A stretch of 64,000 nucleotides of DNA from a virus (taxonomy: Duplodnaviria; Caudoviricetes), in IMG/VR virus record IMGVR_UViG_3300037067_005321, positions 32,001 through 96,000 of that record; one strand, given 5' to 3'. The notes beneath the pieces were generated by a model that saw nothing but the letters and a program-made list of their open reading frames with translations, had not been told where the DNA came from and searched no databases. The translations under genes were made by a program, and so were the position numbers. This document shows positions 1 through 64,000 of the stretch, piece after piece. Every line of letters starts with the position of its first letter. The stretch's first letter is position 1.

Positions 1-311
1 CCTGATGCCATTACATTATGATTCATATGTAAGGTATTTATAACTGCTTGACAAGTTCTAATAGAAGATAGATTAGTTTTGGTTTTAATTCTTATTTGAA
101 GAGAACTATTATACTTATCTTTAGAAGTTGGAGGAGCACCACCATAAGGTAATATAGATATACAAGGAGTAGCTATACTAGGAAATTTTCCTAAATATAG
201 ATTCTTATTAGATACTAATCTAGTGCCTAGAGCAACACATACTGGAGAAGTTGCTGTTAAAGATACAAAGTATTTACTAAATTCATTCAATATAGTGTTA
301 GTTATTGCCAT
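1..311 (-). CDS. Putative tail terminator/minor capsid-type protein (partial, runs off window start)
   Basis: Open frame MAITNTILNEFSKYFVSLTATSP...PCISILPYGG...SLQIRIK; GGAG RBS upstream; position after head-closure and gp10-like genes. Confidence 0.55.
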   Translation of the reverse strand, partial: MAITNTILNEFSKYFVSLTATSPVCVALGTRLVSNKNLYLGKFPSIATPCISILPYGGAPPTSKDKYNSSLQIRIKTKTNLSSIRTCQAVINTLHMNHNVMAS

Positions 312-320
312 TTAAACTCC

Positions 321-1190
321 TTATAATGCTAAATATTCTCTATATCCAAGATATAATTCATCTAACGTAATTTCTGAAGTACCAAGTTTAGATAAATTAT
401 CATGCTCTATTAACATTTGTAAATTAAATGGATTAGCTATTACTTCTGGACTTATCCCATTTAAAAATCCATCTAACACTGTATAAATATGATCTAGGTG
501 GTATTGATATCTACCTCTTGGAAGATTTAGAGGATTAATTATATATTTATATATTTTATATATCTTATTTGAGATTCTATCTACTATTTTTCTATATTTA
601 TAATATTCAAAAATATCATAAAAATTGTATCTTAATCTAGATTCAAAGAAACATTTCTTACATCTATGGCCCTGCTGAAAATCATTCCATCTTAATTTTA
701 ACTTATGATTATTAGGACAAACTAATTCTAATTTCTGATAACAGTTGAAATATGTATTTGTAAGTAATTTATAACCCTCTAATTCCATTATATTTTTTAT
801 TTCATTTATATCTTTTCTAGCATTCCCAGAACAATGAGGACACCTATATCCAGAATACCAATTAGCATAACTCATACTATTTTTATGTTCTTTAGGGCAA
901 ATATACTCTAATTTTTGTAAGGTATTTTGATAAGTAGTACTTATTAAAATATATCCCTCTTTAAGAAACTGATTTCTAATAAAAGATATATCTAATCTTT
1001 TATTATTAGAACACTGACCACACCTTTGGCCAAATAGCCAACTATCATATCTTATTTTTCCATAATGTCCTTTTGGGCATATATACTCTAATGGATTTTT
1101 ATTATTTTTATATTTATTACTTAGTACTGTATATCCTTCTTTCTCAAATTCTTCTTTTACTAATTCAATAGTTATCTTCCTACGTTTCAT
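321..1190 (-). CDS. Free-standing HNH-type endonuclease with three treble-clef Zn-finger repeats
   Basis: Three repeats EGY..LS..Y.N....LE.ICP..H.......W..G.RC..C; C-terminal HLDH...NPFNLQML...N.SK; inserted between structural genes with its own promoter. Confidence 0.72.
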   Translation of the reverse strand: MKRRKITIELVKEEFEKEGYTVLSNKYKNNKNPLEYICPKGHYGKIRYDSWLFGQRCGQCSNNKRLDISFIRNQFLKEGYILISTTYQNTLQKLEYICPKEHKNSMSYANWYSGYRCPHCSGNARKDINEIKNIMELEGYKLLTNTYFNCYQKLELVCPNNHKLKLRWNDFQQGHRCKKCFFESRLRYNFYDIFEYYKYRKIVDRISNKIYKIYKYIINPLNLPRGRYQYHLDHIYTVLDGFLNGISPEVIANPFNLQMLIEHDNLSKLGTSEITLDELYLGYREYLAL

Positions 1191-1234
1191 TATTATAATT
1201 CCTCCTCATAATTTGTTTCCTCTTTTATTTAATT

Positions 1235-1287
1235 TATGGCAGGTAGGTGAGGAGTACCTACTTTTCGGTTACGTTTACCTAGCCATA
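1235..1287 (-). ncRNA. Structured 5' leader (three-way junction with anti-SD loop), copy 1
   Basis: TATGGC-TA-GGT(AAACGTA)ACC-GAAAA-GTAGGT(ACTCCTC)ACCTAC-CT-GCCATA; near-identical copy at 5409-5463 with a compensatory change. Confidence 0.65.
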
Positions 1288-1294
1288 CCTTATA

Positions 1295-1322
1295 TGTATA
1301 ATCACTATTTATAATTTGTCAA
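1295..1322 (-). promoter_or_regulatory. Sigma70-like promoter of the 16-bp-spacer family
   Basis: TTGACA-N16-TATACA with TGAT before the -10; directly upstream of the leader RNA. Confidence 0.6.
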
Positions 1323-1324
1323 GT

Positions 1325-1924
1325 CTATTTTTTATATTTATGAATATTTAATTCAATATTTTCTACCATAAATTTAGCCATCCTTTTAGTTGATCTCTTA
1401 GCAGCTATCTTAGCTAAATCGGCTGGTAAAGCACTAAAATCCTCTTTAATTATATTAAGATAGTATGATTGGCGCTCCAACCAAGGATTTTCTAAAAAAA
1501 GAGGCCCAGTACCTGGGAATAAAGCATGTGGATGGCTTGGTGATCCATAAGGAAATAAATTATAATGAATTATGGATGTCACATCCTCACCATCTGCATT
1601 AAATTTAGAATACTGAACATAAGCTCTAATAGATTTTGACCCTTTAATCCTCTCAGCAGATATTTTGCCTAAATCAGCAGTTACAGTACCATCTTCATTT
1701 CCACTAGCTACATTTAAATAACCTCTACTTCCAAAAGTTAATACTGCTTTACCACTTCTTCTTAATTCACCAGTGTCATAAGGAACTCTTGGTTGAGCAT
1801 TAGTTAATAAATCTATAGCTATTACAGCAGCAATCCTAGCTGATTTAACTGCAATAATCTGACCAAGAGCATCTAAATTTTTACTAACTGATTTAACTTC
1901 ATTTATATCTATAGTTACAGGCAA
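1325..1924 (-). CDS. HK97 gp10-like neck/tail-completion protein
   Basis: AQPRVPYDTGELRRSG and GTGPLFLENP motifs; synteny. Confidence 0.6.
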   Translation of the reverse strand: MPVTIDINEVKSVSKNLDALGQIIAVKSARIAAVIAIDLLTNAQPRVPYDTGELRRSGKAVLTFGSRGYLNVASGNEDGTVTADLGKISAERIKGSKSIRAYVQYSKFNADGEDVTSIIHYNLFPYGSPSHPHALFPGTGPLFLENPWLERQSYYLNIIKEDFSALPADLAKIAAKRSTKRMAKFMVENIELNIHKYKK

Positions 1925-1934
1925 TTATATCACC

Positions 1935-2246
1935 TTATGCAAGATAAAGTTTAAAATGATCAATTTGTCCAGAAAGATCTACTTCTTTATTTATAACTAA
2001 TATTTTATAATACTTACCATCTTTCAAAAGTTCATAATTTTCTTTAACTATATAATCTGGAAGAATCCAAACTTGAACAGTTGCTATTCTTTCTTCACCA
2101 GTAGAAGAAACTACTTTAGTAATTACTTCTTGCCATCTACAGTTAACATTTGAATATACTTTAGCTCTAGTAATATCGGAATAAGCATCAGTAGTTACTG
2201 AATAAATTTCACATAATTGGTTGAGTAAGCCTTGAATTAAACTCAT
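1935..2246 (-). CDS. Head-closure (head-tail joining) protein
   Basis: About 100-aa beta protein (TTDAYSD..., DGKYYKI..., HFKLYL) located after the adaptor. Confidence 0.62.
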   Translation of the reverse strand: MSLIQGLLNQLCEIYSVTTDAYSDITRAKVYSNVNCRWQEVITKVVSSTGEERIATVQVWILPDYIVKENYELLKDGKYYKILVINKEVDLSGQIDHFKLYLA

Positions 2247-2470
2247 TTATTTTCTCCTCTACTAGTCATTTCTCTCAGGCAAATTATCCATATTGCTTGA
2301 GAGATAGTATTTAAAAAAACTATAAAAAGGAACAAAGGAACTCCCAGAAGATAATGACTGTCGTTTAACCAAAGGGCTAAAAGCAAATCTAAAGGAAGAG
2401 TTATTGAACTGATCCATATCATAATCCATTCCCATCTTGTGAATTTGGGTATAACTGGGAGGCTCTTCAC
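2243..2470 (-). CDS. Small membrane protein (2 predicted TM segments)
   Basis: Two hydrophobic stretches; ATGA overlap with next gene; a competing frame exists at 2262-2504. Confidence 0.45.
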   Translation of the reverse strand: MKSLPVIPKFTRWEWIMIWISSITLPLDLLLALWLNDSHYLLGVPLFLFIVFLNTISQAIWIICLREMTSRGENK

Positions 2471-2503
2471 TTAACTCACCACCTAAAGTTTGTTCTATAG
2501 ACA

Positions 2504-2569
2504 TTATTTTTTACCTCCACAACCTTTTCCACCTTTTTTGGGTTTAGGCTTATCTTTCTTTTTAACCAA
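2504..2569 (-). CDS. 21-aa Lys/Gly-rich peptide (MVKKKDKPKPKKGGKGCGGKK), not in ORF track
   Basis: TTG start right after the upstream stop, GGAGG RBS, TAATG coupling to next ORF. Confidence 0.5.
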   Translation of the reverse strand: MVKKKDKPKPKKGGKGCGGKK

Positions 2570-2872
2570 TTATTTCTTCCCTCCTTTCCTTTTAAGTTTT
2601 TCTCTAAGTTTCTCCTTCTTTGTTTTTTTGTGCTTTTTCACCTTGTATTGCTTCAATTTTCCTTTAGGCATAGGATCTTTTGTTAAACTTTTTATACGTT
2701 TAACTTTATCAAATTTTATATTCTTAATAGACCTACGTTTTATTATATCACCAGATTTAAGTTCAATAATAAATACTCCATTCTTTATCCCAAGAAGCCT
2801 GGCACGTTGCCATTTATTTCTAGAAGTCCATACCTCAATAACAAATTTCATCTTTCTATAATCTTGATACAT
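2570..2872 (-). CDS. Highly basic hypothetical protein
   Basis: ORF track; Lys/Arg-rich C-terminus; coupled to neighbours. Confidence 0.55.
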   Translation of the reverse strand: MYQDYRKMKFVIEVWTSRNKWQRARLLGIKNGVFIIELKSGDIIKRRSIKNIKFDKVKRIKSLTKDPMPKGKLKQYKVKKHKKTKKEKLREKLKRKGGKK

Positions 2873-3054
2873 TATCTTTTCTTCTTTCTTCTTTTAGATT
2901 GTTTTTGTTTAGATGTTACTTTCTTTCTACGCTTATTCTTTCTAAGATATTCTTTATAACCTTTAGCATGTCCGTGCTCATTATACCATTTACGCCAGAG
3001 ATCAGGATGGTTAATTTTTAAAAATAGTTCTTGTTGTGGACTTGAGAAGGGCAT
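2872..3054 (-). CDS. Small basic phage protein (MPFxSxxQ...HP..W type)
   Basis: N-terminal motif of a kind frequent in phage head modules; basic tail; GGAGG RBS. Confidence 0.55.
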   Translation of the reverse strand: MPFSSPQQELFLKINHPDLWRKWYNEHGHAKGYKEYLRKNKRRKKVTSKQKQSKRRKKKR

Positions 3055-3056
3055 AC

Positions 3057-4079
3057 TTACCTCCTGGCAATCTTTAATCTTCTGGAAATCCAGCTACTTA
3101 GTAGTTTTTTAGCTGTAGATGATATAGGTATACTCATTCCACTGCCACTATCTTTTAATGATACAGATACATCCCCTATGCTAACTGATTTAGCTATAGT
3201 CTTATAACTATTTATATTTTCCATTCCTTCTGATTCTAATAAGAAAATAGCTTGCTCTATCTGAGCTTCTTTAATATTCTTATCTAATGGAACAAATAAT
3301 GCAAACTCTGTACTGGTAGCTGGAATGGATGTAAAAGCCTCTGATACTGTGATAGACCCATTAGACACATTAGAATTACTAACTAATCTTATATCATTAA
3401 GAGGAGTTCCTTCAGTAATATGAATAGTACTATATTTAAACCAATCTGTAGGATATTTACCATAAGTATCTGAATATAAAGAAGTATGTCTAAATGAAGT
3501 AGTCGTTATTGGAGTACTACAATTTCCTGTTATAACATCATGATCATCCCTAGGAAATTCAAGTGATTGTGAGTCATAATATTTATCACCTATAAATTTA
3601 AATCTGTCAATACATTTAGCAGCTTCTACTAATAGTCTTTTTTTACCTTCTATTGACAAAGAGTCCCATTTATTTGAATGACCATATTTATTCATAATAT
3701 AGTTATTAGCTTCAGTTAAAGAAGTGTAGGAATTAGCATTAGGATCACCAAGTTTTGAATTTAAAGTTAAAGAACCAAATACTTCAAAAGTAATATAATG
3801 TGTATAAACATTACTGGCTGTAGTAACTCCTGCTAGTTGAAGTTGATATGTTTCACCGACAGTACCACCTTTTACAGTCACACTAACATTAGTGGCAGTA
3901 ACAGCTTTTGTAGCAACTAGAGAGGTGGTTACATTTGCACCAAGAGAATCAAAAACTGTAGCAGTACATGAACTTATAGTCTCAGTACCAGATAAATCCT
4001 CAGTAAATTTCTTAGTTACTTGAAATCTATCTGTATTCATTTTATAAAAATAATCTACATCATGTGTATATTTTGCCAC
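3057..4079 (-). CDS. Head-tail adaptor (DnaT-like family) fused to extra beta domains
   Basis: ANSYTSL.EA..Y...W...K..LL..A...ID...FIG.K...Q.LEFPR and IKEAQIEQA..L...SIGDVSVS motifs; N-terminal fibre-adaptor-like domain; internal insertion. Confidence 0.7.
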   Translation of the reverse strand: MAKYTHDVDYFYKMNTDRFQVTKKFTEDLSGTETISSCTATVFDSLGANVTTSLVATKAVTATNVSVTVKGGTVGETYQLQLAGVTTASNVYTHYITFEVFGSLTLNSKLGDPNANSYTSLTEANNYIMNKYGHSNKWDSLSIEGKKRLLVEAAKCIDRFKFIGDKYYDSQSLEFPRDDHDVITGNCSTPITTTSFRHTSLYSDTYGKYPTDWFKYSTIHITEGTPLNDIRLVSNSNVSNGSITVSEAFTSIPATSTEFALFVPLDKNIKEAQIEQAIFLLESEGMENINSYKTIAKSVSIGDVSVSLKDSGSGMSIPISSTAKKLLSSWISRRLKIARR

Positions 4080-4502
4080 TTACTCACCTACCATAAGTTC
4101 TTTTATTTCATCTGGTATATTACAAATATGATCAGATGTTTTGACTATTATTTTTTCAAATTTATTTAATAAGTCTATTAAAACTTTATCATTTGTACAA
4201 AGTATTGTTCTTATTCCAGAAGTACCAATATATAAATTCAATTGAAATACTAGTCTATAAATATCTAATCCTTCAGAATAATCTAGATTAGTAATCTTCT
4301 TTATCTTTAACTTTTTACCTATTTTATATAGGTCAAACTGCCTCTGTGCAACTATAGCATCAGAACACAATTTTGGATAATTAATTGAAGGACTATCACT
4401 ACAAATAATAATTATATCATATTCATTATTATCTGAAGTTATAGTGTCAAAGAATTCATAAATCCAGTTATAGCAAGTATATGAAATTATTAATTTTTTC
4501 AT
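4080..4502 (-). CDS. Degenerate PIG-L/LmbE deacetylase-like protein
   Basis: QRQFDLYKIGKKLKIKKITNLDYSEGL resembles the LmbE R..E...A...LG.....L.Y.DG.L segment; lacks HPDD; start at the TAATG-coupled ATG. Confidence 0.35.
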   Translation of the reverse strand: MKKLIISYTCYNWIYEFFDTITSDNNEYDIIIICSDSPSINYPKLCSDAIVAQRQFDLYKIGKKLKIKKITNLDYSEGLDIYRLVFQLNLYIGTSGIRTILCTNDKVLIDLLNKFEKIIVKTSDHICNIPDEIKELMVGE

Positions 4503-5140
4503 TAATATATCCTCTTCAAATCTGAATAGCATTCCCATGGCGTAGCTATTATTCTTTTATCTACAGCTTCTTGACTATTATAAAATATTATTGAATGTTT
4601 CTTTTGGCTAAGACAGACAAAACTTATAAAACCCTCTGGACCAATAAAGAACTCACAATTTTGGGCTAAACAAATTAGATCTCTTATATTAGTCTCACCA
4701 ACTAGATTAACACAATTTCTTACACTTTTATAAATAGGATTATTACCTACTAAAACACATCTAAAATCTTTGTTTTCTTCTATTATAGAATTTACTGAAT
4801 CAATTGAAAATCTTTTACAGTTTCTTCCTTCTAATTTTCCACTATGGGGTTGTAGTATCCAAAATGGTTTATCAAAACAAAATCTATTATGTAAATCAAA
4901 TTGAGGAAAATATTCCATATCTTCATGGCAATCAGCGGTTATCTCTGGAATATCTAATCTAGGTTTTTCTGTGAATTCAAGTTCTATAATGAAAATATTA
5001 TATATTTCTGAAATTGATTGAGCATAGGAAATTGGATCTAAATAAGCAAACACCTTGCATTGTTTTTTTATCTTTATAACTTTTAGGCAATGAATATAAC
5101 TGTCCCCTATCCCCGCTCCAATAGAGGCTAACTCAAACAA
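4502..5140 (-). CDS. GT9 (heptosyltransferase)-like glycosyltransferase
   Basis: GIGD N-terminal motif; NLVGETNIRDL....C..FIGPEG C-terminal motif; likely TTG start after GGAG. Confidence 0.7.
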   Translation of the reverse strand: MFELASIGAGIGDSYIHCLKVIKIKKQCKVFAYLDPISYAQSISEIYNIFIIELEFTEKPRLDIPEITADCHEDMEYFPQFDLHNRFCFDKPFWILQPHSGKLEGRNCKRFSIDSVNSIIEENKDFRCVLVGNNPIYKSVRNCVNLVGETNIRDLICLAQNCEFFIGPEGFISFVCLSQKKHSIIFYNSQEAVDKRIIATPWECYSDLKRIY

Positions 5141-5369
5141 AGTTAATCTCCATATATAAATTATAATCTTCATATAACTCTCCTAAAGTTATATATGAAT
5201 TACCATTTTTGCTACTATTTTCAGAATGCTCTAACATTCTAAGATTAAATGGGTTTCCAATTACTTCTACTGGAACTTTATTTCTAAATCCATCTACTAC
5301 TGAAAATATATGATCAACATGAAATTTACTTTCATCTTTCCATTCTTTACATTTTGTGCATTGTTTCAT
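5133..5369 (-). CDS. Miniature HNH-type endonuclease (probable internal-deletion derivative)
   Basis: CTKC knuckle fused directly to HVDH..DGF....EVI.NPFNL.ML...N.SK, homologous to the C-terminus of 321-1190. Confidence 0.6.
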   Translation of the reverse strand: MKQCTKCKEWKDESKFHVDHIFSVVDGFRNKVPVEVIGNPFNLRMLEHSENSSKNGNSYITLGELYEDYNLYMEINFV

Positions 5370-5408
5370 CTTAATCACTCCCCCCTGATTTATCTCCTCT
5401 TTTATTTA

Positions 5409-5463
5409 ATTATGGCAGGTAGGTGAGGAGTACCTACTTTTTGGGAGCTGCCCTAGCCATAAT
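5409..5463 (-). ncRNA. Structured 5' leader (three-way junction with anti-SD loop), copy 2
   Basis: ATTATGGC-TA-GGG(CAGCT)CCC-AAAAA-GTAGGT(ACTCCTC)ACCTAC-CT-GCCATAAT. Confidence 0.65.
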
Positions 5464-5465
5464 AT

Positions 5466-6332
5466 TTAATTAAAATTAAATTTCTTCCTCCAATCTTCTT
5501 CTTCTAGAATATATTTTGGTATAATATCAGGATGTTTGTCTTTGAACTCAAATGGTTTACCATCTTTATCAGCAATATAACCATCATTAAACCAACAACT
5601 ATTTATACCACTTAATTCTTTATTTAATTTTATGTATTGTTCTTCATTATTAAAGTTATAGTTACGATAGATCTTATCTAACCAATTTACTTTTTTTGAC
5701 TGTGGATTATTAGGATATTCAGTCAACCAAAAATCTAATTTAGAAAAAGGATTGGTTAATAGCCCATAATGAAACATTGTTGGATTTTTAATAGATCCTA
5801 ACATAACAGATTCCTTTTTTGTACAATACCAATTTTGAGTAGGAAAAAATACATTACCATTAATTAAATTTTCTTCATTTATTCTAAATAGTCTCTGATG
5901 TTCCCCTACTAAATATCTATTTGTATTTATAAAGAAATAATAATCTCTAAATGTTATATCAGTATATTTATTTTCTTCAATGATACTCTTTATTTTATTT
6001 ATTATTTCCTGTTTATAAAATTCATCTGCATCTAGAACAAAAATCCAATTTCCAACTTCATAATTTTCTGATCTACTTAACATAAAATTAAGTAAACCAG
6101 CTTTTATAATAGAATGATTGCTTTTATTGTATTTTACATCTATGAACTTAATATGTTTCATATAAGATTTTGCTATATTATATGTCTCATCAACATATTT
6201 TTCTAATATTTCTGAATGAGCAGATACATTTACTATAACTTCATCACAGAATTTTAAGGCTTGCTCAATTGCTAAACCTATGTAATTCTCACAATTCCAA
6301 GCACATAGAAGTCCTATTATTTTAGGCTTCAT
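5466..6332 (-). CDS. GT-A fold (GT2-like) glycosyltransferase
   Basis: AWNCENYI N-terminus, WIFVLDADE DxD motif, MFHYG. Confidence 0.75.
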   Translation of the reverse strand: MKPKIIGLLCAWNCENYIGLAIEQALKFCDEVIVNVSAHSEILEKYVDETYNIAKSYMKHIKFIDVKYNKSNHSIIKAGLLNFMLSRSENYEVGNWIFVLDADEFYKQEIINKIKSIIEENKYTDITFRDYYFFINTNRYLVGEHQRLFRINEENLINGNVFFPTQNWYCTKKESVMLGSIKNPTMFHYGLLTNPFSKLDFWLTEYPNNPQSKKVNWLDKIYRNYNFNNEEQYIKLNKELSGINSCWFNDGYIADKDGKPFEFKDKHPDIIPKYILEEEDWRKKFNFN

Positions 6333-6906
6333 TCTTCTTTTCCTTTATTATGAACCAATCCCAATTTTTTTTAATTATAGAATACTTCAATTCTTCACCA
6401 AATTTATCTACTGCTGTTCTAACACCGACTTCTCTTTTACAGTAATCATGCCCACCAAATATACCACCAAGTTTTACTTTAGGATAATACAAATCAATAT
6501 CTTTTTTAACATCTTCATAAGAATGGGAAGCATCAATATAGCAAAAGTCTACCTTATTATAAATCTTATTTATAGCATTTGCAGACCAATCTTTTATAAA
6601 AACTATTTTATCTTTATAATCTTGAAGTACAAATTTACAAAACTCTTCTATTTCTGGAGTTTCAAATATATCAATAAGATATAACTTTTTTATATCTAAT
6701 TCATCTAGTATTCGTTTAGCATTAACTCCAAACTGAACACCAACCTCAATCCCTACTAAATTAGATTTACCTTTTAATTCATTAAACATTGGCCTATCCT
6801 CAAATATACTGGAATTCATAGATACCATTACATCACTATATCTATTATCCTGTAAGTATTTTAGTAAAGTTTCATTATTTAATTCACTTTTAAGTTCTGG
6901 ATTCAT
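6322..6906 (-). CDS. Class I SAM methyltransferase (Methyltransf_24-like)
   Basis: EVGVQFG, DFCYIDASHSYE.V..D, GG...GHDY. Confidence 0.85.
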   Translation of the reverse strand: MNPELKSELNNETLLKYLQDNRYSDVMVSMNSSIFEDRPMFNELKGKSNLVGIEVGVQFGVNAKRILDELDIKKLYLIDIFETPEIEEFCKFVLQDYKDKIVFIKDWSANAINKIYNKVDFCYIDASHSYEDVKKDIDLYYPKVKLGGIFGGHDYCKREVGVRTAVDKFGEELKYSIIKKNWDWFIIKEKKNEA

Positions 6907-8123
6907 GTATTACACCTCTGATGTGAAACTAATTTATTTTTAAATTCATTATTAAATTCTTTTATTATACTTTTCAATTCATGATTAGTAAAGTTTGGGG
7001 TGGACCAAATATCATTATCATATTCTCCCTGTTTAGACCAATCACAATTTTTAAACTCATCTTGATAATACTTAGTTCCAGGGTAAGGGCAGAGCAAAGT
7101 CATACCAAATATATTAGGATCAGTATCAATAATTAATTGTCTAGTCTCTTCAATAGTCTCTTTTGTTTCTAGTGGATTACCAGTAATATAAAATCCTCTC
7201 ATATCAAGACCAGCTTCTTTACCCCATTTAAAAACATCTCTAATCTTTTGTGGAGTTGTACCTTTATTAATTTCGTTAAGTATTTTCTGGCTTCCAGACT
7301 CACAACCAATTGCTATCTGGTCACAATTGGCTCTTTTTAACAATGATAAAATGTCTTTAGTTATATAAGCAGAATGTAGCATACATTGAAATGGAAGTTT
7401 ATTATCCCTTCTTATTTTTTCTTCACAAAAATCTATAGTTTGTGTACTATCTTTTTCAATCCATGTGGGATCTGCAAATTTAAAATAGTTTATATTATAT
7501 TTCTTTTTGCAATATTCTATTTCATCTAATGTATCATTAACATCTCTATATCTCACATTATTGTGACTCATTTCCTTTTCTCCGCAAATTGCACAGGAGT
7601 GGGAGCACCCTCTTTTAGATACTATAGACAAAATACGCTGATTACAAACTTTTTCACAATAATCTAAATGTCTAGATTCATTAAATAATTCTCTATCAGG
7701 CCAAGATATTTGTGAAAATGGCAACATTTTACCATATATAATTTTACCAGTATTTCCATTTAATACTTCTAATAATCCAGTCTCACCTTCACCAATAATA
7801 ATTTGGTCTACGACTTGATCTGGACTTATCTTTGTGGATGTTACGTGGAATCCACCTAAAACTATTCTAACCTTTTTATTTATAGCTTTTATTTTCTTTG
7901 CTGATTCTATTACTGACTGAAATACACAAGTAGTTGCAGAAAATGCGGCAATATCCGCTTTTGACGTTGCATTAATTATATCTTCTTCTTTATCAAAATT
8001 ACCATGATAAAATTCTATATCTAACTCACCATTATAATTCTTTTTTATATAAGAAGATAAATATCCAGACCATAATGGCTCCCAAATATTATTGTAATAG
8101 TTTTGAATTAAAACTAATTTCAT
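6903..8123 (-). CDS. Cobalamin-binding radical SAM enzyme
   Basis: GGFHVT/GEGE B12-domain motifs; SKRGCSHSCAIC; IGCESGSQKIL. Confidence 0.88.
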   Translation of the reverse strand: MKLVLIQNYYNNIWEPLWSGYLSSYIKKNYNGELDIEFYHGNFDKEEDIINATSKADIAAFSATTCVFQSVIESAKKIKAINKKVRIVLGGFHVTSTKISPDQVVDQIIIGEGETGLLEVLNGNTGKIIYGKMLPFSQISWPDRELFNESRHLDYCEKVCNQRILSIVSKRGCSHSCAICGEKEMSHNNVRYRDVNDTLDEIEYCKKKYNINYFKFADPTWIEKDSTQTIDFCEEKIRRDNKLPFQCMLHSAYITKDILSLLKRANCDQIAIGCESGSQKILNEINKGTTPQKIRDVFKWGKEAGLDMRGFYITGNPLETKETIEETRQLIIDTDPNIFGMTLLCPYPGTKYYQDEFKNCDWSKQGEYDNDIWSTPNFTNHELKSIIKEFNNEFKNKLVSHQRCNT

Positions 8124-9176
8124 TTAAATACTTTCATTAATTATATTACAAATAAATTCAACTTCTTCATCTTTGAGTAAGGGATACACTGGTAAACATA
8201 GAATCCTAGAATAAATATCGTTAGTATTTTTATATCCATTTGCTAGAGGTGTATAATATATTTTAGTTTCTACTCCATTATTTTTTAGATTATTATAAAT
8301 CTTATTTCTAATTTCTTTATTTTCAAGAAGTATACCAAATACAGACCAATTTGTATTACCAACTTTTTGACCAGTACATTCTACTTCTAATAATTCCCAG
8401 TATTTATTTATTATATCTAATCTTCTTTTTTGATTATCTTCAAAGTTTCTAATTGAATTTAAAGCAACAACACAGTGTATCTCAGGAATTTTAGCATACG
8501 TTGTTTCTAATTCCTTGCATACACTAGCTATATCATCATTTTCAGTGAGGATTAGTCCACCTTGTCCCGCAGGTGTGATTTTTGAAAAACTAAGACTAAC
8601 ACATTCAAATATACCTCTATGACCTAAATTTGGCAGATTCCATCCATGAGCAGCATCAATAACTATAAACTTACTATTCTTTTTATCATCTTCTGTTGGT
8701 AAAAATTCATTTCCAAATGTATCTACTGCTAATAGAATATCTGAAGTATATCTAGCATCTTGAAAATTAACTAACCAAGTATCTTTATCTATATCACAAA
8801 ATTCTTTATTATCTATATCAAAATTACAATCTACCGAATAGCTTGAACTATACCAAGTAAATGCTGGAACTGTAACTGAGTTCAGTTTATATCTTCTATT
8901 ATATTCACCTAAATCTATTTCTTTTCTTAATAGTGCTGATGGAACTTGAAATTCTTTACTATATAATTCTTTTAATGCTCTAAATCCTAATATTAAAGCT
9001 GAGGTACAAGTATTACAAGCAACTACATGTTTAACACCAGTTTTCTCTTTAACTATATTTTCTAATTGCTCTGTGAAATTTCCGTTTGCAACTTTACCAC
9101 TCTCAATTATATTCTTTATCTCTTGTAATTCAAAATCTGATAAAACTGTATTCGTTTTACTGTAAGGTATTTTCAT
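8124..9176 (-). CDS. DegT/DnrJ/EryC1/StrS-family sugar aminotransferase
   Basis: VPAFTW, IDAAH, SFSKITPAGQGG, ILCLPVYP. Confidence 0.85.
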   Translation of the reverse strand: MKIPYSKTNTVLSDFELQEIKNIIESGKVANGNFTEQLENIVKEKTGVKHVVACNTCTSALILGFRALKELYSKEFQVPSALLRKEIDLGEYNRRYKLNSVTVPAFTWYSSSYSVDCNFDIDNKEFCDIDKDTWLVNFQDARYTSDILLAVDTFGNEFLPTEDDKKNSKFIVIDAAHGWNLPNLGHRGIFECVSLSFSKITPAGQGGLILTENDDIASVCKELETTYAKIPEIHCVVALNSIRNFEDNQKRRLDIINKYWELLEVECTGQKVGNTNWSVFGILLENKEIRNKIYNNLKNNGVETKIYYTPLANGYKNTNDIYSRILCLPVYPLLKDEEVEFICNIINESI

Positions 9177-10083
9177 TGTAATTACTCACTATATCTAAAA
9201 GTTCTTTCATTTTAATATCCCAAGTATATTCTTTTAACACTCTATTTCTGCCATTTATCCCAATCTGAATTCTTTCTTCTTCAGTTATGGAATTCAGCTT
9301 TTCAACTAAATCTTCTTTACTTGAAAAATAAACTATTTCCTCACAATCTTTAAAATACTTATCTAAAGTATTAGTAGTATCTAAATGAAAAGTACAAGTA
9401 CCACAAGCTAGATATCTAACTAGCCTATTACTAAAATAATCTTTTTTATTATTAAAAGTATTAAGTGATAACATGTAAGTTGAACTAGAACAAATCTTAG
9501 CAAAGTCTTCTTCCACTACTTCATTATCAGAATATCCACTACCATATGTTTTGACATCAAATTTATTAAGTCTAAGAAAATCTATATATTCATCTCGTTC
9601 TTTAGTCTTAGTTCCAATAAAAGAAATATCTACTTTATCTTCTTCAAAAATATCTATAGGTTTAAAGATATCAGTATCTACACCCTGAATAAGATGATGG
9701 CAATTATTAACATATTTTTTTATATCTGGATCTGTATACGATGAAAAATTAGCTAAATTCATTTGTTCTATAACTTCTGAACAGTTTAATAATGTTTCAA
9801 GCGGGTCCATAAAGAATAAAAATGTTTTAGTATATTTGTTACATTCAGACATTATTCTTGGATCAGTATTATTGTGTTTGCAAAATATAGTTAAATATGG
9901 ATTTTGCTCTTTGATTGTATTAATTAGATACTCATAATAAAATTCATGTCCATATTTTGATATAAGTGATCTATAATTTATCGGTATTATATCTAAACTT
10001 AGGTTAATCAATGATTTAGCCATTGGGATTTGTGTAGAACCTTTTTTATCTAGAACACCAACTATACAAATTTTATTATTCAT
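9157..10083 (-). CDS. CgeB-like GT-B glycosyltransferase (Glyco_trans_1_2)
   Basis: GVDTDIFKP, DISFIGT...R, YFSNRLVRYLACG, GRNRVLKEYTW. Confidence 0.82.
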   Translation of the reverse strand: MNNKICIVGVLDKKGSTQIPMAKSLINLSLDIIPINYRSLISKYGHEFYYEYLINTIKEQNPYLTIFCKHNNTDPRIMSECNKYTKTFLFFMDPLETLLNCSEVIEQMNLANFSSYTDPDIKKYVNNCHHLIQGVDTDIFKPIDIFEEDKVDISFIGTKTKERDEYIDFLRLNKFDVKTYGSGYSDNEVVEEDFAKICSSSTYMLSLNTFNNKKDYFSNRLVRYLACGTCTFHLDTTNTLDKYFKDCEEIVYFSSKEDLVEKLNSITEEERIQIGINGRNRVLKEYTWDIKMKELLDIVSNYNENTLQ

Positions 10084-11014
10084 AAATACCTATATTATTC
10101 CATCTATCATATACTTGTTTATCATTAACTATATTTTTTAGTATATTATATAATTCTTTAACTCTATATTTATCTAAATGATGTTTCTGTATTATATTTA
10201 AAGCATTTCTTGTTATTCTATAAATTTCTTTCTTATTCATAGAATATATATCTTTAATTACATCTATTAAATTATTACAATCAGAAGTATATTCTAAGTA
10301 TACTTCTTCTTTACCAAATAATTTTTCTTTTTGTTCTATTTTCGTAGTCAAACACAGTGTTCCACAAGACATTATTTCATATATTTTTGTGGGTGCTTTG
10401 TATAAAGGAGGAAAAGAGCAGGATAAAGCATAATTATATCTTTTTATTGTATCAAAATATAAATCATATCCTATCTCACCAATATAATCAATCATATCAT
10501 TTTGTTCCAATAGTTTCAAAGCTTTTTGTCTAGTAAAATAATATTTATTATTACTATATCTTCCACTACCTACAAATGTTAAAAAGTTAATTCTATTATC
10601 AAGATAATTTGAATCTATATCTATTAATATTTTATCTTCATCCACTGAAAAAGGCAGCCAAACTGAAGGAACTGAATCTGTAATATTTGAATATCTACTT
10701 ATTACAAAATCTATACCATTGTTTATATACCAATTTTTATCATCTAGATCCCAAAAATCTATGTCTATTACTACTTTTGGTATAGTGACACTTTTTAAAT
10801 CAAAATTAAAAAATCTACTTATTGGATATTCTGGAAGTAATAATATATTTGGGTTAACTTCTCTTATTAACGAATTTATATTTTCTAAGTTAGTATGTAT
10901 ATATACATCACAATATTTTCTTAACTTTTTAATAAAGTCAATAGTTGATCTTCTATTAAACGCTAAATTCTGCTTACCATCATGTATATATAATATCTTA
11001 ATATTATTATTCAT
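10076..11014 (-). CDS. GT-B glycosyltransferase (Glyco_trans_1_2-like)
   Basis: WLPFSVD, KIYEIMSCGTL, IQKHH...R. Confidence 0.75.
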   Translation of the reverse strand: MNNNIKILYIHDGKQNLAFNRRSTIDFIKKLRKYCDVYIHTNLENINSLIREVNPNILLLPEYPISRFFNFDLKSVTIPKVVIDIDFWDLDDKNWYINNGIDFVISRYSNITDSVPSVWLPFSVDEDKILIDIDSNYLDNRINFLTFVGSGRYSNNKYYFTRQKALKLLEQNDMIDYIGEIGYDLYFDTIKRYNYALSCSFPPLYKAPTKIYEIMSCGTLCLTTKIEQKEKLFGKEEVYLEYTSDCNNLIDVIKDIYSMNKKEIYRITRNALNIIQKHHLDKYRVKELYNILKNIVNDKQVYDRWNNIGIYE

Positions 11015-11819
11015 AAAATATACAACTAGTTATTGCACCGATATTTTTTATTAATGATGTAAAAAGTAAATTATATTTATTATCAAATAAAGAGAGAAAT
11101 CCACTATGTATACAATCATATTTAAAATTTCTTAAATATCCACAAATACATATATAAGAGTCATTAATACAAAAATCATAAAGTGTATAATCATTACTAA
11201 AATTGATAATAATAGTATTATTTAATAATAATGCTGGTTTTAAATTATTAATTGTATCTGTATTGCATAAAGAATAAATATCATCATTATATATTTCTAC
11301 TCTAGAAGAATTATATCCAACATTTATTCTTTCTATTTCATTTAGATCAAAATCTAATTTAATAATACCACATTCAGAATTAGTTCTATTTGATAAAGAT
11401 CCTACATTTAAATATATATTATCCTTATATTTAGATATATCATTTATATAAATTAATGAATCATTATCACCTTTTATAAAATATCCAAAATCTTTTACCA
11501 ATACAATATTATTATATTTTTTATCTATAGATATTATTTTGTTTCCTTTACTAGAACATACTAATATAATATCCTTGCTAATAGTTACATCTCTTAAAGA
11601 AATAGTGTTATAATCTAAAAACAACTTATTTACTATTTTAAGATTTTTATCAAATTTATGTATAGTGTAATTAGATACTACATATAATTCATTATTATAT
11701 AATGATAAACCATTTATACTTTCATTATTTGTATTAGTAGAATATAAGAAAGATATTTGTTTTGTATTGGTATCAAAGTTATATATTTCACCAATACTTG
11801 TTCCTAATATAATTTTCAT
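11007..11819 (-). CDS. Beta-propeller-like hypothetical protein in glycan island
   Basis: Repeating short beta-strand blades; no catalytic motif recognised. Confidence 0.4.
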   Translation of the reverse strand: MKIILGTSIGEIYNFDTNTKQISFLYSTNTNNESINGLSLYNNELYVVSNYTIHKFDKNLKIVNKLFLDYNTISLRDVTISKDIILVCSSKGNKIISIDKKYNNIVLVKDFGYFIKGDNDSLIYINDISKYKDNIYLNVGSLSNRTNSECGIIKLDFDLNEIERINVGYNSSRVEIYNDDIYSLCNTDTINNLKPALLLNNTIIINFSNDYTLYDFCINDSYICICGYLRNFKYDCIHSGFLSLFDNKYNLLFTSLIKNIGAITSCIFYE

Positions 11820-12364
11820 TATTTCTTCTCAAAAAAGAAGTCCCAATTATTGTGATGAAATCCAATCTGCTTATTAATAGAAAAAGTCATGACCGCTTTC
11901 CTTACTTCACACTCACAAGCATATTCATTCTTGTAGTCATGTCCTGATAAGTACCCACCAACTTTAATTTTAGGCCAATATAACTCTAAATCTTTCTTCA
12001 CATATTCAAAACGATGGTTGCCATCAACATAACATACATCTATAGAATTATCTTTTATTTGACTAGCTACATTTTCTGATAAATCTAATATCCAAGTAAT
12101 TTTAGATTCATATGGTTCTAATAACTTAAATGCTTCATCTTTACATCTTATCCCATCTTTTGCTGCTAATACACCATCACCTAACATATCCCCATATTCA
12201 ATAAAAGGATCAATAAGTATTAATTCCTTTATATCAAGATAATTAAGCATACAAAAAGCATTTTTACCTGATTCTACGCCTATTTCAATTATAGTGAGAT
12301 CTTTTCTATCTATTATATGATTGAAAAAAGGACGATCCAATAACCATTCATTTTTAGTAAACAT
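11819..12364 (-). CDS. Class I SAM methyltransferase (Methyltransf_24-like)
   Basis: EIGVESG, DVCYVDGNHRFE.V..D, GG.LSGHDY. Confidence 0.85.
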   Translation of the reverse strand: MFTKNEWLLDRPFFNHIIDRKDLTIIEIGVESGKNAFCMLNYLDIKELILIDPFIEYGDMLGDGVLAAKDGIRCKDEAFKLLEPYESKITWILDLSENVASQIKDNSIDVCYVDGNHRFEYVKKDLELYWPKIKVGGYLSGHDYKNEYACECEVRKAVMTFSINKQIGFHHNNWDFFFEKK

Positions 12365-12365
12365 A

Positions 12366-12947
12366 TTATCTCTTTCTTAAAATTAGTTCTATTCCACACT
12401 CTGTAGTTGGTAATAAAGTTTGATCTTGTCTTGGTAAATTTAAATAAGTATGATTTAGAAGTTCTATTTTTTCTACTGAAATAATATCTGATAGTTTATC
12501 TATTAATTCTAAAATATTTATAGATTTTGCTCCTACACAAGATATATATTTATTAATTGTAAATGTCCATATATGATTCTTATTAAAAGTACTAGGAAAA
12601 ATACCCTGTTCATAAAGATCTTCATCTGGTACTATAATTACTAAATAACCTCCTGATTTTACTACTCTTATCCAATTACATATTGCTATCCAGAAATCTT
12701 CCATATGTTCTAGACAATGTGAACTATGAAGAAAATTATATGAATTATCTTCTATATTTAATAAATACTGAGCATCACCATTTTCTTTATCATATGAATC
12801 TATACTTTCAACTAATGGAAAAAGTTCTTTATATTGTGATAAAGGATCAGAGCCACAACCAACATCTATACCTTTACCTTTAAAATATAATCTTAGAAAG
12901 TTAGGATTTGATAATCTCCGCATTAATGACTTGCTGCACTCGTGCAT
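12366..12947 (-). CDS. Class I SAM methyltransferase (type 11-like)
   Basis: GIDVGCG, SSHCLEH, VVKSGGYLVIIVPD. Confidence 0.85.
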   Translation of the reverse strand: MHECSKSLMRRLSNPNFLRLYFKGKGIDVGCGSDPLSQYKELFPLVESIDSYDKENGDAQYLLNIEDNSYNFLHSSHCLEHMEDFWIAICNWIRVVKSGGYLVIIVPDEDLYEQGIFPSTFNKNHIWTFTINKYISCVGAKSINILELIDKLSDIISVEKIELLNHTYLNLPRQDQTLLPTTECGIELILRKR

Positions 12948-13694
12948 CTAACCCTCTCTTATCTTTCTTCTATATTCTATTATTGGTTCACCATATTTAC
13001 CATAATATTTATGACAGTTTTCATCATCAATTCCTCTCCATTCTCTTTCTCTTTCAATATTTATATTTCCAATAAAAACAGGAATATTATTCTTATTAAG
13101 AATATATTGAAGTTCCTGATGTGGATTCCAGAATGGAAATGGAGGCATTTCTATTTTTTTTACTTCTTCTATTCTATTACAATATATATCCATATTTTTA
13201 GAAGAACTAAAAGCAAAGAAATCATTTAGTCCACCACCATTATTGGATGCTGGAATAAATATACAACTATTATCTAATTTAGATAAATCATCCAATGGTT
13301 CATTAATATATAAATCTGCTCTACTTCTAATAACCCAATCATACACAAAACCGTTTCGTTTCTCATAATCAGATTTTAAATCATTAGCTCTTTTAATAAA
13401 ATAATACTGTCGTAATACAGCTAAATTAGTACATTCCTCTCCCATTTCTGCTATATGCCTAATATAGGGCATTGGTCCTCTAGCAATAGAATATAAATAT
13501 TCTAAACTAGGATCTTTTGTTAATTCAAGTTCTGTAAAATCTATTTTAACTTTATAAAAATTATCAAGAGAAGAATCATTAGCAAATGAAATAAACACAT
13601 CACAATTATTTGGTTCAATTATATTCTTTACAAACTTATACCAAGTTTTATCTATTCCTCTAGCTTGACCACTTAAACATAATGCAACCCTCAT
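12948..13694 (-). CDS. Putative glycosyltransferase (ALCLSGQ.R family)
   Basis: MRVALCLSGQAR, YDWVIRSRADL, LNDFFA motifs typical of viral GT-like proteins. Confidence 0.6.
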   Translation of the reverse strand: MRVALCLSGQARGIDKTWYKFVKNIIEPNNCDVFISFANDSSLDNFYKVKIDFTELELTKDPSLEYLYSIARGPMPYIRHIAEMGEECTNLAVLRQYYFIKRANDLKSDYEKRNGFVYDWVIRSRADLYINEPLDDLSKLDNSCIFIPASNNGGGLNDFFAFSSSKNMDIYCNRIEEVKKIEMPPFPFWNPHQELQYILNKNNIPVFIGNINIEREREWRGIDDENCHKYYGKYGEPIIEYRRKIREG

Positions 13695-13707
13695 TTACTA
13701 TTTCCTT

Positions 13708-14718
13708 TCATATAAAACTAAAATAATCTTTACTAATTAAATCTTTCATTATTAAATCATATCTGATATATCTACAATCATATAAATTACACTTATTTGG
13801 GTCTATATTTGATATTTTATATTTATGCTCCGCAGATCCCCATATAGACTCAAATGATTTTTCAAATATATTTCCAATCTTCATTTCATCAGGTCTATGT
13901 CTATAATAACAACAGATATAAATATCTCCATAGTAATCAATTAAAGTTTGGATAGTTGATATTTTACATTCTTTATCACATTTAGTAAAATGATCAAAAT
14001 CAATAATTATTTTAGTATTTTGTGGAGTTATACTATCAATAATTTCTTTTATATATTCTTTTTTTCCAAGATCTAAATTTAATGATGAATTAGCTACAGA
14101 TTTAAATTGTATTGAATAAAAACCAACATCATCTGCTATTCTTATAGCTTGTTTTATATCACCACTATAAATATTTGATGTAATTGTATATTTATAAGAA
14201 ACTTGTAGCTTTTCTGGTTTGTCTTTTATAAATTCACTTATATTTCTTAATATATGATTAAAATAATCTGAACCTTTTATTCTCTTAAATTCTTGTGCAG
14301 ATCCTGACTCAAAAGATACTCTAATAAAAGAACAATTGAAAAGAAGTTTATATAATTCTGGTCTAAGCCTTTTATTTATTAGTAATCCATTAGTAACTAA
14401 TCCTATTTTAAATCCTAATTTAAATGCATACTCTAAAAATTCTTCTATTGTTGAAAGCATAAGAGGTTCGCCGCCACCAGATAGTCCTATTCCTTCTACT
14501 CCTATATTTTTACAAGTATCAAGTATATGTTTCCACTCACTAATACTAAGTTCTTTCTTTGGTCCAGAGTTAAGTTCTTTATAATCACAAAAAGTACAAT
14601 TAAACTGACATTTATTAGTTGGATATAATGCTAAGAATCTAGGATATGTAAAAATACCTTTATTTAAGTCCTTTATTTGACTATAATAGCTCAGTATTCT
14701 ATTATCAAATTCTAACAT
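13708..14718 (-). CDS. Radical SAM protein with SPASM/twitch domain
   Basis: CQFNCTFC, SGGGEP, GDIYICC...IGNI....F..IW. Confidence 0.85.
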   Translation of the reverse strand: MLEFDNRILSYYSQIKDLNKGIFTYPRFLALYPTNKCQFNCTFCDYKELNSGPKKELSISEWKHILDTCKNIGVEGIGLSGGGEPLMLSTIEEFLEYAFKLGFKIGLVTNGLLINKRLRPELYKLLFNCSFIRVSFESGSAQEFKRIKGSDYFNHILRNISEFIKDKPEKLQVSYKYTITSNIYSGDIKQAIRIADDVGFYSIQFKSVANSSLNLDLGKKEYIKEIIDSITPQNTKIIIDFDHFTKCDKECKISTIQTLIDYYGDIYICCYYRHRPDEMKIGNIFEKSFESIWGSAEHKYKISNIDPNKCNLYDCRYIRYDLIMKDLISKDYFSFI

Positions 14719-15767
14719 TTTCTTTGTCTTTCTATAGCATCTATTATCATTTCTACTGTTATACTACTCATGCAACTGTTTTCCTTTTTACATTTATCAA
14801 GATAATAACACTCACATTTTTCTACAGGTTCTATTATTTCTCCTAAACCATATAAATAAAATTCATTCTTATTAAAAACATTATTCATTAGTACTATTCG
14901 TTTTTTTAATCCTATTGCTACATGTAAAGCTGAAGTAACTTGTGTAACTATTAAATCACAATTATCTACTAAATTTATAAATTTATTATAAGTTCCATAC
15001 CCTAGATATTTAGCACCACTTAAATCAGATATAACTTTATTAATCTTATCTTCTCTTTCTCCACCAAGAAGAACAACTTCATATCCAGATTCTAGTAATT
15101 TTCTAGATAAATTCTTCCAATTATGTATATCCCAACATCTTGTAGACCATCTTTGTCCATAACCTGTATTTAGTCCTATTACATATTTTGATTTATCTAA
15201 CCAAACTTCTTCTTTTTTAAAAGAAGGTAATATATATTCTTCCCCATTAAACGGTTCTATAAAGATAATATCAAATATTTCTTCTACATAATGTTTAGAA
15301 TTTTCCTTGCTAACTCTATCAAATACACCAGTTTTATATTTATGAAATGCTGATGGTGTACAAACTACAACACCATTTTCTAATCTAAAACCTATCAAAT
15401 TTCTAGACTTTAAACTTTGAGCAAAAGCACAAACTGACATTTCCTTATCTAAATTAATAATAAGATCAAAATTAATATTTCTAAGTATTTCAATACTTTT
15501 AAAATTATAACTTAAACTTTCTATATTATCTGGTAATACCTCTGAATGATTACTTAACCAATAAATCTTAGGATTTTTATATATAGAGAAGAACCTGTGT
15601 AAAATTGGTGTAGTTCTAATTATATCACCAATACCATCTAATTTAACTATCAAAATTCTAGTATCTATTTCTGCATAATAGTTGCAAGAATAACACTCAT
15701 ATCCAAATTCTTTATTATATTTACAAGGTGAATATCCTTTAAAATGAATACAATTAGTTTTTATCAT
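14712..15767 (-). CDS. GT9 ADP-heptose:LPS heptosyltransferase-like protein
   Basis: ILIVKLDGIGDIIRTTP, IGLNTG.G.RW..R.W, VT..TSALHVAIGL; Cys-rich termini. Confidence 0.85.
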   Translation of the reverse strand: MIKTNCIHFKGYSPCKYNKEFGYECYSCNYYAEIDTRILIVKLDGIGDIIRTTPILHRFFSIYKNPKIYWLSNHSEVLPDNIESLSYNFKSIEILRNINFDLIINLDKEMSVCAFAQSLKSRNLIGFRLENGVVVCTPSAFHKYKTGVFDRVSKENSKHYVEEIFDIIFIEPFNGEEYILPSFKKEEVWLDKSKYVIGLNTGYGQRWSTRCWDIHNWKNLSRKLLESGYEVVLLGGEREDKINKVISDLSGAKYLGYGTYNKFINLVDNCDLIVTQVTSALHVAIGLKKRIVLMNNVFNKNEFYLYGLGEIIEPVEKCECYYLDKCKKENSCMSSITVEMIIDAIERQRKC

Positions 15768-17293
15768 TACATAAGTTCTTTCAATATTTGGTTATCTTCT
15801 AATAAAATATTATCACTTACTTTTTTAGTAGTATATCCTTTGAAACACCACGCTTCTAAAGGCTTACAATCTTGGCAAACATCTTTATAAATTACTTCTT
15901 GTATATTGTTTGTAATAACTTTATAAACACCAAATAATTCTGCATCATGCCAAGAAATTAATCCACCATCTTTAACTATAGGATAATAATTAATAGTATC
16001 ACTATTTACACTATTAAAATCATGTCCACCATCAATATAACAAAAATCTACTTGTTCTTGTATATCTTTTATAGCATCATCTGATGTTTTTTCTATCCAA
16101 ATTATTCTATCTTTATACTTCTCTAATTTCTGATATGCTTCTTTTTTCCACTCAATTACATTTTTAAAGTGAGCATAGTCAACATAAGAATCAACCAAAT
16201 ATAACTTCTTTATATCAAGATTTTCTAATATATTTAGAGCATTAGCACCATCAGATACACCAATTTCTATACCTATTAAATCTTTTTTATCTCTTAAAGT
16301 TCTCAAAGATGGCCTGTTAATTGTATCTGGTATTGGCCTTTCATTAAAACATCCTGCTTTCTCTAATTCATATAGAAATGCTGCTATATCAGACATAATA
16401 GTATCTGCATCTATGGCTCTATAATCTGTAACATATCTAAATGAACAAGGAACATTTCCTCGATTGTAATGGGAAATGTGTCTCTCACGTTCATGTCCAA
16501 TTATATAGGAATTACAACCACTTAACATAGATACTGATGTTAAAAAAGATTGGCTAGAGATGGAGCAAACTGAATTATTTAAATATGCTATTATCTTTTC
16601 TAATTTATCCTCACCATTGTAAGATATCAGGTTTATAACATCATTTGATTCAGGATAATCAGCTAGACATGCACCATTAGGTGTACCACCCAATACTATT
16701 AGGAAATCTTCTTTTAATCTATCTACTACTTCTTTCCATACGTATACGGGAACATTCCTATTACTAGCTCTTTCTCTATTTCTAGGAAATATACATATTA
16801 TAGGCTTATTAAAATTTACTATTTGTAAATCTGATTTATACATAGAGAATATCTGTGGCATATTATCAATAATATGATTACAACCACGCGGAGTAAAAAA
16901 TTCTACCGTATTCTCAGAAGTATAATCGTAAAATTGTCTTATATATTCTATAATATCTGAATAAATATCTGGTGGAGTAAGACTACCAGCAGGAGATCCC
17001 TTTTCTACTAATTCATAACAATCTCTATCAAATCTGTCTGAATATACAAACTCAGGTAATGGTAACATCAAATAAGCAAAATCTGAAACAAGACAAGATA
17101 CAGACATATCCATAAATAATATAAATTTATAATCAGGATATTTTTCTTTTTTTAGGAATCGCAGATGCCCAAAAAATTCTTGTATTCCCCACCCAAATTC
17201 ACCGCAAAAGAAACTAACAAATATCTTTTCATCTTTAAGTTTATTTTTTATTTCTTCTGGAGTTCCTTTTTCAAATTCTATAGTTTCAATCAT
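15767..17293 (-). CDS. GT-B-like domain fused to Methyltransf_24 domain
   Basis: N-terminal GEFGW...FPR.R...RN.P...W; C-terminal EIGVSDG, DFCYIDGGH, GG...WHD. Confidence 0.72.
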   Translation of the reverse strand: MIETIEFEKGTPEEIKNKLKDEKIFVSFFCGEFGWGIQEFFGHLRFLKKEKYPDYKFILFMDMSVSCLVSDFAYLMLPLPEFVYSDRFDRDCYELVEKGSPAGSLTPPDIYSDIIEYIRQFYDYTSENTVEFFTPRGCNHIIDNMPQIFSMYKSDLQIVNFNKPIICIFPRNRERASNRNVPVYVWKEVVDRLKEDFLIVLGGTPNGACLADYPESNDVINLISYNGEDKLEKIIAYLNNSVCSISSQSFLTSVSMLSGCNSYIIGHERERHISHYNRGNVPCSFRYVTDYRAIDADTIMSDIAAFLYELEKAGCFNERPIPDTINRPSLRTLRDKKDLIGIEIGVSDGANALNILENLDIKKLYLVDSYVDYAHFKNVIEWKKEAYQKLEKYKDRIIWIEKTSDDAIKDIQEQVDFCYIDGGHDFNSVNSDTINYYPIVKDGGLISWHDAELFGVYKVITNNIQEVIYKDVCQDCKPLEAWCFKGYTTKKVSDNILLEDNQILKELM

Positions 17294-17325
17294 TAATTAT
17301 AACCTTTCTATTGTTTACTTTCTAT

Positions 17326-17373
17326 AATATAAACATTATATACTATTTGTCAAGGGGTAAAGTGAAAATAATT
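17326..17373 (-). promoter_or_regulatory. Promoter of the glycan island (16-bp-spacer family)
   Basis: TTGACA-N16-TATATT; 29 bp (17345-17373) identical to 39105-39133. Confidence 0.7.
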
Positions 17374-17382
17374 TAAATTATT

Positions 17383-17769
17383 TTATAAATTATCCTTAAC
17401 ATATCTCTTATGATATGCATTTTTTGCACCTAAACATACTCCATAATACATTGGGTATCTAATATATACTGGTTTATTTCTAACAGTCATAGCTTCAAGA
17501 AATACTTTATTACTTATCTCAAAAGATACTATAGGAATACTATCTATTCTAAAAATGTAATCATGTATTACTGCTTCTCTATGTGCTCTATCACCAAATA
17601 AAGAATATATAATTGGAAGTCTGGGGACACTAGCAAAATCAGTTTGAAAATCTACTGGAACTTCAATTCTTCCTACTAAATCAGATTCATAAATTAATGG
17701 AGCATCTAAAATCCAGATCTTATCATTATCTAAAAGAGTTATTTTTAACTGAGTTAAAAATCTTGCCAC
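17383..17769 (-). CDS. DUF1353-family protein
   Basis: VP..F.TDFASVPR, AVIHDY, FLEAM; usual neighbour of lysis genes. Confidence 0.8.
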   Translation of the reverse strand: MARFLTQLKITLLDNDKIWILDAPLIYESDLVGRIEVPVDFQTDFASVPRLPIIYSLFGDRAHREAVIHDYIFRIDSIPIVSFEISNKVFLEAMTVRNKPVYIRYPMYYGVCLGAKNAYHKRYVKDNL

Positions 17770-17861
17770 TATTTATCAACTTCTTTTTTCTTCTTTAATC
17801 TCAAAATTTCTAATATAAGAGTAACTAGTGTTATAGCTTTATCAATAGGTATTCTAGCCAT
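17769..17861 (-). CDS. 30-aa peptide MARIPIDKAITLVTLILEILRLKKKKEVDK (not in ORF track)
   Basis: Fills the gap between holin-like and DUF1353 genes, overlapping both. Confidence 0.4.
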   Translation of the reverse strand: MARIPIDKAITLVTLILEILRLKKKKEVDK

Positions 17862-18072
17862 TTTGTACTTCCTTTAGCTCTTTTTCTCTTTTAGATGCTC
17901 TCCACTTTCCATATATAGCAATGCCAATACCTGCAAGAGTTATTATAACATTTATAAGACTTGCTTGTTCCTCAGAACTGAGTTCTATACCACATAAATT
18001 AAGTATTTGTGGTACTAGAGCTATAACAAGACCACTATATGTAATCTTACCCTGTAATATTTGCTGGCTCAT
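17854..18072 (-). CDS. Putative holin
   Basis: 72 aa, two hydrophobic segments, AIYGKWRA plus basic C-tail; next to endolysin. Confidence 0.6.
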   Translation of the reverse strand: MSQQILQGKITYSGLVIALVPQILNLCGIELSSEEQASLINVIITLAGIGIAIYGKWRASKREKELKEVQNG

Positions 18073-18085
18073 TTAATATCACTTC

Positions 18086-18553
18086 CTATAAATATAATTT
18101 AGCTATTAATTTTTCACTTTCTAAAAATGAAAGTATTATATCAAAATCTACTTCTTCAAAATTTACATTTATTAATTCACCAGATAAAGTTCCTGGTTGT
18201 ATAATTTCCATAGCAGCAATAACTTTAGGTGAGAATAATTTTAATTTAGCATTAATATAATTAACTGCATCAAGATATGTTAATTTAATATTATCTCTTT
18301 TAACTGTATTTATATCATTTTCTATACTATTTATTACTTTTATAATATCCTTTGCAGATATTTCTTTACCTTCTAAACCAGCTACTGTGCCTATTTTTAT
18401 TATTTTACCTACTTTATCTAAAGTAACTCCTTTTTCATTCGCTATTTTTGATAAAACAGAATTAGAAGTATCTGTATCAACCAAATTTACAGAGTTTAAT
18501 GAGCAACTAGCACAAAATATTAAAGTTGCTATTAATATAATTAATTTATACAT
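18086..18553 (-). CDS. Putative lipoprotein (lysis accessory/spanin-like)
   Basis: Signal MYKLIILIATLIFCASC with lipobox-like Cys. Confidence 0.5.
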   Translation of the reverse strand: MYKLIILIATLIFCASCSLNSVNLVDTDTSNSVLSKIANEKGVTLDKVGKIIKIGTVAGLEGKEISAKDIIKVINSIENDINTVKRDNIKLTYLDAVNYINAKLKLFSPKVIAAMEIIQPGTLSGELINVNFEEVDFDIILSFLESEKLIAKLYL

Positions 18554-18574
18554 ATTTATTCTCCTTTTATATAA

Positions 18575-18913
18575 TTATTTTTCATCAAAACTATAATGAT
18601 TTCCATCTTTAAATCTTCCCCCCCAAGAACATCTTGGATGAAGAGATTCCCAATATTCACCAAATTGTTTATGTGCTTCTGTGGTAGTTTGATATACTTT
18701 ATTAATATATAAAAGTATATCCATAGCAAGACCTAATTCATGCTTACTACCAACTTTGTGATTAGTAGTAGGTGCTTTTTTTGTTCTATGAATTGTACCT
18801 TCATCAAAAACTGCTTCATACCCTGGTATAGAATTCATATAATCAATCTGTTTACATATTAATTTTGTAAATAGACATCTATCTTCTCTTAAACTCATTT
18901 TATAAATCTCCAA
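18575..18913 (-). CDS. M15-family peptidase endolysin
   Basis: SKHELGLAMD and WGGRFKDGNHYS Zn-binding motifs. Confidence 0.85.
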   Translation of the reverse strand: MEIYKMSLREDRCLFTKLICKQIDYMNSIPGYEAVFDEGTIHRTKKAPTTNHKVGSKHELGLAMDILLYINKVYQTTTEAHKQFGEYWESLHPRCSWGGRFKDGNHYSFDEK

Positions 18914-19037
18914 ATATGTTTTTCATATAAAATACCAAGTCTTTTAGCCAAATATTTATGAATACCTATATTTCTAAGTCTACAATAAATATGAAGTGGA
19001 TTTAGAAAATGACTTAATAAGCTATTCATATTATTGT

Positions 19038-19421
19038 TTATTCACCCACAACCACCCCGACGCTTAGATTTCGTGGAGGATTCGGAATCTCCACTATCGT
19101 CTCGAAAGGGACGGTATATTCTACCTCGTTTGAGGGGTTGCTTTCACCAGCCTCATTAAATGCCTTCACAACCAGATAATAAGTTTCGGAATCTACCCAG
19201 TCAGTAAAGGCTTGAGACATCAGCATATAGTTTTCCGTGGTATCAGGAGAGACTCCTGTGTAAGTCCCAGATGTTATCCCTCTGTATATTCTATATCCCT
19301 CAACTACACTACCGCCATCAGGGGAATCCCATTGTATCATTCCACCATTTGGGATAGAGGCAAAAGAAAAGGTTAGGCAGAATAAAAGTAAGATTGCTGC
19401 TGTGATTAATATTTTTTTCAT
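19038..19421 (-). CDS. Secreted fibronectin type III protein
   Basis: Signal MKKILITAAILLLFCLTFSFA; WD...GYRIY.G...YY.VVKAFN.AGES..SNEV. Confidence 0.8.
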   Translation of the reverse strand: MKKILITAAILLLFCLTFSFASIPNGGMIQWDSPDGGSVVEGYRIYRGITSGTYTGVSPDTTENYMLMSQAFTDWVDSETYYLVVKAFNEAGESNPSNEVEYTVPFETIVEIPNPPRNLSVGVVVGE

Positions 19422-19438
19422 TGTAATAATCCTCCGGG

Positions 19439-20977
19439 TCAATTAAATCTTCCACCATTACCGGCTCCTAAACCTGTCACAGACCCACCTGATCCTGAAC
19501 CAAGCCCCGAGATTGATCCGGCAGCGGTTAAACTTGCACTTGAATTATTAGTTACTGTTTTATCATCTTCTGCTGTGAGGTCATTACTTGAAGCGTCCGC
19601 GGCCTCTCCTGCGCTTGTAACTATATCAAGTGTACAGGTATCCCCAGAATAAATCTGATTCTCATTTAAAAATGTCCACTGACTCGTACCACTTCCCGAT
19701 GAGTAAGTAAGATCAACTCCATCACCGGCAGTTGAGCAGTCAAGATTGAAATCTCCAACATCAACGCTGACGTTGGTAACTGCCTCAGAGAAAGTAACTA
19801 CGGTTGTTGTGCCTCCGACTGGGATTGAGGCAGAGGAAAAAGCGGGGGCTACTTCATCTGTGCCTAGATCCATTGTGTATGCTGGTGATATTTCCCCAGA
19901 AGCATTAACGACATAGAGATATACAGTATCATCATCTTCAAATGACCCTTGATTCAAGGTGAATGTAATTCCTGTATCATTCCATGTCGCAGGTACTTGT
20001 ATTTCTGTATGACTTGCAGAACCATAATCAGGCCATGTTAAATCGTCTGTGTTTGATATAATTATATGTGCTTGTGTACTATCAATATATAATTGATCCA
20101 GATACTCATTACCCGATGGAGCTGATCCTGTAACCTGTCCTATCCTATGCCATCTTACATCGTTTCCATCAGCTTCATTGCCAAAGAAACAAACATTCGT
20201 AGCCCTCCACCATGTTTTTCCATCTACAATGAAAATCGAATATCCATCAGTGTTTCCAGTAGATGTGTTCCAATGTATAAAATATTCAATATGATGCCAT
20301 TGTTGGAGAGGTAGTAAGGTAGCAGTAGTAGGGCTATATGACCCTCCCCCGTACTGCCCTGCTGAAACTGTGTTATAAGCTAATGTACCATTCCATGTTA
20401 AATCACCAGCATTGCCATCCCCTCCTGATATTGTAGCATAGGTTCCTCCAGTATTTTGTACTGTCCATACAGGAGAAGGATAGTAAGGGCTATTGCTGTC
20501 TGTCCAAACTCTATAAAATTTCTCATTTGTATTGTTACCTAACCCATAGGCTGCATAATCTCTATACATCCAGAATGAAACATACGTGTCCGTTGCAGAT
20601 GATTGATTATATCCGACATGATGATAATCTGAACCACTATCAGTCCTTGGCACATAACTTGCTTTTAAGTTGGATTGAGTTATGCTCGCCCTTGGAGATG
20701 CACTTGACAAAATTACATCCCCCTGAGTTGTAGCCCATGACCCGCCCAATGAATCTATTTCATCAGTGTTTGACCCTGATGAAAAATTGTTAGTTGCCGT
20801 AGCATTGTCATAACTAGATATCAATGGGGCAGCTGTTTTTGTTCCGAAACCTGATCCAGCAATCATAATAGTTTGACCATTGATAAAAGTTCCAGTTACA
20901 CTATCAATATCTGGAGCTGCCAATGCCATGCTTGCAAAACCTAAAATTAAAAAGGATATAATGTATTTTATGAGCAT
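19439..20977 (-). CDS. Secreted lectin/LamG-like beta-sandwich protein with C-terminal Ig-like domain
   Basis: Signal MLIKYIISFLILGFASMALA; YVSFWMY, QWHHIEY, IVDGK; C-terminal APAFSSA...VTFSEAV. Confidence 0.6.
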   Translation of the reverse strand: MLIKYIISFLILGFASMALAAPDIDSVTGTFINGQTIMIAGSGFGTKTAAPLISSYDNATATNNFSSGSNTDEIDSLGGSWATTQGDVILSSASPRASITQSNLKASYVPRTDSGSDYHHVGYNQSSATDTYVSFWMYRDYAAYGLGNNTNEKFYRVWTDSNSPYYPSPVWTVQNTGGTYATISGGDGNAGDLTWNGTLAYNTVSAGQYGGGSYSPTTATLLPLQQWHHIEYFIHWNTSTGNTDGYSIFIVDGKTWWRATNVCFFGNEADGNDVRWHRIGQVTGSAPSGNEYLDQLYIDSTQAHIIISNTDDLTWPDYGSASHTEIQVPATWNDTGITFTLNQGSFEDDDTVYLYVVNASGEISPAYTMDLGTDEVAPAFSSASIPVGGTTTVVTFSEAVTNVSVDVGDFNLDCSTAGDGVDLTYSSGSGTSQWTFLNENQIYSGDTCTLDIVTSAGEAADASSNDLTAEDDKTVTNNSSASLTAAGSISGLGSGSGGSVTGLGAGNGGRFN

Positions 20978-21540
20978 AGATACACCCTGAATGTTCTATC
21001 AAAAGTTTCGTTGCTTGACATGTCCCAACTATTATCAACGCTAGTTATAGCCACTCCACCGGCATATCCTGCGGCTGTATCATAATACCATTTCGCAGCA
21101 CCTGCCGTCCCTGATGTCAAAGCTGCACCACAATAATAGGTTGTAGATGCCGACACAGCTCCCTTAGTGACAAAAGTAAATTTTACCCATCCCGATCCAG
21201 ATAAAACGACTGAAGCTGTTGCAGTATAGGATGTTAAATTACTAGATGTACCCCATCTAACTTCGACTGTGGGATGTGTCCCATCGTCATATAAATACAA
21301 TTCTATTGATGACAATGCTCCAGCAGAGCATTGAAATGATTGTCCGATGGCTCCATAATTCTGTCCATCGTAGTAAATAGTTTTAGCTCCAGTATTGGTT
21401 TCAAAATTAACATTTACTGCATCGGTTGAACAAGCCGCCGCACCCCCCATAGAAGCACCCTTTCTACTTGTCCCCACATCAGCACTTGAAGACAGCGCAC
21501 AACATAGTATTAAAACAATAAACAAAAGTAATTTTTTCAT
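20968..21540 (-). CDS. Secreted beta-sandwich protein (virion fibre/adhesin-like)
   Basis: Signal MKKLLLFIVLILCCALSSSA; GQSF...LSSIELYL...GWVKFTF...YY...DRTFRVY. Confidence 0.55.
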   Translation of the reverse strand: MKKLLLFIVLILCCALSSSADVGTSRKGASMGGAAACSTDAVNVNFETNTGAKTIYYDGQNYGAIGQSFQCSAGALSSIELYLYDDGTHPTVEVRWGTSSNLTSYTATASVVLSGSGWVKFTFVTKGAVSASTTYYCGAALTSGTAGAAKWYYDTAAGYAGGVAITSVDNSWDMSSNETFDRTFRVYLCS

Positions 21541-21549
21541 AGAAGCTCC

Positions 21550-23838
21550 TTAATTAACATCAGTCCAAGTTCCAAGAGGACCAAATACAGCAATATTATT
21601 TGCATCAATAGCCATAACCGTAATTGTTTCACCAACCGCATCGGCCTGAATAGCATCCCCGGCAGAGCAACCTAAATAAAGGAAAATGTCAGTACCATCA
21701 TTGGGATTAATAGTTAAGGTTTGGGCTACTGTTACTACAAAAGCAACTGATTTTCCTATCCAGGTAGATGCTTCTGGCAATGTATATATAGTTCCATCTC
21801 CATCACCTGTATTTGTCCATACTTGACCAATTTGTGCAATCGTCATTGCCTCATTATCAATATCGGCAGTTACTTTTTTTGTATCGGTAATCTGCAATGC
21901 AGTCCTGATATCAGTTGCTCCCGAATCTGTAGCAACCAATATTTCATTGTCAGTTGCCGTATTAAAATCAACATTCAAATTCTCGGAACCGGAAATAGCA
22001 GCAGGAGCATCAGCATCCGTCATTGTGCCAAGATAAAGTAATTCCCCTGATGCATCCCACCACACATTAGTATTCCAAGTTCCGGCAGCACTTCCACCTA
22101 CTGTGGCTATCCGAAAATCACCAACCTCTCCATCTTCTGTGGTTGTTGTTTGCTGACCATAAATCTTAACTGTTTCCTCATCTGTATATTCTGCCCCGGC
22201 TGCATCTGAATCCATAAGCCCAGTATAAGGAGAGGCAGCGCCGGCAGACCTTATTTCATCAGCTGTAGTTATAAGGTCGGCATTGGTAGTTAAAGTACCA
22301 GCAGAATGGGTTATAGTCACATTGCCATTATCCCAATTTATAACTCCTCCAGAGGCTAAGAATAAATCAGACCACATAACAGAGGTAGAACCTAATGCCG
22401 CCCCATCAGTGGCATCAGGGAATGATCCGTTTGAAGATATTGTGCTTGTAAATGTAACAGCAGGCGTAAAGGCAAAAGTGCCACCTGTATTGCTCGCAAA
22501 CGTCCAAATATCAGTTCCAGCAGTAAGAGTAAAATCCTCAGAGTTTGCAAACCCCAAGAAAGCATTTGTAGCATATCCAATCTCTCCATCAGCATCAGGG
22601 GTTGTATCTCCAAGAACAATACCACCAAGGGCCAAGGTGCCAAGTCCATCAAATTTTACTCCTGTACCAAGTGAGACCGCCCTTGATCCATCAATGCCAT
22701 TTGTGAAGGTAAGAGCAGGAACCCACGAAGCTCCTGTATTGTCATAGACCTGTATAGCAAAGGTATGCCCTGCATCAGTAGCTTTTGTCCTGATAACGTC
22801 ACCATTGACAAAGGTAAGGTCATACGCTGCATCTATGGTTTCATCCGTTCCGTCAAGCTCAATAAACGTGGTAGGGCTTCCCGCTATATCTGTAACCAGT
22901 GAGGTTACAACATCATACGCCCCCGTCGAGCCACCTCCTATCTGTGCTGTTCCTGCCGCTGCCGTGGAATCCTGTAATAGAAATGTAGGTGTTGGATCTG
23001 TCAGTGTAGGATCTCCGGTTAGAGCCGGGGAAGCTAGAGGGGCATAATTTGAGGCGGTAATATCATCTGCTATCGAAGCATCTGCAATTGGAGAAGTAAA
23101 TGTCACAGCCGGGGTAATTGTAATTAATGCTCCCGTGGTACTTGCTATTGTCCATAAATCAGCCGAGGGAGTAAATACGAGGTCTTCTGAAATGCCACTA
23201 AGTTTGTGAGAAAGGACATCAGTAGAACCAAGGGTTAACTGAGCAGCTCCGGTTACATCAAATATGCCTGAGCTTGTTATCGTACCGGAAGATGTGATCA
23301 CCCCTGCATCAGTCATTGTAATATCAACCGCCGTTACATCTGACCAGTCAATTTCTTCATCACCTATAACATCATCAGGTAATTCTACTTCTCCTTCACC
23401 AGTACCATCAGTAGTTATTGTAACTGAATCAGTAGTTGCATCACCAAGTATACCAGCAATATTACCAAAGTTTATATTTCCACCGCCTACTGTAACATCA
23501 TCAGTTAAAACAAGAGGTTTAATTATATCTACAGTTTCACTTACTCCATCAATTTGAACATATTCAGTATTTTCTCCAGTGGAATCTTCTGTTCTAAGAC
23601 TTAGTATTGTATCATTAGCTCCACCGGAACTACCAGCACCAATTTCTGCTGTTCCTGCTGCATCATTAGAGTCTCTTAAATTTAATGTTGGTGTGGTATC
23701 AGTAATTGTAGGATCTCCAGTTATTTCTGCATTTACTAAGGAAACACTTCCACTTTCACCTGATACATATGGTCCAGCAATACCAATTGATGGAATAATT
23801 AGAAAAAGAAGTAAAGATAATATAGTCTTTTTTATCAT
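21550..23838 (-). CDS. Signal-peptide-bearing fibre/decoration-like protein with internal repeats
   Basis: Signal MIKKTILSLLLFLIIPSIGIA; duplicated TGDPT.TD.TPT and SED.....D.WT.AS.TG modules; C-terminal N.G....YTLP.A..G...F domain typical of phage fibres. Confidence 0.6.
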   Translation of the reverse strand: MIKKTILSLLLFLIIPSIGIAGPYVSGESGSVSLVNAEITGDPTITDTTPTLNLRDSNDAAGTAEIGAGSSGGANDTILSLRTEDSTGENTEYVQIDGVSETVDIIKPLVLTDDVTVGGGNINFGNIAGILGDATTDSVTITTDGTGEGEVELPDDVIGDEEIDWSDVTAVDITMTDAGVITSSGTITSSGIFDVTGAAQLTLGSTDVLSHKLSGISEDLVFTPSADLWTIASTTGALITITPAVTFTSPIADASIADDITASNYAPLASPALTGDPTLTDPTPTFLLQDSTAAAGTAQIGGGSTGAYDVVTSLVTDIAGSPTTFIELDGTDETIDAAYDLTFVNGDVIRTKATDAGHTFAIQVYDNTGASWVPALTFTNGIDGSRAVSLGTGVKFDGLGTLALGGIVLGDTTPDADGEIGYATNAFLGFANSEDFTLTAGTDIWTFASNTGGTFAFTPAVTFTSTISSNGSFPDATDGAALGSTSVMWSDLFLASGGVINWDNGNVTITHSAGTLTTNADLITTADEIRSAGAASPYTGLMDSDAAGAEYTDEETVKIYGQQTTTTEDGEVGDFRIATVGGSAAGTWNTNVWWDASGELLYLGTMTDADAPAAISGSENLNVDFNTATDNEILVATDSGATDIRTALQITDTKKVTADIDNEAMTIAQIGQVWTNTGDGDGTIYTLPEASTWIGKSVAFVVTVAQTLTINPNDGTDIFLYLGCSAGDAIQADAVGETITVMAIDANNIAVFGPLGTWTDVN

Positions 23839-23847
23839 AATATCACC

Positions 23848-24219
23848 TTAATTCTTTGTATAATATATTGTATAAGCCACAGTACCAGCAGCAAGAGTAA
23901 CATCAACATATATACCATTATTATATTGAACACCTGGATCAAAACCAAATACTTGAGTTGTTGAAGAACTTGCAACAACTACCCAAGAATTTATTATTTT
24001 TGTACCGGATGCTGCTGTATTATCATATACAGTAACAGTTACACTATTTACACCATCTGTTAATACAGATATACCATAAAACTTGCCAGCACCACCAACT
24101 ACTTTTGCATCTGCTGCATATGCAGTAGAGGGAATACAATATTCTACTGATTGTGCATAGACTAATGATGGAACACAAAATAATATCATTATAAAAATTA
24201 AATTTAATAATTTTTTCAT
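23848..24219 (-). CDS. Signal-peptide-bearing small virion-like beta protein
   Basis: Signal MKKLLNLIFIMILFCVPSLVYA; G.F.GISV...V.VYDNTAASGT...G..Y.NGIYV motif seen in phage structural proteins. Confidence 0.55.
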   Translation of the reverse strand: MKKLLNLIFIMILFCVPSLVYAQSVEYCIPSTAYAADAKVVGGAGKFYGISVLTDGVNSVTVTVYDNTAASGTKIINSWVVVASSSTTQVFGFDPGVQYNNGIYVDVTLAAGTVAYTIYYTKN

Positions 24220-24222
24220 ATT

Positions 24223-24645
24223 TTACCTCACTTCCTGATTCTCATTACTAATAGGTCTAGTAGTTTGTGGATTAGTTATAAGCTTGTTAAGCAAGTCTTT
24301 TATATCACCTAATTCTTCCTTCAATTCTTTTCTATCTTCTTTTTGAGTAGTTTTTATTTCTTCTATGCCCTTTTGCATAGAATCAACTTTTTCCTTTAAT
24401 ATATAAATATCTTCTGTATGTTTATTAACAGTTTCTGCCTTTGCATATACATAACTAGCAGTATTAGAAGAAAACCAAACCCTTATTCCAGTAGTATAAA
24501 GTGGAATTAAAACCAAAGTACATATAGCTACTATAATTATAGGAGATGGTCTTTTTATATATTCTTTTAAACAAGTTTTATCTGCTTTTGTAACTTTCAT
24601 ATTTGCTATATCATCATGTAGATTTTCATGCTTTTCACATATCAT
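24223..24645 (-). CDS. Single-TM coiled-coil protein
   Basis: Hydrophobic IIIVAICTLVLIPLY followed by heptad-rich region. Confidence 0.5.
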   Translation of the reverse strand: MICEKHENLHDDIANMKVTKADKTCLKEYIKRPSPIIIVAICTLVLIPLYTTGIRVWFSSNTASYVYAKAETVNKHTEDIYILKEKVDSMQKGIEEIKTTQKEDRKELKEELGDIKDLLNKLITNPQTTRPISNENQEVR

Positions 24646-24654
24646 AGAATTCTC

Positions 24655-25047
24655 CTACTTTAACTCTCTCAAAAAAAGATCTGCATAAATATTAGTTGGA
24701 CTAGCTGATGGAGAAGCAACTGTGCTAGGAACTTTAAGACCTAATCTTATTTGAGAAGTAGGATAATTAACTTTTATTAATTTTGATACTGTAGGATTTG
24801 CAGTAGATATAGTTCCAGAATCTATACTAGCTACTCTATCTGAACCAGTAAATTTACCTTCTATTCTATATGTAATGGAATTGGATGTAAGTGTTGCACA
24901 ACAAAGAGATATTACTACATCACTAGCTTTACTAGAAAACCAACCTGTAGCAGTAGTTGTACCACCAGAACTATTATAAACAAAATGGGATGCAGTCAAA
25001 TTATAATTGCTAAACATACTACGCAATGACTGTGCTTGAACTGTCAA
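24655..25047 (-). CDS. Ser/Thr-rich putative virion decoration protein
   Basis: TTG start with GAGGTG RBS; beta-rich; in head module. Confidence 0.5.
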   Translation of the reverse strand: MTVQAQSLRSMFSNYNLTASHFVYNSSGGTTTATGWFSSKASDVVISLCCATLTSNSITYRIEGKFTGSDRVASIDSGTISTANPTVSKLIKVNYPTSQIRLGLKVPSTVASPSASPTNIYADLFLRELK

Positions 25048-25198
25048 AATGAATCACCTCTATAATATAATATCTTCCTTAGTTTTAGAATCAATAGTAG
25101 TCTCAGTATTAGAATAATCAAATCAATATCAATAGGAAAGAGGGAATATGGAAGAATAAAACAATAATAACTATAAATAGATTATAATCATTAGTGTT

Positions 25199-25276
25199 TT
25201 GCCAACTCTCTAAAGCCTAAAGAGTTGGCAAGAAAAAGACTCTCTAAATTTTGCATTGTCAAGAGGCATAGAGAGT
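25199..25276 (-). terminator. Tandem hairpins, probable intrinsic terminator
   Basis: On minus strand ACTCTCTA...TAGAGAGT followed by CTTTTT, then TTGCCAACTCT/AGAGTTGGCAA stem. Confidence 0.55.
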
Positions 25277-25297
25277 ATGGTAAGTTACTGAAATTAC

Positions 25298-25642
25298 TTA
25301 TGTTTGATCACAAAGGCTGGCGACAGTATTGCTGGAAAATCTGTATAGACCGTTACCTGCCAACACTATTGAACCAAGAATAGTTGCACTTTGACAAGTT
25401 AAAGTTGCTTCAGCAGGAAGACTAGCAGCAGTATTTTTACCAGAGAAAAATATAAACTTTCTATTTGCACCAGTTCCTATTTTAATATAACTGGATACAG
25501 TTACAGCAGGAGCACTTGCAGCAGTTCCTACCACTAAATTTGTTGCAGCAACCGTAGCACATGTTACTGTGGCAAAACCTTTTATGTCAACTTTTGCTCC
25601 TGTTTTTGGATATAAATTACTTTTATAATGTGAATTTCCCAT
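25298..25642 (-). CDS. Ala/Thr/Ser-rich putative virion decoration protein
   Basis: Composition and position downstream of the major capsid gene. Confidence 0.5.
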   Translation of the reverse strand: MGNSHYKSNLYPKTGAKVDIKGFATVTCATVAATNLVVGTAASAPAVTVSSYIKIGTGANRKFIFFSGKNTAASLPAEATLTCQSATILGSIVLAGNGLYRFSSNTVASLCDQT

Positions 25643-25739
25643 CTAACACCTTCCATTGTTGAGGTACATAAATATCTGGGTAAATACTTATGATATCATA
25701 TCGGAATAATATGAATCCTCTTTATTAAATAAACTAAGT

Positions 25740-26336
25740 TTATTTTTTCAACACCCAAACTTTCTGCTTGGGATTTGTCCTATCAACTAAATCTACTTTA
25801 TAACCATGTTCTTTGCATAAATAATCAACTATATTAACATTTGTCATTCTGAGAACACTTTCATTCTTATTAGCAATCTCAGATGCTTGTGTTTTATATA
25901 TATTCATCTTTTGTCTAGTTACTTGAGTTTCAGAAATTGGTGTTCCATGCTGATATCTATTAATAAGTTCAATTACTTCCTTTTTGGTTACTTTATGAGT
26001 AGAAAGAAAATCAGATAGTAATTCATTTGGATCTTCTTCTTTTGCAGATAACATATTCTTTCTTAGTTCTTTTTGTGTTATTCCTATATCTTCTATTTGT
26101 GAAGATGATACTACATTATTTATTATATCCTCTTCTTTTATTTCTACTATAGATTCATCATCATCTTTAAATTGATTTTCTGATAAATCTAATACTTCCT
26201 CTTTATTATCTGAATCAACTATCTCAGTTCCCTTCTCATAAACATCATAATCCTCTTTAGACATTTTATGCAATTTACGGATATGGACTGTTAGATTAAC
26301 AAACTTTTTACCACAAACTTTACATTCTTTTTCCAT
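25740..26336 (-). CDS. C2H2 Zn-finger protein, hypothetical
   Basis: CKVCGKKF..L..HIRKLH at the N-terminus. Confidence 0.55.
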   Translation of the reverse strand: MEKECKVCGKKFVNLTVHIRKLHKMSKEDYDVYEKGTEIVDSDNKEEVLDLSENQFKDDDESIVEIKEEDIINNVVSSSQIEDIGITQKELRKNMLSAKEEDPNELLSDFLSTHKVTKKEVIELINRYQHGTPISETQVTRQKMNIYKTQASEIANKNESVLRMTNVNIVDYLCKEHGYKVDLVDRTNPKQKVWVLKK

Positions 26337-26375
26337 ATATAAGCTACCTCCATAGCTGTTTAGTTACATCCGTAA

Positions 26376-26645
26376 CTATTTCTTTAATTTATTATATTGT
26401 TCTGAAACAGACTTTCTTTGCTGACCTAAAGTATCAATATAGATTACATTAGAATCATAATCACTTTCATTACCATAAGCAGACTCTATATCTTTGCGAT
26501 ATGCTTTTAACCCTTCCGAGTTTTTAGCATAAGTACCATATAACTTCTTTCCTTTTTTCCATTTAAAAGCTTCTGACATATCTTTACTAGTAGTAGAAAT
26601 TTCACTAGTAGCAGAAACTGTTAATGTATCCTGATCAAAGCCCAT
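26376..26645 (-). CDS. Hypothetical head-module protein
   Basis: ORF with GAGGTG RBS. Confidence 0.5.
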   Translation of the reverse strand: MGFDQDTLTVSATSEISTTSKDMSEAFKWKKGKKLYGTYAKNSEGLKAYRKDIESAYGNESDYDSNVIYIDTLGQQRKSVSEQYNKLKK

Positions 26646-26649
26646 TTAA

Positions 26650-27516
26650 TCACCTCTTAAAATTTAAGTATAATAGTATACTTTCAAATGTTCTCATTTG
26701 ATCATCTGATATAACCTCATAGGAATATCCATTTTCTTCTGCAAATTTATATCCAGCTTCTATTTTAGCTATAGTTTTTGGAAATTCTAATTTATATTTA
26801 GGTTTTATCTCTTGTATATATCTATCATTAATGATAAAATCTGGTACATAATTTCTAATATGTCCTTCAAATTCATACTTTATTATAAAAGGTTCCATAT
26901 CATATTTGATTACATCATCTGAAAATTCTAAGATATTTAAGTATATTTCTTCCCAAGAGGATCTATATAAAAAAGTTTTATTATTTTTAATTGAATAAAA
27001 ATAACCTTGTTTATGATATTTTCCTCTTATAATTCCTTTAGCAGCATTTTCAGAAACTCTATCAGCAACTTCTGGTATTTTCATTGGATTATCAACACCA
27101 TATTTTTCTAACAAAGTTTTTTCTCTACTATCTTTTGCTTTTAACATTGAAGAAACTTTATGAGTTTTACCAGCAAAAGAATTATTATCTAATTGACTTA
27201 TAGATATTTTATTCTTATGATCTTGTGATAATTTTCTTCCTTTAGTAGAGATATTTCCAATAGCAATTTTACTTTGTAATTCTTTTTTATAATCAGACAT
27301 TAATTTTGCATCTGGAAATAATTTTAAGTATTCTTCTTTAGTTAAATTATGTCTATTTTTTAAATGTTTAGGATTTAAATAAGTTCTTTTTAAACCACAT
27401 ATTTTACACTCAATATAATCTATATTTTCTATTCCATCTTTAAATTTTATCAAAGATTTTTCTACTTCATGTCTTATTAAATAATTAAGAGATCTTTCTC
27501 TAGAAGACATTGCCAT
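26650..27516 (-). CDS. Free-standing TnsA-like PD-(D/E)XK endonuclease with Zn-finger and NUMOD-type DNA-binding modules
   Basis: CKICG...HL..H....EY...FP; LEKYGVDNP; YRSSWE...EPF.I.Y...YVPDF...EIKP. Confidence 0.75.
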   Translation of the reverse strand: MAMSSRERSLNYLIRHEVEKSLIKFKDGIENIDYIECKICGLKRTYLNPKHLKNRHNLTKEEYLKLFPDAKLMSDYKKELQSKIAIGNISTKGRKLSQDHKNKISISQLDNNSFAGKTHKVSSMLKAKDSREKTLLEKYGVDNPMKIPEVADRVSENAAKGIIRGKYHKQGYFYSIKNNKTFLYRSSWEEIYLNILEFSDDVIKYDMEPFIIKYEFEGHIRNYVPDFIINDRYIQEIKPKYKLEFPKTIAKIEAGYKFAEENGYSYEVISDDQMRTFESILLYLNFKR

Positions 27517-27544
27517 GTCATTAACCTCCGTAATAGGATTATTC

Positions 27545-27598
27545 TAGGGTGTGGATGAAGATTACGGCCCCATCCACATTTAATCCTGCCAGACCCTA
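27545..27598 (-). ncRNA. Structured 5' leader with two segments complementary to the RBS region
   Basis: TAGGG/CCCTA outer stem; TGTGGATGGGG/CTTCATCCACA inner stem; CCGTAAT and AGGATTA match downstream ATTACGG and TAATCCT. Confidence 0.55.
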
Positions 27599-27604
27599 TT
27601 TTAT

Positions 27605-27632
27605 AATATAATCATTTTATTTCTTTTGTCAA
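27605..27632 (-). promoter_or_regulatory. Promoter, 16-bp-spacer family
   Basis: TTGACA-N16-TATATT with TGAT. Confidence 0.65.
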
Positions 27633-27673
27633 GTAGTAAAATAATTATAGTCTATAAGTTATTGATATTATTA

Positions 27674-28633
27674 CTAAATGGCGTTGGCGATCCAATGTCT
27701 CCACTGGTTAATACACCCACCAAACCTTGTAAAAATTGTTGCATAATATCTCTTTGACGTTTCATCCTGCCAGAAATCAAGAGTGACATCCTCACGATTT
27801 GTGGCTAAAAGACCATTCCTCAATTTTCCCATGAACCAACCATCTGTATCAGTAAGATATGCCCACTCCATAGGAGTAAGTATTTGATACATTGTGTTGA
27901 CATCATTATCCTGATTACCAGGAATTAAGGTACTATTGAGAATTGTCTGAGCAGTAAACTTCAATGCAGGAGGAATCAAAAGAACATCAGGTATAAGTTC
28001 TATACGATCATCTCTTTCATCCCTATTGTTAGTTGTAGTATACTGCAAATAAACAGTCTCAAGATTATCCTTCGTCAATGTATATGACGAATTGTAGTTA
28101 GAGTAATCAGTTCCACCTTTACTTGTATGAGAAGTAGAGAAGAAATAATCACCATCATAAATATAACCAGATGCACCCATTGTATCATCAATAACACCTG
28201 TTATAGTGTTATTAAATACATCAGTACCAGCACCATTGGCTCCATAATTAAAAAACTTAGCATAGAATTTCTCTTTTGTAATAGGAAGCTTTTGACTCCA
28301 AGAAGCTACTGCATTCTGTAAAAGATTACCTGACTTTTTAGAATCCTTCATTGATTCATAAGAGAACTTTGTACCTCTTGCAAAAGATTTATTAGCACAT
28401 ATAATTGTGTAACTTTCAATGGGGGCCTCAAATTCTATATCCTCATCTTCAGGTTTTTCTAACAATTCACCCAACCCAATAGCAGACGAAAACTTTTCGT
28501 AAGCCGCATCGGAAGGAATAACATCAAAAATTTGCTCATACTTCGGGGGGGTTTGTGGATAGGCTTCCCAAAAATAACTATATGAGTCACGTTTCATTCC
28601 TTCGGTAAAATCTGAACGTTTTACACCAGCCAT
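27674..28633 (-). CDS. Major capsid protein (Mu-like gpT/HK97 fold)
   Basis: 319 aa; YDGDYFFSTSH, PDVLLIPPAL, YLTDTDGWF, R.G.....WR; follows scaffold and decoration genes. Confidence 0.85.
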   Translation of the reverse strand: MAGVKRSDFTEGMKRDSYSYFWEAYPQTPPKYEQIFDVIPSDAAYEKFSSAIGLGELLEKPEDEDIEFEAPIESYTIICANKSFARGTKFSYESMKDSKKSGNLLQNAVASWSQKLPITKEKFYAKFFNYGANGAGTDVFNNTITGVIDDTMGASGYIYDGDYFFSTSHTSKGGTDYSNYNSSYTLTKDNLETVYLQYTTTNNRDERDDRIELIPDVLLIPPALKFTAQTILNSTLIPGNQDNDVNTMYQILTPMEWAYLTDTDGWFMGKLRNGLLATNREDVTLDFWQDETSKRYYATIFTRFGGCINQWRHWIANAI

Positions 28634-28650
28634 CTATATATCACCTCTCC

Positions 28651-29133
28651 TTATGTATGATACTGCACAAATGCAGGTTTAACTCTCACACGAACTGTAT
28701 GAGCATCTTTGTTAAAATCTACAACTGTAAGTGTAGAAGCGGTGCAAGCACCTATCTTAGCTTTCATAATTGTAGTATAAGTTGATCCATCAATTACTAT
28801 ACCAGCAGCAGCACCAATATAAGTAGCTGTCATGGATGCAGCAGTTTCCTTTACAGGAAGTTCAAAAACATCATCCAACCCAGGAGTTATGACAAAAACT
28901 TTGTCAGCCCTGCCTGTGGCAGACGATTTCCATGCATTATATCCATCAGCATCTTTTGGTGTTACTGCCCAACCCATGACTTGGGTTGTATTCGAGGCAC
29001 ACATAGTAACATCCCCGCTACTAAGATAAACAAACTTTCCACCTTTACGAGAAAAGTATTGATCAGCAGCGACACGATATTCTCTACCCTTGCCAGGACC
29101 AGCAACATGACCATATCGTATATCACTCGACAT
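28651..29133 (-). CDS. Capsid decoration/cement protein
   Basis: 160-aa beta protein between scaffold and MCP. Confidence 0.6.
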   Translation of the reverse strand: MSSDIRYGHVAGPGKGREYRVAADQYFSRKGGKFVYLSSGDVTMCASNTTQVMGWAVTPKDADGYNAWKSSATGRADKVFVITPGLDDVFELPVKETAASMTATYIGAAAGIVIDGSTYTTIMKAKIGACTASTLTVVDFNKDAHTVRVRVKPAFVQYHT

Positions 29134-29168
29134 TTATATAATCACCTATTTTGAAATAGAATAATTTT

Positions 29169-30089
29169 TTATTCTTTTTTAGGATGCAATTTTGCATCTC
29201 TCTTCTTTTTAATCTCTATAAGATCTTCAACTGAAAGACCTTTTTCATCTGCTTCTTCAATTAAATCTGGATCTTTTGGATCATATGTACCTGGAGTGCT
29301 CTTAGAGAGCTTTTTATTTTTGTCAGATGAGTCATCCCCACCCTTCTTTAGATCCGGTCCACCTACTTTAATTTTAGACTTTACAAGGTTCTCATTTTTA
29401 GGATCTGATAGAAATTCTTTGACAATATCTTCAACTGTTTTTCTATCCTTCAATTTTCCGTTATTGTCTCTTATATCATGTGAAAATTCATCCAAACTTT
29501 CATCATACTCAAATTTATACTCAAGCATATTCATTATTTGAGAAGGATTAAAGGCATCATACTTAATAGCAGATTCCATTAGTTCACTCCTAAGCCTTGA
29601 TTTTCTTAAATTTGAAATAACGCCATCTTTGTCTGCTAACTTCTTTTGTAATTCTTCAGTAGCTTTTTTTGTACCATTAAGATTGTCTTCCATCTCTTTC
29701 TTAAAAGTATCAAACTTTTTATTGAAAGAGAATTCAGCTTTTTCAAGATCAGACTTCTTACTCATTTCCAAATCTTCCTTCTCCTTGTCAATTGAAGCTT
29801 TATGATCTTTCAATTCTTGGAGTTCTTTCTTTAGAGCAGTAAGTTCATCACCTTTAGGCATATCTTTAATTTGTGCCTCAAGATCTTTCATCTGATCACG
29901 CAATTTATTACGTTCCTCTTTGACTTTATCTCGATCTTTAAACGCCTTTTTACTTTCTTCTTTCCAGAATTTCTTATCCTTCTTCTCTTCTTCTTCTATC
30001 TGTTTTGTTAAATCATCATCACTAATATTTTCATCTTTTATTTCAATTTCCAACTCTTTTGCTTTATCTAAAAGTTCTTTCTTTGCCAT
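29169..30089 (-). CDS. Capsid scaffolding protein
   Basis: Charged coiled coil between portal and capsid genes. Confidence 0.75.
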   Translation of the reverse strand: MAKKELLDKAKELEIEIKDENISDDDLTKQIEEEEKKDKKFWKEESKKAFKDRDKVKEERNKLRDQMKDLEAQIKDMPKGDELTALKKELQELKDHKASIDKEKEDLEMSKKSDLEKAEFSFNKKFDTFKKEMEDNLNGTKKATEELQKKLADKDGVISNLRKSRLRSELMESAIKYDAFNPSQIMNMLEYKFEYDESLDEFSHDIRDNNGKLKDRKTVEDIVKEFLSDPKNENLVKSKIKVGGPDLKKGGDDSSDKNKKLSKSTPGTYDPKDPDLIEEADEKGLSVEDLIEIKKKRDAKLHPKKE

Positions 30090-30144
30090 CTAAGGTATCC
30101 CCCTTTACTTATAAACTAACGTCCGTTAGTTGTTAAATTGTTAA

Positions 30145-31719
30145 TTATTCAGTTTTATTAAAAACTTTCTTTTTACTTTTCTTACCTTTTACTAATTCTT
30201 CATTTTGCTTTTTAGATGTGAATGTGTTAGCTAAACGATTTACATTAGGATTTCCATCATCCTCAATATCAGAATCATTTGTACCATCAAAAGAATTTCC
30301 ACCCTTGATTGATTCTACAATTCCATCTCCATCTTCAATCTCTTGTTCAATTTCAGATTTAATATCATCTGTAATAGTTGGTAGAGATTTAGCAGCAACT
30401 TTCTTCTGTAAAGTCTTATTAAGTCTAACAGAAAAATTCCTTTCCATAACTTTAAGTATAGAATCTAATTCATCTTGTAAAGCAGCTATATCAAAAGTAG
30501 TAGGATATTTTACAGGAACATATTTGGAATAATCTTCACCCAAGTAATCATATACTATTTTAGATATATCATTTTCAGCCTTTTGATATGAGCTCGCTTT
30601 TTCAACAAGAGCAGAATTAACACTCATAAAACCCATTTGTTTGGAACGTCCACTTACTGACGCATACATATCTTCTGATGATCCTATAAGTCTAGCCAAT
30701 CTATATATCTCTTTTATATGATCTATAACAAGTGACCATATAGTTTGTATATTAGCTACATCTGGAGATATAAATTGGGGAGGATGTGTTGCATCACCAG
30801 AGAATGTCCAAACAGATGAAGTACCAATCTGGTGCAATGGATCTTCTTCATCCTCATTTTTCTCAGATAATGAACCATCATCTGGAACTACCAATTGAGA
30901 AAAAGTTTGTCTTTCAATCTGTTCATCTATACAGGAACACCAGTTAAGAATAGTTCTATTTATATATACTATATCTTTTAATAAAGATTCACCAACTTTA
31001 TCATCTTCCATAGTATTATGATAAATAGTAACAAGAGGTATATAGCCTAAAGGATTCTTTCCAGAAGATTCTTCTTTATCTCCTAACTTTATTTTATTAC
31101 CATCTTGATCCTCAATCCACCATTCCTCTTTTGTATATACAAGAAAATGTTCTTCCTCTTCTCTTTTTATAGTTATGTCTTCATCACGATAGTATGAATA
31201 CTTTACAACTATCCAGTTTAAATCACCATTTGAATCAGTAGACCAATCTACTAATTCTGTGGGTTTAACTATTCTTATTTTAGGAGTAAGTTTTAATTCT
31301 TTTTCTTGAGCTTTTGTAATAGGAGAAGAAGTTTTGAAGGGCATGGTAAGAAGAATATGAACAACACCAAATACTGAGGAAAGATATCCAGATCTTTTGA
31401 TAAGATCTGTAATTGCTAATCTTTGACCATCTACATTTGATCTGAAATATGTTAGTTTTTCATCTGGTGGTCTGTCAATACTTTCTTTCATGATATAAGA
31501 GTTTATCATTTTTGGAAGAGTATCACAAAAATTTAGAAAGTATGCTCTTTGCAATCTTTCATCGTAATCATCAGATTCTTCTAAACGATGAGAAAATAGA
31601 TTTTCATCAGTAACAAAATCATCTCCACCTTTGGCAGCAGAATAATAGAGTTCCCACTTATCCTCATTATCTTCATATTTTGGATGTTTTCTATCAGCTA
31701 TCTTTATCTTGTCTGCCAT
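30145..31719 (-). CDS. Portal protein
   Basis: 524 aa after terminase; HP.Y, R..RA...N, NPLG.IP.V motifs. Confidence 0.85.
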   Translation of the reverse strand: MADKIKIADRKHPKYEDNEDKWELYYSAAKGGDDFVTDENLFSHRLEESDDYDERLQRAYFLNFCDTLPKMINSYIMKESIDRPPDEKLTYFRSNVDGQRLAITDLIKRSGYLSSVFGVVHILLTMPFKTSSPITKAQEKELKLTPKIRIVKPTELVDWSTDSNGDLNWIVVKYSYYRDEDITIKREEEEHFLVYTKEEWWIEDQDGNKIKLGDKEESSGKNPLGYIPLVTIYHNTMEDDKVGESLLKDIVYINRTILNWCSCIDEQIERQTFSQLVVPDDGSLSEKNEDEEDPLHQIGTSSVWTFSGDATHPPQFISPDVANIQTIWSLVIDHIKEIYRLARLIGSSEDMYASVSGRSKQMGFMSVNSALVEKASSYQKAENDISKIVYDYLGEDYSKYVPVKYPTTFDIAALQDELDSILKVMERNFSVRLNKTLQKKVAAKSLPTITDDIKSEIEQEIEDGDGIVESIKGGNSFDGTNDSDIEDDGNPNVNRLANTFTSKKQNEELVKGKKSKKKVFNKTE

Positions 31720-31727
31720 AACTCTCC

Positions 31728-33644
31728 TTAATCTTTTTTTGTTCTCCTACAAGTAAGTTTAAACTTTTTCTTACTACATATTCTAAATGCCATTTCTAAT
31801 GAATCAATTGCATCATCAAATAAATCTCCTTCACCTGTCCAATCCAATATCTGATCTACTGCAAATCTATATTCTTTTGTAAAATTATACTTTTGCGAAT
31901 CAAAAACTATAGTCTTATCTTTTATAAATGGTATAAGACCTTCTATCCTTAATTTCTTATCACTATAGTTTTGTAATTCTTCAGTTGGAATTCTATAACC
32001 TAATTCTCTACACTGTTTAGATAGCATTTCATATATTACAAATTGAAAAGCATTAGTCTCTATTCCAAATAAAGAATACTTAAATCTTTCCCAATTTTCT
32101 ATAATTGCTTCAATCTGTTTTTCTACTTTCCTTCTCTTTATATCAAAATCAACAACATATACATATCCAGATTTACCGGAACATACTGATGAAATGCTAC
32201 TATAATCTCCACTAGCAGCTTTCTTTCCCAAACTTGGATCTAAAGAACCATAGTATTTTCCGTGTTCTATATCTTTTTTTACATCTGGATTAGTACTAAA
32301 ATTTTCCCAATGCAGATCTTCTTTATGAAGTTTTACTTTAGTAGGATCTTTAGGATTGTTTTGACGTTCACTCCAGAAAGCACTTTCACTCTTATTTAAT
32401 TCAATCATTAAATCATAATAAGGTTGTCCTTCAGGCCAAAGTACTTCCGTATCTTTAAGCATTTCTTCTTTGTGTTCTTCAAAGAATTTCTCAGCAGTAT
32501 ATATTCTATTTAAATCAAACTTATTATTATATAGTTCTTTCCATTCATTCCACAACTCTGAGGTTGAGAATTTTATAACTGATGCAAACTTTCTACTCTG
32601 CCAGTCTGGATATGTATCTGAATTTAATAAATGATTTAATAAAGCATTTGGACCTAAAATAGATCCTAACACTATAAAATCTGTTTCATTATTTTTATTA
32701 CCACTAGCATATAATACATCTTTATCAAACCAAGTATCTTTAACATATTTCATTGTATCAACAGATTTTATAGATTCTTCATCATCTACGTCATCACATA
32801 ACACAAGTCCTGGCCTATATATTCCCCATTTTCTACCTCTAATTTGTGAACCAACACCTAATGCTAATAACTTAACATCATTTTTTGTTATTATCTCATT
32901 AGATCTCCATCTTGGACCTTTACCACAAACACCTGGAAAATCTCTAAGTAATCCTTCATTAGTTTCTAATTCAAGTTTTATATCTGTTAGAAATTCTTCT
33001 GATAAACTAACTGTATTGGATATAAGTAATATAAATTTCTTTTTATTATAACAGATACACCAAATAGGAAATATATTTGATATAATTGAAGATTTTGCAT
33101 TTCCACGTGGAGCAGCTATAGCATATTTTAAAGCTTTTTTTCTTTTTTTCTTACTAGAAAACTCTCTTGAAAATAATCCATAAAGCCATTTATGAAATTC
33201 ACTACTTGGTGTGGATAAATAGTGTGAGAAATATCTTATTGCAAAAAGGTATAAGTCATCTTTACATAAATCAACAAGTACTTTAGTTTCTTCAGGAGAT
33301 AAATTCTTCTCTTTCTCTATAATCTCTTCATTTTGTTTACCAGGAAGATAAACAGGAGTTTTATCAGATCCTAAACGTCTTTCCTTCTTTACAATTTGAG
33401 TTTCATTTTCTTCCCAGAACTTCTCTTCTTTCTCTTTTTTTATTTCATCTAATTCTTGATAGGAAACTTCTGGCATACTAGCTTTATACAAAGCTCGTTG
33501 TCTAAAATATTCATTGTCTTTTAATCTATTCTCTTCTTCGTCTAAAAAATGAAGAAGATAATCTGGTATTCCAGATTCATATTGTAAATCTAATTCTTTA
33601 CGAAACTTTTCAATTTCATCAAGAGATTCAAACTTCTTAGACAC
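31728..33644 (-). CDS. terL: Terminase large subunit
   Basis: APRGNAKS Walker A, RP...LCDD Walker B, DPSLG, IETN.FQ, DDAIDS nuclease motifs. Confidence 0.92.
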   Translation of the reverse strand: MSKKFESLDEIEKFRKELDLQYESGIPDYLLHFLDEEENRLKDNEYFRQRALYKASMPEVSYQELDEIKKEKEEKFWEENETQIVKKERRLGSDKTPVYLPGKQNEEIIEKEKNLSPEETKVLVDLCKDDLYLFAIRYFSHYLSTPSSEFHKWLYGLFSREFSSKKKRKKALKYAIAAPRGNAKSSIISNIFPIWCICYNKKKFILLISNTVSLSEEFLTDIKLELETNEGLLRDFPGVCGKGPRWRSNEIITKNDVKLLALGVGSQIRGRKWGIYRPGLVLCDDVDDEESIKSVDTMKYVKDTWFDKDVLYASGNKNNETDFIVLGSILGPNALLNHLLNSDTYPDWQSRKFASVIKFSTSELWNEWKELYNNKFDLNRIYTAEKFFEEHKEEMLKDTEVLWPEGQPYYDLMIELNKSESAFWSERQNNPKDPTKVKLHKEDLHWENFSTNPDVKKDIEHGKYYGSLDPSLGKKAASGDYSSISSVCSGKSGYVYVVDFDIKRRKVEKQIEAIIENWERFKYSLFGIETNAFQFVIYEMLSKQCRELGYRIPTEELQNYSDKKLRIEGLIPFIKDKTIVFDSQKYNFTKEYRFAVDQILDWTGEGDLFDDAIDSLEMAFRICSKKKFKLTCRRTKKD

Positions 33645-33670
33645 TAAAGGTATCCACCTTAATTTTTTAA

Positions 33671-34186
33671 CTAATCTCCATTAGTTTCTTCTTTTTTAAA
33701 TGTAGCTTCTAATTTCTTCTCATGACTGGATTTTAATATCTCTGCTATCTTACTGCCAGTAGAATAATCAATTTTCTCAGGTTCGGTATAGAAGATGTTC
33801 TGTGTGTTGACTTGAAGGTCAGGTTTTACATTTTGTAAACCATAAAGTTGCATCTTCAGTTCAATAGCTTTTAACTGAACATAGAAATATCCTCTAGCAA
33901 CAGATGCCTTTCCTGGCTCCTGTTCATATTTATCATGAAGACTTTTAGCTTTTTCACTAGCTTCTACTAATTCCAAGTAGATTTCACCACGTTTTTCTGC
34001 AATTTGTTCTGGTGATAGATCTGAAGTCTTTAACTCTTCAAGATATTTGATATTTCTTTTAACAGTTGTAATAGGTAAACTAATTCTATCTGCAATTTCC
34101 TGATCGCCAAGTCCCTCTTCTTTGAGAGACTTGATTTCATACATTCTTTTGAGCCTATCGACACTGCTAATGTTACCTGCTGGCAT
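33671..34186 (-). CDS. Terminase small subunit (HTH)
   Basis: N-terminal HTH (GL.DQEIADRISLP.TTV) directly upstream of terL. Confidence 0.6.
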   Translation of the reverse strand: MPAGNISSVDRLKRMYEIKSLKEEGLGDQEIADRISLPITTVKRNIKYLEELKTSDLSPEQIAEKRGEIYLELVEASEKAKSLHDKYEQEPGKASVARGYFYVQLKAIELKMQLYGLQNVKPDLQVNTQNIFYTEPEKIDYSTGSKIAEILKSSHEKKLEATFKKEETNGD

Positions 34187-34366
34187 AACTTATCCTTTAT
34201 ATAAAATAGAATGAGGCACATACTTTAGATACACCTATCCTATTAATATTTTTCAATATATTGTGTAAAATTGTATATGTCTCTACTATCTGTTGATAAT
34301 ATGCAATAATTTATAAATATTTATAATAATTACAATATGTTATAGATATTATTATGTCCGATACTA

Positions 34367-34840
34367 TTATATTTTAATCTTTGAGAATAGGTATTTTATT
34401 ATAGTTGTTCTAATATATGCTTCATTACCATTTAATTTATTAACTATATCTTTTATAGATATCCTATCTATAAAATGAAGTTTTAATATTTCATATTGTT
34501 TATCAGTAACATTTTGTATATCTTTAAAATCATTAATTATTCTTCTAATATGTCTAGAAGAATAATTTATTTGTTTAGATATATATTCGGAAGATTTAAA
34601 ATCTAAATAATAAAATCTATATATTAACCATTTATTACTATATCTTAATATATCTTCTAAAACCTCCTCCTCTTTTTCTATCATATTCCAAAATATATCT
34701 TCATTTATTAAATTGTCTACATTAATTAATAAAATATCATCATATTTTATCTCGTCTTGTGAAGTATACTCCTCAGCCTCCTCACAAAGTTTAGTACATG
34801 TACTTCTCAAATTACACTTTGTACACATTCCTTTTGACAT
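34367..34840 (-). CDS. Sigma-region-4/HTH-like transcription regulator with Cys-rich N-terminus
   Basis: CTKC..R..CTKLC..AEEY..QD plus two HTH-like segments; candidate late activator. Confidence 0.5.
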   Translation of the reverse strand: MSKGMCTKCNLRSTCTKLCEEAEEYTSQDEIKYDDILLINVDNLINEDIFWNMIEKEEEVLEDILRYSNKWLIYRFYYLDFKSSEYISKQINYSSRHIRRIINDFKDIQNVTDKQYEILKLHFIDRISIKDIVNKLNGNEAYIRTTIIKYLFSKIKI

Positions 34841-34847
34841 TAAATCA

Positions 34848-35495
34848 TCACTTCCTATTTTTATTTCCCTCAAGAAATAATCTATTAAGGTCATTATCAA
34901 CAATAACCTGATATAAACCATTAGCAAAAGATTGATCTACAGACTTTATAGAATCATCCTCTATAGCATAATCTTTAATTATAATATATAGTAAACACCA
35001 CAAAAACTCTGTTTTTATAAAAGAAGGCGAATAAATACCCTCAGAATTACAATTACTTAAATAAATTTCACTAGATTCATAGTTAACAGCAGAATTAAGT
35101 TCATTTATACTATCCTCAAAAGTATATGGACATATAATTTTATAATTTATTCCATTTATAAATATAGACTTTGGAAAGTTATTATTCTTTAGATATAAAT
35201 CAATAGTTGATAATACAGAGTAAAAAGCTACTGATAATCTTTCAACTATATTATTTTCCTCATCTATACTACTACCACAATAAATATGGTCTATGCCATG
35301 AATAATCTCATGTAATAAAGTTTCATGTATCCTCTGAATAGATAAATTAATATCAGAATATGACTTTAATATCTTTATTTTGTGTTGTGATGTATAATAA
35401 AATCCAACACTTGTACTTCCTATTGAAAACTTATTTGAATACTCAACCTTATGATTAATACCACCTATTTTAATACTTTCTGGAAACAGATTCAT
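34848..35495 (-). CDS. Zincin-like protein with tandem duplicated domain
   Basis: ETLLHEIIH in repeat 1; repeat 2 (FPKSIFINGINYKI...) lacks HExxH. Confidence 0.6.
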   Translation of the reverse strand: MNLFPESIKIGGINHKVEYSNKFSIGSTSVGFYYTSQHKIKILKSYSDINLSIQRIHETLLHEIIHGIDHIYCGSSIDEENNIVERLSVAFYSVLSTIDLYLKNNNFPKSIFINGINYKIICPYTFEDSINELNSAVNYESSEIYLSNCNSEGIYSPSFIKTEFLWCLLYIIIKDYAIEDDSIKSVDQSFANGLYQVIVDNDLNRLFLEGNKNRK

Positions 35496-35499
35496 ATAA

Positions 35500-35682
35500 T
35501 TAATCTTCCTGACAATTTATTAGATCTTGTAGATCTTCTACACAATTATTACATACAATATATGGTATATTATTAATATATATCATACTAGATATTGTAA
35601 TATCATTAATATAATTACTACAATAATAGCATCTTTTACCTTGTGATTTTAATATTTCATTAAATAATATAATATTATTCAT
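35500..35682 (-). CDS. Small Zn-ribbon protein
   Basis: CYYC...CNNC. Confidence 0.45.
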   Translation of the reverse strand: MNNIILFNEILKSQGKRCYYCSNYINDITISSMIYINNIPYIVCNNCVEDLQDLINCQED

Positions 35683-35869
35683 CTGTAATTCCTAAATAAT
35701 CCTCTATATATTTCTTAGCTTGATCTATAGAACAGAACTTTTGATCAGTTATAGCATATGGATATGATGATAATATTCTAATTCCACTATCATCATCATA
35801 TACCCAATATTTATCTCCATTATAATATAATTCCCATGCTTGTATAGAATGATTATATTTCCAAGTCAT
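35675..35869 (-). CDS. Hypothetical protein (start corrected to MTWKY)
   Basis: GGAGG RBS before ATG at 35869. Confidence 0.5.
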   Translation of the reverse strand: MTWKYNHSIQAWELYYNGDKYWVYDDDSGIRILSSYPYAITDQKFCSIDQAKKYIEDYLGITDE

Positions 35870-35969
35870 AATATACCTCCACAATATATTGTATATGTTT
35901 ATCTTAATAGATACTATATGTATTCTAAACCTTCTAAGGGCGCACAGTGGTGTAAGACTTTTAAAATCA

Positions 35970-36122
35970 AATACAAGTATATCAGGCACAGTAAGTTGTC
36001 AGCTTGGTGATAAAATAATACCACATTGAATCCTGCTTATTCATTACACTGTTAAAGATAACAGTCGATTGAGGTCAGCCCCTTATTAAGGATGTTAATT
36101 CACCCTTCAAGACCCTTGTATT
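35970..36122 (-). ncRNA. Candidate multi-stem non-coding RNA
   Basis: GC-richer intergenic segment closed by AATACAAG/CTTGTATT with several internal hairpins. Confidence 0.3.
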
Positions 36123-36252
36123 CTTGTTTAGATTGTTTATGGTTTACTATCTAATTTGCCAACGTTAGGGACTTATGGATTAGATATTGTCTTAAAAAAT
36201 AGTTATAATTTACAAAAAGTACTTATAAATGTACCTATTTGCAAATATATAC

Positions 36253-36417
36253 TTATTTTTCTATTTCTATTTCTTTACAATCATTACATAAAAAATTAAG
36301 ATGTTTTACTTCACTTATATTTATATAAGAAAGTATCTCATTCAATTTATTAGTTACTTCTAAATCTGTTAATTCTTGAATTAACGATCCACAGTTATTA
36401 CAATATATTTTTATCAT
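36253..36417 (-). CDS. Small Zn-binding protein (not in ORF track)
   Basis: MIKIYCNNCG...LCNDCKE; ATGA coupling. Confidence 0.45.
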   Translation of the reverse strand: MIKIYCNNCGSLIQELTDLEVTNKLNEILSYINISEVKHLNFLCNDCKEIEIEK

Positions 36418-36587
36418 TTATTTCCGCCTATTCCATATAAATAGTCAGTATCACCAATCTGTCCTCCTGATTCTGGAAAGAACACTGTCTTATCCAAGAC
36501 AATTTCTACCTCATCGCCAACTTTAGCAGAATTAACAAATTCTTTATCTTTAAGTATATATAACACTTTAGAAACACACTTATTCAT
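36414..36587 (-). CDS. 57-aa fragment of alanyl-tRNA synthetase/AlaX beta-barrel domain (not in ORF track)
   Basis: SKVLYILKDKEFVNSAKVGDEVEIVLDKTVFFPESGGQIGDT matches the AlaRS LD.TPFY.ESGGQ.GD.G signature. Confidence 0.65.
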   Translation of the reverse strand: MNKCVSKVLYILKDKEFVNSAKVGDEVEIVLDKTVFFPESGGQIGDTDYLYGIGGNK

Positions 36588-36837
36588 TTATTATCTTATC
36601 ATCCAAATATTTTATTATTATTTCTCTTATCAATTTACCGGTTATTCTTTGATTATGAATAGTATAGATATCAGTACAAAAATTATAGATTGAATCATTA
36701 ACACTATATTTAAATGATTCAATAGGAAATAAAATCCAATGTATTATCTTACAATACCAAGGCGGTATTTCACACTTATTATGTTTAAATAAATCATATA
36801 CAATAAAATTAAATAGTTTTAATCGTGTCTTATTCAT
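36580..36837 (-). CDS. Hypothetical protein
   Basis: ORF track; coupled to neighbours. Confidence 0.5.
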   Translation of the reverse strand: MNKTRLKLFNFIVYDLFKHNKCEIPPWYCKIIHWILFPIESFKYSVNDSIYNFCTDIYTIHNQRITGKLIREIIIKYLDDKIINE

Positions 36838-37235
36838 TTATTCTTCCAATATTTAATAATCTCATTCATTAAAAAACCAGCTAATTCACCAATATGATAT
36901 GCATACATTTCTTCACTACAGTTATGCTCACCAATTTGATCTAACATAAAAGTAATAGCATGAAAAGACTCATGTGCTATCATATCTACTAAACACGGTA
37001 AATTATTTCTTTTAAGATCTTTTTCATTAAAACCAATAATAGATAAAAATTCTCCATTTCCAGCAGTTATCCAATGTGTAGTTGCTCCGTTATTTTCAGA
37101 TATTAGTGGTTTATATTCTTTTATATTTTTCTTTTTACATTCTTTTTGAAATGCATTATCTGATACAGTAAATCCAACTTTATATCTAAATACAGTAAAT
37201 TCTCTATAAATTATATAGTCTTTAATTGTTTTCAT
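36834..37235 (-). CDS. Zincin-motif phage protein
   Basis: IAHESFHA...EEMYAY. Confidence 0.6.
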   Translation of the reverse strand: MKTIKDYIIYREFTVFRYKVGFTVSDNAFQKECKKKNIKEYKPLISENNGATTHWITAGNGEFLSIIGFNEKDLKRNNLPCLVDMIAHESFHAITFMLDQIGEHNCSEEMYAYHIGELAGFLMNEIIKYWKNK

Positions 37236-37573
37236 TATCTATATATTCAATTATAATAATATTTATTTTATCAGAGAATGAATACATTATTTTGTCATCT
37301 TCTATCTTTGTCCAGTTGAGTCTATACCATTCATTAACTTCTTTTTCCAAGTCCTCAGTATAAAATTTACTAATTATCTTTATTTTTTTCATTTTTATTC
37401 CTCATTCACTTTTTAACTTTCTTATTTCTTTAATAGAACTATAATTATTGAATGATCCACATTTTGGACATTTTATACTAAAATCAAACGCACATTCAAT
37501 AGTTACCTTCATAAGTTCCAATTCAGTTCCACAGAATTTACAGGGTATGGTTATTCTCTCTACTTGCTTAGGA

Positions 37574-38200
37574 TCATACATTTATCTCTCCATTTAACCA
37601 TTTTGTTAAAAATTCCTTATGAGTAATCTGATAATATTTACCATAAGGAACTATTCTAGTCATTGGTCTATACATTTCTTTAAAATCTACTACTGTAGTT
37701 TTAAATTCTTTTGGTCTTGCAACTGCTATAGCTTTAATAAAAGCTTCTGGGTGAATAACTGCTGAACCAAGAAGAATATAATGAAAAGGATTATACATTA
37801 TCATAGTAAGCTCTTGGAAGTCTGTATAAGTAGTTCTGCCTATAATAGACCATCTAAAATCATATAACTGCCAGAAATCACAAGCTAATCCAGTAAACAT
37901 CAATACTTTAATATTATTATCCTGACAATATCTTGTAATAGATCCTTCAGGAGCATTTTTACCATCTAAATAATTCCAAACTAATTTACTTGCTTCCTTA
38001 TTACAACTATAATCTTCAAGCAATTTAGTTAAAGGATAAGAAGTTCCAACTAAACTCTTATCAGTAGCAATCTGGAAGTCATGAAACAGACTACCACCAT
38101 TATGAATTAACATCTTGATATCTTTAGTCTTTATTACTTCCAGCAATTCTTCTCTGGCAGTTTTAATAACTGCCCCACCAATAGCTAGTATTTTATTCAT
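37574..38200 (-). CDS. Deoxyhypusine synthase-like protein
   Basis: IGGAVIK, HNGGSLFHDFQIA, DF..L, LGSAVIHPEAFIKA, RP..R.V..G. Confidence 0.6.
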   Translation of the reverse strand: MNKILAIGGAVIKTAREELLEVIKTKDIKMLIHNGGSLFHDFQIATDKSLVGTSYPLTKLLEDYSCNKEASKLVWNYLDGKNAPEGSITRYCQDNNIKVLMFTGLACDFWQLYDFRWSIIGRTTYTDFQELTMIMYNPFHYILLGSAVIHPEAFIKAIAVARPKEFKTTVVDFKEMYRPMTRIVPYGKYYQITHKEFLTKWLNGEINV

Positions 38201-38220
38201 TAATATACCTACTTACTTTT

Positions 38221-38256
38221 ATTATAATCATTACTATAGATTTGTCAAGGGGTAAA
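38221..38256 (-). promoter_or_regulatory. Promoter, 16-bp-spacer family
   Basis: TTTACCCCTTGACA-N16-TATAAT. Confidence 0.7.
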
Positions 38257-38480
38257 ATGCATTTTTCTTAAAATCCTATAAAATTTTTTATCACCTAACC
38301 CCAATTTAAGTAAAAAGTTCGGAAATTAACATCTATAATCAATCTTAATAAATTCTTTTCTCAACTCTTCATAATTAAACCATTTACAATATAACCAACC
38401 ACATTTTGGGCATTGTATTGGAGTTACTTCATGTGAATACCTATAACCACATTTAAGACATTTATATTTACCTATGAACA

Positions 38481-38822
38481 TCATATTTTATTAGAAAGTA
38501 ATCCTTTATTCCAAATCTCAAATATTATATCAGCTAAGGATGCTTTATTATTATAAGATCTTTTATTATAATATCTTAATTCTCCATCATCATCATAAAT
38601 AATATTTTCTTTACAATCTCTACAATAAAGTATACATTTTATCTCTTTTAGATCATTTCTCCTATAGAAAGTTCCAGTAAATACAATAGTATACTTTTTA
38701 AGATTTAATCCAAGAAGTCTATATTTATCACCAATATAACTACAATCTAGACGATTCAAGTTATTATTCCTCATATAAAATTCTGCTTCTTCAAAAGAAG
38801 AAGAAATAATTAGATATTTCAT
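38481..38822 (-). CDS. Hypothetical protein
   Basis: ORF track. Confidence 0.5.
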   Translation of the reverse strand: MKYLIISSSFEEAEFYMRNNNLNRLDCSYIGDKYRLLGLNLKKYTIVFTGTFYRRNDLKEIKCILYCRDCKENIIYDDDGELRYYNKRSYNNKASLADIIFEIWNKGLLSNKI

Positions 38823-39064
38823 CTATTATTCCATCTTTTTATAATATCATCATAGTTTTCTTTATATTTATTTATTATAAAGACATTGCATCTTTCGCAT
38901 CTTATAACCCTATCTCCACCAAAATGGTTATCATTAATATATATTGTATCAAATTTACCGCAAAATGGGCAAGGTTTAGTAATCTCCCTTATCTTTCCTT
39001 TATCTTTGAAATCAGAATCACAGTTAAAATTCCTTATAGTATTATCTGGAAATAGAACTTTCAT
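38819..39064 (-). CDS. Lar-like (restriction alleviation) Zn-ribbon protein
   Basis: KPCPFCG...CERC...WNNR. Confidence 0.6.
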   Translation of the reverse strand: MKVLFPDNTIRNFNCDSDFKDKGKIREITKPCPFCGKFDTIYINDNHFGGDRVIRCERCNVFIINKYKENYDDIIKRWNNR

Positions 39065-39085
39065 AACTTAATTCCTCCAAATTAT

Positions 39086-39133
39086 AATATAATCATTAGT
39101 ATAAATTTGTCAAGGGGTAAAGTGAAAATAATT
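39086..39133 (-). promoter_or_regulatory. Leftward promoter, 16-bp-spacer family
   Basis: TTGACA-N16-TATATT; heads the minus arm. Confidence 0.7.
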
Positions 39134-39214
39134 GTGGGGTGAAGGAGGATTAATAGCCCGAGTCAAAAAATAGAAAAAGTTTGAAGAGGGGGTTGGTGGG
39201 GGATGCTTCACTCC

Positions 39215-39284
39215 CTATACGGTACAATGCCTATATAGTACATAAACTATACTATCCTGGCTCTATACCATCTAGCTCCTATAC
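39215..39284 (+). repeat. Five CTATAY motifs at exact 16-bp spacing
   Basis: Starts at 39215, 39231, 39247, 39263, 39279; more CTATAC copies up to 39469. Confidence 0.6.
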
Positions 39285-39558
39285 CAATTCCATAGATAGT
39301 ATATATTCTATACTATATATTCTTTATATAGTTGAATTTATTGTACAATTCCTATACTATATATACTGTGTACTATCTATTCCCTATACAATTCACAATA
39401 TATTCAATATGTTATATAGTATATATCTTGTACTATTTAATTTCTATATATACTATTTACTTTCTATACTATCTATAAATTATACAGTTCAAAAAACAGT
39501 ATATAAACTATATGTTTAAATTGTGGAGATTGTAAAGAAACTTTTACAAAATAAATGC

Positions 39559-39587
39559 TTGACATACTACCTGTGATATGAGAAAAT
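39559..39587 (+). promoter_or_regulatory. Rightward early sigma70-like promoter
   Basis: TTGACA-N17-GAAAAT with extended TG; A-rich UP element. Confidence 0.6.
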
Positions 39588-39620
39588 GTAGTCTAATAAT
39601 TATAGTAGGAGGCAAAAATC

Positions 39621-39908
39621 ATGATGAAAAAAGAACAGGAAAAAAGAAACTCGTTTATAAATCAATTAAAAGATAAACTTCTGTCCAGGGGTTTTGTTCA
39701 GGATATTTATGGCAATCTTAAAAGAGAACATTTAAGAATACATTTTAAATCCAATGTATTAAATCTACAGCGATTAATTACATTTACAAATGGGGAATAT
39801 GCTTCTAAAACATGGCAAAATTCCTTTTCAATTTACTATAAGGATTTAGATGATGTAGCAATTAACAGAATTCTTTTTCGTGTAGACGCATTTGCAATTT
39901 TAAAATAA
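39621..39908 (+). CDS. First early hypothetical protein
   Basis: AGGAGG RBS. Confidence 0.6.
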   Translation: MMKKEQEKRNSFINQLKDKLLSRGFVQDIYGNLKREHLRIHFKSNVLNLQRLITFTNGEYASKTWQNSFSIYYKDLDDVAINRILFRVDAFAILK

Positions 39909-40050
39909 ACGGGAGGATAAAAATCATGCTAGTCAGAACAATTTTATCAGCAATATTTTTGTTTATATGGATATATGCATTGACTTTTATTGCATTTCTT
40001 TATTAGTTAATTTATCAGACTAATTATAAACTATTTAAAACATTAACAAT

Positions 40051-40299
40051 TTCAGTTCGTAAAGGACATTATAGGAGATTATCATGATAGATAAAAACAA
40101 AGTACAGGAAAAAAAAATGTACTCAATAAGATACATAAGTAAGAGGGGCTTCATTATTGAAGTATTGACAGAAAAATTAGAAGACATCATCGAAACGTTG
40201 TCAAACAGAAAAAGAGATATTGACACATTATTGTTAATAACTCTAGCTAATTAAACTATTATAATTATTAACATTATTCAGTTCGTAAAGGACATTATA
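40051..40299 (+). repeat. 23-bp direct repeat TTCAGTTCGTAAAGGACATTATA (40051-40073, 40277-40299)
   Basis: Identical copies immediately before the RBS of two consecutive genes. Confidence 0.8.
40084..40254 (+). CDS. 56-aa hypothetical protein (not in ORF track)
   Basis: AGGAG RBS; N-terminus MIDKNKVQE similar to next gene. Confidence 0.5.
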   Translation: MIDKNKVQEKKMYSIRYISKRGFIIEVLTEKLEDIIETLSNRKRDIDTLLLITLAN

Positions 40300-40310
40300 A
40301 GGAGATTATT

Positions 40311-40826
40311 ATGGAAAAGAGTAAAGTACAAGAACAGGAGATGGATGTAGTAAGTTTTATTAACAATCTGCCAATTCAGAAGAGGATTGATGCCTATAAA
40401 AAACTTGGCATGGTCCTTACTCAGGAAATGATTGATTTTCAAAAGAATCATATCAGCGATTTCTTTGCTGATATAGCCAAGAACGTCCCGGATAATTCAC
40501 TGGGATTGACACCTGAAACTATCAAGAACTGGCTGACTGAGAAATACAATGATTCTTTTCTCGACGGTGTATCTGAGATTGATTACATCAGCAAAAAGGC
40601 TGAAAATCTTCTGACGGTGCACCCGGAAACTGCGCTTGTCAGGACATTCAAGGTGGGCAATAAAAATGCACATATCGTTATTAAATGTTCCAATCCAAAA
40701 CAGAAATTGACCGCTGAACAGAGAAAGGCAAGATTGCTTCAGGAATTGGCAGCCGTCGAACGTGCTGAACAGAAGAGGATAGAACGCAAAGACAAGATCA
40801 GTGAAGCTCTGAAAAAGATTAAGTAA
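40311..40826 (+). CDS. Early protein with basic helical C-terminus
   Basis: AGGAG RBS; codon usage less AT-biased than neighbours; TAEQRKARL...KRIERK. Confidence 0.65.
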   Translation: MEKSKVQEQEMDVVSFINNLPIQKRIDAYKKLGMVLTQEMIDFQKNHISDFFADIAKNVPDNSLGLTPETIKNWLTEKYNDSFLDGVSEIDYISKKAENLLTVHPETALVRTFKVGNKNAHIVIKCSNPKQKLTAEQRKARLLQELAAVERAEQKRIERKDKISEALKKIK

Positions 40827-40881
40827 TTTGCTGATTTATCGGGAGGATATAGAAAATATCCTCCCCATTAAGTTAGTAAAT
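40826..40881 (+). other. Long imperfect hairpin (processing site or terminator)
   Basis: GGGAGGATAT/ATATCCTCCC upper stem plus ATTTGCTGATTTA/TAAGTTAGTAAAT lower stem. Confidence 0.55.
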
Positions 40882-41102
40882 ATTAACCTGTAAAATGAAA
40901 GGAAAAGAATATGAATAAAACAATTATCCTCTTAATTTACAAAGACAGTAGGATGTTTGTAGATACAATTTTAAATTTTAAAAATAACTGTTTTACCTGT
41001 GATAAAACAGATTGCAATGATTGCAATCTGTTTAAGGATTTAAAAGCAGGTAGTCCTTCACTTTGTGATTTAGAGAAATAAATCAACAAATAAGTAGTCT
41101 TC

Positions 41103-41138
41103 AAAGCCTGTATCTTTAATTAGATACAGGCTTTTTTT
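41103..41138 (+). terminator. Intrinsic terminator
   Basis: AAAGCCTGTATCT-TTAATT-AGATACAGGCTTT followed by a T tract. Confidence 0.8.
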
Positions 41139-41304
41139 ATGTCTATAAGTAGAGAAACAATTTCTTTTCTTAAAACCTTTAACAGGAGATAAAATAATGA
41201 AATGCATTGAATGCAAAAACTATGACAGAAAAACAAAGAAGTGTAAAATCACTAATCTTTTTACAGCAAGAAAAAAGGAATGTGATACCAAAAAGTAACA
41301 TTTT

Positions 41305-41350
41305 AATCCCTCAGTGATTAATTTCACTGAGGGATTCTTATTCTTTTCTT
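41305..41350 (+). terminator. Probable intrinsic terminator
   Basis: AATCCCTCAGTGA-TTAATT-TCACTGAGGGATT then T-rich tail. Confidence 0.65.
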
Positions 41351-41681
41351 AATTCTTTTTATTCAGGATTATTTTTTATGTTATGTTCTATTTTCTTTTT
41401 GAGATTAAACATGTTTTTGCAGGTCTTCGTGGTTCCAGAAAATCGACTGATAGAAATAGATATGAATTTATAAACAGGAAAATTGAAAAACTGATTTCCT
41501 GTAACTTATATAAATGATCAAATGGTAATAGATTACACACTTATAAAAAATAGTCCTTAGAAAATAATCTGTTTTTTTGAATATTGAAAAAATAATATAT
41601 AATAATATCAACTAGTTAATTTTTCGACTTTCAAAAACATAGTTTATAGGGTATTTTTTTGACTTTTGTTTAAGTTACGAT

Positions 41682-42293
41682 ATGGAGATAATTATGACTG
41701 ATATATTAGAGAAATATGGATATAAAAAGACTTATTTATTGAGAAAAAGTAAAAAAGTAAATAATACTGGTGATCTGAATAAGGATATACAGATCATAGA
41801 AAAGAAGATATCCCATGTGGATATTCCAAAAGAGGATAATTTCATATCTCCATATTACCCTGATGAGAAAAAACCTTATAATATTGTAGATTTAACTCCA
41901 TACAAAGGTTATCATAGTCTCCCTGATTACATACCAATAAAGAAACAACAACAAATTGAGAATAGGTATATAGATGGAACATTAAAACCTATCTCTAAAA
42001 CATATACTGATTCACAATTCTTCAAAATGTATAATGATATCTTACCCTTATACTATAAAGACAGAAGACCTAAGATATTGCAAGGTGAGCGTATATCCTT
42101 CATGCTAAAACTGCATTTAGGCATTAAGGATAAACCTATAATCAAGAAGGAAATGCAGGATATTTCCCTATTGGATTATAAGGATTACAATATTCCATTC
42201 AGGACTTATTCCCTAATTACTGATAATAGGATGAAGTCATATTCCTATATTATTCCTATGAGATATACAGTATTGTATCACATGGTAAAATGA
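41682..42293 (+). CDS. Hypothetical protein
   Basis: ORF track. Confidence 0.5.
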   Translation: MEIIMTDILEKYGYKKTYLLRKSKKVNNTGDLNKDIQIIEKKISHVDIPKEDNFISPYYPDEKKPYNIVDLTPYKGYHSLPDYIPIKKQQQIENRYIDGTLKPISKTYTDSQFFKMYNDILPLYYKDRRPKILQGERISFMLKLHLGIKDKPIIKKEMQDISLLDYKDYNIPFRTYSLITDNRMKSYSYIIPMRYTVLYHMVK

Positions 42294-42645
42294 TATCATA
42301 ATGATATCATTTATATTTAATTAATATTATTAATCCTTTATGGAGGTTTTTATTATGTATAGAATAGTTTATTATAATATTAATATTAAACTTAAGCATA
42401 AATTAGAATATCTTAATAAAGATTATAATATGTTTATATCTGATCTTATATGGTTGTATAAATATGAAAAAAATATTGGTATATCTAAATATTAAAGAGG
42501 AGTTTATTATGTATAAAATTATATTTTATAATTCTTCAACTGATAGTAAAATTCAGGCATTGTTTGACACATGTAATATGCTTAAAAAAGCATTGTCTAT
42601 TTTAAGACAAAATAATTCTAAAGTCTTAGGAATATCTAAATATTA

Positions 42646-43089
42646 ATGAGGTTTATTATGAAACCAGTAACTATTTTTCATAGTGGATATTTATCAAACA
42701 TATTTAATCCTGATTCATTAGTTAGAACAGTAAATAGAACTAATGAAAGATTAAAAATATTTAGATTCAGGAAAAAGTTTGATGCAATAGCTTTTTCTGG
42801 TAACTCCGGTGCTGGAATTTGTTATCCATTATCATATATGTATAAATGGCCTATTATCTGTGTTAGAAAAGAAGAATTATCTCATGGTTGTGATATAGAA
42901 GGAACAAGAGCAGAAATTAAAAAATATGTGATAGTGGATGATTTTATTAATTCTGGAAACACTGTCAAAAGAATAATAGATAAATTATTACCTGCTTCAT
43001 GTGTTGGAATATATATTTACAATGAAGATAAATTTCTATACTATAATTATAAAGAAGATGTTTTATTGGAGGTTAAAATTGGAAAATGA
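42646..43089 (+). CDS. Phosphoribosyltransferase-fold protein
   Basis: YVIVDDFINSGNT PRPP-binding loop; VRK...HG. Confidence 0.75.
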   Translation: MRFIMKPVTIFHSGYLSNIFNPDSLVRTVNRTNERLKIFRFRKKFDAIAFSGNSGAGICYPLSYMYKWPIICVRKEELSHGCDIEGTRAEIKKYVIVDDFINSGNTVKRIIDKLLPASCVGIYIYNEDKFLYYNYKEDVLLEVKIGK

Positions 43090-43210
43090 AATATTGTGTG
43101 AAAATGGTATGCATATTATTGAATTTGATTATGAATTAGAAGAAATTATTAATCTTTTAGAAGAAGAATTAGGAGATGATATTATTAACAATTTAAATGG
43201 AGGATAAATT

Positions 43211-43777
43211 ATGAAATTAATAAATAATTATTGGGTTGATGAAAATAATAATAAATGGAATGAAGCAAATTGTTCTGAGGAACAAGCAATTGAGAATTCT
43301 AAATCATTAATAAATTGTTCTCATTGTTCTGATTCTTCTGATTTATTTTATTGTTCTTATTGTTTTAATTGTTCTGATTTATTTCATTGTTTTAATTGTT
43401 CTGATTTATTTCATTGTTCTGATTGTTCTTATTCTTCTAATTTATCTCATTGTTCTCGTTGTTCTTATTCTTCTAATTTATCTCATTGTTCTTATTGTTC
43501 TGATTGTTCTTATTCTTCTAATTTATCTCATTGTTCTCGTTGTTCTGATTTTAAAAGTAATCCTCAAAGAATAGTATCAGATAATATTGGTTCAAGAAAA
43601 TCACAAACTACTATATATTTTAATAATGAAAAAACTTTAGTAATTTGTGGATGTTATAAAGGAACTTTACAAGAATTTAAAGATAGAGTTTGTAATGTAT
43701 ATTCAAAAGATACTTTGTATTACAAAGAGTATTTTAATTTTATTAACCGTATAGAAAAATATATTAAAGGAGAATAA
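43211..43777 (+). CDS. Cys-rich tripeptide-repeat protein
   Basis: (C-S-x) repeats on a 9-nt periodic DNA tract; C-terminal IGSR...T......V.CGC..GTL.EF domain of phage repeat proteins. Confidence 0.65.
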   Translation: MKLINNYWVDENNNKWNEANCSEEQAIENSKSLINCSHCSDSSDLFYCSYCFNCSDLFHCFNCSDLFHCSDCSYSSNLSHCSRCSYSSNLSHCSYCSDCSYSSNLSHCSRCSDFKSNPQRIVSDNIGSRKSQTTIYFNNEKTLVICGCYKGTLQEFKDRVCNVYSKDTLYYKEYFNFINRIEKYIKGE

Positions 43778-44674
43778 ATTATGAAACATGTATTTAAACC
43801 GACTATTTATGATAGATTAATAAGGAAGGAAGGAAAACAGCAGGATGCTATTATCAAACTTATTAAACTAGCTAATAAGGAAAGGATAATTAAAAAATGA
43901 ATAGAATCATTATTATCATTGCTCTTTTATTAACAGTTTTTATAATAGGAATAGGTGGAAGTCTTATATCAATGATTTATGGTTGGGGATTAATGCCTAA
44001 AAGTTTTCCAATTATAATTATTGTGTATATTGTCGTAACAGTTATTATAACATTTATTATGGAGGCTATAAAGAAATTATGATCAAAATATCTCATACTA
44101 ATTATGGAAATAAATCTTATTATGAAATCATAGGTAAAAATGGAAGACCTATGATATTTAAATTTCAAACTTTAGATAGTTTGAAAAAGTATCTAAATAA
44201 ATAATATCTTTCTCCCATATTAATTTATGGGAGATTATTTAAGTATATAATATTATTATATATTTAAGTAATCTTAATTGGAGGATGTATGGATAGATTA
44301 CAACATATCTTCAATCCGGTGCATATCTATTGTAGATTAGTAGATATATGTTTATTCCTTCACTTAAACTATAAACAATCTAAAACAGTAGCAACAATAA
44401 TAATAAATAAAATCAATAATTTATTAATAACAATATTATATTAAAAGGGGATAATTATGAGTAAGTATATTATACAACAAAAATCTACTATTTTTCCATT
44501 TTTTAGAGATTTTGGTAATGAATCATTTACTGATATTAATGAAGCAAGAAAAGAAAGAGATAAGCTAACAGAGATATCTATTAAAGAATATAATTCAATG
44601 TATGATTATATTATAATAAAACGTACTGAAAACATAGATATAGTTATATAAAAACTTATATTAAGGAGATAACT

Positions 44675-45061
44675 ATGACAAGAGATTATGATAGACATAT
44701 ATATTTATATGCAAAGAATTGGTATAAAAGAACTGATTTAATTGAAGATTTAAAAAAACTTCTTTCAGTTAGATCAGGTATACCCCAGGAGTATATATCA
44801 ACAGAAAATATAGTACATGTATTATCTAATATAACATCAAATTATATAGGTACACCTGATAAAGCAGAAAGATTTATTGATGATTTACATCATAGATACA
44901 CATTTAATAAATACTTTATTAATGAAGAGAGTTCTTTTGAAGAAACTTTGATAACTACAATGTTATCTATATTAGCATTTTTAGAAGTAAAAGATATTCC
45001 ATTTGAATTAGGTGAACCGGATTATAATATATTACCAAAAAAGGATGATATTAAATCATGA
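44675..45061 (+). CDS. Hypothetical protein
   Basis: AAGGAG RBS. Confidence 0.55.
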   Translation: MTRDYDRHIYLYAKNWYKRTDLIEDLKKLLSVRSGIPQEYISTENIVHVLSNITSNYIGTPDKAERFIDDLHHRYTFNKYFINEESSFEETLITTMLSILAFLEVKDIPFELGEPDYNILPKKDDIKS

Positions 45062-45266
45062 GAAAACCAAAAGAAAATTTTACTACTAAAATGTTCTTTT
45101 CTTATGAAAAGAAACAAAATGAATTAATCAGGCTTATTCAGAATAGTATAGATGTAAGAACGTCTAAAATGCCATTATATCATCATATAGATAATGGTAA
45201 TAGAATAATATCAACTTATTCAGGTAATTGGAAAGCTAACAATTTAATATAGAGGAGAATATTATT

Positions 45267-45749
45267 ATGAAATTTAAAATTAAGAAAAAGTTTAGAACAA
45301 TAGATTTTTATGATTACATAAAAACACAGGGAAGGGACAATTGTAAAGAATTTGAAAGGGATATGATAGACTTTACTAATGGTGAAAGTATATTTATTGA
45401 ATGGTCACGCCATGAGGAATGTAATAACTCCAATTATAAACTTGGAAACCTTTTACAAGATCCAAATAGAAATAATTTTAGAAAATATATGATACAGGGT
45501 GGATTTATAGAGAAAGATGAACCTGAAGTATTTTATAAGGTAGGAGATAAAATTAAAACAGTATTTACTCCTAGTAATACAAAAGATACTTATATGATAT
45601 CTCATATAGGATCATTTAATATTATTTTAATAAATATAGAAAATGGAAATGCATTTTTATTTACATCTATTCATGTAAATAATACCAGTAATATCGAAAA
45701 ACATATTATTGAAAAATATCTTGGTAGTGATTATAAAATTATAGAATAA
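45267..45749 (+). CDS. Hypothetical protein
   Basis: GAGGAG RBS. Confidence 0.55.
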   Translation: MKFKIKKKFRTIDFYDYIKTQGRDNCKEFERDMIDFTNGESIFIEWSRHEECNNSNYKLGNLLQDPNRNNFRKYMIQGGFIEKDEPEVFYKVGDKIKTVFTPSNTKDTYMISHIGSFNIILINIENGNAFLFTSIHVNNTSNIEKHIIEKYLGSDYKIIE

Positions 45750-45877
45750 ATAATATCATTTGCAGTGTGGGAGAAGAATTTTATTCTCCCATTCTTTTAA
45801 TCATATTATCCTTTGTGGTTTTTTGGGGCCTGCACATTTTAATATATTGAAATGATTATAAATTTTCTGGGGTAGAA

Positions 45878-47215
45878 ATGGAAAAAGAAAAACAGATAAT
45901 GCAGAAATTAATAGATAATGGTTATCAAGCTTATGTCACAGGTGGTGCTGTGCGTGATATTGTAATGAATAAAACTCCATCGGATTATGACTTGGTTACA
46001 AATGCAAGACCTAATCAAATTATTGAGTTATTTCAATCACACAAATGTGATTTAGTAGGTCAATCCTTTGGTGTTGTTATTGTGGATAATATTGAGGTAG
46101 CTACATTTAGAAAAGATAAATACAATGGATTATCAGATAAAGATGTAGTTATTACATATTCAGATACATTAGAAGAGGATTCAGAACGCAGAGATTTCTC
46201 TTTTAATTCTCTCTATATGGATATTAATGGAAATATTATTGACCCTCAAAATGGATTATCTGATATAAATAATAAAATAGTAAGATTTATTGGTAATCCA
46301 GATGATAGAATTTATGAAGACCCTAATAGAATTTTACGAGCTATCAGATTTAAAAATCAATTTAACTTCACATATGATTTTCTTACTGAAAATTCTATTA
46401 TATATAATAGGAATTTAGTATCAAATATCGCACGTGAACGAATTCGTGTGGAACTACTCAAGTTATTAAAGAATCGAAAATCAAGCGGTTTTTTTGCTGA
46501 TTTAAGAAGATTTGATATATTGAAATATATATTTCCTTCACTTAATAATTGCTATAATATTAAGCATGATAATAAATATCATAGAGAAGATATATTTACT
46601 CATTGTCTTAATGTTGGAGATAGAATATCCTGTAGATATCCATTATTGAAACTGGTAGGCTATTTACATGATGTAGGCAAGGCTGATGCCAAAAAATGGA
46701 ATTTAGACAGGAATGAGTTTGCTTTTATTGAACATGAATTGTTAGCATTGCCATTATTAGATAAAGAATTGGAATCATTGAAGTTTTCTACTGATGAAAA
46801 AAAGTACATCCTTAAAATGACTGAGTATCATATGTCAAGTGTATTTGATTCTAAAAAAGAAGGTAAAAAAAGAATAATTAAAAGATTAGGAGAAAATGAT
46901 ATTGATTACAAGGATTTAATCAGGTTTAAAATAGCTGATAGACATGGTGCAGAGAATAATAGGAAGAGAAATACTATTAGTGAAATCAAAGAGTTACTTA
47001 AACAATTTAAAGTAATAATTGACTTCAAAGAACCTTGTTTTAAACGTGATTTGGCTATTAATGGATTTGATGTAATGAATATATTAGATATTAAACCAGG
47101 AAAAGATATAGGCAGAATTTTAAATGAATGTATGGAATTAGTATTACTTCATCCAGAACATAATAACTATGTAGATTTATCTTATTATATTAAGATGAAA
47201 GGTCAAAGATTATAA
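45878..47215 (+). CDS. cca: CCA tRNA nucleotidyltransferase with HD domain
   Basis: GGAVRD, DYD, RRDFSFNSL, EDP.RILRAIRF, LHDVGK. Confidence 0.9.
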   Translation: MEKEKQIMQKLIDNGYQAYVTGGAVRDIVMNKTPSDYDLVTNARPNQIIELFQSHKCDLVGQSFGVVIVDNIEVATFRKDKYNGLSDKDVVITYSDTLEEDSERRDFSFNSLYMDINGNIIDPQNGLSDINNKIVRFIGNPDDRIYEDPNRILRAIRFKNQFNFTYDFLTENSIIYNRNLVSNIARERIRVELLKLLKNRKSSGFFADLRRFDILKYIFPSLNNCYNIKHDNKYHREDIFTHCLNVGDRISCRYPLLKLVGYLHDVGKADAKKWNLDRNEFAFIEHELLALPLLDKELESLKFSTDEKKYILKMTEYHMSSVFDSKKEGKKRIIKRLGENDIDYKDLIRFKIADRHGAENNRKRNTISEIKELLKQFKVIIDFKEPCFKRDLAINGFDVMNILDIKPGKDIGRILNECMELVLLHPEHNNYVDLSYYIKMKGQRL

Positions 47216-47564
47216 TTAACTTTATAAAGGAGAAATAAATGAAAGCATTTATAGATGAAACTACGTCAACTGTTTATTTTTTTCACGCCGGTAAACTAGC
47301 AGCAATAGATTTAAGTACAGAAGATATAATATATGTTGAGGACTATTTAGATTCAAGTCTTTCAAATGAAGAATTAACAGTTATAATAAATAATTTAAAA
47401 TAAAGGAGAAATAATTATGGAAAATCAAGAAGTTAAAGAAGTAGTAGTCAAAACAAAGAAAGAGAAGAAGTATGATAAACACGACAGAAAAGTATTAGAA
47501 ATGGAAGCTAAAAATCCAAAGGCAGTATTAAAGATTGCAAGATTGAAAAAACAAAGAGATAATT

Positions 47565-48056
47565 TTGTTGACAGAGTATCTCGTGGGAGGGCATATTAAT
47601 ATGGATTGCAAAAATTGTGCTAACTATAAACCTATTAAAGAAGAAGAATGCAAATTTAAAATAGGTGATAGAGTTAAAACTGTAAATGAATATTATGGTC
47701 CTTTTGGTAATAAAACATTAATAGGAACTGTAATTTTTACTCGCAGTAGAAATCCAAATAAGTCTTATCTCATATCTATGCAACTAGATAATAATAAAGA
47801 AATGATAAATATAGATGAAAACTGGCTTGAACTATATAATGAAAAAATATTAACTCTTAGGCTTTTAGATGGGCATATTCAAGAATTTAAAGAAGAAGAA
47901 TTAATTCCATATGAAACAATTATAATAAGTTGTATTGGAGAAAGAATTTTTGATGAATTTAAAAACAAGTCCACTTGGGTGAATACTAGTGATTATAATT
48001 TTTGGATAGGACATGATTCTAAAAATCAATTAATAATAGTATTCACTAGAAAGTAA
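47565..48056 (+). CDS. Hypothetical protein (SH3-like FKIGDRV segment); real start probably about 47601
   Basis: ORF track; GGGAGG before the second ATG. Confidence 0.5.
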   Translation: MLTEYLVGGHINMDCKNCANYKPIKEEECKFKIGDRVKTVNEYYGPFGNKTLIGTVIFTRSRNPNKSYLISMQLDNNKEMINIDENWLELYNEKILTLRLLDGHIQEFKEEELIPYETIIISCIGERIFDEFKNKSTWVNTSDYNFWIGHDSKNQLIIVFTRK

Positions 48057-49006
48057 TATTATCTGAGAATTGACACAAATATGTATATATATTTGTGTCA
48101 ATTTTATTGATTCTATTAATGGAGGTAAAATGAAATATCAAGGTAAGTTTAATTTTTCTGGGCAAGTAATAACTTTATATACTGATGCTAAATCTAAATC
48201 AAGAGCATACTATAATTTTATTACTAGATTATCTAAAATGGTCAACTATTCAACACAATTTTTAAAAAGTTATTTTGTATTTTATAAAAACAATTATAAT
48301 ATAATGGAGGTAAAATGAAAATAAAAGATATCCAAAATAGGCAAGAATTAGTATTAATTACAGATTCACAGGAAATTAAAGCAGTTGCAGAAGGAATAGG
48401 AAAAGATCTATCTTGTTATGGATGTTTATTTGTAGAAATTATTGGTTGTGAATATGGAGATATTTATGCTTGTCTTAATAGTATCCCATATTTAGATCAG
48501 GAATTATTTAAGGTAAATAGTTATGTACAAAATTAAATATCATGGTATAAAAAGTGGGGTAATGTTTGAATGTAAATATAATTTATATTCAACTTTTCTA
48601 TTATTACTTGAATTATTACTAATTAATAGAGATTTATTTAAAGTAGATTATATTAAAAAGGAGAAATAAATGGATAATAAAGAATTAATTAATGATATTT
48701 TTATATTGAAACGCTGTCTTTATTGTGGTATGAGAGCTTATAATATAGGACCTTGTAAAATTAATTATTGTTTTTATTATCATCTATTAAAAAAGATATT
48801 AAGAAAAGACTATAAGGAGGAATAATTATGAATAAAGTAGAAGGAAAAGAGGTTAGAGAAGATACATATATCTTATATTTGGAAAATGTAATACTAGTAA
48901 TAATAAAACAATTATTTATACAAACTATTTTATCTCCTTCTTCTATAGAAAAGTGTTTAAAAATTAAGAAGGAAATTGAATTAAATCAATATAATAGAGG
49001 TATAAA

Positions 49007-49420
49007 ATGAGTGAACCAGATAAAAATTGTAAAGATTCATTTTATGGTGCAAGAAGTGAATTAATATCTGCAATGTCTTCTTTACACATGGATGATGAAA
49101 TTGATATTGATTGGAGTCCTATTTATAAATATCTTGAGGAAGAAACTGAGGAGGAAAGACTAGAAGAAAATATTCCTTTCTTAGATGAAAAATATACTTT
49201 TGCAAAACATGCAAAAGAACATTTGAAACAGGCAAATAGATATTTAACTCAGTTAGAAAAAGAACGTAGAAATTTTAAAAGTAATATATTCAATATTCTT
49301 TTAAATGAAAATAATAGTCTTGAAGAAAAGAAGAGAGAAATTATTAATCTTATCATATATGATACAATTGAGAAAGATGAACTTTCTAACTTAAATCAAT
49401 TTAATAAAAAGGAGAAATAA
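49007..49420 (+). CDS. Hypothetical protein
   Basis: ORF track. Confidence 0.5.
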   Translation: MSEPDKNCKDSFYGARSELISAMSSLHMDDEIDIDWSPIYKYLEEETEEERLEENIPFLDEKYTFAKHAKEHLKQANRYLTQLEKERRNFKSNIFNILLNENNSLEEKKREIINLIIYDTIEKDELSNLNQFNKKEK

Positions 49421-49423
49421 ATT

Positions 49424-50383
49424 ATGAGTTATTCAGATATAATACAAAAGTTTGTAGAAGGTAGGACTAAAGATTTAGGAACTGGAAATGTGTTCATTAG
49501 GAATGATACTCTATTCAGTTATGGAACTCATTTTCCTTTACTGTTAAGAATGCCACATTGGAATGGATTTCTTTTAAATGCAGATAAATATTCAGTTTCT
49601 ACTTCAAAACACCAAAGATGGTGCTTTAAATATGCTACTGTACAAATTCCTTTTAGTGCATTAATTCCAGCACTACAAGATAAGTTTCATGTTCATTATT
49701 CCAGTGATCTAAAAGAATTAAATCTTATTGACAAAGCTAAAGAAAAATGGGAGCTTGTTAGCTATTATAGAAAAGATGCAACTACAGATTGGAAAGTTAA
49801 ACATATTTCTATAGCAGATTTTAATAAACTCGGTGAAGAAAAACAATATTATCAAAAACATGAAGAACGAAGACCAGAAGCATGTGTAATAGAATATAAA
49901 GGAAGATATTTTTTATCATCTATGGATGAAGATCAATATTTTATATCTGAATTGCCAGAACCTTGTAAAACTGTAGAAGAGGCTTTTGATTCTCTTAAAC
50001 CAAGAGAAATATTTAATAATAATATTAAAGATTATCATAGACAAGGCGAATGGTTTTTTGTTGATCTTCAAATTCCAAAAAAGGAGGCAAAGAAAAGTTA
50101 TGAATGTTTAGAAAAAGATTTTATTCTTCCAAGACCAGTAGATTCTGGGGGCAATCCATTAGGAAATAAACATATTGCTACTAGAGGAGGATTTGGTATG
50201 GACATTTTCTTTAATGAGACTCCAAAAATATCAATTAATACTAAAACTTTAATTACTACAGGACAGATTAAACATCGTCAACACAAAATATTAAGATTAT
50301 CTACATCTAAAGATATTAAATTATTTGCTGCATTTAGAGGGAGAGATGTTCAATCTTGGTCTGCTAGTGGAAGAGTAGATTAG
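49424..50383 (+). CDS. Conserved-looking early phage protein
   Basis: LFSYGTHFP, YSVSTSKHQ, EAFDSLKP, RQGEWFF motifs. Confidence 0.6.
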   Translation: MSYSDIIQKFVEGRTKDLGTGNVFIRNDTLFSYGTHFPLLLRMPHWNGFLLNADKYSVSTSKHQRWCFKYATVQIPFSALIPALQDKFHVHYSSDLKELNLIDKAKEKWELVSYYRKDATTDWKVKHISIADFNKLGEEKQYYQKHEERRPEACVIEYKGRYFLSSMDEDQYFISELPEPCKTVEEAFDSLKPREIFNNNIKDYHRQGEWFFVDLQIPKKEAKKSYECLEKDFILPRPVDSGGNPLGNKHIATRGGFGMDIFFNETPKISINTKTLITTGQIKHRQHKILRLSTSKDIKLFAAFRGRDVQSWSASGRVD

Positions 50384-50534
50384 AAAGGATATTAAATTGA
50401 AATCTGATAATAGAAAGATTATAGATACTAGTAAATTAATTGATATTAAATGTTCATGTGGGTCTAATAAATATAATATTATCAGTACAAAACAAGGAAA
50501 AATTGGTGTATGTATTCTATGTGGTAGAAAAATA

Positions 50535-50620
50535 AATAAATAGTTTCTGAGACATAGTAATTGCATTATAACATTGGGTCTGTTAGTGTGCAATTACTAT
50601 GTTAATTGAAGTTATTTATT
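50535..50620 (+). other. Long intergenic hairpin (RNase III-like substrate)
   Basis: 14-bp perfect ACATAGTAATTGCA/TGCAATTACTATGT with outer and inner stems. Confidence 0.55.
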
Positions 50621-51890
50621 AACTTTTAGCTTGAGGGCTTTTGTGGATTAAATATGCAAGTGTCTATTATGCTTATGAATTTTATAAACCTATATTTTAA
50701 AATGGAGGATTGAATGAAAAATAATTTATATTTAAAGAAGGATAAACCTTGTGATAAGTTTGAATCTTGTCAAATACCAGAAGAGAAAACAAGTGTCTGT
50801 TTTAATTGTGGATTCCTTAGAAAGGAACATAAAAAAGGAGAAGTGAACATATTTATAATTAAAAAAGAATGTGGAAAATTAGTATTTTCACTAGAATATA
50901 TTATTAAAAATATAGAATATAGAATATATAAAGATGAAGTATCTACTGAATTAAAAAACTGTTTTGATTATTTAAATAATATTAAAAAGGAGTTTGAAAA
51001 TGGATAATATATGTAAAAATTGTTATTTTTGGAAAAGAAATAAAGAAAATATATTTTTAGGTTATACTACATCTAGATATTTGTTATTTGGTGATTGTAG
51101 CTCAGACAAATTTGTATATATAGAAGATGGTAATACTCCTATAGATGGTTTTGAATACTCAGATGCAGAAGGATATAATGCTTCTTTTAAAACTGGTGAA
51201 CAATTTGGTTGTATTCATTTTAAGGAGATTAATAATGGATAATATAGAAAGAGGTAAACAAATTATAAGTAGGATAGATGAAATTGATAAGGAAATAGAT
51301 AATCTTAATATTAAAGTAGATATTTATATGAAGGAATGGGAGAAACTTGAAAAAGAATGGTCTGATTTAGTGGAGATAAAGGAATGATAACACTATTTTC
51401 ATTAATTAAACAATTATTTTGTAAACATAAATATATACCTTATATGGATGGATCTAAAATATTTGTGTGTACTAAATGTCTTAAAATTAAATATTTGAAG
51501 GAGTAATAGAATGAAAGAAGAAGAAATTAATCTACAAATAGATAAACTATTGTGTGAATTAGATAGAATTGCAAGACAAGATAATCAATATGATAATGGA
51601 TTACCAATTAATAATAGAGATCTTTATCTTTCAATGAAAATTGCAGTAGTACAAACTATTACTAAAATAATAGAGGTTAATAAAATGCAAGAACTAAAAT
51701 ATTGTAAAGATTGTAAGTATGCTGAAATAAATATATTCTCTTTTATTTTTAATTATGAATTTATAAAATGTTCATATATAAAAGATATGGTAACTGGAAA
51801 AGGAAAATATTACTGTTCTACTATGAAAGATTGTGGATTATGTAGAAATGATAATATAAAAAATCATTTTGAACCAAGGAGAATTAAAAA

Positions 51891-52652
51891 ATGACATATG
51901 AAATTGAATCAATAGATTATAAAGATTGTAGAATAAGTATTATACAGGATGATTATCCTATTGATCCTAGAAATGAAGATTTTCAAACTAACTTTGGAAA
52001 GATGTGTTGTTGGTATAGAAATCATAATCTTGGTGATTATAAATTAGTTAATGATAGTTCACCAGATTATTTTCTTCTAAATTTACTTCAAGATTGGTAT
52101 GATAGTGAAATAGTTGAGAAATGGTATGAAGAAAAAGATTTTACTGAATTTATAGAATTTGCTATTGACAAATTAAGTGAACATGCTATTGTTCTCCCAT
52201 TAGTATTATTAGATCATTCGGGTTTATGTATGAGAGTTGGTAATTCTTTTGCTGAAGATCCTGGTGGGTGGGATTCTTCTAGAATAGGATTTATTTATGC
52301 TACTTTTGAAGATATTAAAAATGAATTATGTTATACTTCAAGAAAGAAGAAAAATCCTGATCTTAAACCAGTTAAAAGAATATCTAAAAAACTATTAGAA
52401 AAAGCTAGACAGATGTTAATAAATGAAGTAAAAGAATATAGTCAATATTTAGAAGGAGATATTTGTGCATTTAAAATATTTGATGAAGAGGAAATGATAG
52501 ATTCTTGTTATGGATTTTATGATCAGGAACATTGTATCCAAGAAGCAAAAAGTTATGTAGATTGGTATCAAGAAGCAAAAAGTTATGTAGATTGGTATGT
52601 TGTAGACAAACAGAAAAGATTAGATAAAGAATCTCTAATAATGACAGCATGA
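51891..52652 (+). CDS. Conserved-looking early phage protein with C-terminal 10-aa duplication
   Basis: DHSGL, WDSS.IGFIY, Y..YL.GD, DSCYGFY. Confidence 0.6.
   Translation: MTYEIESIDYKDCRISIIQDDYPIDPRNEDFQTNFGKMCCWYRNHNLGDYKLVNDSSPDYFLLNLLQDWYDSEIVEKWYEEKDFTEFIEFAIDKLSEHAIVLPLVLLDHSGLCMRVGNSFAEDPGGWDSSRIGFIYATFEDIKNELCYTSRKKKNPDLKPVKRISKKLLEKARQMLINEVKEYSQYLEGDICAFKIFDEEEMIDSCYGFYDQEHCIQEAKSYVDWYQEAKSYVDWYVVDKQKRLDKESLIMTA
52539..52598 (+). repeat. Perfect 30-bp tandem duplication
   Basis: CAAGAAGCAAAAAGTTATGTAGATTGGTAT x2. Confidence 0.9.
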
Positions 52653-53194
52653 TACGCACAGTATTTTATATTGGTAGTTTATTGGTAATAAGTTTCTTTC
52701 TATATAACCAATATTTAGATTTTAAATATTATATAGATACTCCTATTATAAACTCAAATTATATTGCCACTAAAAAGGTAAAGATTGCAATGTCTTATCA
52801 TGGTATTAAGATGTGTACTATGATACAACATGATGGAAAAGATTATTATATATTTATTAGAGATGGTAAAGTTTTTGATTTATTTGACACTAAACAATTT
52901 CCTGGATTAAGGAGAAAGCTAAATGAGTAAAAGAGTGATATTAGATATTATAATATCTATTATATTTCCATCTACGTTCTTATATATATTTACTAAAGTA
53001 TTATTTAATCTTACACAAACTGAATCAATATTATTATTTATAATATTCATTATAATATTTATTAGTGTTAGAATATTTGATATTTTAATAAGGAGAAAAT
53101 AGGTTGTAACAAGTTAGTAGAAATGTCACCATATACTAAATACTATGTAGATAAATATGAAAATCCTGAAAATAAAGATGATTGGGGAGATTAA

Positions 53195-54211
53195 ATGAAC
53201 ATATCACAATTTAAGCAAGCAATTAAAATATGTATGAAAGCGGATATTCCTTTATTTGCCTGGGGTCCGCCTGGAATTGGCAAAACTGAAGGAGTTAGAC
53301 AATTAGCAGATGAATTAAATATTGGATTTATATCTATAACTGCACCATTGTTGCAACCAGTTGATTTACTTGGATTACCAGATAGAGATAATCATAAAAC
53401 TATTTGGTTACGTCCTGATATATTACCAACTGAAGGAGAAGGAATAATATTAATTGATGAAATTCCTGATGCTACTCCATTAATGCAAAAAGCATTTTAT
53501 TCTTTAATTCTTGAGCATAGAATTCAATCTCATATTATTCCTAAATCTTGGTATATTTGTGGAGCAGGAAATAGAGCAGAAGATAAAACATTTTCCTCTA
53601 CTATTCCTTCTGCATTAATAACCAGATTTGCACATATTGGAGTATGTTGTTCAGCACCAGATTTTACAGAATCAACAGTTGAAAAAGCAGATATAGATAT
53701 AGATGATTTTGTCTCATACGCAGTTAATAATTTTAATTCATTAATATCAGCATATTCTAAATTCAGACCTGAATTTACTTATAGGCATCAATCTACTCCA
53801 AGAACTTTAGAATATACTAGCAGATTGCTTAATACTGTATCTAATCCATTTGATAATGGACTAAGTTTTGTATTCAGTGAATTAGTAAAAGGAACTTTAG
53901 GTAGTGAGGTTGGATTAGAATTTGTAAGATTTATTAAACTTGCTACTGAAATTCCAAGTTTAGATCTTATAATAAAAGATCCAGATAATGCAGTAATACC
54001 AACTAAGAAAGATGTACAATATGCTGTAGTAACAGCTTTAATTAGACTTTTAAAGGAGGATAATGACACTAATATAATGAAGTATATTAAAAGGTTATTG
54101 CCTGAGATGCAGTTTTTCTTCTTTAATATTGCAAAGAAGACTAAACCATTTATAATTACTAATAGAGAATTTATTAATTGGAGCAATATAAATTCCAGTT
54201 ATCTTATATAA
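53195..54211 (+). CDS. MoxR-like AAA+ ATPase
   Basis: WGPPGIGKT, ILIDE, GAGNR, ALITRF, TPR. Confidence 0.85.
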   Translation: MNISQFKQAIKICMKADIPLFAWGPPGIGKTEGVRQLADELNIGFISITAPLLQPVDLLGLPDRDNHKTIWLRPDILPTEGEGIILIDEIPDATPLMQKAFYSLILEHRIQSHIIPKSWYICGAGNRAEDKTFSSTIPSALITRFAHIGVCCSAPDFTESTVEKADIDIDDFVSYAVNNFNSLISAYSKFRPEFTYRHQSTPRTLEYTSRLLNTVSNPFDNGLSFVFSELVKGTLGSEVGLEFVRFIKLATEIPSLDLIIKDPDNAVIPTKKDVQYAVVTALIRLLKEDNDTNIMKYIKRLLPEMQFFFFNIAKKTKPFIITNREFINWSNINSSYLI

Positions 54212-54573
54212 TATATAAAAGGAGATAATATAATATGATAGAAAATAATATAGATAATAGAAAGAAACTTGCAGAAGCTATTGTTGATGCTTGTGACATG
54301 GATGCATTATTAGATTATTTTTTTGAGTCTCAACATAGTTATCTACAAGATGTTGATAATGAAGAATTTAATAAATTATGGAGTCTTTATTTTGATAAAG
54401 AATAGTTATATTTATATAGGTTTACTATGTATAATATTTGGAAATCAAATGGAATATACTAATCAAATAATGATAATAGTATCTGAATTATTAATTATAA
54501 TTGGTTCTATTATGATTAATAGTAAAATACAAGAAATAATTAAACTAATAAAGGAAAATAAGGAGAAATAATT

Positions 54574-55473
54574 ATGGAAAATATAAGTGATTCATTAGTA
54601 AAGAAAGCCATCTTAGTAAAAGTAACTGTACACAAACATGATTTTTCTGAGAGAGATGATGAAAGAATAATGGAACTATCAGAAAAGTATGGAGTAGATC
54701 CTAAACTTCTTAATCTTAAAAAGACAACAATGATGAAGGAGTTTACTAAATCAATTGATAAAATTATAGGTTCTATTAATCCATTATTCCATGAACTTAC
54801 TCTACCATGGAAAGACGGTGGTTGGAGATTGCTAAATGTAAACACATTTACAAAGTTTGAGAAAGCATTTAGAGAAAAGAATGAAGAATTGAAAGAAGCA
54901 TTAGAAGATTTTATACCATCTTATTCTGAGTTTATTAATAGAACTAAATTAGCTTTAGGTGGAATGTCAGATAATATAGCTTATCCTGATCCAGCTTATC
55001 TTAAACAAAGATATTATTTTGAACTTAAATATGACCCACTTGTAACTTCAAATGACTTTAGAATAGAAGTATCTAATGATGTATATGAAAGTGTAAGGAA
55101 AAACTTTGAAGATAATTATGAAAACTCTATAAAAGAAGCAATGAATAATGTATGGAATAGAGTTATTTCTGCTATTAATAGATTGTATGAAAGATTTACA
55201 GCAGAAGAGTTTGAATGGACTAATTCAAAAGGAGAATCAGTACTTAGGAAACCAAGACTTTGTAATTCTATAATTGAAGATATTAAAAGTTTGATTGCAA
55301 TATTACCTGACATTAACATAACATCTGATCCAAATTTAAATGCTATTAGACAGGAACTTGAATCTAAATTTGCTAATATTGATATGAATGAGATAAAAGA
55401 AAATAGTCAATATAAGAAGGAAAAGGCAAAAGAAGCAGAGAAAATACTTAATGATATTAAGGCTTTTATTTAA
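54574..55473 (+). CDS. DUF3150-like helical protein associated with the AAA/vWA module
   Basis: TLPW.DGG.RLL, LG......YP, LP..NIT.DP.L. Confidence 0.6.
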   Translation: MENISDSLVKKAILVKVTVHKHDFSERDDERIMELSEKYGVDPKLLNLKKTTMMKEFTKSIDKIIGSINPLFHELTLPWKDGGWRLLNVNTFTKFEKAFREKNEELKEALEDFIPSYSEFINRTKLALGGMSDNIAYPDPAYLKQRYYFELKYDPLVTSNDFRIEVSNDVYESVRKNFEDNYENSIKEAMNNVWNRVISAINRLYERFTAEEFEWTNSKGESVLRKPRLCNSIIEDIKSLIAILPDINITSDPNLNAIRQELESKFANIDMNEIKENSQYKKEKAKEAEKILNDIKAFI

Positions 55474-55485
55474 GGAGACAAAATT

Positions 55486-55911
55486 ATGTGCTTAGATTAT
55501 TTAGTAGATAAAAAGGAATTTATTCCTTTGTTAAAGAAAGAAGGAAATTATTATGTTGGATATAAATATTTTAGAACTTATAACAAAAAATTAGCACCAA
55601 TCCACTGTGGAAAATCAACAGGTTATAAAACTAATACATGGTTAAATGAAAAAGATTTTAGAGATAATTTATATAGTAACAAATTACATTGTTATAGAAG
55701 TAACTCATGCTATAAACCAGGATTCCATATATTTTTAAATGATGATGATTTTACATACTATTCTACATACTTCTCTCCAAGAAGAAAGATTTATTTTAAA
55801 AATATAGTAAGTACTGGTAAGCAAAAGGGTAAAAATGTTGTAGTAGCTACTGATATTTTTATTCCATCTATTAAAAAACCAAGGAAACCAGGAAGATATA
55901 ATAATAGATGA
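55486..55911 (+). CDS. Hypothetical protein
   Basis: MCL...GYK.F...Y..GFHIF motif. Confidence 0.55.
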   Translation: MCLDYLVDKKEFIPLLKKEGNYYVGYKYFRTYNKKLAPIHCGKSTGYKTNTWLNEKDFRDNLYSNKLHCYRSNSCYKPGFHIFLNDDDFTYYSTYFSPRRKIYFKNIVSTGKQKGKNVVVATDIFIPSIKKPRKPGRYNNR

Positions 55912-55989
55912 TTATAAATAATTAATTTTATTATCCTGTTTATACTATATGTGTAGACAGGAATAATTTAATTAATAAAAAGGAGAAAT

Positions 55990-57279
55990 ATGCTAACGGA
56001 AAAACAAAGATTAGAACGAGCAAGAATTATATTATTAGAAGACAATTGTTTCTATGGATATATTCTTATGAATTTAGAATTAATAGAAGATATTAGAATT
56101 CCAACTGCATGTACTAATGGAAAATATATCAAGTTTAATCCAGAATTTACAAAACAATATAATGACAAACAACTAAGAACTTTATTAATGCATGAAGCAG
56201 ATCATATTATTTATAATCATCATACTAGAAGACAAGATAGAAATTCTTTAACTTGGAATGAAGCAGGGGATTATGTAATTAATTATGACTTGATTTACAA
56301 TGAACATTTTGATATGATACCAAGTATATTACTTGATACTAAATTTAAAGACATGTCAACAGAACAAGTTTATTCAATAATAGAAAAGGAGAAACAGAAT
56401 GAACAAAATAAAAATAATAGTTCTGATAGTGAATCTAATAGTAATGAAAGCTCTGAAGGAATAAAAGATGATTGTAACAATAGTAATTCTAATTCTACTG
56501 ACAGTAATAATGATAGAAATGGAGGAGAAGATGAACAAGGAGATTCTAATAATGATAATATTTCTGATTCTAATGATGATATTTTTGATGATGCTAAATC
56601 AGATATAAAAGAATATACTTCATTAGGAGAAGTAGAAGATTTAAAAGAAGGAGAATCTATACAAGAGGAAGAAGAACGTGTAAGAGAAATGATAAATGAG
56701 GCAATAATACATGCAGAAAAAGCAGGTCAATTATCAGGAGATATGAAAAGAAAATTTACTGAGCTTATTAAACCAAAAGTTCCTTGGGAGAGAATAATAG
56801 ATAAATGGATGCAGGAGAAGTTTAATAATGATTTTAATTTCTGTAATAGAGATTCTAGAATACTTGATTATTTCTTTCCTTCTCTTGAATCTGAAGAATT
56901 AGGACTTATAATAATAGCAATTGATACATCTGGCTCAATAAATCAGAATCTACTTAATAGATTTATATCTGAAATAAATAGTTTGAGGAAGAAGTATAGT
57001 TTTGCTACTCTATTGATACAGTGTGATGCTAAAATTCAGTTTGAAAAGAAGTTTCTTAAAACTCAGGAAATTAAATTTGAAATAATGGGATATGGAGGAA
57101 CAGATTATACACCTGTATTTAAGAGAGTAGAAGAACTCAGAGAGAACTCTATTGGTTTGGTCTACTTTACAGACCTTGAATGTTATGATTTTGGTGAGAA
57201 ACCTAAATATGATGTACTTTGGATAACAGATAATAAACATGGTAAAGCACCATTTGGAAAAGTTGTTCAAATGGATTAA
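55990..57279 (+). CDS. Metallopeptidase-vWA protein (DUF2201-like)
   Basis: TACTNG, HEADH, WN.A.DY.IN, acidic linker, IDTSGS MIDAS, GGTD, FTD. Confidence 0.85.
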   Translation: MLTEKQRLERARIILLEDNCFYGYILMNLELIEDIRIPTACTNGKYIKFNPEFTKQYNDKQLRTLLMHEADHIIYNHHTRRQDRNSLTWNEAGDYVINYDLIYNEHFDMIPSILLDTKFKDMSTEQVYSIIEKEKQNEQNKNNSSDSESNSNESSEGIKDDCNNSNSNSTDSNNDRNGGEDEQGDSNNDNISDSNDDIFDDAKSDIKEYTSLGEVEDLKEGESIQEEEERVREMINEAIIHAEKAGQLSGDMKRKFTELIKPKVPWERIIDKWMQEKFNNDFNFCNRDSRILDYFFPSLESEELGLIIIAIDTSGSINQNLLNRFISEINSLRKKYSFATLLIQCDAKIQFEKKFLKTQEIKFEIMGYGGTDYTPVFKRVEELRENSIGLVYFTDLECYDFGEKPKYDVLWITDNKHGKAPFGKVVQMD

Positions 57280-57359
57280 AAGTAGATTGAGGGTTTTTGG
57301 GGGCTAAATATATAACTATCAGAAATAACTATAAATTTTTGAAAGGAGATAAATAAAAA

Positions 57360-58538
57360 ATGTATAAATTTAAAGAAGAAAATATGAAAATACCTGCATT
57401 TGTTTGGTCAGATCCGCCCGACAATAAAGCTATTGAGCAAATAGTAAATATATCATCATTGCCTTTTGCTTTTCACCATGTTGCGATAATGCCTGATTGC
57501 CATATGGGATATGGAATGCCTATTGGTGGAGTTTTAGCAACTAATGGTGTAATAGTCCCAAATTGTATAGGTGTGGATATTGGGTGTGGTATGACAGCAG
57601 TTAAAATATCTTTGTCTGAAATAGATATTGCTACTCTTAAAAAGATAATGGGTAAAATAAGAGAAGTTATTCCTACTGGATTTGAACATCATAAAGAAAA
57701 ACAAAATGAAAAATGGATGCCTAGTTTAAAGGATGTATGTAGGATTACTTATATTGTATTTCAAGAATATAGCAATGCACTTACTCAAATAGGAACTCTG
57801 GGTGGAGGAAATCATTTCATAGAAATACAAAAAGGATCTGATGGATATATTTATATAATGATTCATTCTGGAAGTAGAAATCTAGGAAAGAAAGTAGCAG
57901 ATCATTATAATAAAATAGCAAAACAATTAAATGAAAGATGGTTTTCCTCTGTTCCTAAAGAATGGGATTTAGCTTTTCTTCCTATTGAAACTAAAGAAGC
58001 AAAAGATTATTTTGATGAAATGAAATATTGTGTAAATTTTGCTTTTAGAAATAGAGAATTAATGATGTCACGAATATTAGAAATATTTATTGATGAATTT
58101 CCTATGGAATTTAATCATGATCCTATTATTAATATAGCACATAACTATGCAAGATGGGAAAATCATTATGGTAAAAATATAATTATACATAGAAAAGGAG
58201 CAACTTCAGCTAAAGAAGGAGAAATTGGTATAATTCCAGGCTCACAAGGTTCTAAATCTTATATTGTAGAAGGATTAGGTAATAAAGAATCATTTGAAAG
58301 TTGTTCTCATGGTGCAGGTAGAGCTATGGGGAGAAATGAAGCTACTAAAAAACTTAATTTAGAAGAAGAAATAAAAAAGTTGGATGATCAAGGAATTATT
58401 CATGGTATAAGAAATATAAAAGATTTAGACGAAGCTGTTGGAGCTTATAAAGCTATAGACAAAGTTATGGAAAATCAGATGGATCTTGTTAAGATATTAG
58501 TGGAACTTTCACCTTTAGCAGTAATAAAAGGAGATTGA
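57360..58538 (+). CDS. rtcB: RtcB RNA ligase
   Basis: MPD.H.GYG.PIGGV, GVDIGCG, GTLGGGNHFIE, HSGSR, HNYA, HRKGAT, SHGAGR. Confidence 0.95.
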   Translation: MYKFKEENMKIPAFVWSDPPDNKAIEQIVNISSLPFAFHHVAIMPDCHMGYGMPIGGVLATNGVIVPNCIGVDIGCGMTAVKISLSEIDIATLKKIMGKIREVIPTGFEHHKEKQNEKWMPSLKDVCRITYIVFQEYSNALTQIGTLGGGNHFIEIQKGSDGYIYIMIHSGSRNLGKKVADHYNKIAKQLNERWFSSVPKEWDLAFLPIETKEAKDYFDEMKYCVNFAFRNRELMMSRILEIFIDEFPMEFNHDPIINIAHNYARWENHYGKNIIIHRKGATSAKEGEIGIIPGSQGSKSYIVEGLGNKESFESCSHGAGRAMGRNEATKKLNLEEEIKKLDDQGIIHGIRNIKDLDEAVGAYKAIDKVMENQMDLVKILVELSPLAVIKGD

Positions 58539-58784
58539 ATGAAATCATTCGATGAAATGGACAAAATAAAAACAGATGAAGAACTAATAATAGAACAATA
58601 TAGAGCACTTATATCAAATTATGAAGCTAATATATTAATATTAAGTAGAACTATTTATAATATTCAAAAGGAGATTAGTAATAAAACCAATACTAGAGGA
58701 CAGATATCTAAAAAATGTGATATTCTAATTGACAGAGCAATATCAGCAATAACATTAAATAATGTAGATGGAGGTAAATGTTAA

Positions 58785-59120
58785 ATGAGTAAACTAAATA
58801 TTAAATTGATTAAAGGTTCAATAAAAAAGTGGGAAAATATAAGAGATAATGGTGTAGCAGATAAAGGGCCACACGATTGCCCACTATGTAAAAAATATAT
58901 TGATAGAGATTGTAGTAACTGCCCAATAAATTTATATACAGGAAACGCATATTGTCATAACTCCCCATATCATGATTGGGGGAAGCATCATGATGATTAT
59001 TTTTTAAGATCTGATCATTCTATATCCAATAGAATAGTTAGATGTAAAGAATGTATAGAATTATGCAATAAAGAAATTGAATTTTTATATAAAATACTTA
59101 AAATAGAAGAGGATAAATAA
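58785..59120 (+). CDS. Cys-rich hypothetical protein
   Basis: SIKKW...CPLC...C.NCPI. Confidence 0.55.
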   Translation: MSKLNIKLIKGSIKKWENIRDNGVADKGPHDCPLCKKYIDRDCSNCPINLYTGNAYCHNSPYHDWGKHHDDYFLRSDHSISNRIVRCKECIELCNKEIEFLYKILKIEEDK

Positions 59121-59121
59121 A

Positions 59122-59598
59122 ATGATTTCAAACAGAGACAATATAATAGATTCAAGAGATATAATAGCTAAATTTGAAGATTTAGAAATAGAAAGAGAGG
59201 ATATAATATCTAAACTTGATGAAGCTAAAGAAGAATTGAGAGATACTAATAAAACTGACCCTGAAAATGAAGAAAAAGTACAGGAATTAGATAATATAAT
59301 AGCAGACACTGAGAGAGAATTAGAAAATTGGGAATATGATTATTTAGATGAATATAACTCTTTAAAAAGTTTAATTGAAGAAGCTTCTGATTCTCCAGAT
59401 TGGTTTTATGGTGAAACTTTAATAAAAGACAGCTATTTTGAAACATATGCTCAAGAATTTGCTGAAGATATTGGTGCAATAGAAAAAAGTAGTCAATGGC
59501 CTAATTATTGTATAGATTGGGAATGGGCAGCTAAAGAATTACAAATAGATTATTTTACTGTTAACTTTGATGGTGAAACTTATTGGATAAGAGGATAA
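59122..59598 (+). CDS. Acidic ArdA-like antirestriction/DNA-mimic protein
   Basis: Very acidic; YAQEFAED...IDWE..A.EL..DY resembles the ArdA C-terminal domain. Confidence 0.5.
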   Translation: MISNRDNIIDSRDIIAKFEDLEIEREDIISKLDEAKEELRDTNKTDPENEEKVQELDNIIADTERELENWEYDYLDEYNSLKSLIEEASDSPDWFYGETLIKDSYFETYAQEFAEDIGAIEKSSQWPNYCIDWEWAAKELQIDYFTVNFDGETYWIRG

Positions 59599-59614
59599 TA
59601 AAAGAAGGTGAAAT

Positions 59615-59965
59615 ATGAAAACTAAAACTGAAAATAAAGAAGAAATACAAAGATTTAAATATTTTTACAGATCAATTGTTAATGATTATGATGAATATGG
59701 TGCTGCATTATTAGGAACTCTTCAGTTTAGTGCTGGAAGTCTCTCGTATGAGACATACTCCAAAAAAGGAAAATTCACATTGTTAAATGATGTCTTATAT
59801 TTTGAAGGCCATCGTCGATCCTTTAATGGAGTGATATCTTCTGAAAGTAGTTCTTTCACTCCATTTACAGGACGTTGGAAAATAATAGAAACGTCACGTC
59901 CAGATTTACAGATTAATGAATTTAATTCAGAAAATACTGATATAAATGCAGTGTGTGTGAATTAA
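59615..59965 (+). CDS. Hypothetical ORF overlapping a highly structured segment
   Basis: RBS present; codon usage changes after codon 29. Confidence 0.4.
   Translation: MKTKTENKEEIQRFKYFYRSIVNDYDEYGAALLGTLQFSAGSLSYETYSKKGKFTLLNDVLYFEGHRRSFNGVISSESSSFTPFTGRWKIIETSRPDLQINEFNSENTDINAVCVN
59701..59953 (+). ncRNA. Candidate ~250-nt multi-stem RNA
   Basis: Closing TGCTGCATT/AATGCAGTG; internal stems including 10-bp AATGGAGTGA/TCACTCCATT. Confidence 0.35.
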
Positions 59966-60309
59966 CATGGAATATATATCCATAAATGAAGAAAATACTT
60001 TTATTGAAATACCATGCCAATGTTGTGGTACTAAAATAAAAGTACCAATAAACTTTTTTAGTTGTTCTAAGGAGTATTAAATATGTTAAATAAAGAATAC
60101 TTATGTGATGAGAATTGTGTTTACTGCCCAATTATAAATCATCCTAATAGCAGAATGATTACTAGAATACTAAATCTGATACAAGATAAGTTTGGTAATG
60201 GTGTTTATGATATAGTTGAAAACTATTGCCCTAATCTAACCTGCTGCTATGATTGTCACATAGATGATTTTTGTCATATTAAAGATTGTAAGATAACAAA
60301 GGATATAAA

Positions 60310-60816
60310 ATGAAAAAACTAATATTTATAATATTACTTATTTTACTTCCAGTAAATGTATATGCTTTTGATTTTTATGTTTTTGGTATTAATATGAAGT
60401 GGATTAAAAATGCAGAACCAAAAGATTATGGAATGATGATATTGGGTGGAGTTACTAATTTTTTAGTGCATGAGTCTGGACATTATCTATCTTCTAAAAT
60501 AGAAGGTGTAGATGTTGATTTTAATGGAACTAATTTTATTATGAATAATGCTTCTAAAAAAGAAGCAAGAAATATTGCAAGGGCAGGATATATGCTTGAT
60601 TCTATTGTTGGATTAAGTTTAACTACTTTTGCGAAGGATTCTTATTTTACAAAAGGATATACACTTACTCATTCAATAGGATTAACAACTTATAATATTA
60701 GAAATAAGAAATATAATGATTTTAAAACTATACAGGAAAACGGTGGCAATGAAGACGCCTTCTTTTATGGAATATCTGCTATTTCAACACATAATCTTTT
60801 AAGACAGGAGTGGTAA
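60310..60816 (+). CDS. Exported/membrane zincin-motif protein
   Basis: Signal MKKLIFIILLILLPVNVYA; LVHESGHY; IARAG. Confidence 0.6.
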   Translation: MKKLIFIILLILLPVNVYAFDFYVFGINMKWIKNAEPKDYGMMILGGVTNFLVHESGHYLSSKIEGVDVDFNGTNFIMNNASKKEARNIARAGYMLDSIVGLSLTTFAKDSYFTKGYTLTHSIGLTTYNIRNKKYNDFKTIQENGGNEDAFFYGISAISTHNLLRQEW

Positions 60817-61005
60817 TATGAAAAGGCCAAATATAGAAGAATTAGAAAAAATATGTGCAAATTTTAAAAATGAACATACTTTGGAGCCTAGATATCTAAT
60901 TAATATAATAGATATTTTATTATCATATATAAAATCTTTAGAAGAAGAAAATAAATCTCTTGAAGAAATAGTCAATATGATTGAAAAATTGATAGGATTA
61001 GCTAA

Positions 61006-61953
61006 ATGACACAAGAACAAGACATGGCAATTAAGAATTGTATACTTAAAATTCATACTGGCAGTTATCTATATGGCACTAACACGCCAGAATCTGATGA
61101 AGATTATATAGGAATTTTTATACCTGATCCAATATATCTACTTGGAATTAAACATATTGAACAAGTAGATTTATCAACTAAATCTAAAGATGAATCTGGT
61201 AAAAATACTAATGAAGCAAATGATACAGTATTTTATACTTTAGAAAAGTTTGTACGGTTAGCACTTGATAATAATCCCAACATTCTTGAAGTATTATTTG
61301 TTAATCCAGAAAATATACTATATTATAATGAAATAGGTAAGCAATTACTTTCACTTAGACCACATTTTCTGGCAAAAGGAGCAATAAAACAAAAATATCT
61401 TAGTTTTGCATTCTCTCAAAAACAAAAGATGATAATGAAAGTTGAAAATTATGATAAACTTACTGAACTTCTTTCTACTCTAAAAGAAAACACAATATCA
61501 TGTACATTTCTTAATGAGATTGACTCTCCACTTTTTGAAAGAAAAGGACAGGAAATAATACTATCTGATATTACTTTACCAGCTAATTCACCAATTAAAA
61601 AAGCTATTAAAGTAATTGAAAAAAGAGTAAATAGATATGGTAGTAGAACTATATTAATGACAAAATATGGAATGGACACAAAATTTGCATCCAACTTAAT
61701 AAGACTTCTATATGAAGGATTAGAATTATTAGAATTTGGTGAATTAAGATTTCCATTAGTTGAAGCAGATACTATATTAGAAATTAAACAAGGTAAATGG
61801 AAATTAGAACAAGTACTTGAATTAGCGGAAGATTTAGAAAAGATGGTAGAACAGGCATATGATAATACTTTTCTTCCAACACACCCAAATAGAAAATTAA
61901 TAGAAGATTGGCTTTTTAATATTTATAAACAACAAATAATAAAGGAGAAATAA
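61006..61953 (+). CDS. Pol-beta superfamily nucleotidyltransferase (RlaP/YcgL-like)
   Basis: GSYLYGTNTPESD.D..GIF, NNPNILE.LF, K.A..LIRLL. Confidence 0.82.
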   Translation: MTQEQDMAIKNCILKIHTGSYLYGTNTPESDEDYIGIFIPDPIYLLGIKHIEQVDLSTKSKDESGKNTNEANDTVFYTLEKFVRLALDNNPNILEVLFVNPENILYYNEIGKQLLSLRPHFLAKGAIKQKYLSFAFSQKQKMIMKVENYDKLTELLSTLKENTISCTFLNEIDSPLFERKGQEIILSDITLPANSPIKKAIKVIEKRVNRYGSRTILMTKYGMDTKFASNLIRLLYEGLELLEFGELRFPLVEADTILEIKQGKWKLEQVLELAEDLEKMVEQAYDNTFLPTHPNRKLIEDWLFNIYKQQIIKEK

Positions 61954-61959
61954 AAATAA

Positions 61960-63402
61960 TTGAAACTTCCTAAAGGATTTAATCTAAAAGTACCAGTTAA
62001 ATTTGAATTTCAATTAGAAACTATTATTAATGGAATAGTAAATCCTAATCATGCACTTTTGTTACATATGGGGCTTGGTAAAACATATTGTGCAATAAAT
62101 ATAGCTAGATACAACATACAATTTAATAAAGTTAATAAAGTATTAGTTGTAGCTCCTGCCACTCTACTTATAAATTGGAGAGAGGCGATACATAGTTTCT
62201 CTGAGTATAAAGCTATAGTATTGCATGGTACATCCAGAACTGAACGTAGAGCTAAAATAAACAAATTTATAAATAAGAACTATCATTTTGGTATAATTAA
62301 TTATGAAGCATTAAAACTATATTTTGATGATATAAGAGCGATAAATTATCAACATATAATATTTGATGAATCAGCCAGATATATAAAAAGTATAGGTGCA
62401 GACAGAACAAAGGCTGCAATCATGCTAGCCGATAAAGCAGAATATCATAATATACTTACTGGAACTTTATTCTCAAATAATCCATTAAGTGTATGGTCAC
62501 AATTTCGTGTATTAGATAAAGGTAAAACTTTTGGAACTAATTTTTATGCATTTAGAAATACTTGGTTTACTAAACAAGATTTTGGTTTATACACAAAATA
62601 TACATTAAAACAAAATGTATATAATGTATTTAGAAGTAAGATAGAGAGTATGAGTACAATAAAGACTAGAAAAGAACTTAATTTAAATGAGCCTTTATTT
62701 AGTAAAATAGTGTTAGAACCATCTGATGATTTTTATAAAGAATATGATAAATTATCTCACAGTATTGAAACAGAAATTTCTACAATGAGCGGTAATATAA
62801 CTCTTAATATTAATAATATGCTAACAAAGTTAATGAAGTTACAACAATTCACTTCTGGAATAATGATTGATAATGATAGAAAAGAGCATATATTAAAATG
62901 GAGAGATAAACTAGATGCTGTATTAGAATATGTGGAAACTGTTATTGATAATGGAGAAAGTATTGTTATAGTTACAAGATTTAGAAAGTCTAATGAAAGG
63001 ATATGTGAAGAATTAAAAAAGAAAAATATTAAATATTTATCTATGATCGGTGGTGGTAAAGATAATAAAACAGTATGGAAAGAATATCAAAGAAGTAAAG
63101 ATATACCAGTATTTGTAGTTCAAATTGAAAGTGGGGGTATAGGTATTGAGTTGTTCAAGATAGATTCAACAGCTAAATTTCAGCATATGGCATTCATGGA
63201 AAATCACCCATCATTAGATTTTCGTGAACAAGTTATGCCTCGAATTGATAGAATAGGGCAACTAAGTACTTGTATTTTCACAGATTTTGTTGTAAAGAAT
63301 ACATATGATACCAAACTACTAAAAGCATTAATAGAGAAGAAAAAGATATCTGATATAATTTTAAATGACGGGGTTAAGACTCTGTTAGCAAAGGAGGATT
63401 AG
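61960..63402 (+). CDS. SNF2-family helicase/ATPase
   Basis: MGLGKT, VVAP, INYE, IFDES, LTGT, RIDRIGQ. Confidence 0.88.
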   Translation: MKLPKGFNLKVPVKFEFQLETIINGIVNPNHALLLHMGLGKTYCAINIARYNIQFNKVNKVLVVAPATLLINWREAIHSFSEYKAIVLHGTSRTERRAKINKFINKNYHFGIINYEALKLYFDDIRAINYQHIIFDESARYIKSIGADRTKAAIMLADKAEYHNILTGTLFSNNPLSVWSQFRVLDKGKTFGTNFYAFRNTWFTKQDFGLYTKYTLKQNVYNVFRSKIESMSTIKTRKELNLNEPLFSKIVLEPSDDFYKEYDKLSHSIETEISTMSGNITLNINNMLTKLMKLQQFTSGIMIDNDRKEHILKWRDKLDAVLEYVETVIDNGESIVIVTRFRKSNERICEELKKKNIKYLSMIGGGKDNKTVWKEYQRSKDIPVFVVQIESGGIGIELFKIDSTAKFQHMAFMENHPSLDFREQVMPRIDRIGQLSTCIFTDFVVKNTYDTKLLKALIEKKKISDIILNDGVKTLLAKED

Positions 63403-63403
63403 A

Positions 63404-63946
63404 TTGACAATAGAAGAAACTAAAAATAGAAGATCTAATAGAATGATAATACTGGCAAAGGAAAAAGGCTATAAAGTATTAGATAATTGTGGTGGGTTGT
63501 TGGGACTTAAAGGTGAACCTATAAAACTTACTCCGAATAAATGGGGATATCCAACATTTAAGATGCGTGATGGAGATTATACAGGTAGAGTTCCTTTGCA
63601 TAGATTTGTAGCTTATTGCTTATATGGAGATGAATTATTTACTGATGGATTAGAAGTAAGACACCTAAATGGCAATAAATTAGATTATAGTTTTACTAAT
63701 ATAAAATTAGGAACTAAATCTGAAAATGAAATGGATAAACCAGCAGAGGAAAGAACTAAGAATGCCAGAAATGCAGCAAGCAAAACTAGAAAATTCACAG
63801 ATAAGGAGATGGAGGAAATAAGATATAAAAGAGAAGATGGATATTCTATAGAAGATTTGATGGAGGAATATGATGTAGCAAAAGGAACATTACAATATAT
63901 ATTAAGAACAGAGTATAAGACTACAAAGGAGAATAATAATGGCTAA
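63404..63946 (+). CDS. HNH endonuclease with C-terminal HTH
   Basis: LHRFVA, VRHLNGNKLD....N...GT..EN. Confidence 0.8.
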   Translation: MTIEETKNRRSNRMIILAKEKGYKVLDNCGGLLGLKGEPIKLTPNKWGYPTFKMRDGDYTGRVPLHRFVAYCLYGDELFTDGLEVRHLNGNKLDYSFTNIKLGTKSENEMDKPAEERTKNARNAASKTRKFTDKEMEEIRYKREDGYSIEDLMEEYDVAKGTLQYILRTEYKTTKENNNG

Positions 63947-64000
63947 ATATCAAATAAAACTTTTAAAAAAGAATGGATGGATTGTAGAGTGTGAAGCTCC

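Follow-up and report, generated by a model that had tools for sequence, protein, structure and literature searches.

The two minus-strand leader RNAs that head nuclease genes in the window (the whole stretch of 64,000 nt that was analysed) are, judging from covariance-model searches, new members of the known and functionally unexplained family int-alpA. With a probability of roughly 60%, they act as translational brakes in cis: the loop of helix P3 (L) would pair with a complement at the Shine-Dalgarno region (B2), and the first downstream complement (B1) would serve as the alternative partner. The copies of this phage and about one hundred relatives point to this mechanism, which is concrete and cheaply testable: a single loop with a choice of two partners, the ribosome-binding site among them. 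The phage comes from groundwater and has a lytic-looking genome of 136 kb with 28.5% G+C. It carries three copies of the leader: copies 1 and 2 were found where the earlier note had placed two minus-strand copies, and copy 3, located outside the window, also precedes an HNH-type gene. The genes headed by copies 1 and 2 are free-standing nuclease genes within the virion-gene arm, surrounded by nuclease, tail-completion, head-tail adaptor and glycosyltransferase genes; no integrase or alpA gene was found near either copy. The coordinates are compiled in Table 1.

Table 1. Leader elements and downstream genes in the window.
Feature	Position	Strand	Basis or remark
289-aa nuclease gene	321..1190	-	three CapR-type zinc-ribbon repeats and C-terminal H-x-DH...N...N domain
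weak A/U hairpin P4, copy 1	1192..1212 (1212-1206 / 1198-1192)	-	loop shows GGAGGAA
box B1, copy 1 (GAGGA)	1218..1222	-	L:B1 -8.1 kcal/mol; aligns with Rfam 3' 'AgGG'
int-alpA three-way junction, copy 1	1235..1287	-	RF02996, 43.3 bits over 1219-1289
likely promoter, copy 1	1295..1322	-	sequence and match to recurring phage consensus
78-aa minimal nuclease gene	5133..5369	-	CxxC and H-x-DH...N...N domain; paralogue alignments
hairpin P4, copy 2 (AAUCA 5390-5386 / UGAUU 5377-5373)	5373..5390	-	loop GGGGGGAG
box B1, copy 2 (GAGGAG)	5394..5399	-	L:B1 -10.8 kcal/mol; 24 nt before start codon
int-alpA three-way junction, copy 2	5409..5463	-	RF02996, 47.6 bits over 5396-5463

All three copies score above the curated Rfam gathering score of 35.8 bits for RF02996 (43.3, 47.6 and 39.5 bits for copies 1, 2 and 3), and both window copies align over their full length to model positions 1-71. 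A covariance model built here (R1) scores copies 1 and 2 at 54.0 and 59.6 bits. The helices P1, P2 and P3 and the junction nucleotides UA, GAAAA and CU of RF02996 are present in the window copies, and their B1 boxes, like the family's purine box about 14 nt after P1, match the AgGG tail that accompanies the CCuU loop in the Rfam consensus. Two features set them apart. The family is named after integrase and alpA neighbours, and in E. coli the motif directly follows an integrase gene, whereas the window copies head free-standing nuclease genes; in addition, the consensus has a U-run after P1 that the window copies lack, and their P1 is A/U-rich. The novelty claimed in the earlier note is therefore lost, since the Rfam covariance search matched both copies to a described family, which that note had itself named as a refutation. 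Int-alpA is reportedly one candidate of Weinberg et al. 2017. It is not discussed in the main text of that paper (PMC5737381), and no function for it was found in the literature within reach, where papers naming the family simply list it.

In copy 1, the junction consists of P1 (TATGGC 1287-1282 / GCCATA 1240-1235), P2 (GGT 1279-1277 / ACC 1269-1267, loop AAACGTA), a GAAAA linker (1266-1262) and P3 (GTAGGT 1261-1256 / ACCTAC 1248-1243) with the loop ACTCCTC (1255-1249). Copy 2 has a P1 of 8 bp (5463-5456 / 5416-5409), a GGG/CCC P2 with the loop CAGCT and an AAAAA linker where the consensus has GAAAA. Its P3 and loop are identical to those of copy 1 over 19 nt, and this 19-mer occurs exactly twice in the window and in none of 100 shuffles. 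The P3 of copy 3 is GAAGGU/ACCUUC with ACUUCCA as L, and the likeness among the three copies starts at P1. Folded alone, copies 2 and 3 adopt the three-way junction as their minimum-energy structure (z -2.05 and -3.22); the consensus fold of copy 1 (-13.9 kcal/mol) lies 1.6 kcal/mol above its minimum (-15.5 kcal/mol). Among 67 relatives, 84% of the helix cells are paired compared to 64% in shuffles, and none of 500 shuffles reaches the covariation score. This covariation sits in P1 and P3, and the inner pairs of P3 occur in all four Watson-Crick types. The family match and the helix covariation thus bear out the proposal of a conserved structured leader with these three helices.

Downstream of the junction, B1 is single-stranded and located about 13-14 nt past P1; in copy 1 it may be a decoy or a place to park L. 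Copies 1 and 2 share the L sequence ACUCCUC, with GAGGA(G) as B1 and (U)GAGGAG or GGGGAGU as B2. The B2 of copy 1 is the Shine-Dalgarno box TGAGGAGG (1208-1201, minus strand), for which pairing energies of -11.7 kcal/mol with L and -12.3 kcal/mol with the anti-Shine-Dalgarno were calculated. The B2 of copy 2 is the Shine-Dalgarno box GGGGAGT (5383-5377), 8 nt ahead of the ATG at 5369 (L:B2 -11.4 kcal/mol). The previously proposed complementarity between the loop and the ribosome-binding region is supported; the GAGGAG cited as the Shine-Dalgarno of copy 2 (5399-5394) is B1. Copy 3, which also has the AAUCA/UGAUU hairpin of copy 2, differs from copies 1 and 2 in L, B1 (UGGAAG) and B2 (UGGAAGU) together, and its B2 pairs poorly with a generic anti-Shine-Dalgarno (-4.0 kcal/mol) and well with its own loop (-9.7 kcal/mol).

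The same arrangement recurs throughout the family. The 83 well-formed unique phage leaders contain 53 distinct loops, and both boxes, defined as at least two complements of L of at least 5 bp each within +5 to +50, are found in 45 of these 53 members (loop-swap control: mean 11.6, maximum 18 in 300 trials). An independent bacterial sample has both boxes in 45 of 54 members, compared to a control mean of 22.4 and a maximum of 29. B1 starts 9-20 nt past the junction. A start was called for 56 phage leaders. In 25 of these the end of B2 lies 4-9 nt ahead of the start codon, and in another 17 it lies 1 nt ahead; this second group includes the DUF927 leaders, whose boxes are of the non-Shine-Dalgarno GACGGC type. 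Each of the three copies in this phage places B2 within a hairpin loop, and in bacterial members such placement is seen for B2 in 40 of 74 cases versus 5 of 74 for B1. The loop-Shine-Dalgarno covariation that had been predicted for homologues is therefore present and extends to two boxes, and by this comparison of sequences the idea that the loop reads the ribosome site holds in a stronger form than the earlier note had given it.

In the favoured mechanism, the int-alpA leader is a compact three-way junction. Its L is complementary to two places downstream on the same mRNA, B1 and B2, the latter shown in the loop of the small hairpin P4 just ahead of the start codon, and can hold only one of them at once. 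A loop-loop kiss between L and B2 would prevent the ribosome from loading, so that the nuclease would not be made; a pseudoknot of L with B1 would leave the ribosome site open. Such a brake would act on genes that are harmful in excess. The L:B2 pairing is likely to repress rather than activate, and to do so in cis, with the cause of any shift in balance likewise a matter of inference. The tight spacing of B1 and B2 argues for a cis fold. In all three phage copies L:B2 is stabler than L:B1 and B1 is transcribed first, which would fit a brief burst of translation followed by shut-off in this phage. This stability bias is not general across the family: of 57 members, 36 have B1 as the stabler partner and 19 have B2, and since neither pairing is consistently stronger, energies do not fix the direction and trigger of the switch. 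That the consensus fold of copy 1 differs from the predicted minimum-energy structure is an observation that counts against the brake.

Repression of this kind has a counterpart in the T-even homing-endonuclease genes I-TevI, I-TevII, I-TevIII, segB and mobE, whose ribosome-binding sites are hidden by RNA structure (PMC2988022). The likeness lies in purpose and gene class: RNA structure at the ribosome-binding site limits how much of a selfish nuclease the T-even genes yield and would do so here. In the T-even genes a stable local hairpin encloses the Shine-Dalgarno sequence in its stem, whereas here most of that sequence falls within the loop of a weak hairpin and would be hidden by a distant P3 loop, with a second box competing. 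Furthermore, an internal late promoter relieves the T-even block, and no internal promoter was seen here. As a statement of how the leader might work, the comparison with T4 hairpins and with the P1 C4 and P4 CI RNAs drawn in the earlier note was apt.

The leader is not specific to nucleases. The 39 downstream-gene clusters on phage contigs comprise DUF927 primase-like and DUF1376 genes, six kinds of antirepressor (AntA, KilAC, P22_AR_N, Rha, Bro-N and KilA-N domains), nuclease-type genes (HNH and GIY-YIG), one TnpB-like gene and many unknowns. The motif does head HNH genes, as proposed, but it also travels with these other classes and is present on only three of the five HNH paralogues of this phage. 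It can thus be described as a portable control module for genes of phages and satellites, such as homing nucleases, antirepressors and primases, for which tight dosing is plausible. If confirmed, the brake would explain how essential phage operons tolerate many free-standing nuclease genes within them, and it would supply a small, reprogrammable part for translational control.

A trans-acting, immunity-type RNA resembling P1 C4 or P4 CI is possible but rather unlikely. Here, termination downstream of P1, or processing, would free the junction as a small stable RNA, whose loop would pair with the B1 and B2 boxes of further transcripts from that gene, so that a block of translation or termination would scale with the accumulated leader RNA. 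Antirepressor and primase-type genes are the classes controlled by C4 and CI, and int-alpA leaders head antirepressor and DUF927 primase-like genes; in E. coli, islands that contain the motif have KilAC, Icd-like and DUF927 genes as well. P1/P7 C4 and P4 CI are alike on paper, being folded leader RNAs whose loops pair with sites on the same transcript, although C4 uses two loops and a single loop reads two downstream sites here. One loop with two targets on one transcript is the logic of the P4 CI RNA, whose target sites seqA and seqC flank CI (PMC4825925), whereas both sites lie downstream in int-alpA and release of a small RNA is putative. The diversity of loops despite three coordinated substitutions per change would fit selection for specificity. 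The identical loops of copies 1 and 2 would cross-regulate, which counts against this alternative. A U-run follows P1 in 45% of the phage members (6% of control positions) and in the Rfam consensus, and Rfam types the family as 'Gene; sRNA'; neither window copy has such a run, and copy 2 lies inside a polycistronic message. Moreover, the narrow, fixed distance between B1 and P1 would be needless for a target in trans, and the Rfam C4 family (RF01695) is unmatched in 1100-5600 at E-values up to 10.

The variable P2 loop, for which an RNA guide or cofactor role had been considered, yielded no evidence of such a role and is better explained by self-complementarity. P2 loops are enriched for self-complementary tetranucleotides, a subset of them with A on both flanks, and the palindromes of the three phage copies all differ (ACGU, AGCU and UGUACA); a second P2 class has a 4-bp stem and a GACG loop without a palindrome. 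This pattern suggests RNA dimerisation. The retroviral dimerisation initiation site is a palindromic kissing loop, and P2 loops are similarly variable in sequence yet self-complementary, but the palindrome is short, 4 nt in most members and 6 nt in copy 3, and dimerisation is putative. An unlikely extension makes the leader an off-switch that senses concentration and dimerises with itself. As a monomer, it would park L on B1 in cis and leave the ribosome-binding site free; as transcripts build up, two leaders would dock via their P2 loops, and each L would kiss the B2 loop of its partner, shutting both messages. All four covarying elements (P2 palindrome, L, B1 and B2) would have a role in this arrangement, which, if true, would make int-alpA a portable, RNA-only dose limiter that owes its specificity to the P2 palindrome.

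The junction nucleotides UA, GAAAA and CU are near-invariant in phage and proteobacterial members while all helices vary, a degree of conservation beyond the needs of a passive scaffold that hints at a bound factor or ligand. The brake model ignores this possibility. A sensor RNA, in which the junction binds a small molecule or protein that chooses between B1 and B2, would also account for the two-partner loop, which resembles an expression platform, but it is quite improbable given that the junction is tiny (9 unpaired nucleotides) and the regulated genes are so diverse that they do not point to one ligand. Very improbable is an activator or stabiliser, in which L:B1 or L:B2 and the 5' junction would protect the mRNA or open the start region. 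Structured 5' ends are known mRNA stabilisers, pairing of a loop with the ribosome-binding-site region can activate translation, as in the pseudoknot beside that of IncI repZ, and the junction of copy 1 would be at the extreme 5' end of its transcript; in members with Shine-Dalgarno-like boxes, however, B2 covers the Shine-Dalgarno core, and pairing should exclude the 30S subunit. Finally, a DNA-level recombination site, homing site or protein operator is extremely improbable even though the bacterial motif adjoins integrase genes and P2 is near-palindromic as DNA, because several helix positions show G-U pairs, every member examined has the motif on a fixed strand with respect to its downstream gene, B2 keeps to the start codon and the palindromes vary from copy to copy, leaving no single conserved protein site.

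Concerning the nuclease genes that the putative brake would control, the shared C-terminal domain is real, as H-x-D-H...N...N is invariant across five paralogues, but its description as HNH-like found no significant HNH profile in Pfam, where GmrSD_C is the best match (E 0.2). The 289-aa product matches Pfam CapR (3.6e-08) as well as PHROG 559 ('HNH endonuclease') and PHROG 681 ('endonuclease'), both PHROG matches being restricted to its N-terminal repeats. The 78-aa product matches PHROGs 23051 and 5104, both of unknown function, and shows the weak GmrSD_C match (E 0.2). A PDB sequence search with the nuclease returned no relative, and its AlphaFold model (pLDDT 52.7) was too poor for a structure search.

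The TTGACA promoter proposed just ahead of copy 1 is likely. It comprises a -35 TTGACA (1322-1317), a 16-nt spacer and a -10 TATACA (1300-1295), with a predicted transcript start 1-4 nt ahead of P1. A generic promoter scan did not pick it up because its -10 ends in A. The proposed cassette of promoter, RNA and nuclease is modular rather than fixed: the promoter of copy 1 recurs before a paralogue with a different leader, and copy 2 has no space for a promoter of its own, since 2 nt lie between its P1 and the stop codon (5468-5466) that ends the GT2 glycosyltransferase gene upstream. The recurring phage consensus, TTGACA-N16-TATAtT with TGAT in front, is matched with 0 mismatches at copy 1 and before that paralogue, at 29.78 kb of the genome, and about eight further sites in the phage match it with 2-4 mismatches.

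Both minus-strand leaders fold as the earlier note had described them. P1 closes the structure, P2 has 3 bp and a loop that varies, and after a linker rich in A comes P3, which has 6 bp and the loop ACUCCUC, called L. Copies 1 and 2 share the same 19-nt P3 hairpin, which is absent elsewhere in the window and was contained in 0 of 100 shuffles. The suggested novelty of this RNA was not borne out: when the whole window was compared with Rfam 15, exactly two matches exceeded the gathering score, and both belong to RF02996, int-alpA (gathering score 35.8 bits). In the alignments of the window copies, the int-alpA junction nucleotides UA, GAAAA and CU match, and a conserved purine box lies at the model's 3' end. 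A third copy is found in the same genome outside the window, and a model based on 67 phage relatives recovered the same three copies, with no divergent extra, when run over the whole genome at E up to 1; a second int-alpA copy was found in essentially none of the flanks of other contigs. No characterization of int-alpA function was found in the literature searched, where the family is only named in lists. The leaders are new members of a known RNA family without explained function and offer a concrete, testable mechanism.

A degenerate junction pattern applied to IMG/VR yielded at least 120 loci (phage sample), with 90 unique leaders among the matches listed, nearly all of them well formed. 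For the 67 distinct cores among these listed matches, 84% of cells are paired compared with 64% after shuffling, and all four Watson-Crick types occur at the inner P3 pairs and at the fourth P1 pair. Their covariation score was reached by 0 of 500 shuffles, and the signal was lost when the pairing partners were slid. The pairs that never vary (three in P1, two in P2, one in P3) were fixed by the search pattern and are uninformative on covariation. Thermodynamic support is modest (z of -2 to -3.2), the consensus fold of copy 1 lying 1.6 kcal/mol above the minimum; the predicted int-alpA fold of the leaders is supported by covariation.

The complementarity of L to the downstream Shine-Dalgarno sequence, as previously pointed out, holds, but instead of a single partner there are two boxes downstream, B1 after P1 and B2 in the Shine-Dalgarno region (see table). 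The GAGGAG taken for the Shine-Dalgarno sequence of copy 2 is in fact B1. Within this phage, each of the three copies has L:B2 as the stronger pairing (L:B2 and L:B1 of -11.7 and -8.1 kcal/mol in copy 1, -11.4 and -10.8 in copy 2, -9.7 and -8.1 in copy 3), unlike the family as a whole, where B1 is the more stable partner in 36 of 57 among the matches listed. Copy 3 carries a compensatory P3 change (GAAGGU/ACCUUC), its L reads ACUUCCA and its B1 and B2 are both UGGAAG, which is a coordinated three-way change inside one genome; this B2 pairs with a generic anti-Shine-Dalgarno at -4.0 kcal/mol versus -9.7 with its own loop.

Coordinates of the leaders, their boxes and associated features (window positions unless marked; G000:C1 is the phage genome, and L003, L072, L129 and L221 are locus handles)
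Feature	Coordinates	Strand	Details
Copy 1	junction fold 1287-1235; Rfam match 1219-1289	-	RF02996, 43.3 bits
Copy 1 B1	1222-1218	-	GAGGA
Copy 1 B2	1208-1201	-	UGAGGAGG, Shine-Dalgarno sequence of gene starting 1190
Copy 1 uORF	ATG 1209-1207; region 1180-1222	-	9 codons (MRRNYNNET), 8 nt past B1
Copy 2	junction fold 5463-5409; Rfam match 5396-5463	-	RF02996, 47.6 bits
Copy 2 B1	5399-5394	-	GAGGAG
Copy 2 B2	5383-5377	-	GGGGAGU, 8 nt upstream of ATG 5369
Copy 3	genome 10556-10627 (G000:C1; L003:1501-1572)	+	int-alpA, 39.5 bits
Copy 3 gene	L003:1595-2497		300 aa, CapR-repeat/HNH paralogue
Fourth HNH paralogue	genome about 29550-29780; L129:2551-2670	-	359 aa
Consensus promoter sites	1295-1322, 17353, 27632, 38248, 39113	-	sigma-70-like
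Consensus promoter sites	genome 13207 (-), 29780 (-), 131960 (+)		sigma-70-like
Unrelated structured leader with promoter	27510-27632	-	ATG 27516
GT2 glycosyltransferase gene	5466-6332	-	Pfam 4.9e-07
Methyltransferase-like ORF	6322-6906	-	likeness judged by eye
Radical SAM enzyme-like ORF	6903-8123	-	likeness judged by eye
TnpB-like gene, one IMG/VR contig	L072:974-2733	-	549 aa, Cas12f1-like TNB domain, Pfam 1.2e-16
E. coli motif	L221, NZ_CP061754.1 523626-523720

Two or more complements of L (at least 5 bp, 5-50 nt past the junction) occur in 45 of the 53 phage members with distinct loops among the matches listed, whereas swapping loops among phage sequences gave a mean of 11.6 and a maximum of 18. 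In a bacterial sample of 87 leaders, retrieved from bacterial genomes with a separate pattern that left the loop, P1 and P2 unconstrained, the same rule applies to 45 of 54 (control mean 22.4, maximum 29). The expected complementarity in homologues is thus upheld, as a two-box rule above the swap controls, in the phage sample and in an independent one. Among the phage matches listed, the median distance from the junction is 13 nt to the start of B1 (range 9-20) and 26 nt to that of B2; in 25 of the 56 listed leaders with a called start, B2 ends 4-9 nt upstream of the start codon, and in 17 of 56, including the DUF927 leaders, 1 nt upstream. The boxes of the DUF927 leaders are of the GACGGC type and not Shine-Dalgarno-like, which shows that RNA-RNA complementarity is conserved rather than likeness to a ribosome site.

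In all three phage copies, B2 is located within the loop of a small hairpin immediately 5' of the start codon. The stem of this hairpin consists of 7 A/U base pairs in copy 1 and is AAUCA/UGAUU in the other two. Stems of at least 4 bp flank B2 in 40 and B1 in 5 of 74 bacterial leaders, and flanking stems surround B2 in 20 and B1 in 11 of 56 phage leaders among the matches listed. With B2 displayed in a hairpin loop, its pairing with L would be a loop-loop kiss, and that of B1 with L a pseudoknot. The P2 loops have a regularity of their own: 20 of 36 distinct P2 segments in the phage sample contain a 4-nt palindrome, ten of the sixteen possible types being represented (both among the matches listed), and in 2000 trials shuffled loops gave 6.6 +/- 2.1 and never more than 15. 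Palindromes occur in 6 of 54 P3 loops of the phage matches listed. Among bacterial P2 loops the count is 19 of 29 versus 6.7 +/- 2.0 shuffled, and 7 of the 10 non-palindromic ones belong to a second class, in which a GACG loop caps a 4-bp stem. The three phage copies carry ACGU, AGCU and, in copy 3, the 6-nt UGUACA. This self-complementarity suggests that two identical leaders may pair tip to tip.

Since B1 and B2 use overlapping parts of L, a single loop can pair with either box but not with both. The best-supported reading of these sequences, with a probability of about 0.6, is a translational brake in cis, in which L:B2 pairing would hide the ribosome site and B1 would act as an alternative partner of L that keeps the site open. 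It is favoured by how tightly B1 is spaced, by where B2 lies, by the types of gene served and by the precedent of T4 nuclease genes (PMC2988022). The observation behind the earlier interpretation is confirmed and the interpretation supported in part, the family being a known one and the leader not nuclease-specific. It is rather unlikely that the leader is a trans-acting RNA comparable to C4/CI. Three points would speak for that: the logic of one loop with two targets (PMC4825925), the occurrence with antirepressor and primase genes, and a U-run that follows P1 in 45% of members among the matches listed (versus 6% of controls). However, neither window copy has such a run, and neither is matched by Rfam C4. 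Less probable still is a bound factor or ligand acting through the junction, a view with which the near-invariance of the junction is consistent. A guide or cofactor role was rejected: the data give no sign of it, and the same leader serves unrelated proteins. A leader peptide was likewise rejected as a general mechanism: copy 1 has a uORF that runs across the start codon of the nuclease gene in another reading frame, and copy 2 has no counterpart.

The leader travels with HNH genes locally, preceding three of the five paralogues of this phage that have the C-terminal H-x-D-H...N...N domain in common, but the wider pattern comprises many unrelated downstream genes. Genes behind phage leaders fall into at least 39 clusters, many without any family; a DUF927 protein of ~950 aa (Pfam) follows the leader on at least 34 contigs. 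Among the matches listed, Pfam further identifies DUF1376 (two clusters), six types of antirepressor (AntA, KilAC+AntA, P22_AR_N, Rha, Bro-N and KilA-N), nucleases (HNH_3+AP2 twice, HNH_3, HNH/HNH_5 and GIY-YIG), a TnpB-like protein and a methyltransferase. In bacterial genomes, the genes after the leader are almost all unannotated. Of 5426 complete genomes, 25 have the E. coli motif, which carries no RNA annotation. It lies in the 91 nt that separate a tyrosine integrase gene from a variable DUF6387 gene, and the same island has HTH regulator, KilAC, Icd-like and DUF927 genes. For the C-terminal nuclease domain of the phage paralogues, searching the PDB by sequence brought up no relevant entry, and the AlphaFold model (pLDDT 52.7) was too poor for a fold search.

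Promoter, RNA and nuclease are all present at copy 1, as the proposed cassette requires, but they are separable modules, the promoter being reused with another leader; sequence similarity among the three copies starts at P1. The TTGACA/TATACA pair of copy 1 fails a generic promoter scan, yet fits a recurring phage consensus, TTGACA-N16-TATAtT with TGAT before the -10, of which the genome holds two exact instances and about eight more at 2-4 mismatches. Phage transcripts that start from this consensus probably form one temporal class. CCCC precedes several of its instances. Transcripts from the copy 1 promoter would start 1-4 nt upstream of P1. P1 of copy 2 begins 2 nt past the stop codon of the GT2 glycosyltransferase gene that precedes it, so that this copy must be transcribed by read-through; a ribosome terminating on that gene would cover the 5' strand of P1. 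A family-wide -10 box directly 5' of P1 was unconvincing (21 of 67 among the matches listed versus 4-19 of 66-67 at control offsets).

The fourth HNH paralogue has the copy 1 promoter (TTGACA...TAAATAGTGATTATA, 0 mismatches) and, unlike int-alpA, a single 10-bp hairpin, UGAGGAGUAG/CUACUCCUCA. The loop of this hairpin, CUGCUAU, is the exact complement of AUAGCAG, which adjoins the Shine-Dalgarno sequence. The remaining paralogue has neither arrangement. Another consensus promoter precedes an unrelated structured leader, with 0 Rfam matches, that consists of a TAGGG/CCCTA stem around AGGATTA and a long hairpin with the loop CCGTAAT; their complements, TAATCCT and ATTACGG, lie directly downstream beside AGG.

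The virus record is 135.7 kb long, with direct terminal repeats and 28.5% G+C, and the window covers its positions 32001-96000. Megablast of window positions 1-6400 against cultured phage records gave 0 matches, and the sequencing runs containing the stretch are DNA only, from one groundwater and one landfill metagenome. A search with the flanking tail-completion gene, meant to test leader plus nuclease as an insertion, found 0 relatives among viral contigs, so the cassette boundaries are those suggested by the three in-genome copies. The block 4080-8123 (-), which holds the GT2 glycosyltransferase gene, the methyltransferase-like and radical SAM enzyme-like ORFs and, among them, the small nuclease gene with its leader, lies between the head-tail adaptor gene and the remaining virion arm.

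Follow-up and report, generated by a model that had tools for sequence, protein, structure and literature searches.

The cluster of glycan-related genes embedded in the structural module of an uncultured tailed phage (genome of 135.7 kb) raises the question of which molecule its products modify: a protein of the particle, the envelope of the host, a free small molecule or the phage DNA. The lineage to which this phage belongs has no cultured member. In the stretch of 64,000 nucleotides analyzed here (the window) the cluster, referred to as the island, extends from 4080 to 17293 on the minus strand and comprises 15 intact, densely packed genes for soluble enzymes and one remnant of an HNH-type endonuclease gene. 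We consider it rather probable that the island glycosylates a phage-encoded, probably capsid-associated protein in the cytoplasm and that the tailoring is done on the glycan.

Organization and coding content of the island

A sequence-only reading of this DNA had placed the island between the lysis genes and the head-tail adaptor. The ORFs, domains and coordinates given there agree with ours, and the flanks are indeed formed by a lysis cassette (M15 peptidase, lipoprotein, holin and DUF1353) and by the adaptor Ad1 (3057..4079), the conserved downstream boundary of the island; all features listed in this work lie on the minus strand. Adjacent island genes are separated by -20 to +13 nt except around the HNH remnant (81 aa, 5133..5378), which follows a gap of 87 nt, the only sizeable one in the island, and is accompanied by overlaps of -41 and -37 nt. 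The remnant is a selfish insertion outside the pathway. Since the junctions are tight, the last gene stops directly at the start codon of the adaptor gene and no convincing terminator was found inside the island, the genes are part of a late transcript, in which they lie between head/lysis and neck/tail genes and are read through into the neck genes. The island had also been credited with its own promoter, and a sigma-70-like motif (TTGACA, 16-18 nt, TATATT/TATTAT) is present at 17324..17353, in the 89-nt gap preceding the first gene. It scores 11/12, the best match within the 16-kb region 2800-19200, but the total of such matches in the region is no higher than in shuffled sequences and the motif is missing in most relatives.

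The first gene (15767..17293) encodes a glycosyltransferase-methyltransferase fusion of 508 aa, in which an N-terminal domain (aa 1-325) precedes a Methyltransf_24 domain (aa 342-450). The N-terminal domain has no Pfam match and does not reach the cut-off for PF01075; its AF2 model (pLDDT 90.9) folds as GT9. In comparisons with VIA the best matches to the model were WaaF (1psw, Z 18.6), a GT9 enzyme of Veillonella (3tov, Z 18.0), WaaC (2h1f, Z 16.6) and TibC (4rap, Z 15.1), with Z of at most 11.5 for other GT-B enzymes, and profile-profile alignment with the GT9cys family gave an E of only 0.002. The model thus presents it as a GT-B fold nearest to WaaC/WaaF-type enzymes, to which, together with TibC, it is only about 10-13% identical. 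The GT9 fold leaves the sugar donor unfixed, and the heptose that had been assigned to the glycan is therefore not supported.

About seven glycosyltransferase-like domains had been counted, five of which are well supported: besides the fusion protein, these are an accessory GT9 protein of 351 aa (14712..15767; PF01075, E 2.4e-13) with conserved Cys clusters at its N- and C-terminal ends, two CgeB-like proteins with the Glyco_trans_1_2 domain assigned by Pfam (9157..10083, a core gene of the island, and a second copy at 10076..11014; 308 and 312 aa), and a GT2 protein of 288 aa with a DAD motif (5466..6332). The other two are tentative. The Pfam family DUF7796 accommodates the protein starting with MRVALCLSGQ (12948..13694), and the 223-aa protein proposed as the second of two GT9-like enzymes (4502..5173) displays the donor-domain motif only (hhalign E 0.12); it has a 42%-identical counterpart in relative L098, and the islands of relatives carry GT9-like ORFs of similar size with scores just below the Pfam cut-off. 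A protein of 270 aa (11007..11819) matches no family and has a 25%-identical counterpart in the island of L100.

The tailoring enzymes are largely those previously recognized. Four SAM methyltransferase domains are assigned by Pfam, three of the Methyltransf_24 family (in the fusion protein and at 6322..6906 and 11819..12364) and one of Methyltransf_23/11 (12366..12947). Both radical SAM enzymes, a B12-binding protein of 406 aa (6903..8123) and a SPASM protein of 336 aa (13708..14718), score above the cut-off for PF04055 (57.2 and 65.2 bits) and contain the CX3CX2C motif, in the forms CSHSCAIC and CQFNCTFC. PDB matches of the SPASM protein include the sugar-acting BlsE and DesII. The DegT-family PLP aminotransferase (350 aa, 8124..9176) has the Schiff-base Lys in the sequence SFSK, and its nearest solved relatives use keto-sugars or inososes without a nucleotide link. 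Taken together, the nearest solved relatives of the DegT and B12-binding enzymes, scyllo-inositol transaminase, NtdA and AprD4 (the last for the radical SAM protein), act on free or glycosidic sugars. For the last gene (152 aa, 4080..4538) only the LmbE-like fold has stood up: the model (pLDDT 90.4) has LmbE-family proteins as its top seven VIA matches (Z 13.5-10.5), headed by diacetylchitobiose deacetylase (Z 13.5, rmsd 2.3 Å over 142 residues), with a Foldseek E of 4.7e-6 for the protein. The Zn-binding AHPDD and HxxH motifs of this LmbE/PIG-L fold are absent, ISYTCYNW occupying the AHPDD position, and the alignment of 44 homologues has just two invariant positions, C58 and Q65, and no conserved His.

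A conserved core and a variable shell at the head-neck junction

The survey of relatives, called for to establish whether such islands are syntenic with head-neck genes, has shown the island to be fixed at this junction. The gene for the GT9-fold protein is found in 16 IMG/VR contigs directly after terL, portal, scaffold, major capsid protein (MCP) and small head genes, and all 15 of the capsid-matched IMG/VR contigs that reach about 5 kb or more past the MCP gene carry the island, which ends at Ad1 in L085, L091, L093, L096, L098 and L122. The core island proteins are 42-69% identical among relatives, a conservation comparable to that of MCP (52-64%) and portal (about 40-58%). The alternative that the island was copied recently from a host locus and is now decaying is ruled out, the genes being intact and conserved like those for capsid and portal.

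Beyond the two core glycosyltransferase families the island genes are swapped among relatives. The smallest island (L122) consists of the GT9-fold gene, a CgeB-like gene and a short GT9-like gene; others add methyl-, acetyl-, pyruvyl- and sulfotransferases, APS kinase, DegT and radical SAM enzymes. A core with a swappable shell is commonly met with glycans that are exposed and diversify. Neither core family has been met outside viral or metagenomic contigs, none of which exceeds 144 kb or bears a bacterial name; the CgeB-like one forms a separate tight clade (42-56% identity across 43 clusters), and a tblastn search with the GT9-fold domain against 50,697 GenBank phage records gave no match at E 1e-3. 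The accessory GT9 protein clearly derives from cellular envelope-glycan clusters: it has at least 527 cellular homologues, 45-48% identical, in genomes of the Bacteroidota/Ignavibacteriota group, where they are neighboured by genes for GT2, GT4, a YfhO-like membrane protein and methyltransferases. None of the remaining island genes was found near these homologues.

The putative acceptor and the proposed pathway

Three targets had been offered for the pathway, namely virion proteins, the host LPS core and DNA. Comparison among relatives speaks for the virion proteins, LPS stays in consideration and DNA has lost support. The presence of a variable island at the same place in every retrieved relative of sufficient length makes a sugar coat on a particle protein the most likely product, and the virus/metagenome-only occurrence of the core transferases and the lack of a membrane step in 16 relatives point in the same direction; the position in the structural operon itself is a circumstantial argument. 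The target would most likely be a head or neck surface protein, e.g. one of the small Ser/Thr-rich head-module proteins encoded upstream. A candidate acceptor, by inference, is a Ser/Thr-rich beta-sandwich head-module protein of 130 aa (24655..25047), whose gene in most relatives closes the series of conserved head genes ahead of the island. A short C-terminal Ser/Thr tail is present in the MCPs of 8 of 9 aligned relatives and missing from the MCP of the window.

What follows on the pathway, from its acceptor to the sequence of reactions and their chemistry, is inferred. The core GT9-fold domain and the core CgeB-like enzyme would initiate synthesis on a conserved acceptor from host sugar nucleotides; no PF01370 epimerase/dehydratase and no PF00483 nucleotidyltransferase for sugar-nucleotide synthesis is encoded in the genome. 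The swappable transferases (GT9, GT2 and the second CgeB-like enzyme) may then extend the chain, the tailoring acting on the growing glycan and not on nucleotide sugars. The four methyltransferase domains are likely O-methyltransferases, the radical SAM-SPASM enzyme and DegT could convert a hydroxyl through a keto sugar to an amine, and the AprD4-like enzyme might catalyze deoxygenation or C-methylation.

The same soluble transferases could instead lengthen or modify a glycan of the host envelope at the inner membrane face, an explanation which appears unlikely to us. Their substrate could be the lipid A-core, an undecaprenyl-linked O-antigen/capsule unit or the lipid-linked donor of protein O-glycosylation; the host would contribute the initiating transferase, flippase and ligase needed to finish the route, with an altered cell surface or glycosylation of five exported phage proteins as the outcome. 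The classical acceptor of GT9-fold enzymes is the lipid A-core, and the family of LPS-core enzymes to which the best fold matches belong (WaaF, 3tov, WaaC), the close cellular homologues of the 351-aa GT9 protein and the five proteins with signal peptides and a high content of Ser, Thr and Asp that are encoded directly upstream of the island all speak for such a role. Against it, no hydrophobic or transmembrane segment has been detected in any ORF of the island, in agreement with the sequence-only reading, no polytopic membrane protein is encoded among 139 island ORFs of the 16 relatives, and no flippase, polymerase, ligase or initiating transferase occurs among the 25 commonest Pfam families of these islands. 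Moreover, two database searches revealed no cellular relatives of the two core transferases, the cellular GT9 genes are not accompanied by any other island gene, a surface change would have little time to take effect if the late operon is expressed just before lysis, and the island is kept without an adjacent exported module in most relatives.

The five exported proteins could be real targets or a sign of a periplasmic/envelope role. If the former, the island would glycosylate non-capsid phage proteins in the cytoplasm, either these fibre-/lectin-like proteins before Sec export or the tail fibres, by analogy with TibC/AAH, which heptosylate autotransporters. The structural similarity between the core enzyme and TibC and the location of the Ser/Thr-rich module, a similar one being present in L091 and L093, agree with this proposal; we regard it as distinctly improbable, as in most relatives bearing the core enzymes no exported module lies between the head genes and the island, and the best fold match is not TibC. 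Indeed, as TibC scores below WaaF and WaaC, the fold is no argument for a protein acceptor.

Least probable is one of two further products: a free small molecule, e.g. an aminoglycoside-like pseudo-oligosaccharide, or phage DNA hypermodified with sugars. The nearest solved relatives of three tailoring enzymes, AprD4, scyllo-inositol transaminase/NtdA and BlsE, do come from aminoglycoside or nucleoside-antibiotic pathways, but genes for a cyclitol synthase, a kinase or export are missing from the island, and its six to seven transferases and hypervariable tailoring are more in keeping with a surface glycan than with a metabolite. Phage glycosyltransferases that glycosylate DNA are known (cited in PMC12619734). 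No ThyA-type pyrimidine hydroxymethylase (PF00303) is encoded in the 135.7-kb genome, in which control searches were positive, and DNA modification is an unlikely function of the island; for both products the location in the structural operon and not in the replication arm is a further objection.

Relation to known glycosylation systems

The putative glycosylation of a particle protein by the island can be set beside several systems. Serotype-converting and LPS-like phage clusters (Gtr, Wzx/Wzy, cyanophage LPS) likewise encode glycan enzymes, but they either carry membrane proteins or are located apart from the structural operon, whereas the island has no membrane proteins and is placed between head and neck genes; the polytopic proteins that define a complete Und-P dependent serotype-conversion/O-antigen cassette are not encoded in it. 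With WaaC, WaaF and TibC the core domain has the GT-B fold in common, its own family being viral/metagenomic only. CgeB of Bacillus subtilis is a soluble enzyme of poorly defined mechanism, thought to glycosylate the protein shell of the spore crust in the mother-cell cytoplasm; it shares the Glyco_trans_1_2 domain with the phage family, which forms a clade apart.

In mycobacteriophages Che8, Corndog and Myrna, phage glycosyltransferases modify particle proteins in the cytoplasm, and the glycan has been proposed to shield the particle (Freeman et al. 2023, as summarized in PMC12363180 and PMC12619734). The island resembles these cassettes in encoding the phage's own glycosyltransferases, here embedded in the virion structural module. 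It differs in its 15 enzyme genes, including radical SAM, methyltransferase and aminotransferase genes, as compared to a few transferases, in core transferases without homology to known phage transferases (tblastn, E 1e-3) and in a host that is not an actinobacterium.

Chlorovirus PBCV-1 glycosylates its capsid in the cytoplasm and encodes the glycosyltransferase-methyltransferase fusion A064R (PMC7826918); A064R and A111/114R are soluble multidomain enzymes, and methylated sugars are part of this system (PMC7826918, PMC9614988). Own soluble enzymes and a fusion of the same kind are shared with the island, as would be methylated sugars and a glycan with a conserved core and variable outer parts. 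PBCV-1 is, however, a giant virus of eukaryotes whose enzymes belong to unrelated families and include no radical SAM tailoring, whereas the island genes form one operon within a tailed-phage head-neck module. It is possible, and we propose it tentatively, that this uncultured tailed-phage lineage builds a complex glycan in the cytoplasm directly on an assembled head/neck protein, started by a virus-only GT9-fold enzyme and edited by radical SAM enzymes after attachment; methylation and amination of this glycan would be joined in relatives by sulfation, pyruvylation or acetylation. If true, bacterial viruses would have their own equivalent of the capsid glycosylation of chloroviruses, and radical SAM chemistry acting on glycans would be found in a new setting.

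Setting and composition of the island

The source record is an IMG/VR virus of 135,715 bp with direct terminal repeats and a G+C content of 28.5%; the window comprises its bases 32001-96000 and contains no tRNA genes. The late genes occupy the minus strand from approximately 39 kb down to position 1 and run on past the window edge. They encode, in order, the large terminase, portal, scaffold, a 160-aa protein and the major capsid protein (MCP); a homing-type endonuclease; four small head-module proteins (89, 198, 114 and 130 aa); a membrane protein; five signal-peptide proteins (19038-24219); M15 endolysin, lipoprotein, holin and DUF1353; the glycan synthesis/modification island (4080-17293); the head-tail adaptor Ad1 (3057-4079), small neck proteins, Neck1/tail completion protein and an HNH endonuclease; and, beyond the window, large tail proteins of up to 2,399 aa. 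The island is thus situated between the lysis genes and the head-tail adaptor, where the sequence-only reading had placed it. The five consecutive exported proteins begin with signal peptides that look cleavable; Thr, Ser, Gly and Asp are abundant in them, and the G+C content of their genes reaches 0.42 vs 0.27 in the surroundings; a similar module is found elsewhere among the head genes of the related contigs L091 and L093.

From 17293 to 4080 the island consists of 16 minus-strand ORFs in unbroken succession. The first encodes a 508-aa protein in which an N-terminal domain without Pfam match is fused to Methyltransf_24. It is followed by GT9 (351 aa, 14712-15767), radical SAM-SPASM (336 aa), DUF7796 (248 aa), Methyltransf_23/11 (193 aa), Methyltransf_24 (181 aa), a protein without family match (270 aa), two CgeB-like Glyco_trans_1_2 proteins (312 and 308 aa), DegT (350 aa), B12-binding radical SAM (406 aa), Methyltransf_24 (194 aa), GT2 (288 aa), a C-terminal remnant of an HNH-type endonuclease (81 aa, 5133-5378), a 223-aa protein and a 152-aa protein without family match by sequence. 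Translations revealed CX3CX2C in both radical SAM enzymes, the PLP lysine in SFSK plus DAAH in DegT, and DAD in GT2. The four SAM methyltransferase domains, two radical SAM enzymes, DegT, GT2 and two CgeB-like proteins proposed earlier were all recovered in this list; of the two GT9-like proteins claimed, the 351-aa one was confirmed and the 223-aa one is tentative, its GT9-like donor motif having been recognized by eye. The ALCLSGQ-type protein is the DUF7796 one, at most a putative glycosyltransferase. Hydrophobic segments are absent from every island ORF, in agreement with the earlier remark on the lack of evident TM segments.

The junctions measure -1, -7, 13, 0, 1, -1, -8, -8, -20, 0, -4, -11, 87, -41, -37 and 0 nt, so that the last island gene abuts the adaptor start codon. 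The sole real intergenic gap (87 nt) directly precedes the HNH remnant. The similarity of the 81-aa ORF to the HNH-type endonuclease of 321-1190 (phrog_23051/5104) is confined to the C-terminal part of that enzyme; by its sequence the ORF appears to be a selfish, truncated insertion separating the GT2 gene from that of the 223-aa protein. The top sigma-70-like match of the 16-kb region (11/12) lies in the 89-nt gap preceding the first gene, although the total count of such matches in this region was not above that in shuffled sequences. This best match would be the promoter ascribed to the island; as a feature of the lineage it was rejected, since among relatives only contig L099 has the 11/12 match upstream of the first gene.

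Sequence-only PDB searches with the fusion protein, GT9 and DUF7796 returned nothing useful, and the same was true of the profile of the 152-aa family, which was identified by fold search only. Residues 1-325 of the 508-aa protein (predicted model, pLDDT 90.9) matched GT9 enzymes with Z of 18.6 (WaaF), 18.0 (Veillonella GT9), 16.6 (WaaC) and 15.1 (TibC) vs 11.5 or below for other GT-B families, and this domain is thus predicted to have a GT9 fold, far better matched than that of any other GT-B family. For the 152-aa protein (pLDDT 90.4) the model has an LmbE/PIG-L fold, the seven best matches all being LmbE/PIG-L (best Z 13.5, rmsd 2.3 Å over 142 residues). Its family comprises 111 clusters at 50% identity, each of small stand-alone proteins, with no conserved histidine and no AHPDD/HxxH metal site; hence the label LmbE-like is right about the fold and wrong about the deacetylase active site.

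Conserved core and variable shell among relatives

The phage has no close DNA relatives among GenBank phages: the nearest MCP match there is 30% identical, and the GT9-fold domain has no match. An IMG/VR search with only the adaptor protein as query gave no relative. The first-gene domain as a query retrieved 16 IMG/VR contigs, in all of which the gene follows the same head module. The MCP retrieved 36 contigs, and the core gene is present in 15 of the 15 that reach about 5 kb or more past the MCP gene; the relatives' contigs are fragments and the remaining ones stop too early to judge, with no clear counter-example among the 36. The island ends at the Ad1 adaptor wherever a contig extends that far. 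The LmbE-fold gene adjoins the adaptor directly in L085 and L096, small extra ORFs intervene in L091 and L093, and the LmbE-fold gene is missing in L098 and L122. Island proteins are 42-69% identical to their counterparts, a range similar to those of MCP (52-64%) and portal (approximately 40-58%). Judged by their sequences, the contigs hold one coherent lineage, and the survey of synteny proposed earlier places the island at the head-neck junction across it.

The Ad1 adaptor has 340 aa in the window, L091 and L093, and approximately 237-246 aa in L085, L096, L098 and L122; the additional N-terminal stretch of about 100 residues, rich in Thr, Ser and Val, resembles an extra beta domain. Capsid genes matched in two or three separate pieces (L085, L091, L093, L094, L127, L128, L130-L132), as did TerL genes (L110, L115, L118, L130, L133, L136), often surrounded by HNH or endonuclease ORFs, which suggests that essential structural genes of the lineage are interrupted by introns, inteins or inserted homing endonucleases.

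The minimal island, in L122, is limited to three genes, GT9-fold, CgeB-like and short GT9-like, and the adaptor gene comes immediately after them. We call the GT9-fold domain (16319-17293) and the CgeB-like 308-aa protein (9157-10083) the core, and the remaining, swappable enzymes the shell. In L091 and L093 one protein (1,002 or 852 aa) stands in for most of the shell. The L091 protein (11826-14834) has GT9-like, SAM methyltransferase and radical SAM domains, so radical SAM chemistry appears physically tied to a glycosyltransferase; the L093 protein (11899-14457) aligns to it at 46% identity. The L085 island additionally encodes PglD-like acetyltransferase, GNAT/Fem-like and polysaccharide pyruvyl transferase proteins. 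When 139 island ORFs of 16 contigs were assigned to Pfam families, the counts were Glyco_trans_1_2 (23), Methyltransf_24 (16), GT9 (11), radical SAM (9), DegT (7), GT2 (6), TylF, hexapeptide transferases, nucleotidyltransferases, sulfotransferases and GT8 (3 each) and APS kinase (2). The combination of a conserved core and a swappable shell suggests a glycan under diversifying selection.

Both core families, GT9-fold (67 clusters, 46-69% identity, stand-alone or Methyltransf_24-fused) and CgeB-like (43 clusters, 42-56% identity), are restricted to viral or metagenomic contigs no longer than 144 kb, none with a bacterial name. For the accessory 351-aa GT9, at least 527 species genomes, most of them from Bacteroidota and Ignavibacteriota, encode homologues of 45-48% identity, and these cellular homologues are flanked by genes for GT2, GT4, a YfhO-like membrane protein and methyltransferases. 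The shell therefore borrows from cellular envelope-glycan clusters, and the core is the phage's own. The accessory GT9 also has conserved N- and C-terminal cysteine clusters; in an alignment of 20 sequences C6, C15, C25, C28, C318, C320 and C326 are invariant or nearly so, suggesting a metal or Fe-S site undescribed for WaaC/WaaF. The G+C content of the island is 0.26 vs 0.285 for the genome. A recent, decaying copy of a host LPS locus, the scenario that would have undone the earlier interpretation, is ruled out by the intact, overlapping ORFs and the lineage-wide conservation; 80 cellular loci carrying a GT9 homologue contain none of the other island genes.

Proposed glycan chemistry and putative acceptors

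Genome searches, with positive controls each time, found no NAD-dependent epimerase/dehydratase, sugar nucleotidyltransferase or ThyA-like hydroxymethylase. Lacking sugar-nucleotide genes, the phage must use host sugar nucleotides. With the hydroxymethylase absent, nothing indicates the usual route to glycosylated bases. Modification of DNA, or synthesis of a free metabolite, is very improbable. The nearest solved relatives of DegT (scyllo-inositol and 3-oxo-glucose-6-phosphate transaminases), of the B12 radical SAM enzyme (AprD4) and of the SPASM enzyme (BlsE and DesII among them) act on sugars not nucleotide-linked. These relatives and the missing 4,6-dehydratase suggest tailoring after transfer, in which the radical SAM and DegT enzymes would aminate and deoxygenate sugars on the glycan without nucleotide-sugar genes.

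A strong Shine-Dalgarno-like 5-mer precedes 56% of the 130 genes of the whole genome vs 5% of random windows. Such use is unusual for Bacteroidia phages and argues against a Bacteroidia host, hinted at by the GT9 homologues. Together with the spanin-like position of the lipoprotein between endolysin and holin, it suggests a diderm host with SD-led initiation.

None of the 139 island ORFs encodes a polytopic membrane protein, and only two, both small, have a signal-like N-terminus; the earlier claim was that a flippase/polymerase-type membrane step is missing from the island of the window. The main alternative to a phage-protein acceptor is editing of a host envelope glycan or a lipid-linked donor, possibly for the five exported upstream proteins. 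We regard it as unlikely, but it draws some support from the GT9 fold and from the cellular origin of the accessory GT9. Glycosylation of exported phage proteins in the cytoplasm before export is rather improbable. We lean slightly towards the island acting on a phage protein made together with heads and necks, because the kit is soluble, late and operon-embedded, keeps its place at the head-neck junction throughout the lineage, is conserved as strongly as the capsid, combines a virus-only core with a hypervariable shell, and lacks a membrane or export step. Candidate acceptors of this kind are the small Ser/Thr-rich beta-sandwich proteins whose genes lie shortly upstream of the island. The 130-aa protein has Ser/Thr-rich variable loops in a conserved frame, and by language-model comparison it is closest to viral proteins, the capsid cement protein Bbp16 being a weak lead. 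In mycobacteriophages the glycans sit on capsid C-termini. An alignment of MCP C-termini revealed a short Ser/Thr/Ala tail (e.g., NISTS, NIASS, NTSSS) in 8 of the 9 relatives aligned, absent in this phage and L102.

Relation to known glycosylation systems

To our knowledge, virion glycosylation by phage-encoded enzymes has been proven experimentally only in actinobacteriophages, with few transferases. Mycobacteriophages are a precedent for virion glycosylation (PMC12363180, PMC12619734, citing Freeman et al. 2023). In chloroviruses the capsid glycan is built by virus-encoded cytoplasmic enzymes, among them A064R, a glycosyltransferase-glycosyltransferase-methyltransferase fusion (PMC7826918). 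If the phage-protein reading is true, virion glycosylation extends to an unrelated, widespread environmental lineage, and a diversifying glycan would matter for how stable the particles are, how they adsorb and how hosts or grazers recognize them. The two virus-only glycosyltransferase families, both uncharacterised, and a degenerate LmbE-fold partner are concrete targets for biochemistry, and the proposal that radical SAM and DegT enzymes aminate and deoxygenate sugars on the glycan, in a genome lacking nucleotide-sugar genes, lends itself to biochemical testing. Such a system, in an unrelated lineage, would also carry out a much richer chemistry than the few transferases of the proven actinobacteriophage systems.

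Follow-up and report, generated by a model that had tools for sequence, protein, structure and literature searches.

Five consecutive late genes of a low-GC groundwater siphovirus (genome of 135.7 kb) encode proteins that, as predicted from sequence, are very probably exported through the Sec pathway. Textbook assembly of tailed phages is wholly cytoplasmic. The genes lie within a 64,000-nucleotide stretch of the genome (IMG/VR record IMGVR_UViG_3300037067_005321, positions 32,001 to 96,000), hereafter the window, and the block that they form is, judged from its relatives, a conserved, horizontally mobile and operon-like module. We propose, with about even confidence, that the module encodes host-surface-directed proteins that would be exported late in infection and would dock onto particles afterwards. 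The original prediction had described five virion-like proteins with Sec leaders that attach at lysis or, alternatively, form a layer on the cell surface; taken as a whole, this first reading was partly supported.

Layout of the block

The five ORFs are co-oriented on the minus strand, from position 24219 to 19038, and are tightly packed, with 9-nt gaps or 4-10-nt overlaps between them (Table 1). The block starts 3 nt after an upstream ORF for a protein with a transmembrane (TM) segment and a coiled coil (w140). A single contig of 37,977 bp covers positions 16500-27000 with zero differences, and the block sequence is identical in two studies from different habitats (landfill versus groundwater), with identical contigs of the second study tiling the block. 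An assembly chimera was ruled out by these contigs. Two apparent read/contig "joints" had sides of only 20 letters and single contigs each, and were treated as spurious.

Table 1. Genes of the block and its neighbours (window positions; ↓, predicted cleavage site)
Feature	Positions	Strand	Length	Leader	Leader length	First mature residue	Description
w140	24223-24645	-				 	type II membrane protein, TM ~34-56, C-terminal coiled coil; 3 nt upstream of w123
w123	23848-24219	-	123 aa	MKKLLNLIFIMILFCVPSLVYA↓Q	~22 aa	Q23	eight-strand jelly-roll (model)
w762	21550-23838	-	762 aa	...LFLIIPSIGIA↓G	21 aa	G22	fibre-like
w190	20968-21540	-	190 aa	...LILCCALSSSA↓D	20 aa	D21	DUF4082/lectin-like beta-sandwich
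w512	19439-20977	-	512 aa	...LILGFASMALA↓A	20 aa	A21	putative polysaccharide lyase
w134	19038-19442	-	134 aa	MKKILITAAILLLFCLTFSFA↓S (from internal ATG)		S22/S29	Fn3
Lysis cassette	17383-18913	-					directly downstream of block
Endolysin	18575-18913	-					Peptidase_M15_4
Lipoprotein	18086-18553	-					putative
Holin	17854-18072	-					
DUF1353 protein	17383-17769	-					

Sec-type leaders on all five proteins

Read directly, each of the five N-termini opens with a basic n-region, has 10-14 residues in its hydrophobic core and carries small residues at -3/-1. None of the five leaders has a lipobox Cys at +1 or the RR motif of Tat substrates; in contrast, an adjoining 155-aa ORF carries a lipobox-like ...FCASC, and two ORFs elsewhere carry SRRQFL. 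For w134, the TTG start adds 7 residues to the product of the internal ATG. The 209 ORFs of the 135.7-kb genome were also scanned with a heuristic that combines hydropathy, charge and the -3/-1 residues. The criteria for a Sec/SPase-I leader were a positively charged n-region, a hydrophobic h-region of 7-15 residues, a polar c-region that has small residues at -3/-1, and a total of ~18-30 aa. By direct reading and by the scan the five leaders are of type I, which confirmed the claim that every ORF of the block starts with a canonical Sec/SPase-I N-terminus. The heuristic flagged 17 of the 209 ORFs, and a run of at least five among these 17 was obtained in 0.036% of shuffles (~4 × 10-4). In the AF2 models of w123 and w512, the N-terminal helix is detached.

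Homologues both with and without leaders were found. A leader is present in 121 of the 150 best relatives of w123 (~80%; ~20 begin at the mature domain), in 23 of 28 relatives of w512, and in 26 of 89 matches of w762, the rest being ordinary fibres with PF13884, collagen or tail-collar domains. Leader presence changes among homologues even inside one module: in locus L003 the small protein, and in locus L011 the beta-helix protein, lack it. Cys pairs in the mature parts are conserved among distant module members (24-54% identity), and point to disulfides and so to real export. The leaders, their conservation in homologues and these Cys pairs together support the predicted export.

The mixture of leader-bearing and leaderless proteins within single modules, and among homologues, would also fit uncleaved membrane anchors or assembly handles, with the proteins kept at the inner membrane or assembled in the cytoplasm like ordinary fibres. 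This is very unlikely. In 5 of 5 cases the full n-h-c architecture, the small -3/-1 residues and the short h-region are typical of cleaved leaders; the leader region varies freely yet keeps its character across more than 100 homologues; the conserved Cys pairs imply oxidative folding; and the cellular homologues of w512 have the same kind of leader.

Mature parts of the proteins

The first gene of the module, w123, is predicted to encode, after its leader (VYA↓Q), an eight-strand jelly-roll of ~100 aa (AF2 pLDDT 94). The "YDNTAASGT protein" singled out earlier is real and belongs to a large family, with at least 512 cluster representatives at E≤1e-3, the core motif TADA..TG.G.FYGI.V.TDGTN.VT...YDNT.ASG, and Atlas clusters that are ~90% viral. 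Its PDB matches are borderline: the N-domain of XepA (Z 8.1), Ena1B (Z 8.1) and the KHP40 cement protein (Z 7.3). The XepA alignment has an rmsd of 2.8 Å over 91 residues, and the values for XepA and YomS (Z 8.1 and 6.8) are within the range for unrelated jelly rolls.

The leader of w762 runs straight into a shaft (residues 21-400) that is common almost only to other leader-bearing phage proteins, as deduced from the coverage by matches with versus without a leader. Residues 440-520 hold a widespread tail-fibre motif, also present in many PF13884, collagen and tail-collar fibres, and the distal part and tip (residues 432-762) are homologous to a leaderless podovirus fibre, P0036, which is encoded directly after an SU10-type adaptor (33% identity over w762 residues 432-694, E 5e-15). 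The fibres of the L001 and L003 modules are 57% (171 aa) and 86% (81 aa) identical to w762. No Pfam or PHROG family matched the protein. Of the features of a tail fibre, shaft repeats and a virion-fibre-like distal domain were found, and a leaderless N-terminal domain for particle attachment was not recognised.

In w190, the leader (SSA↓D) is followed by a DUF4082/lectin-like beta-sandwich. The Pfam match to DUF4082 (PF13313) is weak (14.7 bits versus a cut-off of 28.4, E 0.031), and the same weak match was obtained independently with the homologue L003_202. Together with an Atlas feature score of 0.93 to viral "DUF4082/Lectin like" clusters and a structure TM of 0.7, this supports the lectin-like sandwich that had been predicted. 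All close relatives have a leader. An N-/C-terminal Cys pair (C37, C189) is found at the same two positions in P0121, P0122, L001_247 and L003_202.

The enzyme-like protein of the block, w512, consists of the leader (ALA↓A), an Ig-like domain, a polysaccharide-lyase-like jelly-roll (~47-327), a second Ig-like domain, a conserved C-terminal domain of ~100 aa (~375-480; motifs LDCSTAG and GDTC.LD) and a Gly/Ser-rich tail ending in GGRFN (AF2 pLDDT 76). When residues 47-327 of the model were compared using VIA-align, the matches included the PL20 glucuronan lyase 2zzj (Z 15.9, rmsd 2.9, 202 aligned), TtX122 (8q28, Z 15-16), the PL36 enzyme Aly36B (6kcv, Z 15.2), PL14 enzymes (5gmt, Z 14.9; 3gne, Z 14.5) and heparinase I (3ina, Z 13.7); the Foldseek TM by target was 0.52-0.58. 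The modelled domain thus has the concanavalin-like beta-jelly-roll fold of the PL13/PL14/PL20/PL36 type, which also occurs in GH131, lectins and non-enzymatic modules, and its lyase activity is putative. No Pfam family matched w512 itself, PF14099 being detected only on the homologue P0021, and PDB sequence searches with w512 and w762 gave nothing useful. A Foldseek likeness to the receptor-binding domains of clostridial neurotoxins was rejected, only the lectin-type jelly roll being common (TM 0.2, rmsd >20 Å). For the N-terminal 360 residues, the nearest relatives are secreted proteins, among them proteins of evident cellular origin (e.g., one encoded between ftsA and ftsZ). The C-terminal domain reappears at the C-termini of the L001 and L003 enzymes, with 54% and 40% identity, respectively, and both of its Cys residues are invariant in 5 of 5 sequences. 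The N-terminal parts of these two enzymes differ from w512 and look by eye beta-helix/pectate-lyase-like; the Pfam Beta_helix family gave no match.

The last protein, w134, has a leader (SFA↓S) and one Fn3 domain, as had been read from the sequence (PF00041, 28.6 bits versus a cut-off of 25, residues 35-108), and a second Fn3-like repeat just begins at its C-terminus (PPRNLSVG...). L020 encodes a homologue (E 1e-6), an Fn3 protein of 127 aa with a leader, and in L026 a protein of 110 aa, also leader-bearing, resembles w134 at its C-terminus.

The label virion-like holds only in part: over its distal half w762 is a homologue of a leaderless virion fibre, whereas for the enzyme part of w512 the closest homologues are ordinary secreted, partly cellular, proteins.

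The module in other phages

The gene order small protein, fibre, lectin-like protein, enzyme and then lysis genes recurs in unrelated uncultured phages of 35-59% GC. In L001, the four proteins (157, 656, 247 and 661 aa) all have leaders, and L003 has the same order. L011 encodes a fibre and a CBM96 protein with leaders, in L018 the module is followed by lysis genes, and L026 (59% GC, with BPP-1-like head genes) has six leader-bearing ORFs. On the contig of P0123, a w123-like gene precedes genes for beta-helix proteins of 355, 245, 609, 627 and 538 aa, followed by a GH108 gene. The enzyme head differs between modules, a jelly-roll lyase-like domain here and beta-helix/pectate-lyase-like domains elsewhere, while the C-terminal domain is kept.

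In T7-type phages, the tail-fibre gene lies after the adaptor and internal-protein genes and before the lysis genes. The podovirus-like contigs have the SU10 adaptor, internal proteins, the module and the lysis genes in that order, and by analogy the module occupies the tail-fibre slot. Searches of 50,697 GenBank phage records with w762, w123 and w512 gave zero matches, hence no cultured relative of the module there, and a pattern scan of IMG/VR for w512 gave zero relatives. We found no description of an exported phage fibre/lectin/lyase module in the literature searched.

Genomic neighbourhood and base composition

The lysis genes that had been placed downstream of the block were found there, with a Peptidase_M15_4 endolysin and a holin (Table 1). 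In L018, the same endolysin-DUF1353 pair, detected by eye, follows the leader-bearing block. The upstream w140 has a weak PHROG match to Rz-like spanins (E 0.002), and possibly belongs to the block operon or to the lysis cassette. Small ORFs with a TM segment and a coiled coil flank the module in L011 and L026 too, with no sequence homology to w140 shown. The upstream ORFs of 114, 130 and 160 aa, thought earlier to encode capsid decoration proteins, had no family match.

We considered whether the block could be a moron or lysogenic-conversion island, i.e., acquired secreted adhesin and glycanase genes that would serve the lysogen (surface layer, biofilm) and be unrelated to virions or release. 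Its GC content (0.40-0.42 in the 20-24 kb region versus ~0.27 around) and the GC3 of four block genes (0.24-0.40, with the region maximum of 0.40 in w134, versus a genome mean of 0.17 ± 0.065) would be in line with acquisition, as would the 13-kb glycan-synthesis island that adjoins the block and the other secreted, Tat and lipoprotein genes scattered through the genome. However, GC3 is raised to the same degree in the major capsid gene (0.28), and the Gly/Ala/Thr/Ser-rich composition of the proteins accounts for much of the higher GC (GC2 ~0.51). The genes are co-oriented and tightly coupled within a late head-to-lysis stretch; a scan of the block and its surroundings detected promoter-like and terminator-like sites no more often than in shuffles; and the same module lies at the structural-lysis junction of many unrelated phage contigs. 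The genome encodes its own replication genes, and no integrase was noticed in a non-exhaustive look. A lysogen-serving island is accordingly quite improbable.

About 20 kb from the block, the phage encodes a complete lambda-like tail (major tail protein, tape measure, Dit, L, K, a 2399-aa I-J fusion and a side fibre), the proteins of which are leaderless. Since this tail has an I-J central fibre and a side fibre, the particle can have a receptor-binding apparatus without the block proteins. A BLAST comparison of the block with the phage's own tail proteins gave zero similarity, which ruled out a receptor-decoy role based on tips common to both.

Comparison with known systems

An indirect precedent is found in the Cellulophaga phages phi10:1 (gp091-gp095, NC_021802) and phi18:3 (gp085-gp087, NC_021794), where, as re-checked in the records, every one of these proteins has a Sec leader. 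There, consecutive Sec-leader fibre and pectate-lyase genes stand just before membrane-protein and endolysin genes, with tail genes on their other side; the block resembles them in architecture and in its place before the lysis genes, and holds at least three consecutive Sec-leader fibre, lectin or glycanase genes in a late region beside lysis genes. Gp091-094 of phi10:1 and gp085-087 of phi18:3 are annotated "structural protein, experimental MS/MS proteomics", an annotation confined to the Cellulophaga phages. The Cellulophaga leaders follow the "+1 Gln" habit of Bacteroidota, found in only one of the five block leaders, and the phi10:1 genes come directly after tail-tip genes, whereas the block lies beside head and lysis genes, ~20 kb from the genes of its tail. 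When the block proteins and three profiles were compared with the ORFs of both Cellulophaga regions (hmmsearch, phmmer), no match was obtained at E≤1, so that the precedent is one by analogy only.

Canonical fibres and spikes bind the particle through a domain at their N-terminus, are leaderless and fold in the cytoplasm. The module resembles virion fibres and P22-type tailspikes in its enzyme-fibre pairing and in the modular swapping of enzyme heads typical of receptor-binding modules; its enzymes differ from canonical spikes in that the variable catalytic part comes first and the conserved part, putatively for docking, lies at the C-terminus. The MAT (mosaic adhesive trimer) fibres of Bdellovibrio bacteriovorus are trimers that resemble tail fibres; they have a signal peptide, immediately followed by an N-terminal region specific to the family, and swappable C-terminal tips (PMC10769870). 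The layout of w762 (leader, class-specific shaft, tail-fibre-type distal half) is likened to theirs, with no homology claimed. MATs are, however, cell-owned and displayed on the predator surface, whereas w762 is encoded in the late operon of a phage, together with its lectin and lyase partners.

Fate of the exported proteins

Four steps of the proposed route have support. Each protein has a signal peptide of type I that is predicted to be cleavable. Without their leaders, the five proteins are a jelly-roll (w123), a trimeric-fibre-like protein whose distal half is of the tail-fibre type (w762), a lectin-like sandwich (w190), an enzyme resembling polysaccharide lyases (w512) and an Fn3 protein (w134). 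The conserved Cys pairs suggest that these mature parts fold extracytoplasmically. Finally, gene order is kept across unrelated phages, with the enzyme head swapped and its C-terminal domain common. The fibre, lectin and enzyme gear probably folds outside the cytoplasm, because five genes have leaders and the same module stands just before the lysis genes in many phages. We infer further that the enzyme C-terminal domain and the leader-class-specific fibre shaft may act as docking elements that build a fibre-lectin-enzyme assembly. This assembly would be an accessory host-recognition and glycan-degrading gear that stays in the periplasm until holin and endolysin open the cell, and only then encounters the particle built in the cytoplasm; before lysis, it could already act on nascent surface polysaccharide. 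By analogy, such an export-then-attach route is plausible, and the chance that the block proteins end up on virions seems roughly even. Against docking, the leader of w762 directly precedes the leader-class shaft, with no recognised virion anchor, and a full leaderless tail is encoded elsewhere.

A serious rival, which had been named in the original prediction as a cell-surface layer, is that the proteins are exported but never enter the virion. They would then be a lysis-linked exit or anti-trapping kit on the envelope of the infected cell, in which the lyase together with the lectin, Fn3 and fibre proteins would degrade or mask receptor or capsule polysaccharide, so that progeny are not trapped and superinfection is excluded. 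AlgL is a periplasmic EPS-trimming enzyme. Pantoea stewartii WceF, encoded in an EPS cluster, is a tailspike-type polysaccharide-degrading enzyme with an N-terminal export signal that may act during periplasmic transit (PMC7949094), although it is bacterial, uses Tat and has a beta-helix, whereas w512 is a phage protein with a Sec leader and a jelly-roll. XepA of PBSX and YomS of SPbeta are prophage lysis-cassette proteins (PDB 6i56, 6i5o); XepA, a beta-sandwich protein whose gene lies immediately upstream of holin and endolysin, is exported and reported absent from particles (PMC6834076). It is a two-domain pentamer, its host is Gram-positive, and in structure it matches w123 best, at a Z (8.1) that is at chance level for jelly rolls, with no sequence similarity found. 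Host export signals also serve phage T5 Llp, a lipoprotein that masks the receptor (preprint 10.64898/2026.03.26.714494), and endolysins of the fOg44 type exported through Sec, as cited in PMC6834076, and these phage proteins act in the infected cell's envelope; each is a single small protein with another fold and a defined role, whereas the block is a five-gene fibre/lectin/lyase set.

Besides these parallels, the position of the block between the TM/coiled-coil ORF and the endolysin-holin genes, the full leaderless tail, the lack of a recognised virion anchor on w762 and the cellular secreted homologues of the w512 enzyme part are all consistent with a non-virion role. On the other hand, in podovirus-like relatives the module occupies the slot of the tail-fibre gene, w762 and a true virion fibre have homologous distal halves, the analogous leader-bearing Cellulophaga proteins are annotated as detected by MS in virions, and a fibre of 762 aa seems elaborate for masking or exit. 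On this evidence we consider the exit kit rather unlikely. Returning to export followed by docking, we suggest, with somewhat less than even confidence, that in many tailed-phage lineages a Sec-exported, periplasmically oxidised fibre-lectin-glycanase set attaches at lysis, and that the w123 family would be an unrecognised component of it.

The module would represent either an extracytoplasmic branch of virion assembly or a widespread class of phage-secreted envelope-remodelling proteins. It bears on the prediction of receptor-binding proteins and depolymerases from metagenomes, where candidates with a leader are usually set aside as "host-like", and on the expression of such proteins, because periplasmic, oxidising conditions may be needed. 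It also bears on release and superinfection in uncultured phages of groundwater, soil and sediment. The testable parts are the 100-residue jelly-roll family, the Cys-paired C-terminal domain common to different enzyme heads, and the terminal Cys staple of the lectin.

Additional observations

Glycosylation of the block proteins was considered and dropped: the bacterial N-glycosylation sequon D/E-x-N-x-S/T was absent from all five, and the Bacteroidota O-glycosylation motif occurred only a few times. No tRNA genes were found in the window. In one scan of genome contigs, the DegT-like gene had a single match, in a MAG, with 23% identity. TerL is only ~31-34% identical to its counterparts in phages of many phyla.

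Five consecutive ORFs encode predicted Sec leaders

The original prediction that five consecutive ORFs (w123, w762, w190, w512 and w134, named by their length in amino acids) all encode Sec signal peptides was confirmed. A textbook Sec/SPase-I leader, with 1-4 basic residues followed by 10-14 hydrophobic residues and a cleavage site, can be read in each of them, and cleavage is predicted at VYA↓Q (w123), GIA↓G (w762), SSA↓D (w190), ALA↓A (w512) and SFA↓S (w134). A simple heuristic based on hydropathy, charge and the -3,-1 residues was applied to all 209 ORFs of the genome. Of the 17 ORFs that it flagged, five are those of the block; the others are the adjoining lipoprotein, the holin, two Tat-type ORFs, a few membrane proteins and a second small secreted cluster. 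Five flagged ORFs in a row were obtained in 0.036% of shuffles. By the same scan, no member of the phage's own lambda-type tail set carries a leader.

Structural disulfides typically appear as conserved Cys pairs, and they form outside the cytoplasm by bacterial oxidative folding. In the third, lectin-like protein, one Cys lies directly after the leader and a second within 6 residues of the C-terminus. This pair is kept in w190 and in its homologues P0121, P0122, L001_247 and L003_202 (24-44% identity to w190), and the arrangement in L026_237 looks alike by eye. Both Cys of the LDCSTAG...GDTC.LD stretch in the constant C-terminal domain of the enzyme are retained in 5/5 sequences. The survival of these pairs, which would be structural disulfides, at such low identity supports real export. 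Judged from sequence, the five proteins are very likely exported.

Placement and composition of the block

The window covers bases 32001-96000 of a single contig of 135,715 bp with 28.5% GC, whose 120-bp terminal direct repeat is consistent with a phage genome that is circular or terminally redundant. The late genes are listed in the table from the terminase onward. As had been proposed, lysis genes adjoin the block, with the Peptidase_M15_4 endolysin and the holin directly after it. The lambda-type set of tail genes is complete (major tail protein, tape measure of 1458 aa, Dit, gpL-like, gpK-like, an I-J fusion of 2399 aa and a 301-aa side-fibre-like protein). Genes in the block are separated by gaps of 9 nt or overlap by 4-10 nt, and the block starts 3 nt after the 140-aa ORF. 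Within and around it, promoter- and terminator-like sites were no more frequent than in shuffles.

Coordinates of the features discussed (window positions unless stated otherwise)
Feature	Position	Strand	Remark
Terminase large subunit	31728-33644	-	
Portal	30145-31719	-	
Scaffold	29169-30089	-	
160-aa ORF		-	between scaffold and major capsid gene
Mu-gpT-like major capsid protein	27674-28633	-	
Promoter-like site	27605-27632	-	precedes nuclease gene
Nuclease gene and small ORFs		-	after capsid gene, before 140-aa ORF
140-aa type II membrane/coiled-coil ORF	24223-24645	-	directly before block
Five-ORF block	19038-24219	-	after 140-aa ORF, before endolysin
w190	20968-21540	-	third ORF of block
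w512 Gly/Ser-rich tail	19439-19520	-	
w134 end	19038-19100	-	
Peptidase_M15_4 endolysin, putative lipoprotein, holin, DUF1353 protein	17383-18913	-	after block
Putative lipoprotein	18086-18553	-	between endolysin and holin
DUF1353 protein	17383-17769	-	after holin
Promoter-like site	17326-17353	-	precedes sugar-modification island
Sugar-modification island		-	~12 kb; after lysis genes, before adaptor/neck genes
Head-tail adaptor and neck genes	1325-4079	-	
Tail genes	genome 11.6-31.7 kb		outside window
Twin-arginine ORFs (L024)	genome 114107-115221		outside window
Second exported cluster (L023)	genome 124955-126281		outside window
w512 homologue in cellular contig (L006)	L006 6651-7916		between ftsA and ftsZ
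Eight-gene array (L004)	L004 1146-15091		contig of NCBI GCA_964590935.1
Leaderless w123-family members	L019 2116-2460; L020 7908-8225; L021 7908-8222		

The block is GC-richer than its surroundings (0.40-0.42 at 20-24 kb). It is no assembly chimera, since a single 37,977-bp contig covers positions 16500-27000 with zero differences; the same DNA is present in groundwater and landfill metagenomes from two studies. Most of the rise is explained by a Gly/Ala/Thr/Ser-rich protein composition (GC2 ∼0.51 in the block vs a genome mean of 0.32). GC3 is 0.24-0.28 in the 762-, 190- and 512-aa genes and 0.40, the region's highest, in the 134-aa gene, vs 0.17 ± 0.065 for the genome; it is 0.28 in the capsid gene and only 0.08 in w123. 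Related modules occur in contigs of 41-59% GC, which makes it plausible, albeit not proven, that four of the genes came from higher-GC phages.

Several neighbouring features were also recorded. The two promoter-like sites are identical and near-consensus (TTGACA, 16 nt, TATATT; 11/12). In the 140-aa ORF, a single TM segment separates a cytoplasmic N-terminus of 30 residues, rich in Cys and His, from a long C-terminal coiled coil, and there is a weak PHROG match to an Rz-like spanin; small TM/coiled-coil ORFs also flank the module at two other phage loci (L011 and L026). The putative lipoprotein is unusually large (155 aa), and the endolysin-DUF1353 pair also follows a leader-bearing block in a further locus, L018 (by eye).

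The proteins of the block

The AF2 model of w123 (pLDDT 94) predicts a detached leader helix and an eight-strand jelly roll. Matches of this model to solved structures were borderline (XepA N-domain, Z 8.1; Ena1B, Z 8.1; KHP40 cement protein, Z 7.3), and predicted viral structures of 90-100 aa matched it with TM 0.8-0.88. Its family is unnamed, with a weak match to PHROG 28102 (function unknown) and Atlas clusters that are ∼90% viral; of 1.84 billion searched, 512 representatives belong to it at E≤1e-3, and a cut-off of 1e-10 leaves 126. A leader is present in 121 of the 150 best members, and ∼20 begin at the mature domain itself. In three phage contigs (L019-L021) the space upstream of the homologue is too short for an overlooked leader. 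These leaderless members share another conserved context: the gene before them encodes a ∼204-aa protein with a weak 'virion structural protein' match, and the terminase genes lie just downstream. Two leader-bearing proteins are encoded nearby in L020, one of 231 aa and the other an Fn3 protein. When the family profile was run against the ORFs of this genome, w190 gave a weak match (E 0.0012), and the first and third module proteins may be distantly related sandwiches.

No Pfam or PHROG family was matched by w762. Its residues 21-400 match almost only leader-bearing phage proteins, residues 440-520 hold a motif common to very many leaderless tail fibres (some with S74 chaperone, collagen or tail-collar domains), and residues 432-694 align to P0036, a leaderless fibre encoded directly after an SU10-type adaptor. 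It is therefore a chimera of a leader, a class-specific shaft and a tail-fibre-type distal half.

Of the lectin-like sandwich and the Fn3 protein expected in the block, the former was supported and the latter confirmed: w190 is probably a DUF4082/lectin-like sandwich, to judge by a weak Pfam match and Atlas comparison, and w134 is a single Pfam Fn3 domain. The latter stops shortly past the start of an apparent second Fn3 repeat (PPRNLSVG). Its gene may be recently acquired or truncated, against which L020 and L026 encode leader-bearing proteins of similar size.

For w512, the AF2 model (pLDDT 76) predicts an Ig-like domain, a beta-jelly roll, more Ig-like domains and a disordered Gly/Ser tail. 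Polysaccharide lyases (PL20 2zzj, PL36 6kcv, PL14 5gmt and 3gne) match the modelled jelly roll at residues 47-327 with Z 15-16; a heparinase I structure matches as well. The enzymes of L001 and L003 differ from w512 in their N-terminal parts, which look beta-helix/pectate-lyase-like by eye, with no match to Pfam Beta_helix; with their C-termini the last ∼100 residues of w512 share 54% and 40% identity. Enzyme heads can therefore be swapped on a C-terminal domain that stays constant.

The best relatives of the N-terminal 360 residues are secreted proteins, some clearly cellular. One, a 421-aa leader-bearing homologue of the enzyme part (37% identity), occupies the ftsA-ftsZ interval, an odd location for a secreted lyase-like protein. 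Another belongs to an array of eight consecutive genes (355-754 aa), seven of them flagged by the leader scan, whose N-terminal sequences look secreted and beta-helix/ConA-like; Pfam Beta_helix matched flanking genes only, and no phage genes were in view. The array may represent a cellular counterpart, or enzyme heads may have been drawn from it. The module enzymes end in a conserved Gly/Ser-rich tail, which in w512 and L003_697 finishes G-(G/A)-R-F-(N/Q). Such an end could be a sorting or docking signal, and none of the known C-terminal sorting motifs (LPXTG, PEP-CTERM, T9SS CTD) fits it.

The module recurs in unrelated phages

In contigs of unrelated, uncultured phages with 35-59% GC, a small protein is again followed by a fibre, a lectin-like protein and a large enzyme, and then by lysis genes. 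No relatives of w762, w123 or w512 were found among 50,697 GenBank phage records. L001, of the SU10-adaptor podovirus type, encodes proteins of 157, 656, 247 and 661 aa, all with leaders. The small protein lacks a leader in L003 and L012; L003 has leaders on fibre, lectin-like protein and enzyme, with a Peptidase_M15_3 gene next, and of the rest of the module L012 shows only a leader-bearing fibre, just past which the contig stops. The w762 protein shares 57% identity over 171 aa with the L001 fibre and 86% over 81 aa with that of L003. L011 has leaders on the fibre and a CBM96 protein, and a beta-helix enzyme without one. L018 starts with a w123-like gene, followed by 5 or 6 leader-bearing ORFs and, by eye, an M15-like endolysin and DUF1353. 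L026 (59% GC, BPP-1-like head genes) carries six leader-bearing ORFs, one ending like w134, and then a TM/coiled-coil ORF. The contig of the best w123 homologue encodes a w123-like protein, proteins of 355, 245 and 609 aa, two beta-helix proteins and GH108. Leader presence thus varies within families and inside single modules, which fits proteins that need to meet their partners or targets only once the cell opens, and favours neither a virion nor a non-virion role.

Virion part or exported kit

We rank first, at about an even chance for the whole chain, the proposal that accessory host-recognition and glycan-degrading gear would mature in the periplasm and join the particle at lysis. In T7-type genomes the tail-fibre gene occupies the position between internal-protein and lysis genes. 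The podovirus-like relatives have the order adaptor, nozzle, internal proteins, module and lysis genes, so that the module lies in this slot, which counts for virion association, as does the true-fibre distal half of w762. Five proteins of Cellulophaga phage phi10:1 (gp091-095; 345, 401, 777 'pectate lyase', 317 'tail fiber' and 496 aa 'pectate lyase') and three of phi18:3 (gp085-087) all have Sec leaders and sit between tail genes and membrane-protein/endolysin genes; the records of gp091-094 and gp085-087 bear the note 'experimental MS/MS proteomics analysis'. A sequence search revealed no homology of the block proteins to them, and hence this precedent is architectural only.

Ranked second, less probable though to be taken seriously, is that the block encodes a non-virion, lysis-linked kit for remodelling the envelope and receptors. 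Several points count against virion association: the phage already has a full tail tip and a side fibre, both leaderless, the block lies ∼20 kb away from the tail genes and has nothing in common with the phage's own tail proteins in sequence comparison, and w762 has no recognisable particle-binding domain. There is also the precedent of PBSX XepA, a well-documented lysis-cassette protein that is exported but missing from particles (PMC6834076). Against such a kit stand the tail-fibre slot, the distal half of w762 and, by analogy only, the Cellulophaga proteins annotated from MS/MS.

No publication describing such leader-bearing phage modules was found in the literature searched; the nearest parallels are XepA, Bdellovibrio MAT fibres (PMC10769870), WceF (PMC7949094) and T5 Llp (10.64898/2026.03.26.714494). 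The present module is a non-Bacteroidota-type instance, and new with it are the w123 family, the jelly-roll lyase head predicted for w512 and the Cys-paired constant domain.

The proteins that this phage directs to the envelope number at least a dozen. The second exported cluster comprises a 92-aa ORF with a Sec leader, a 120-aa lipoprotein and a 227-aa Sec-leader protein with a Peptidase_C39-like domain, and the two Tat-type ORFs share one twin-arginine leader.
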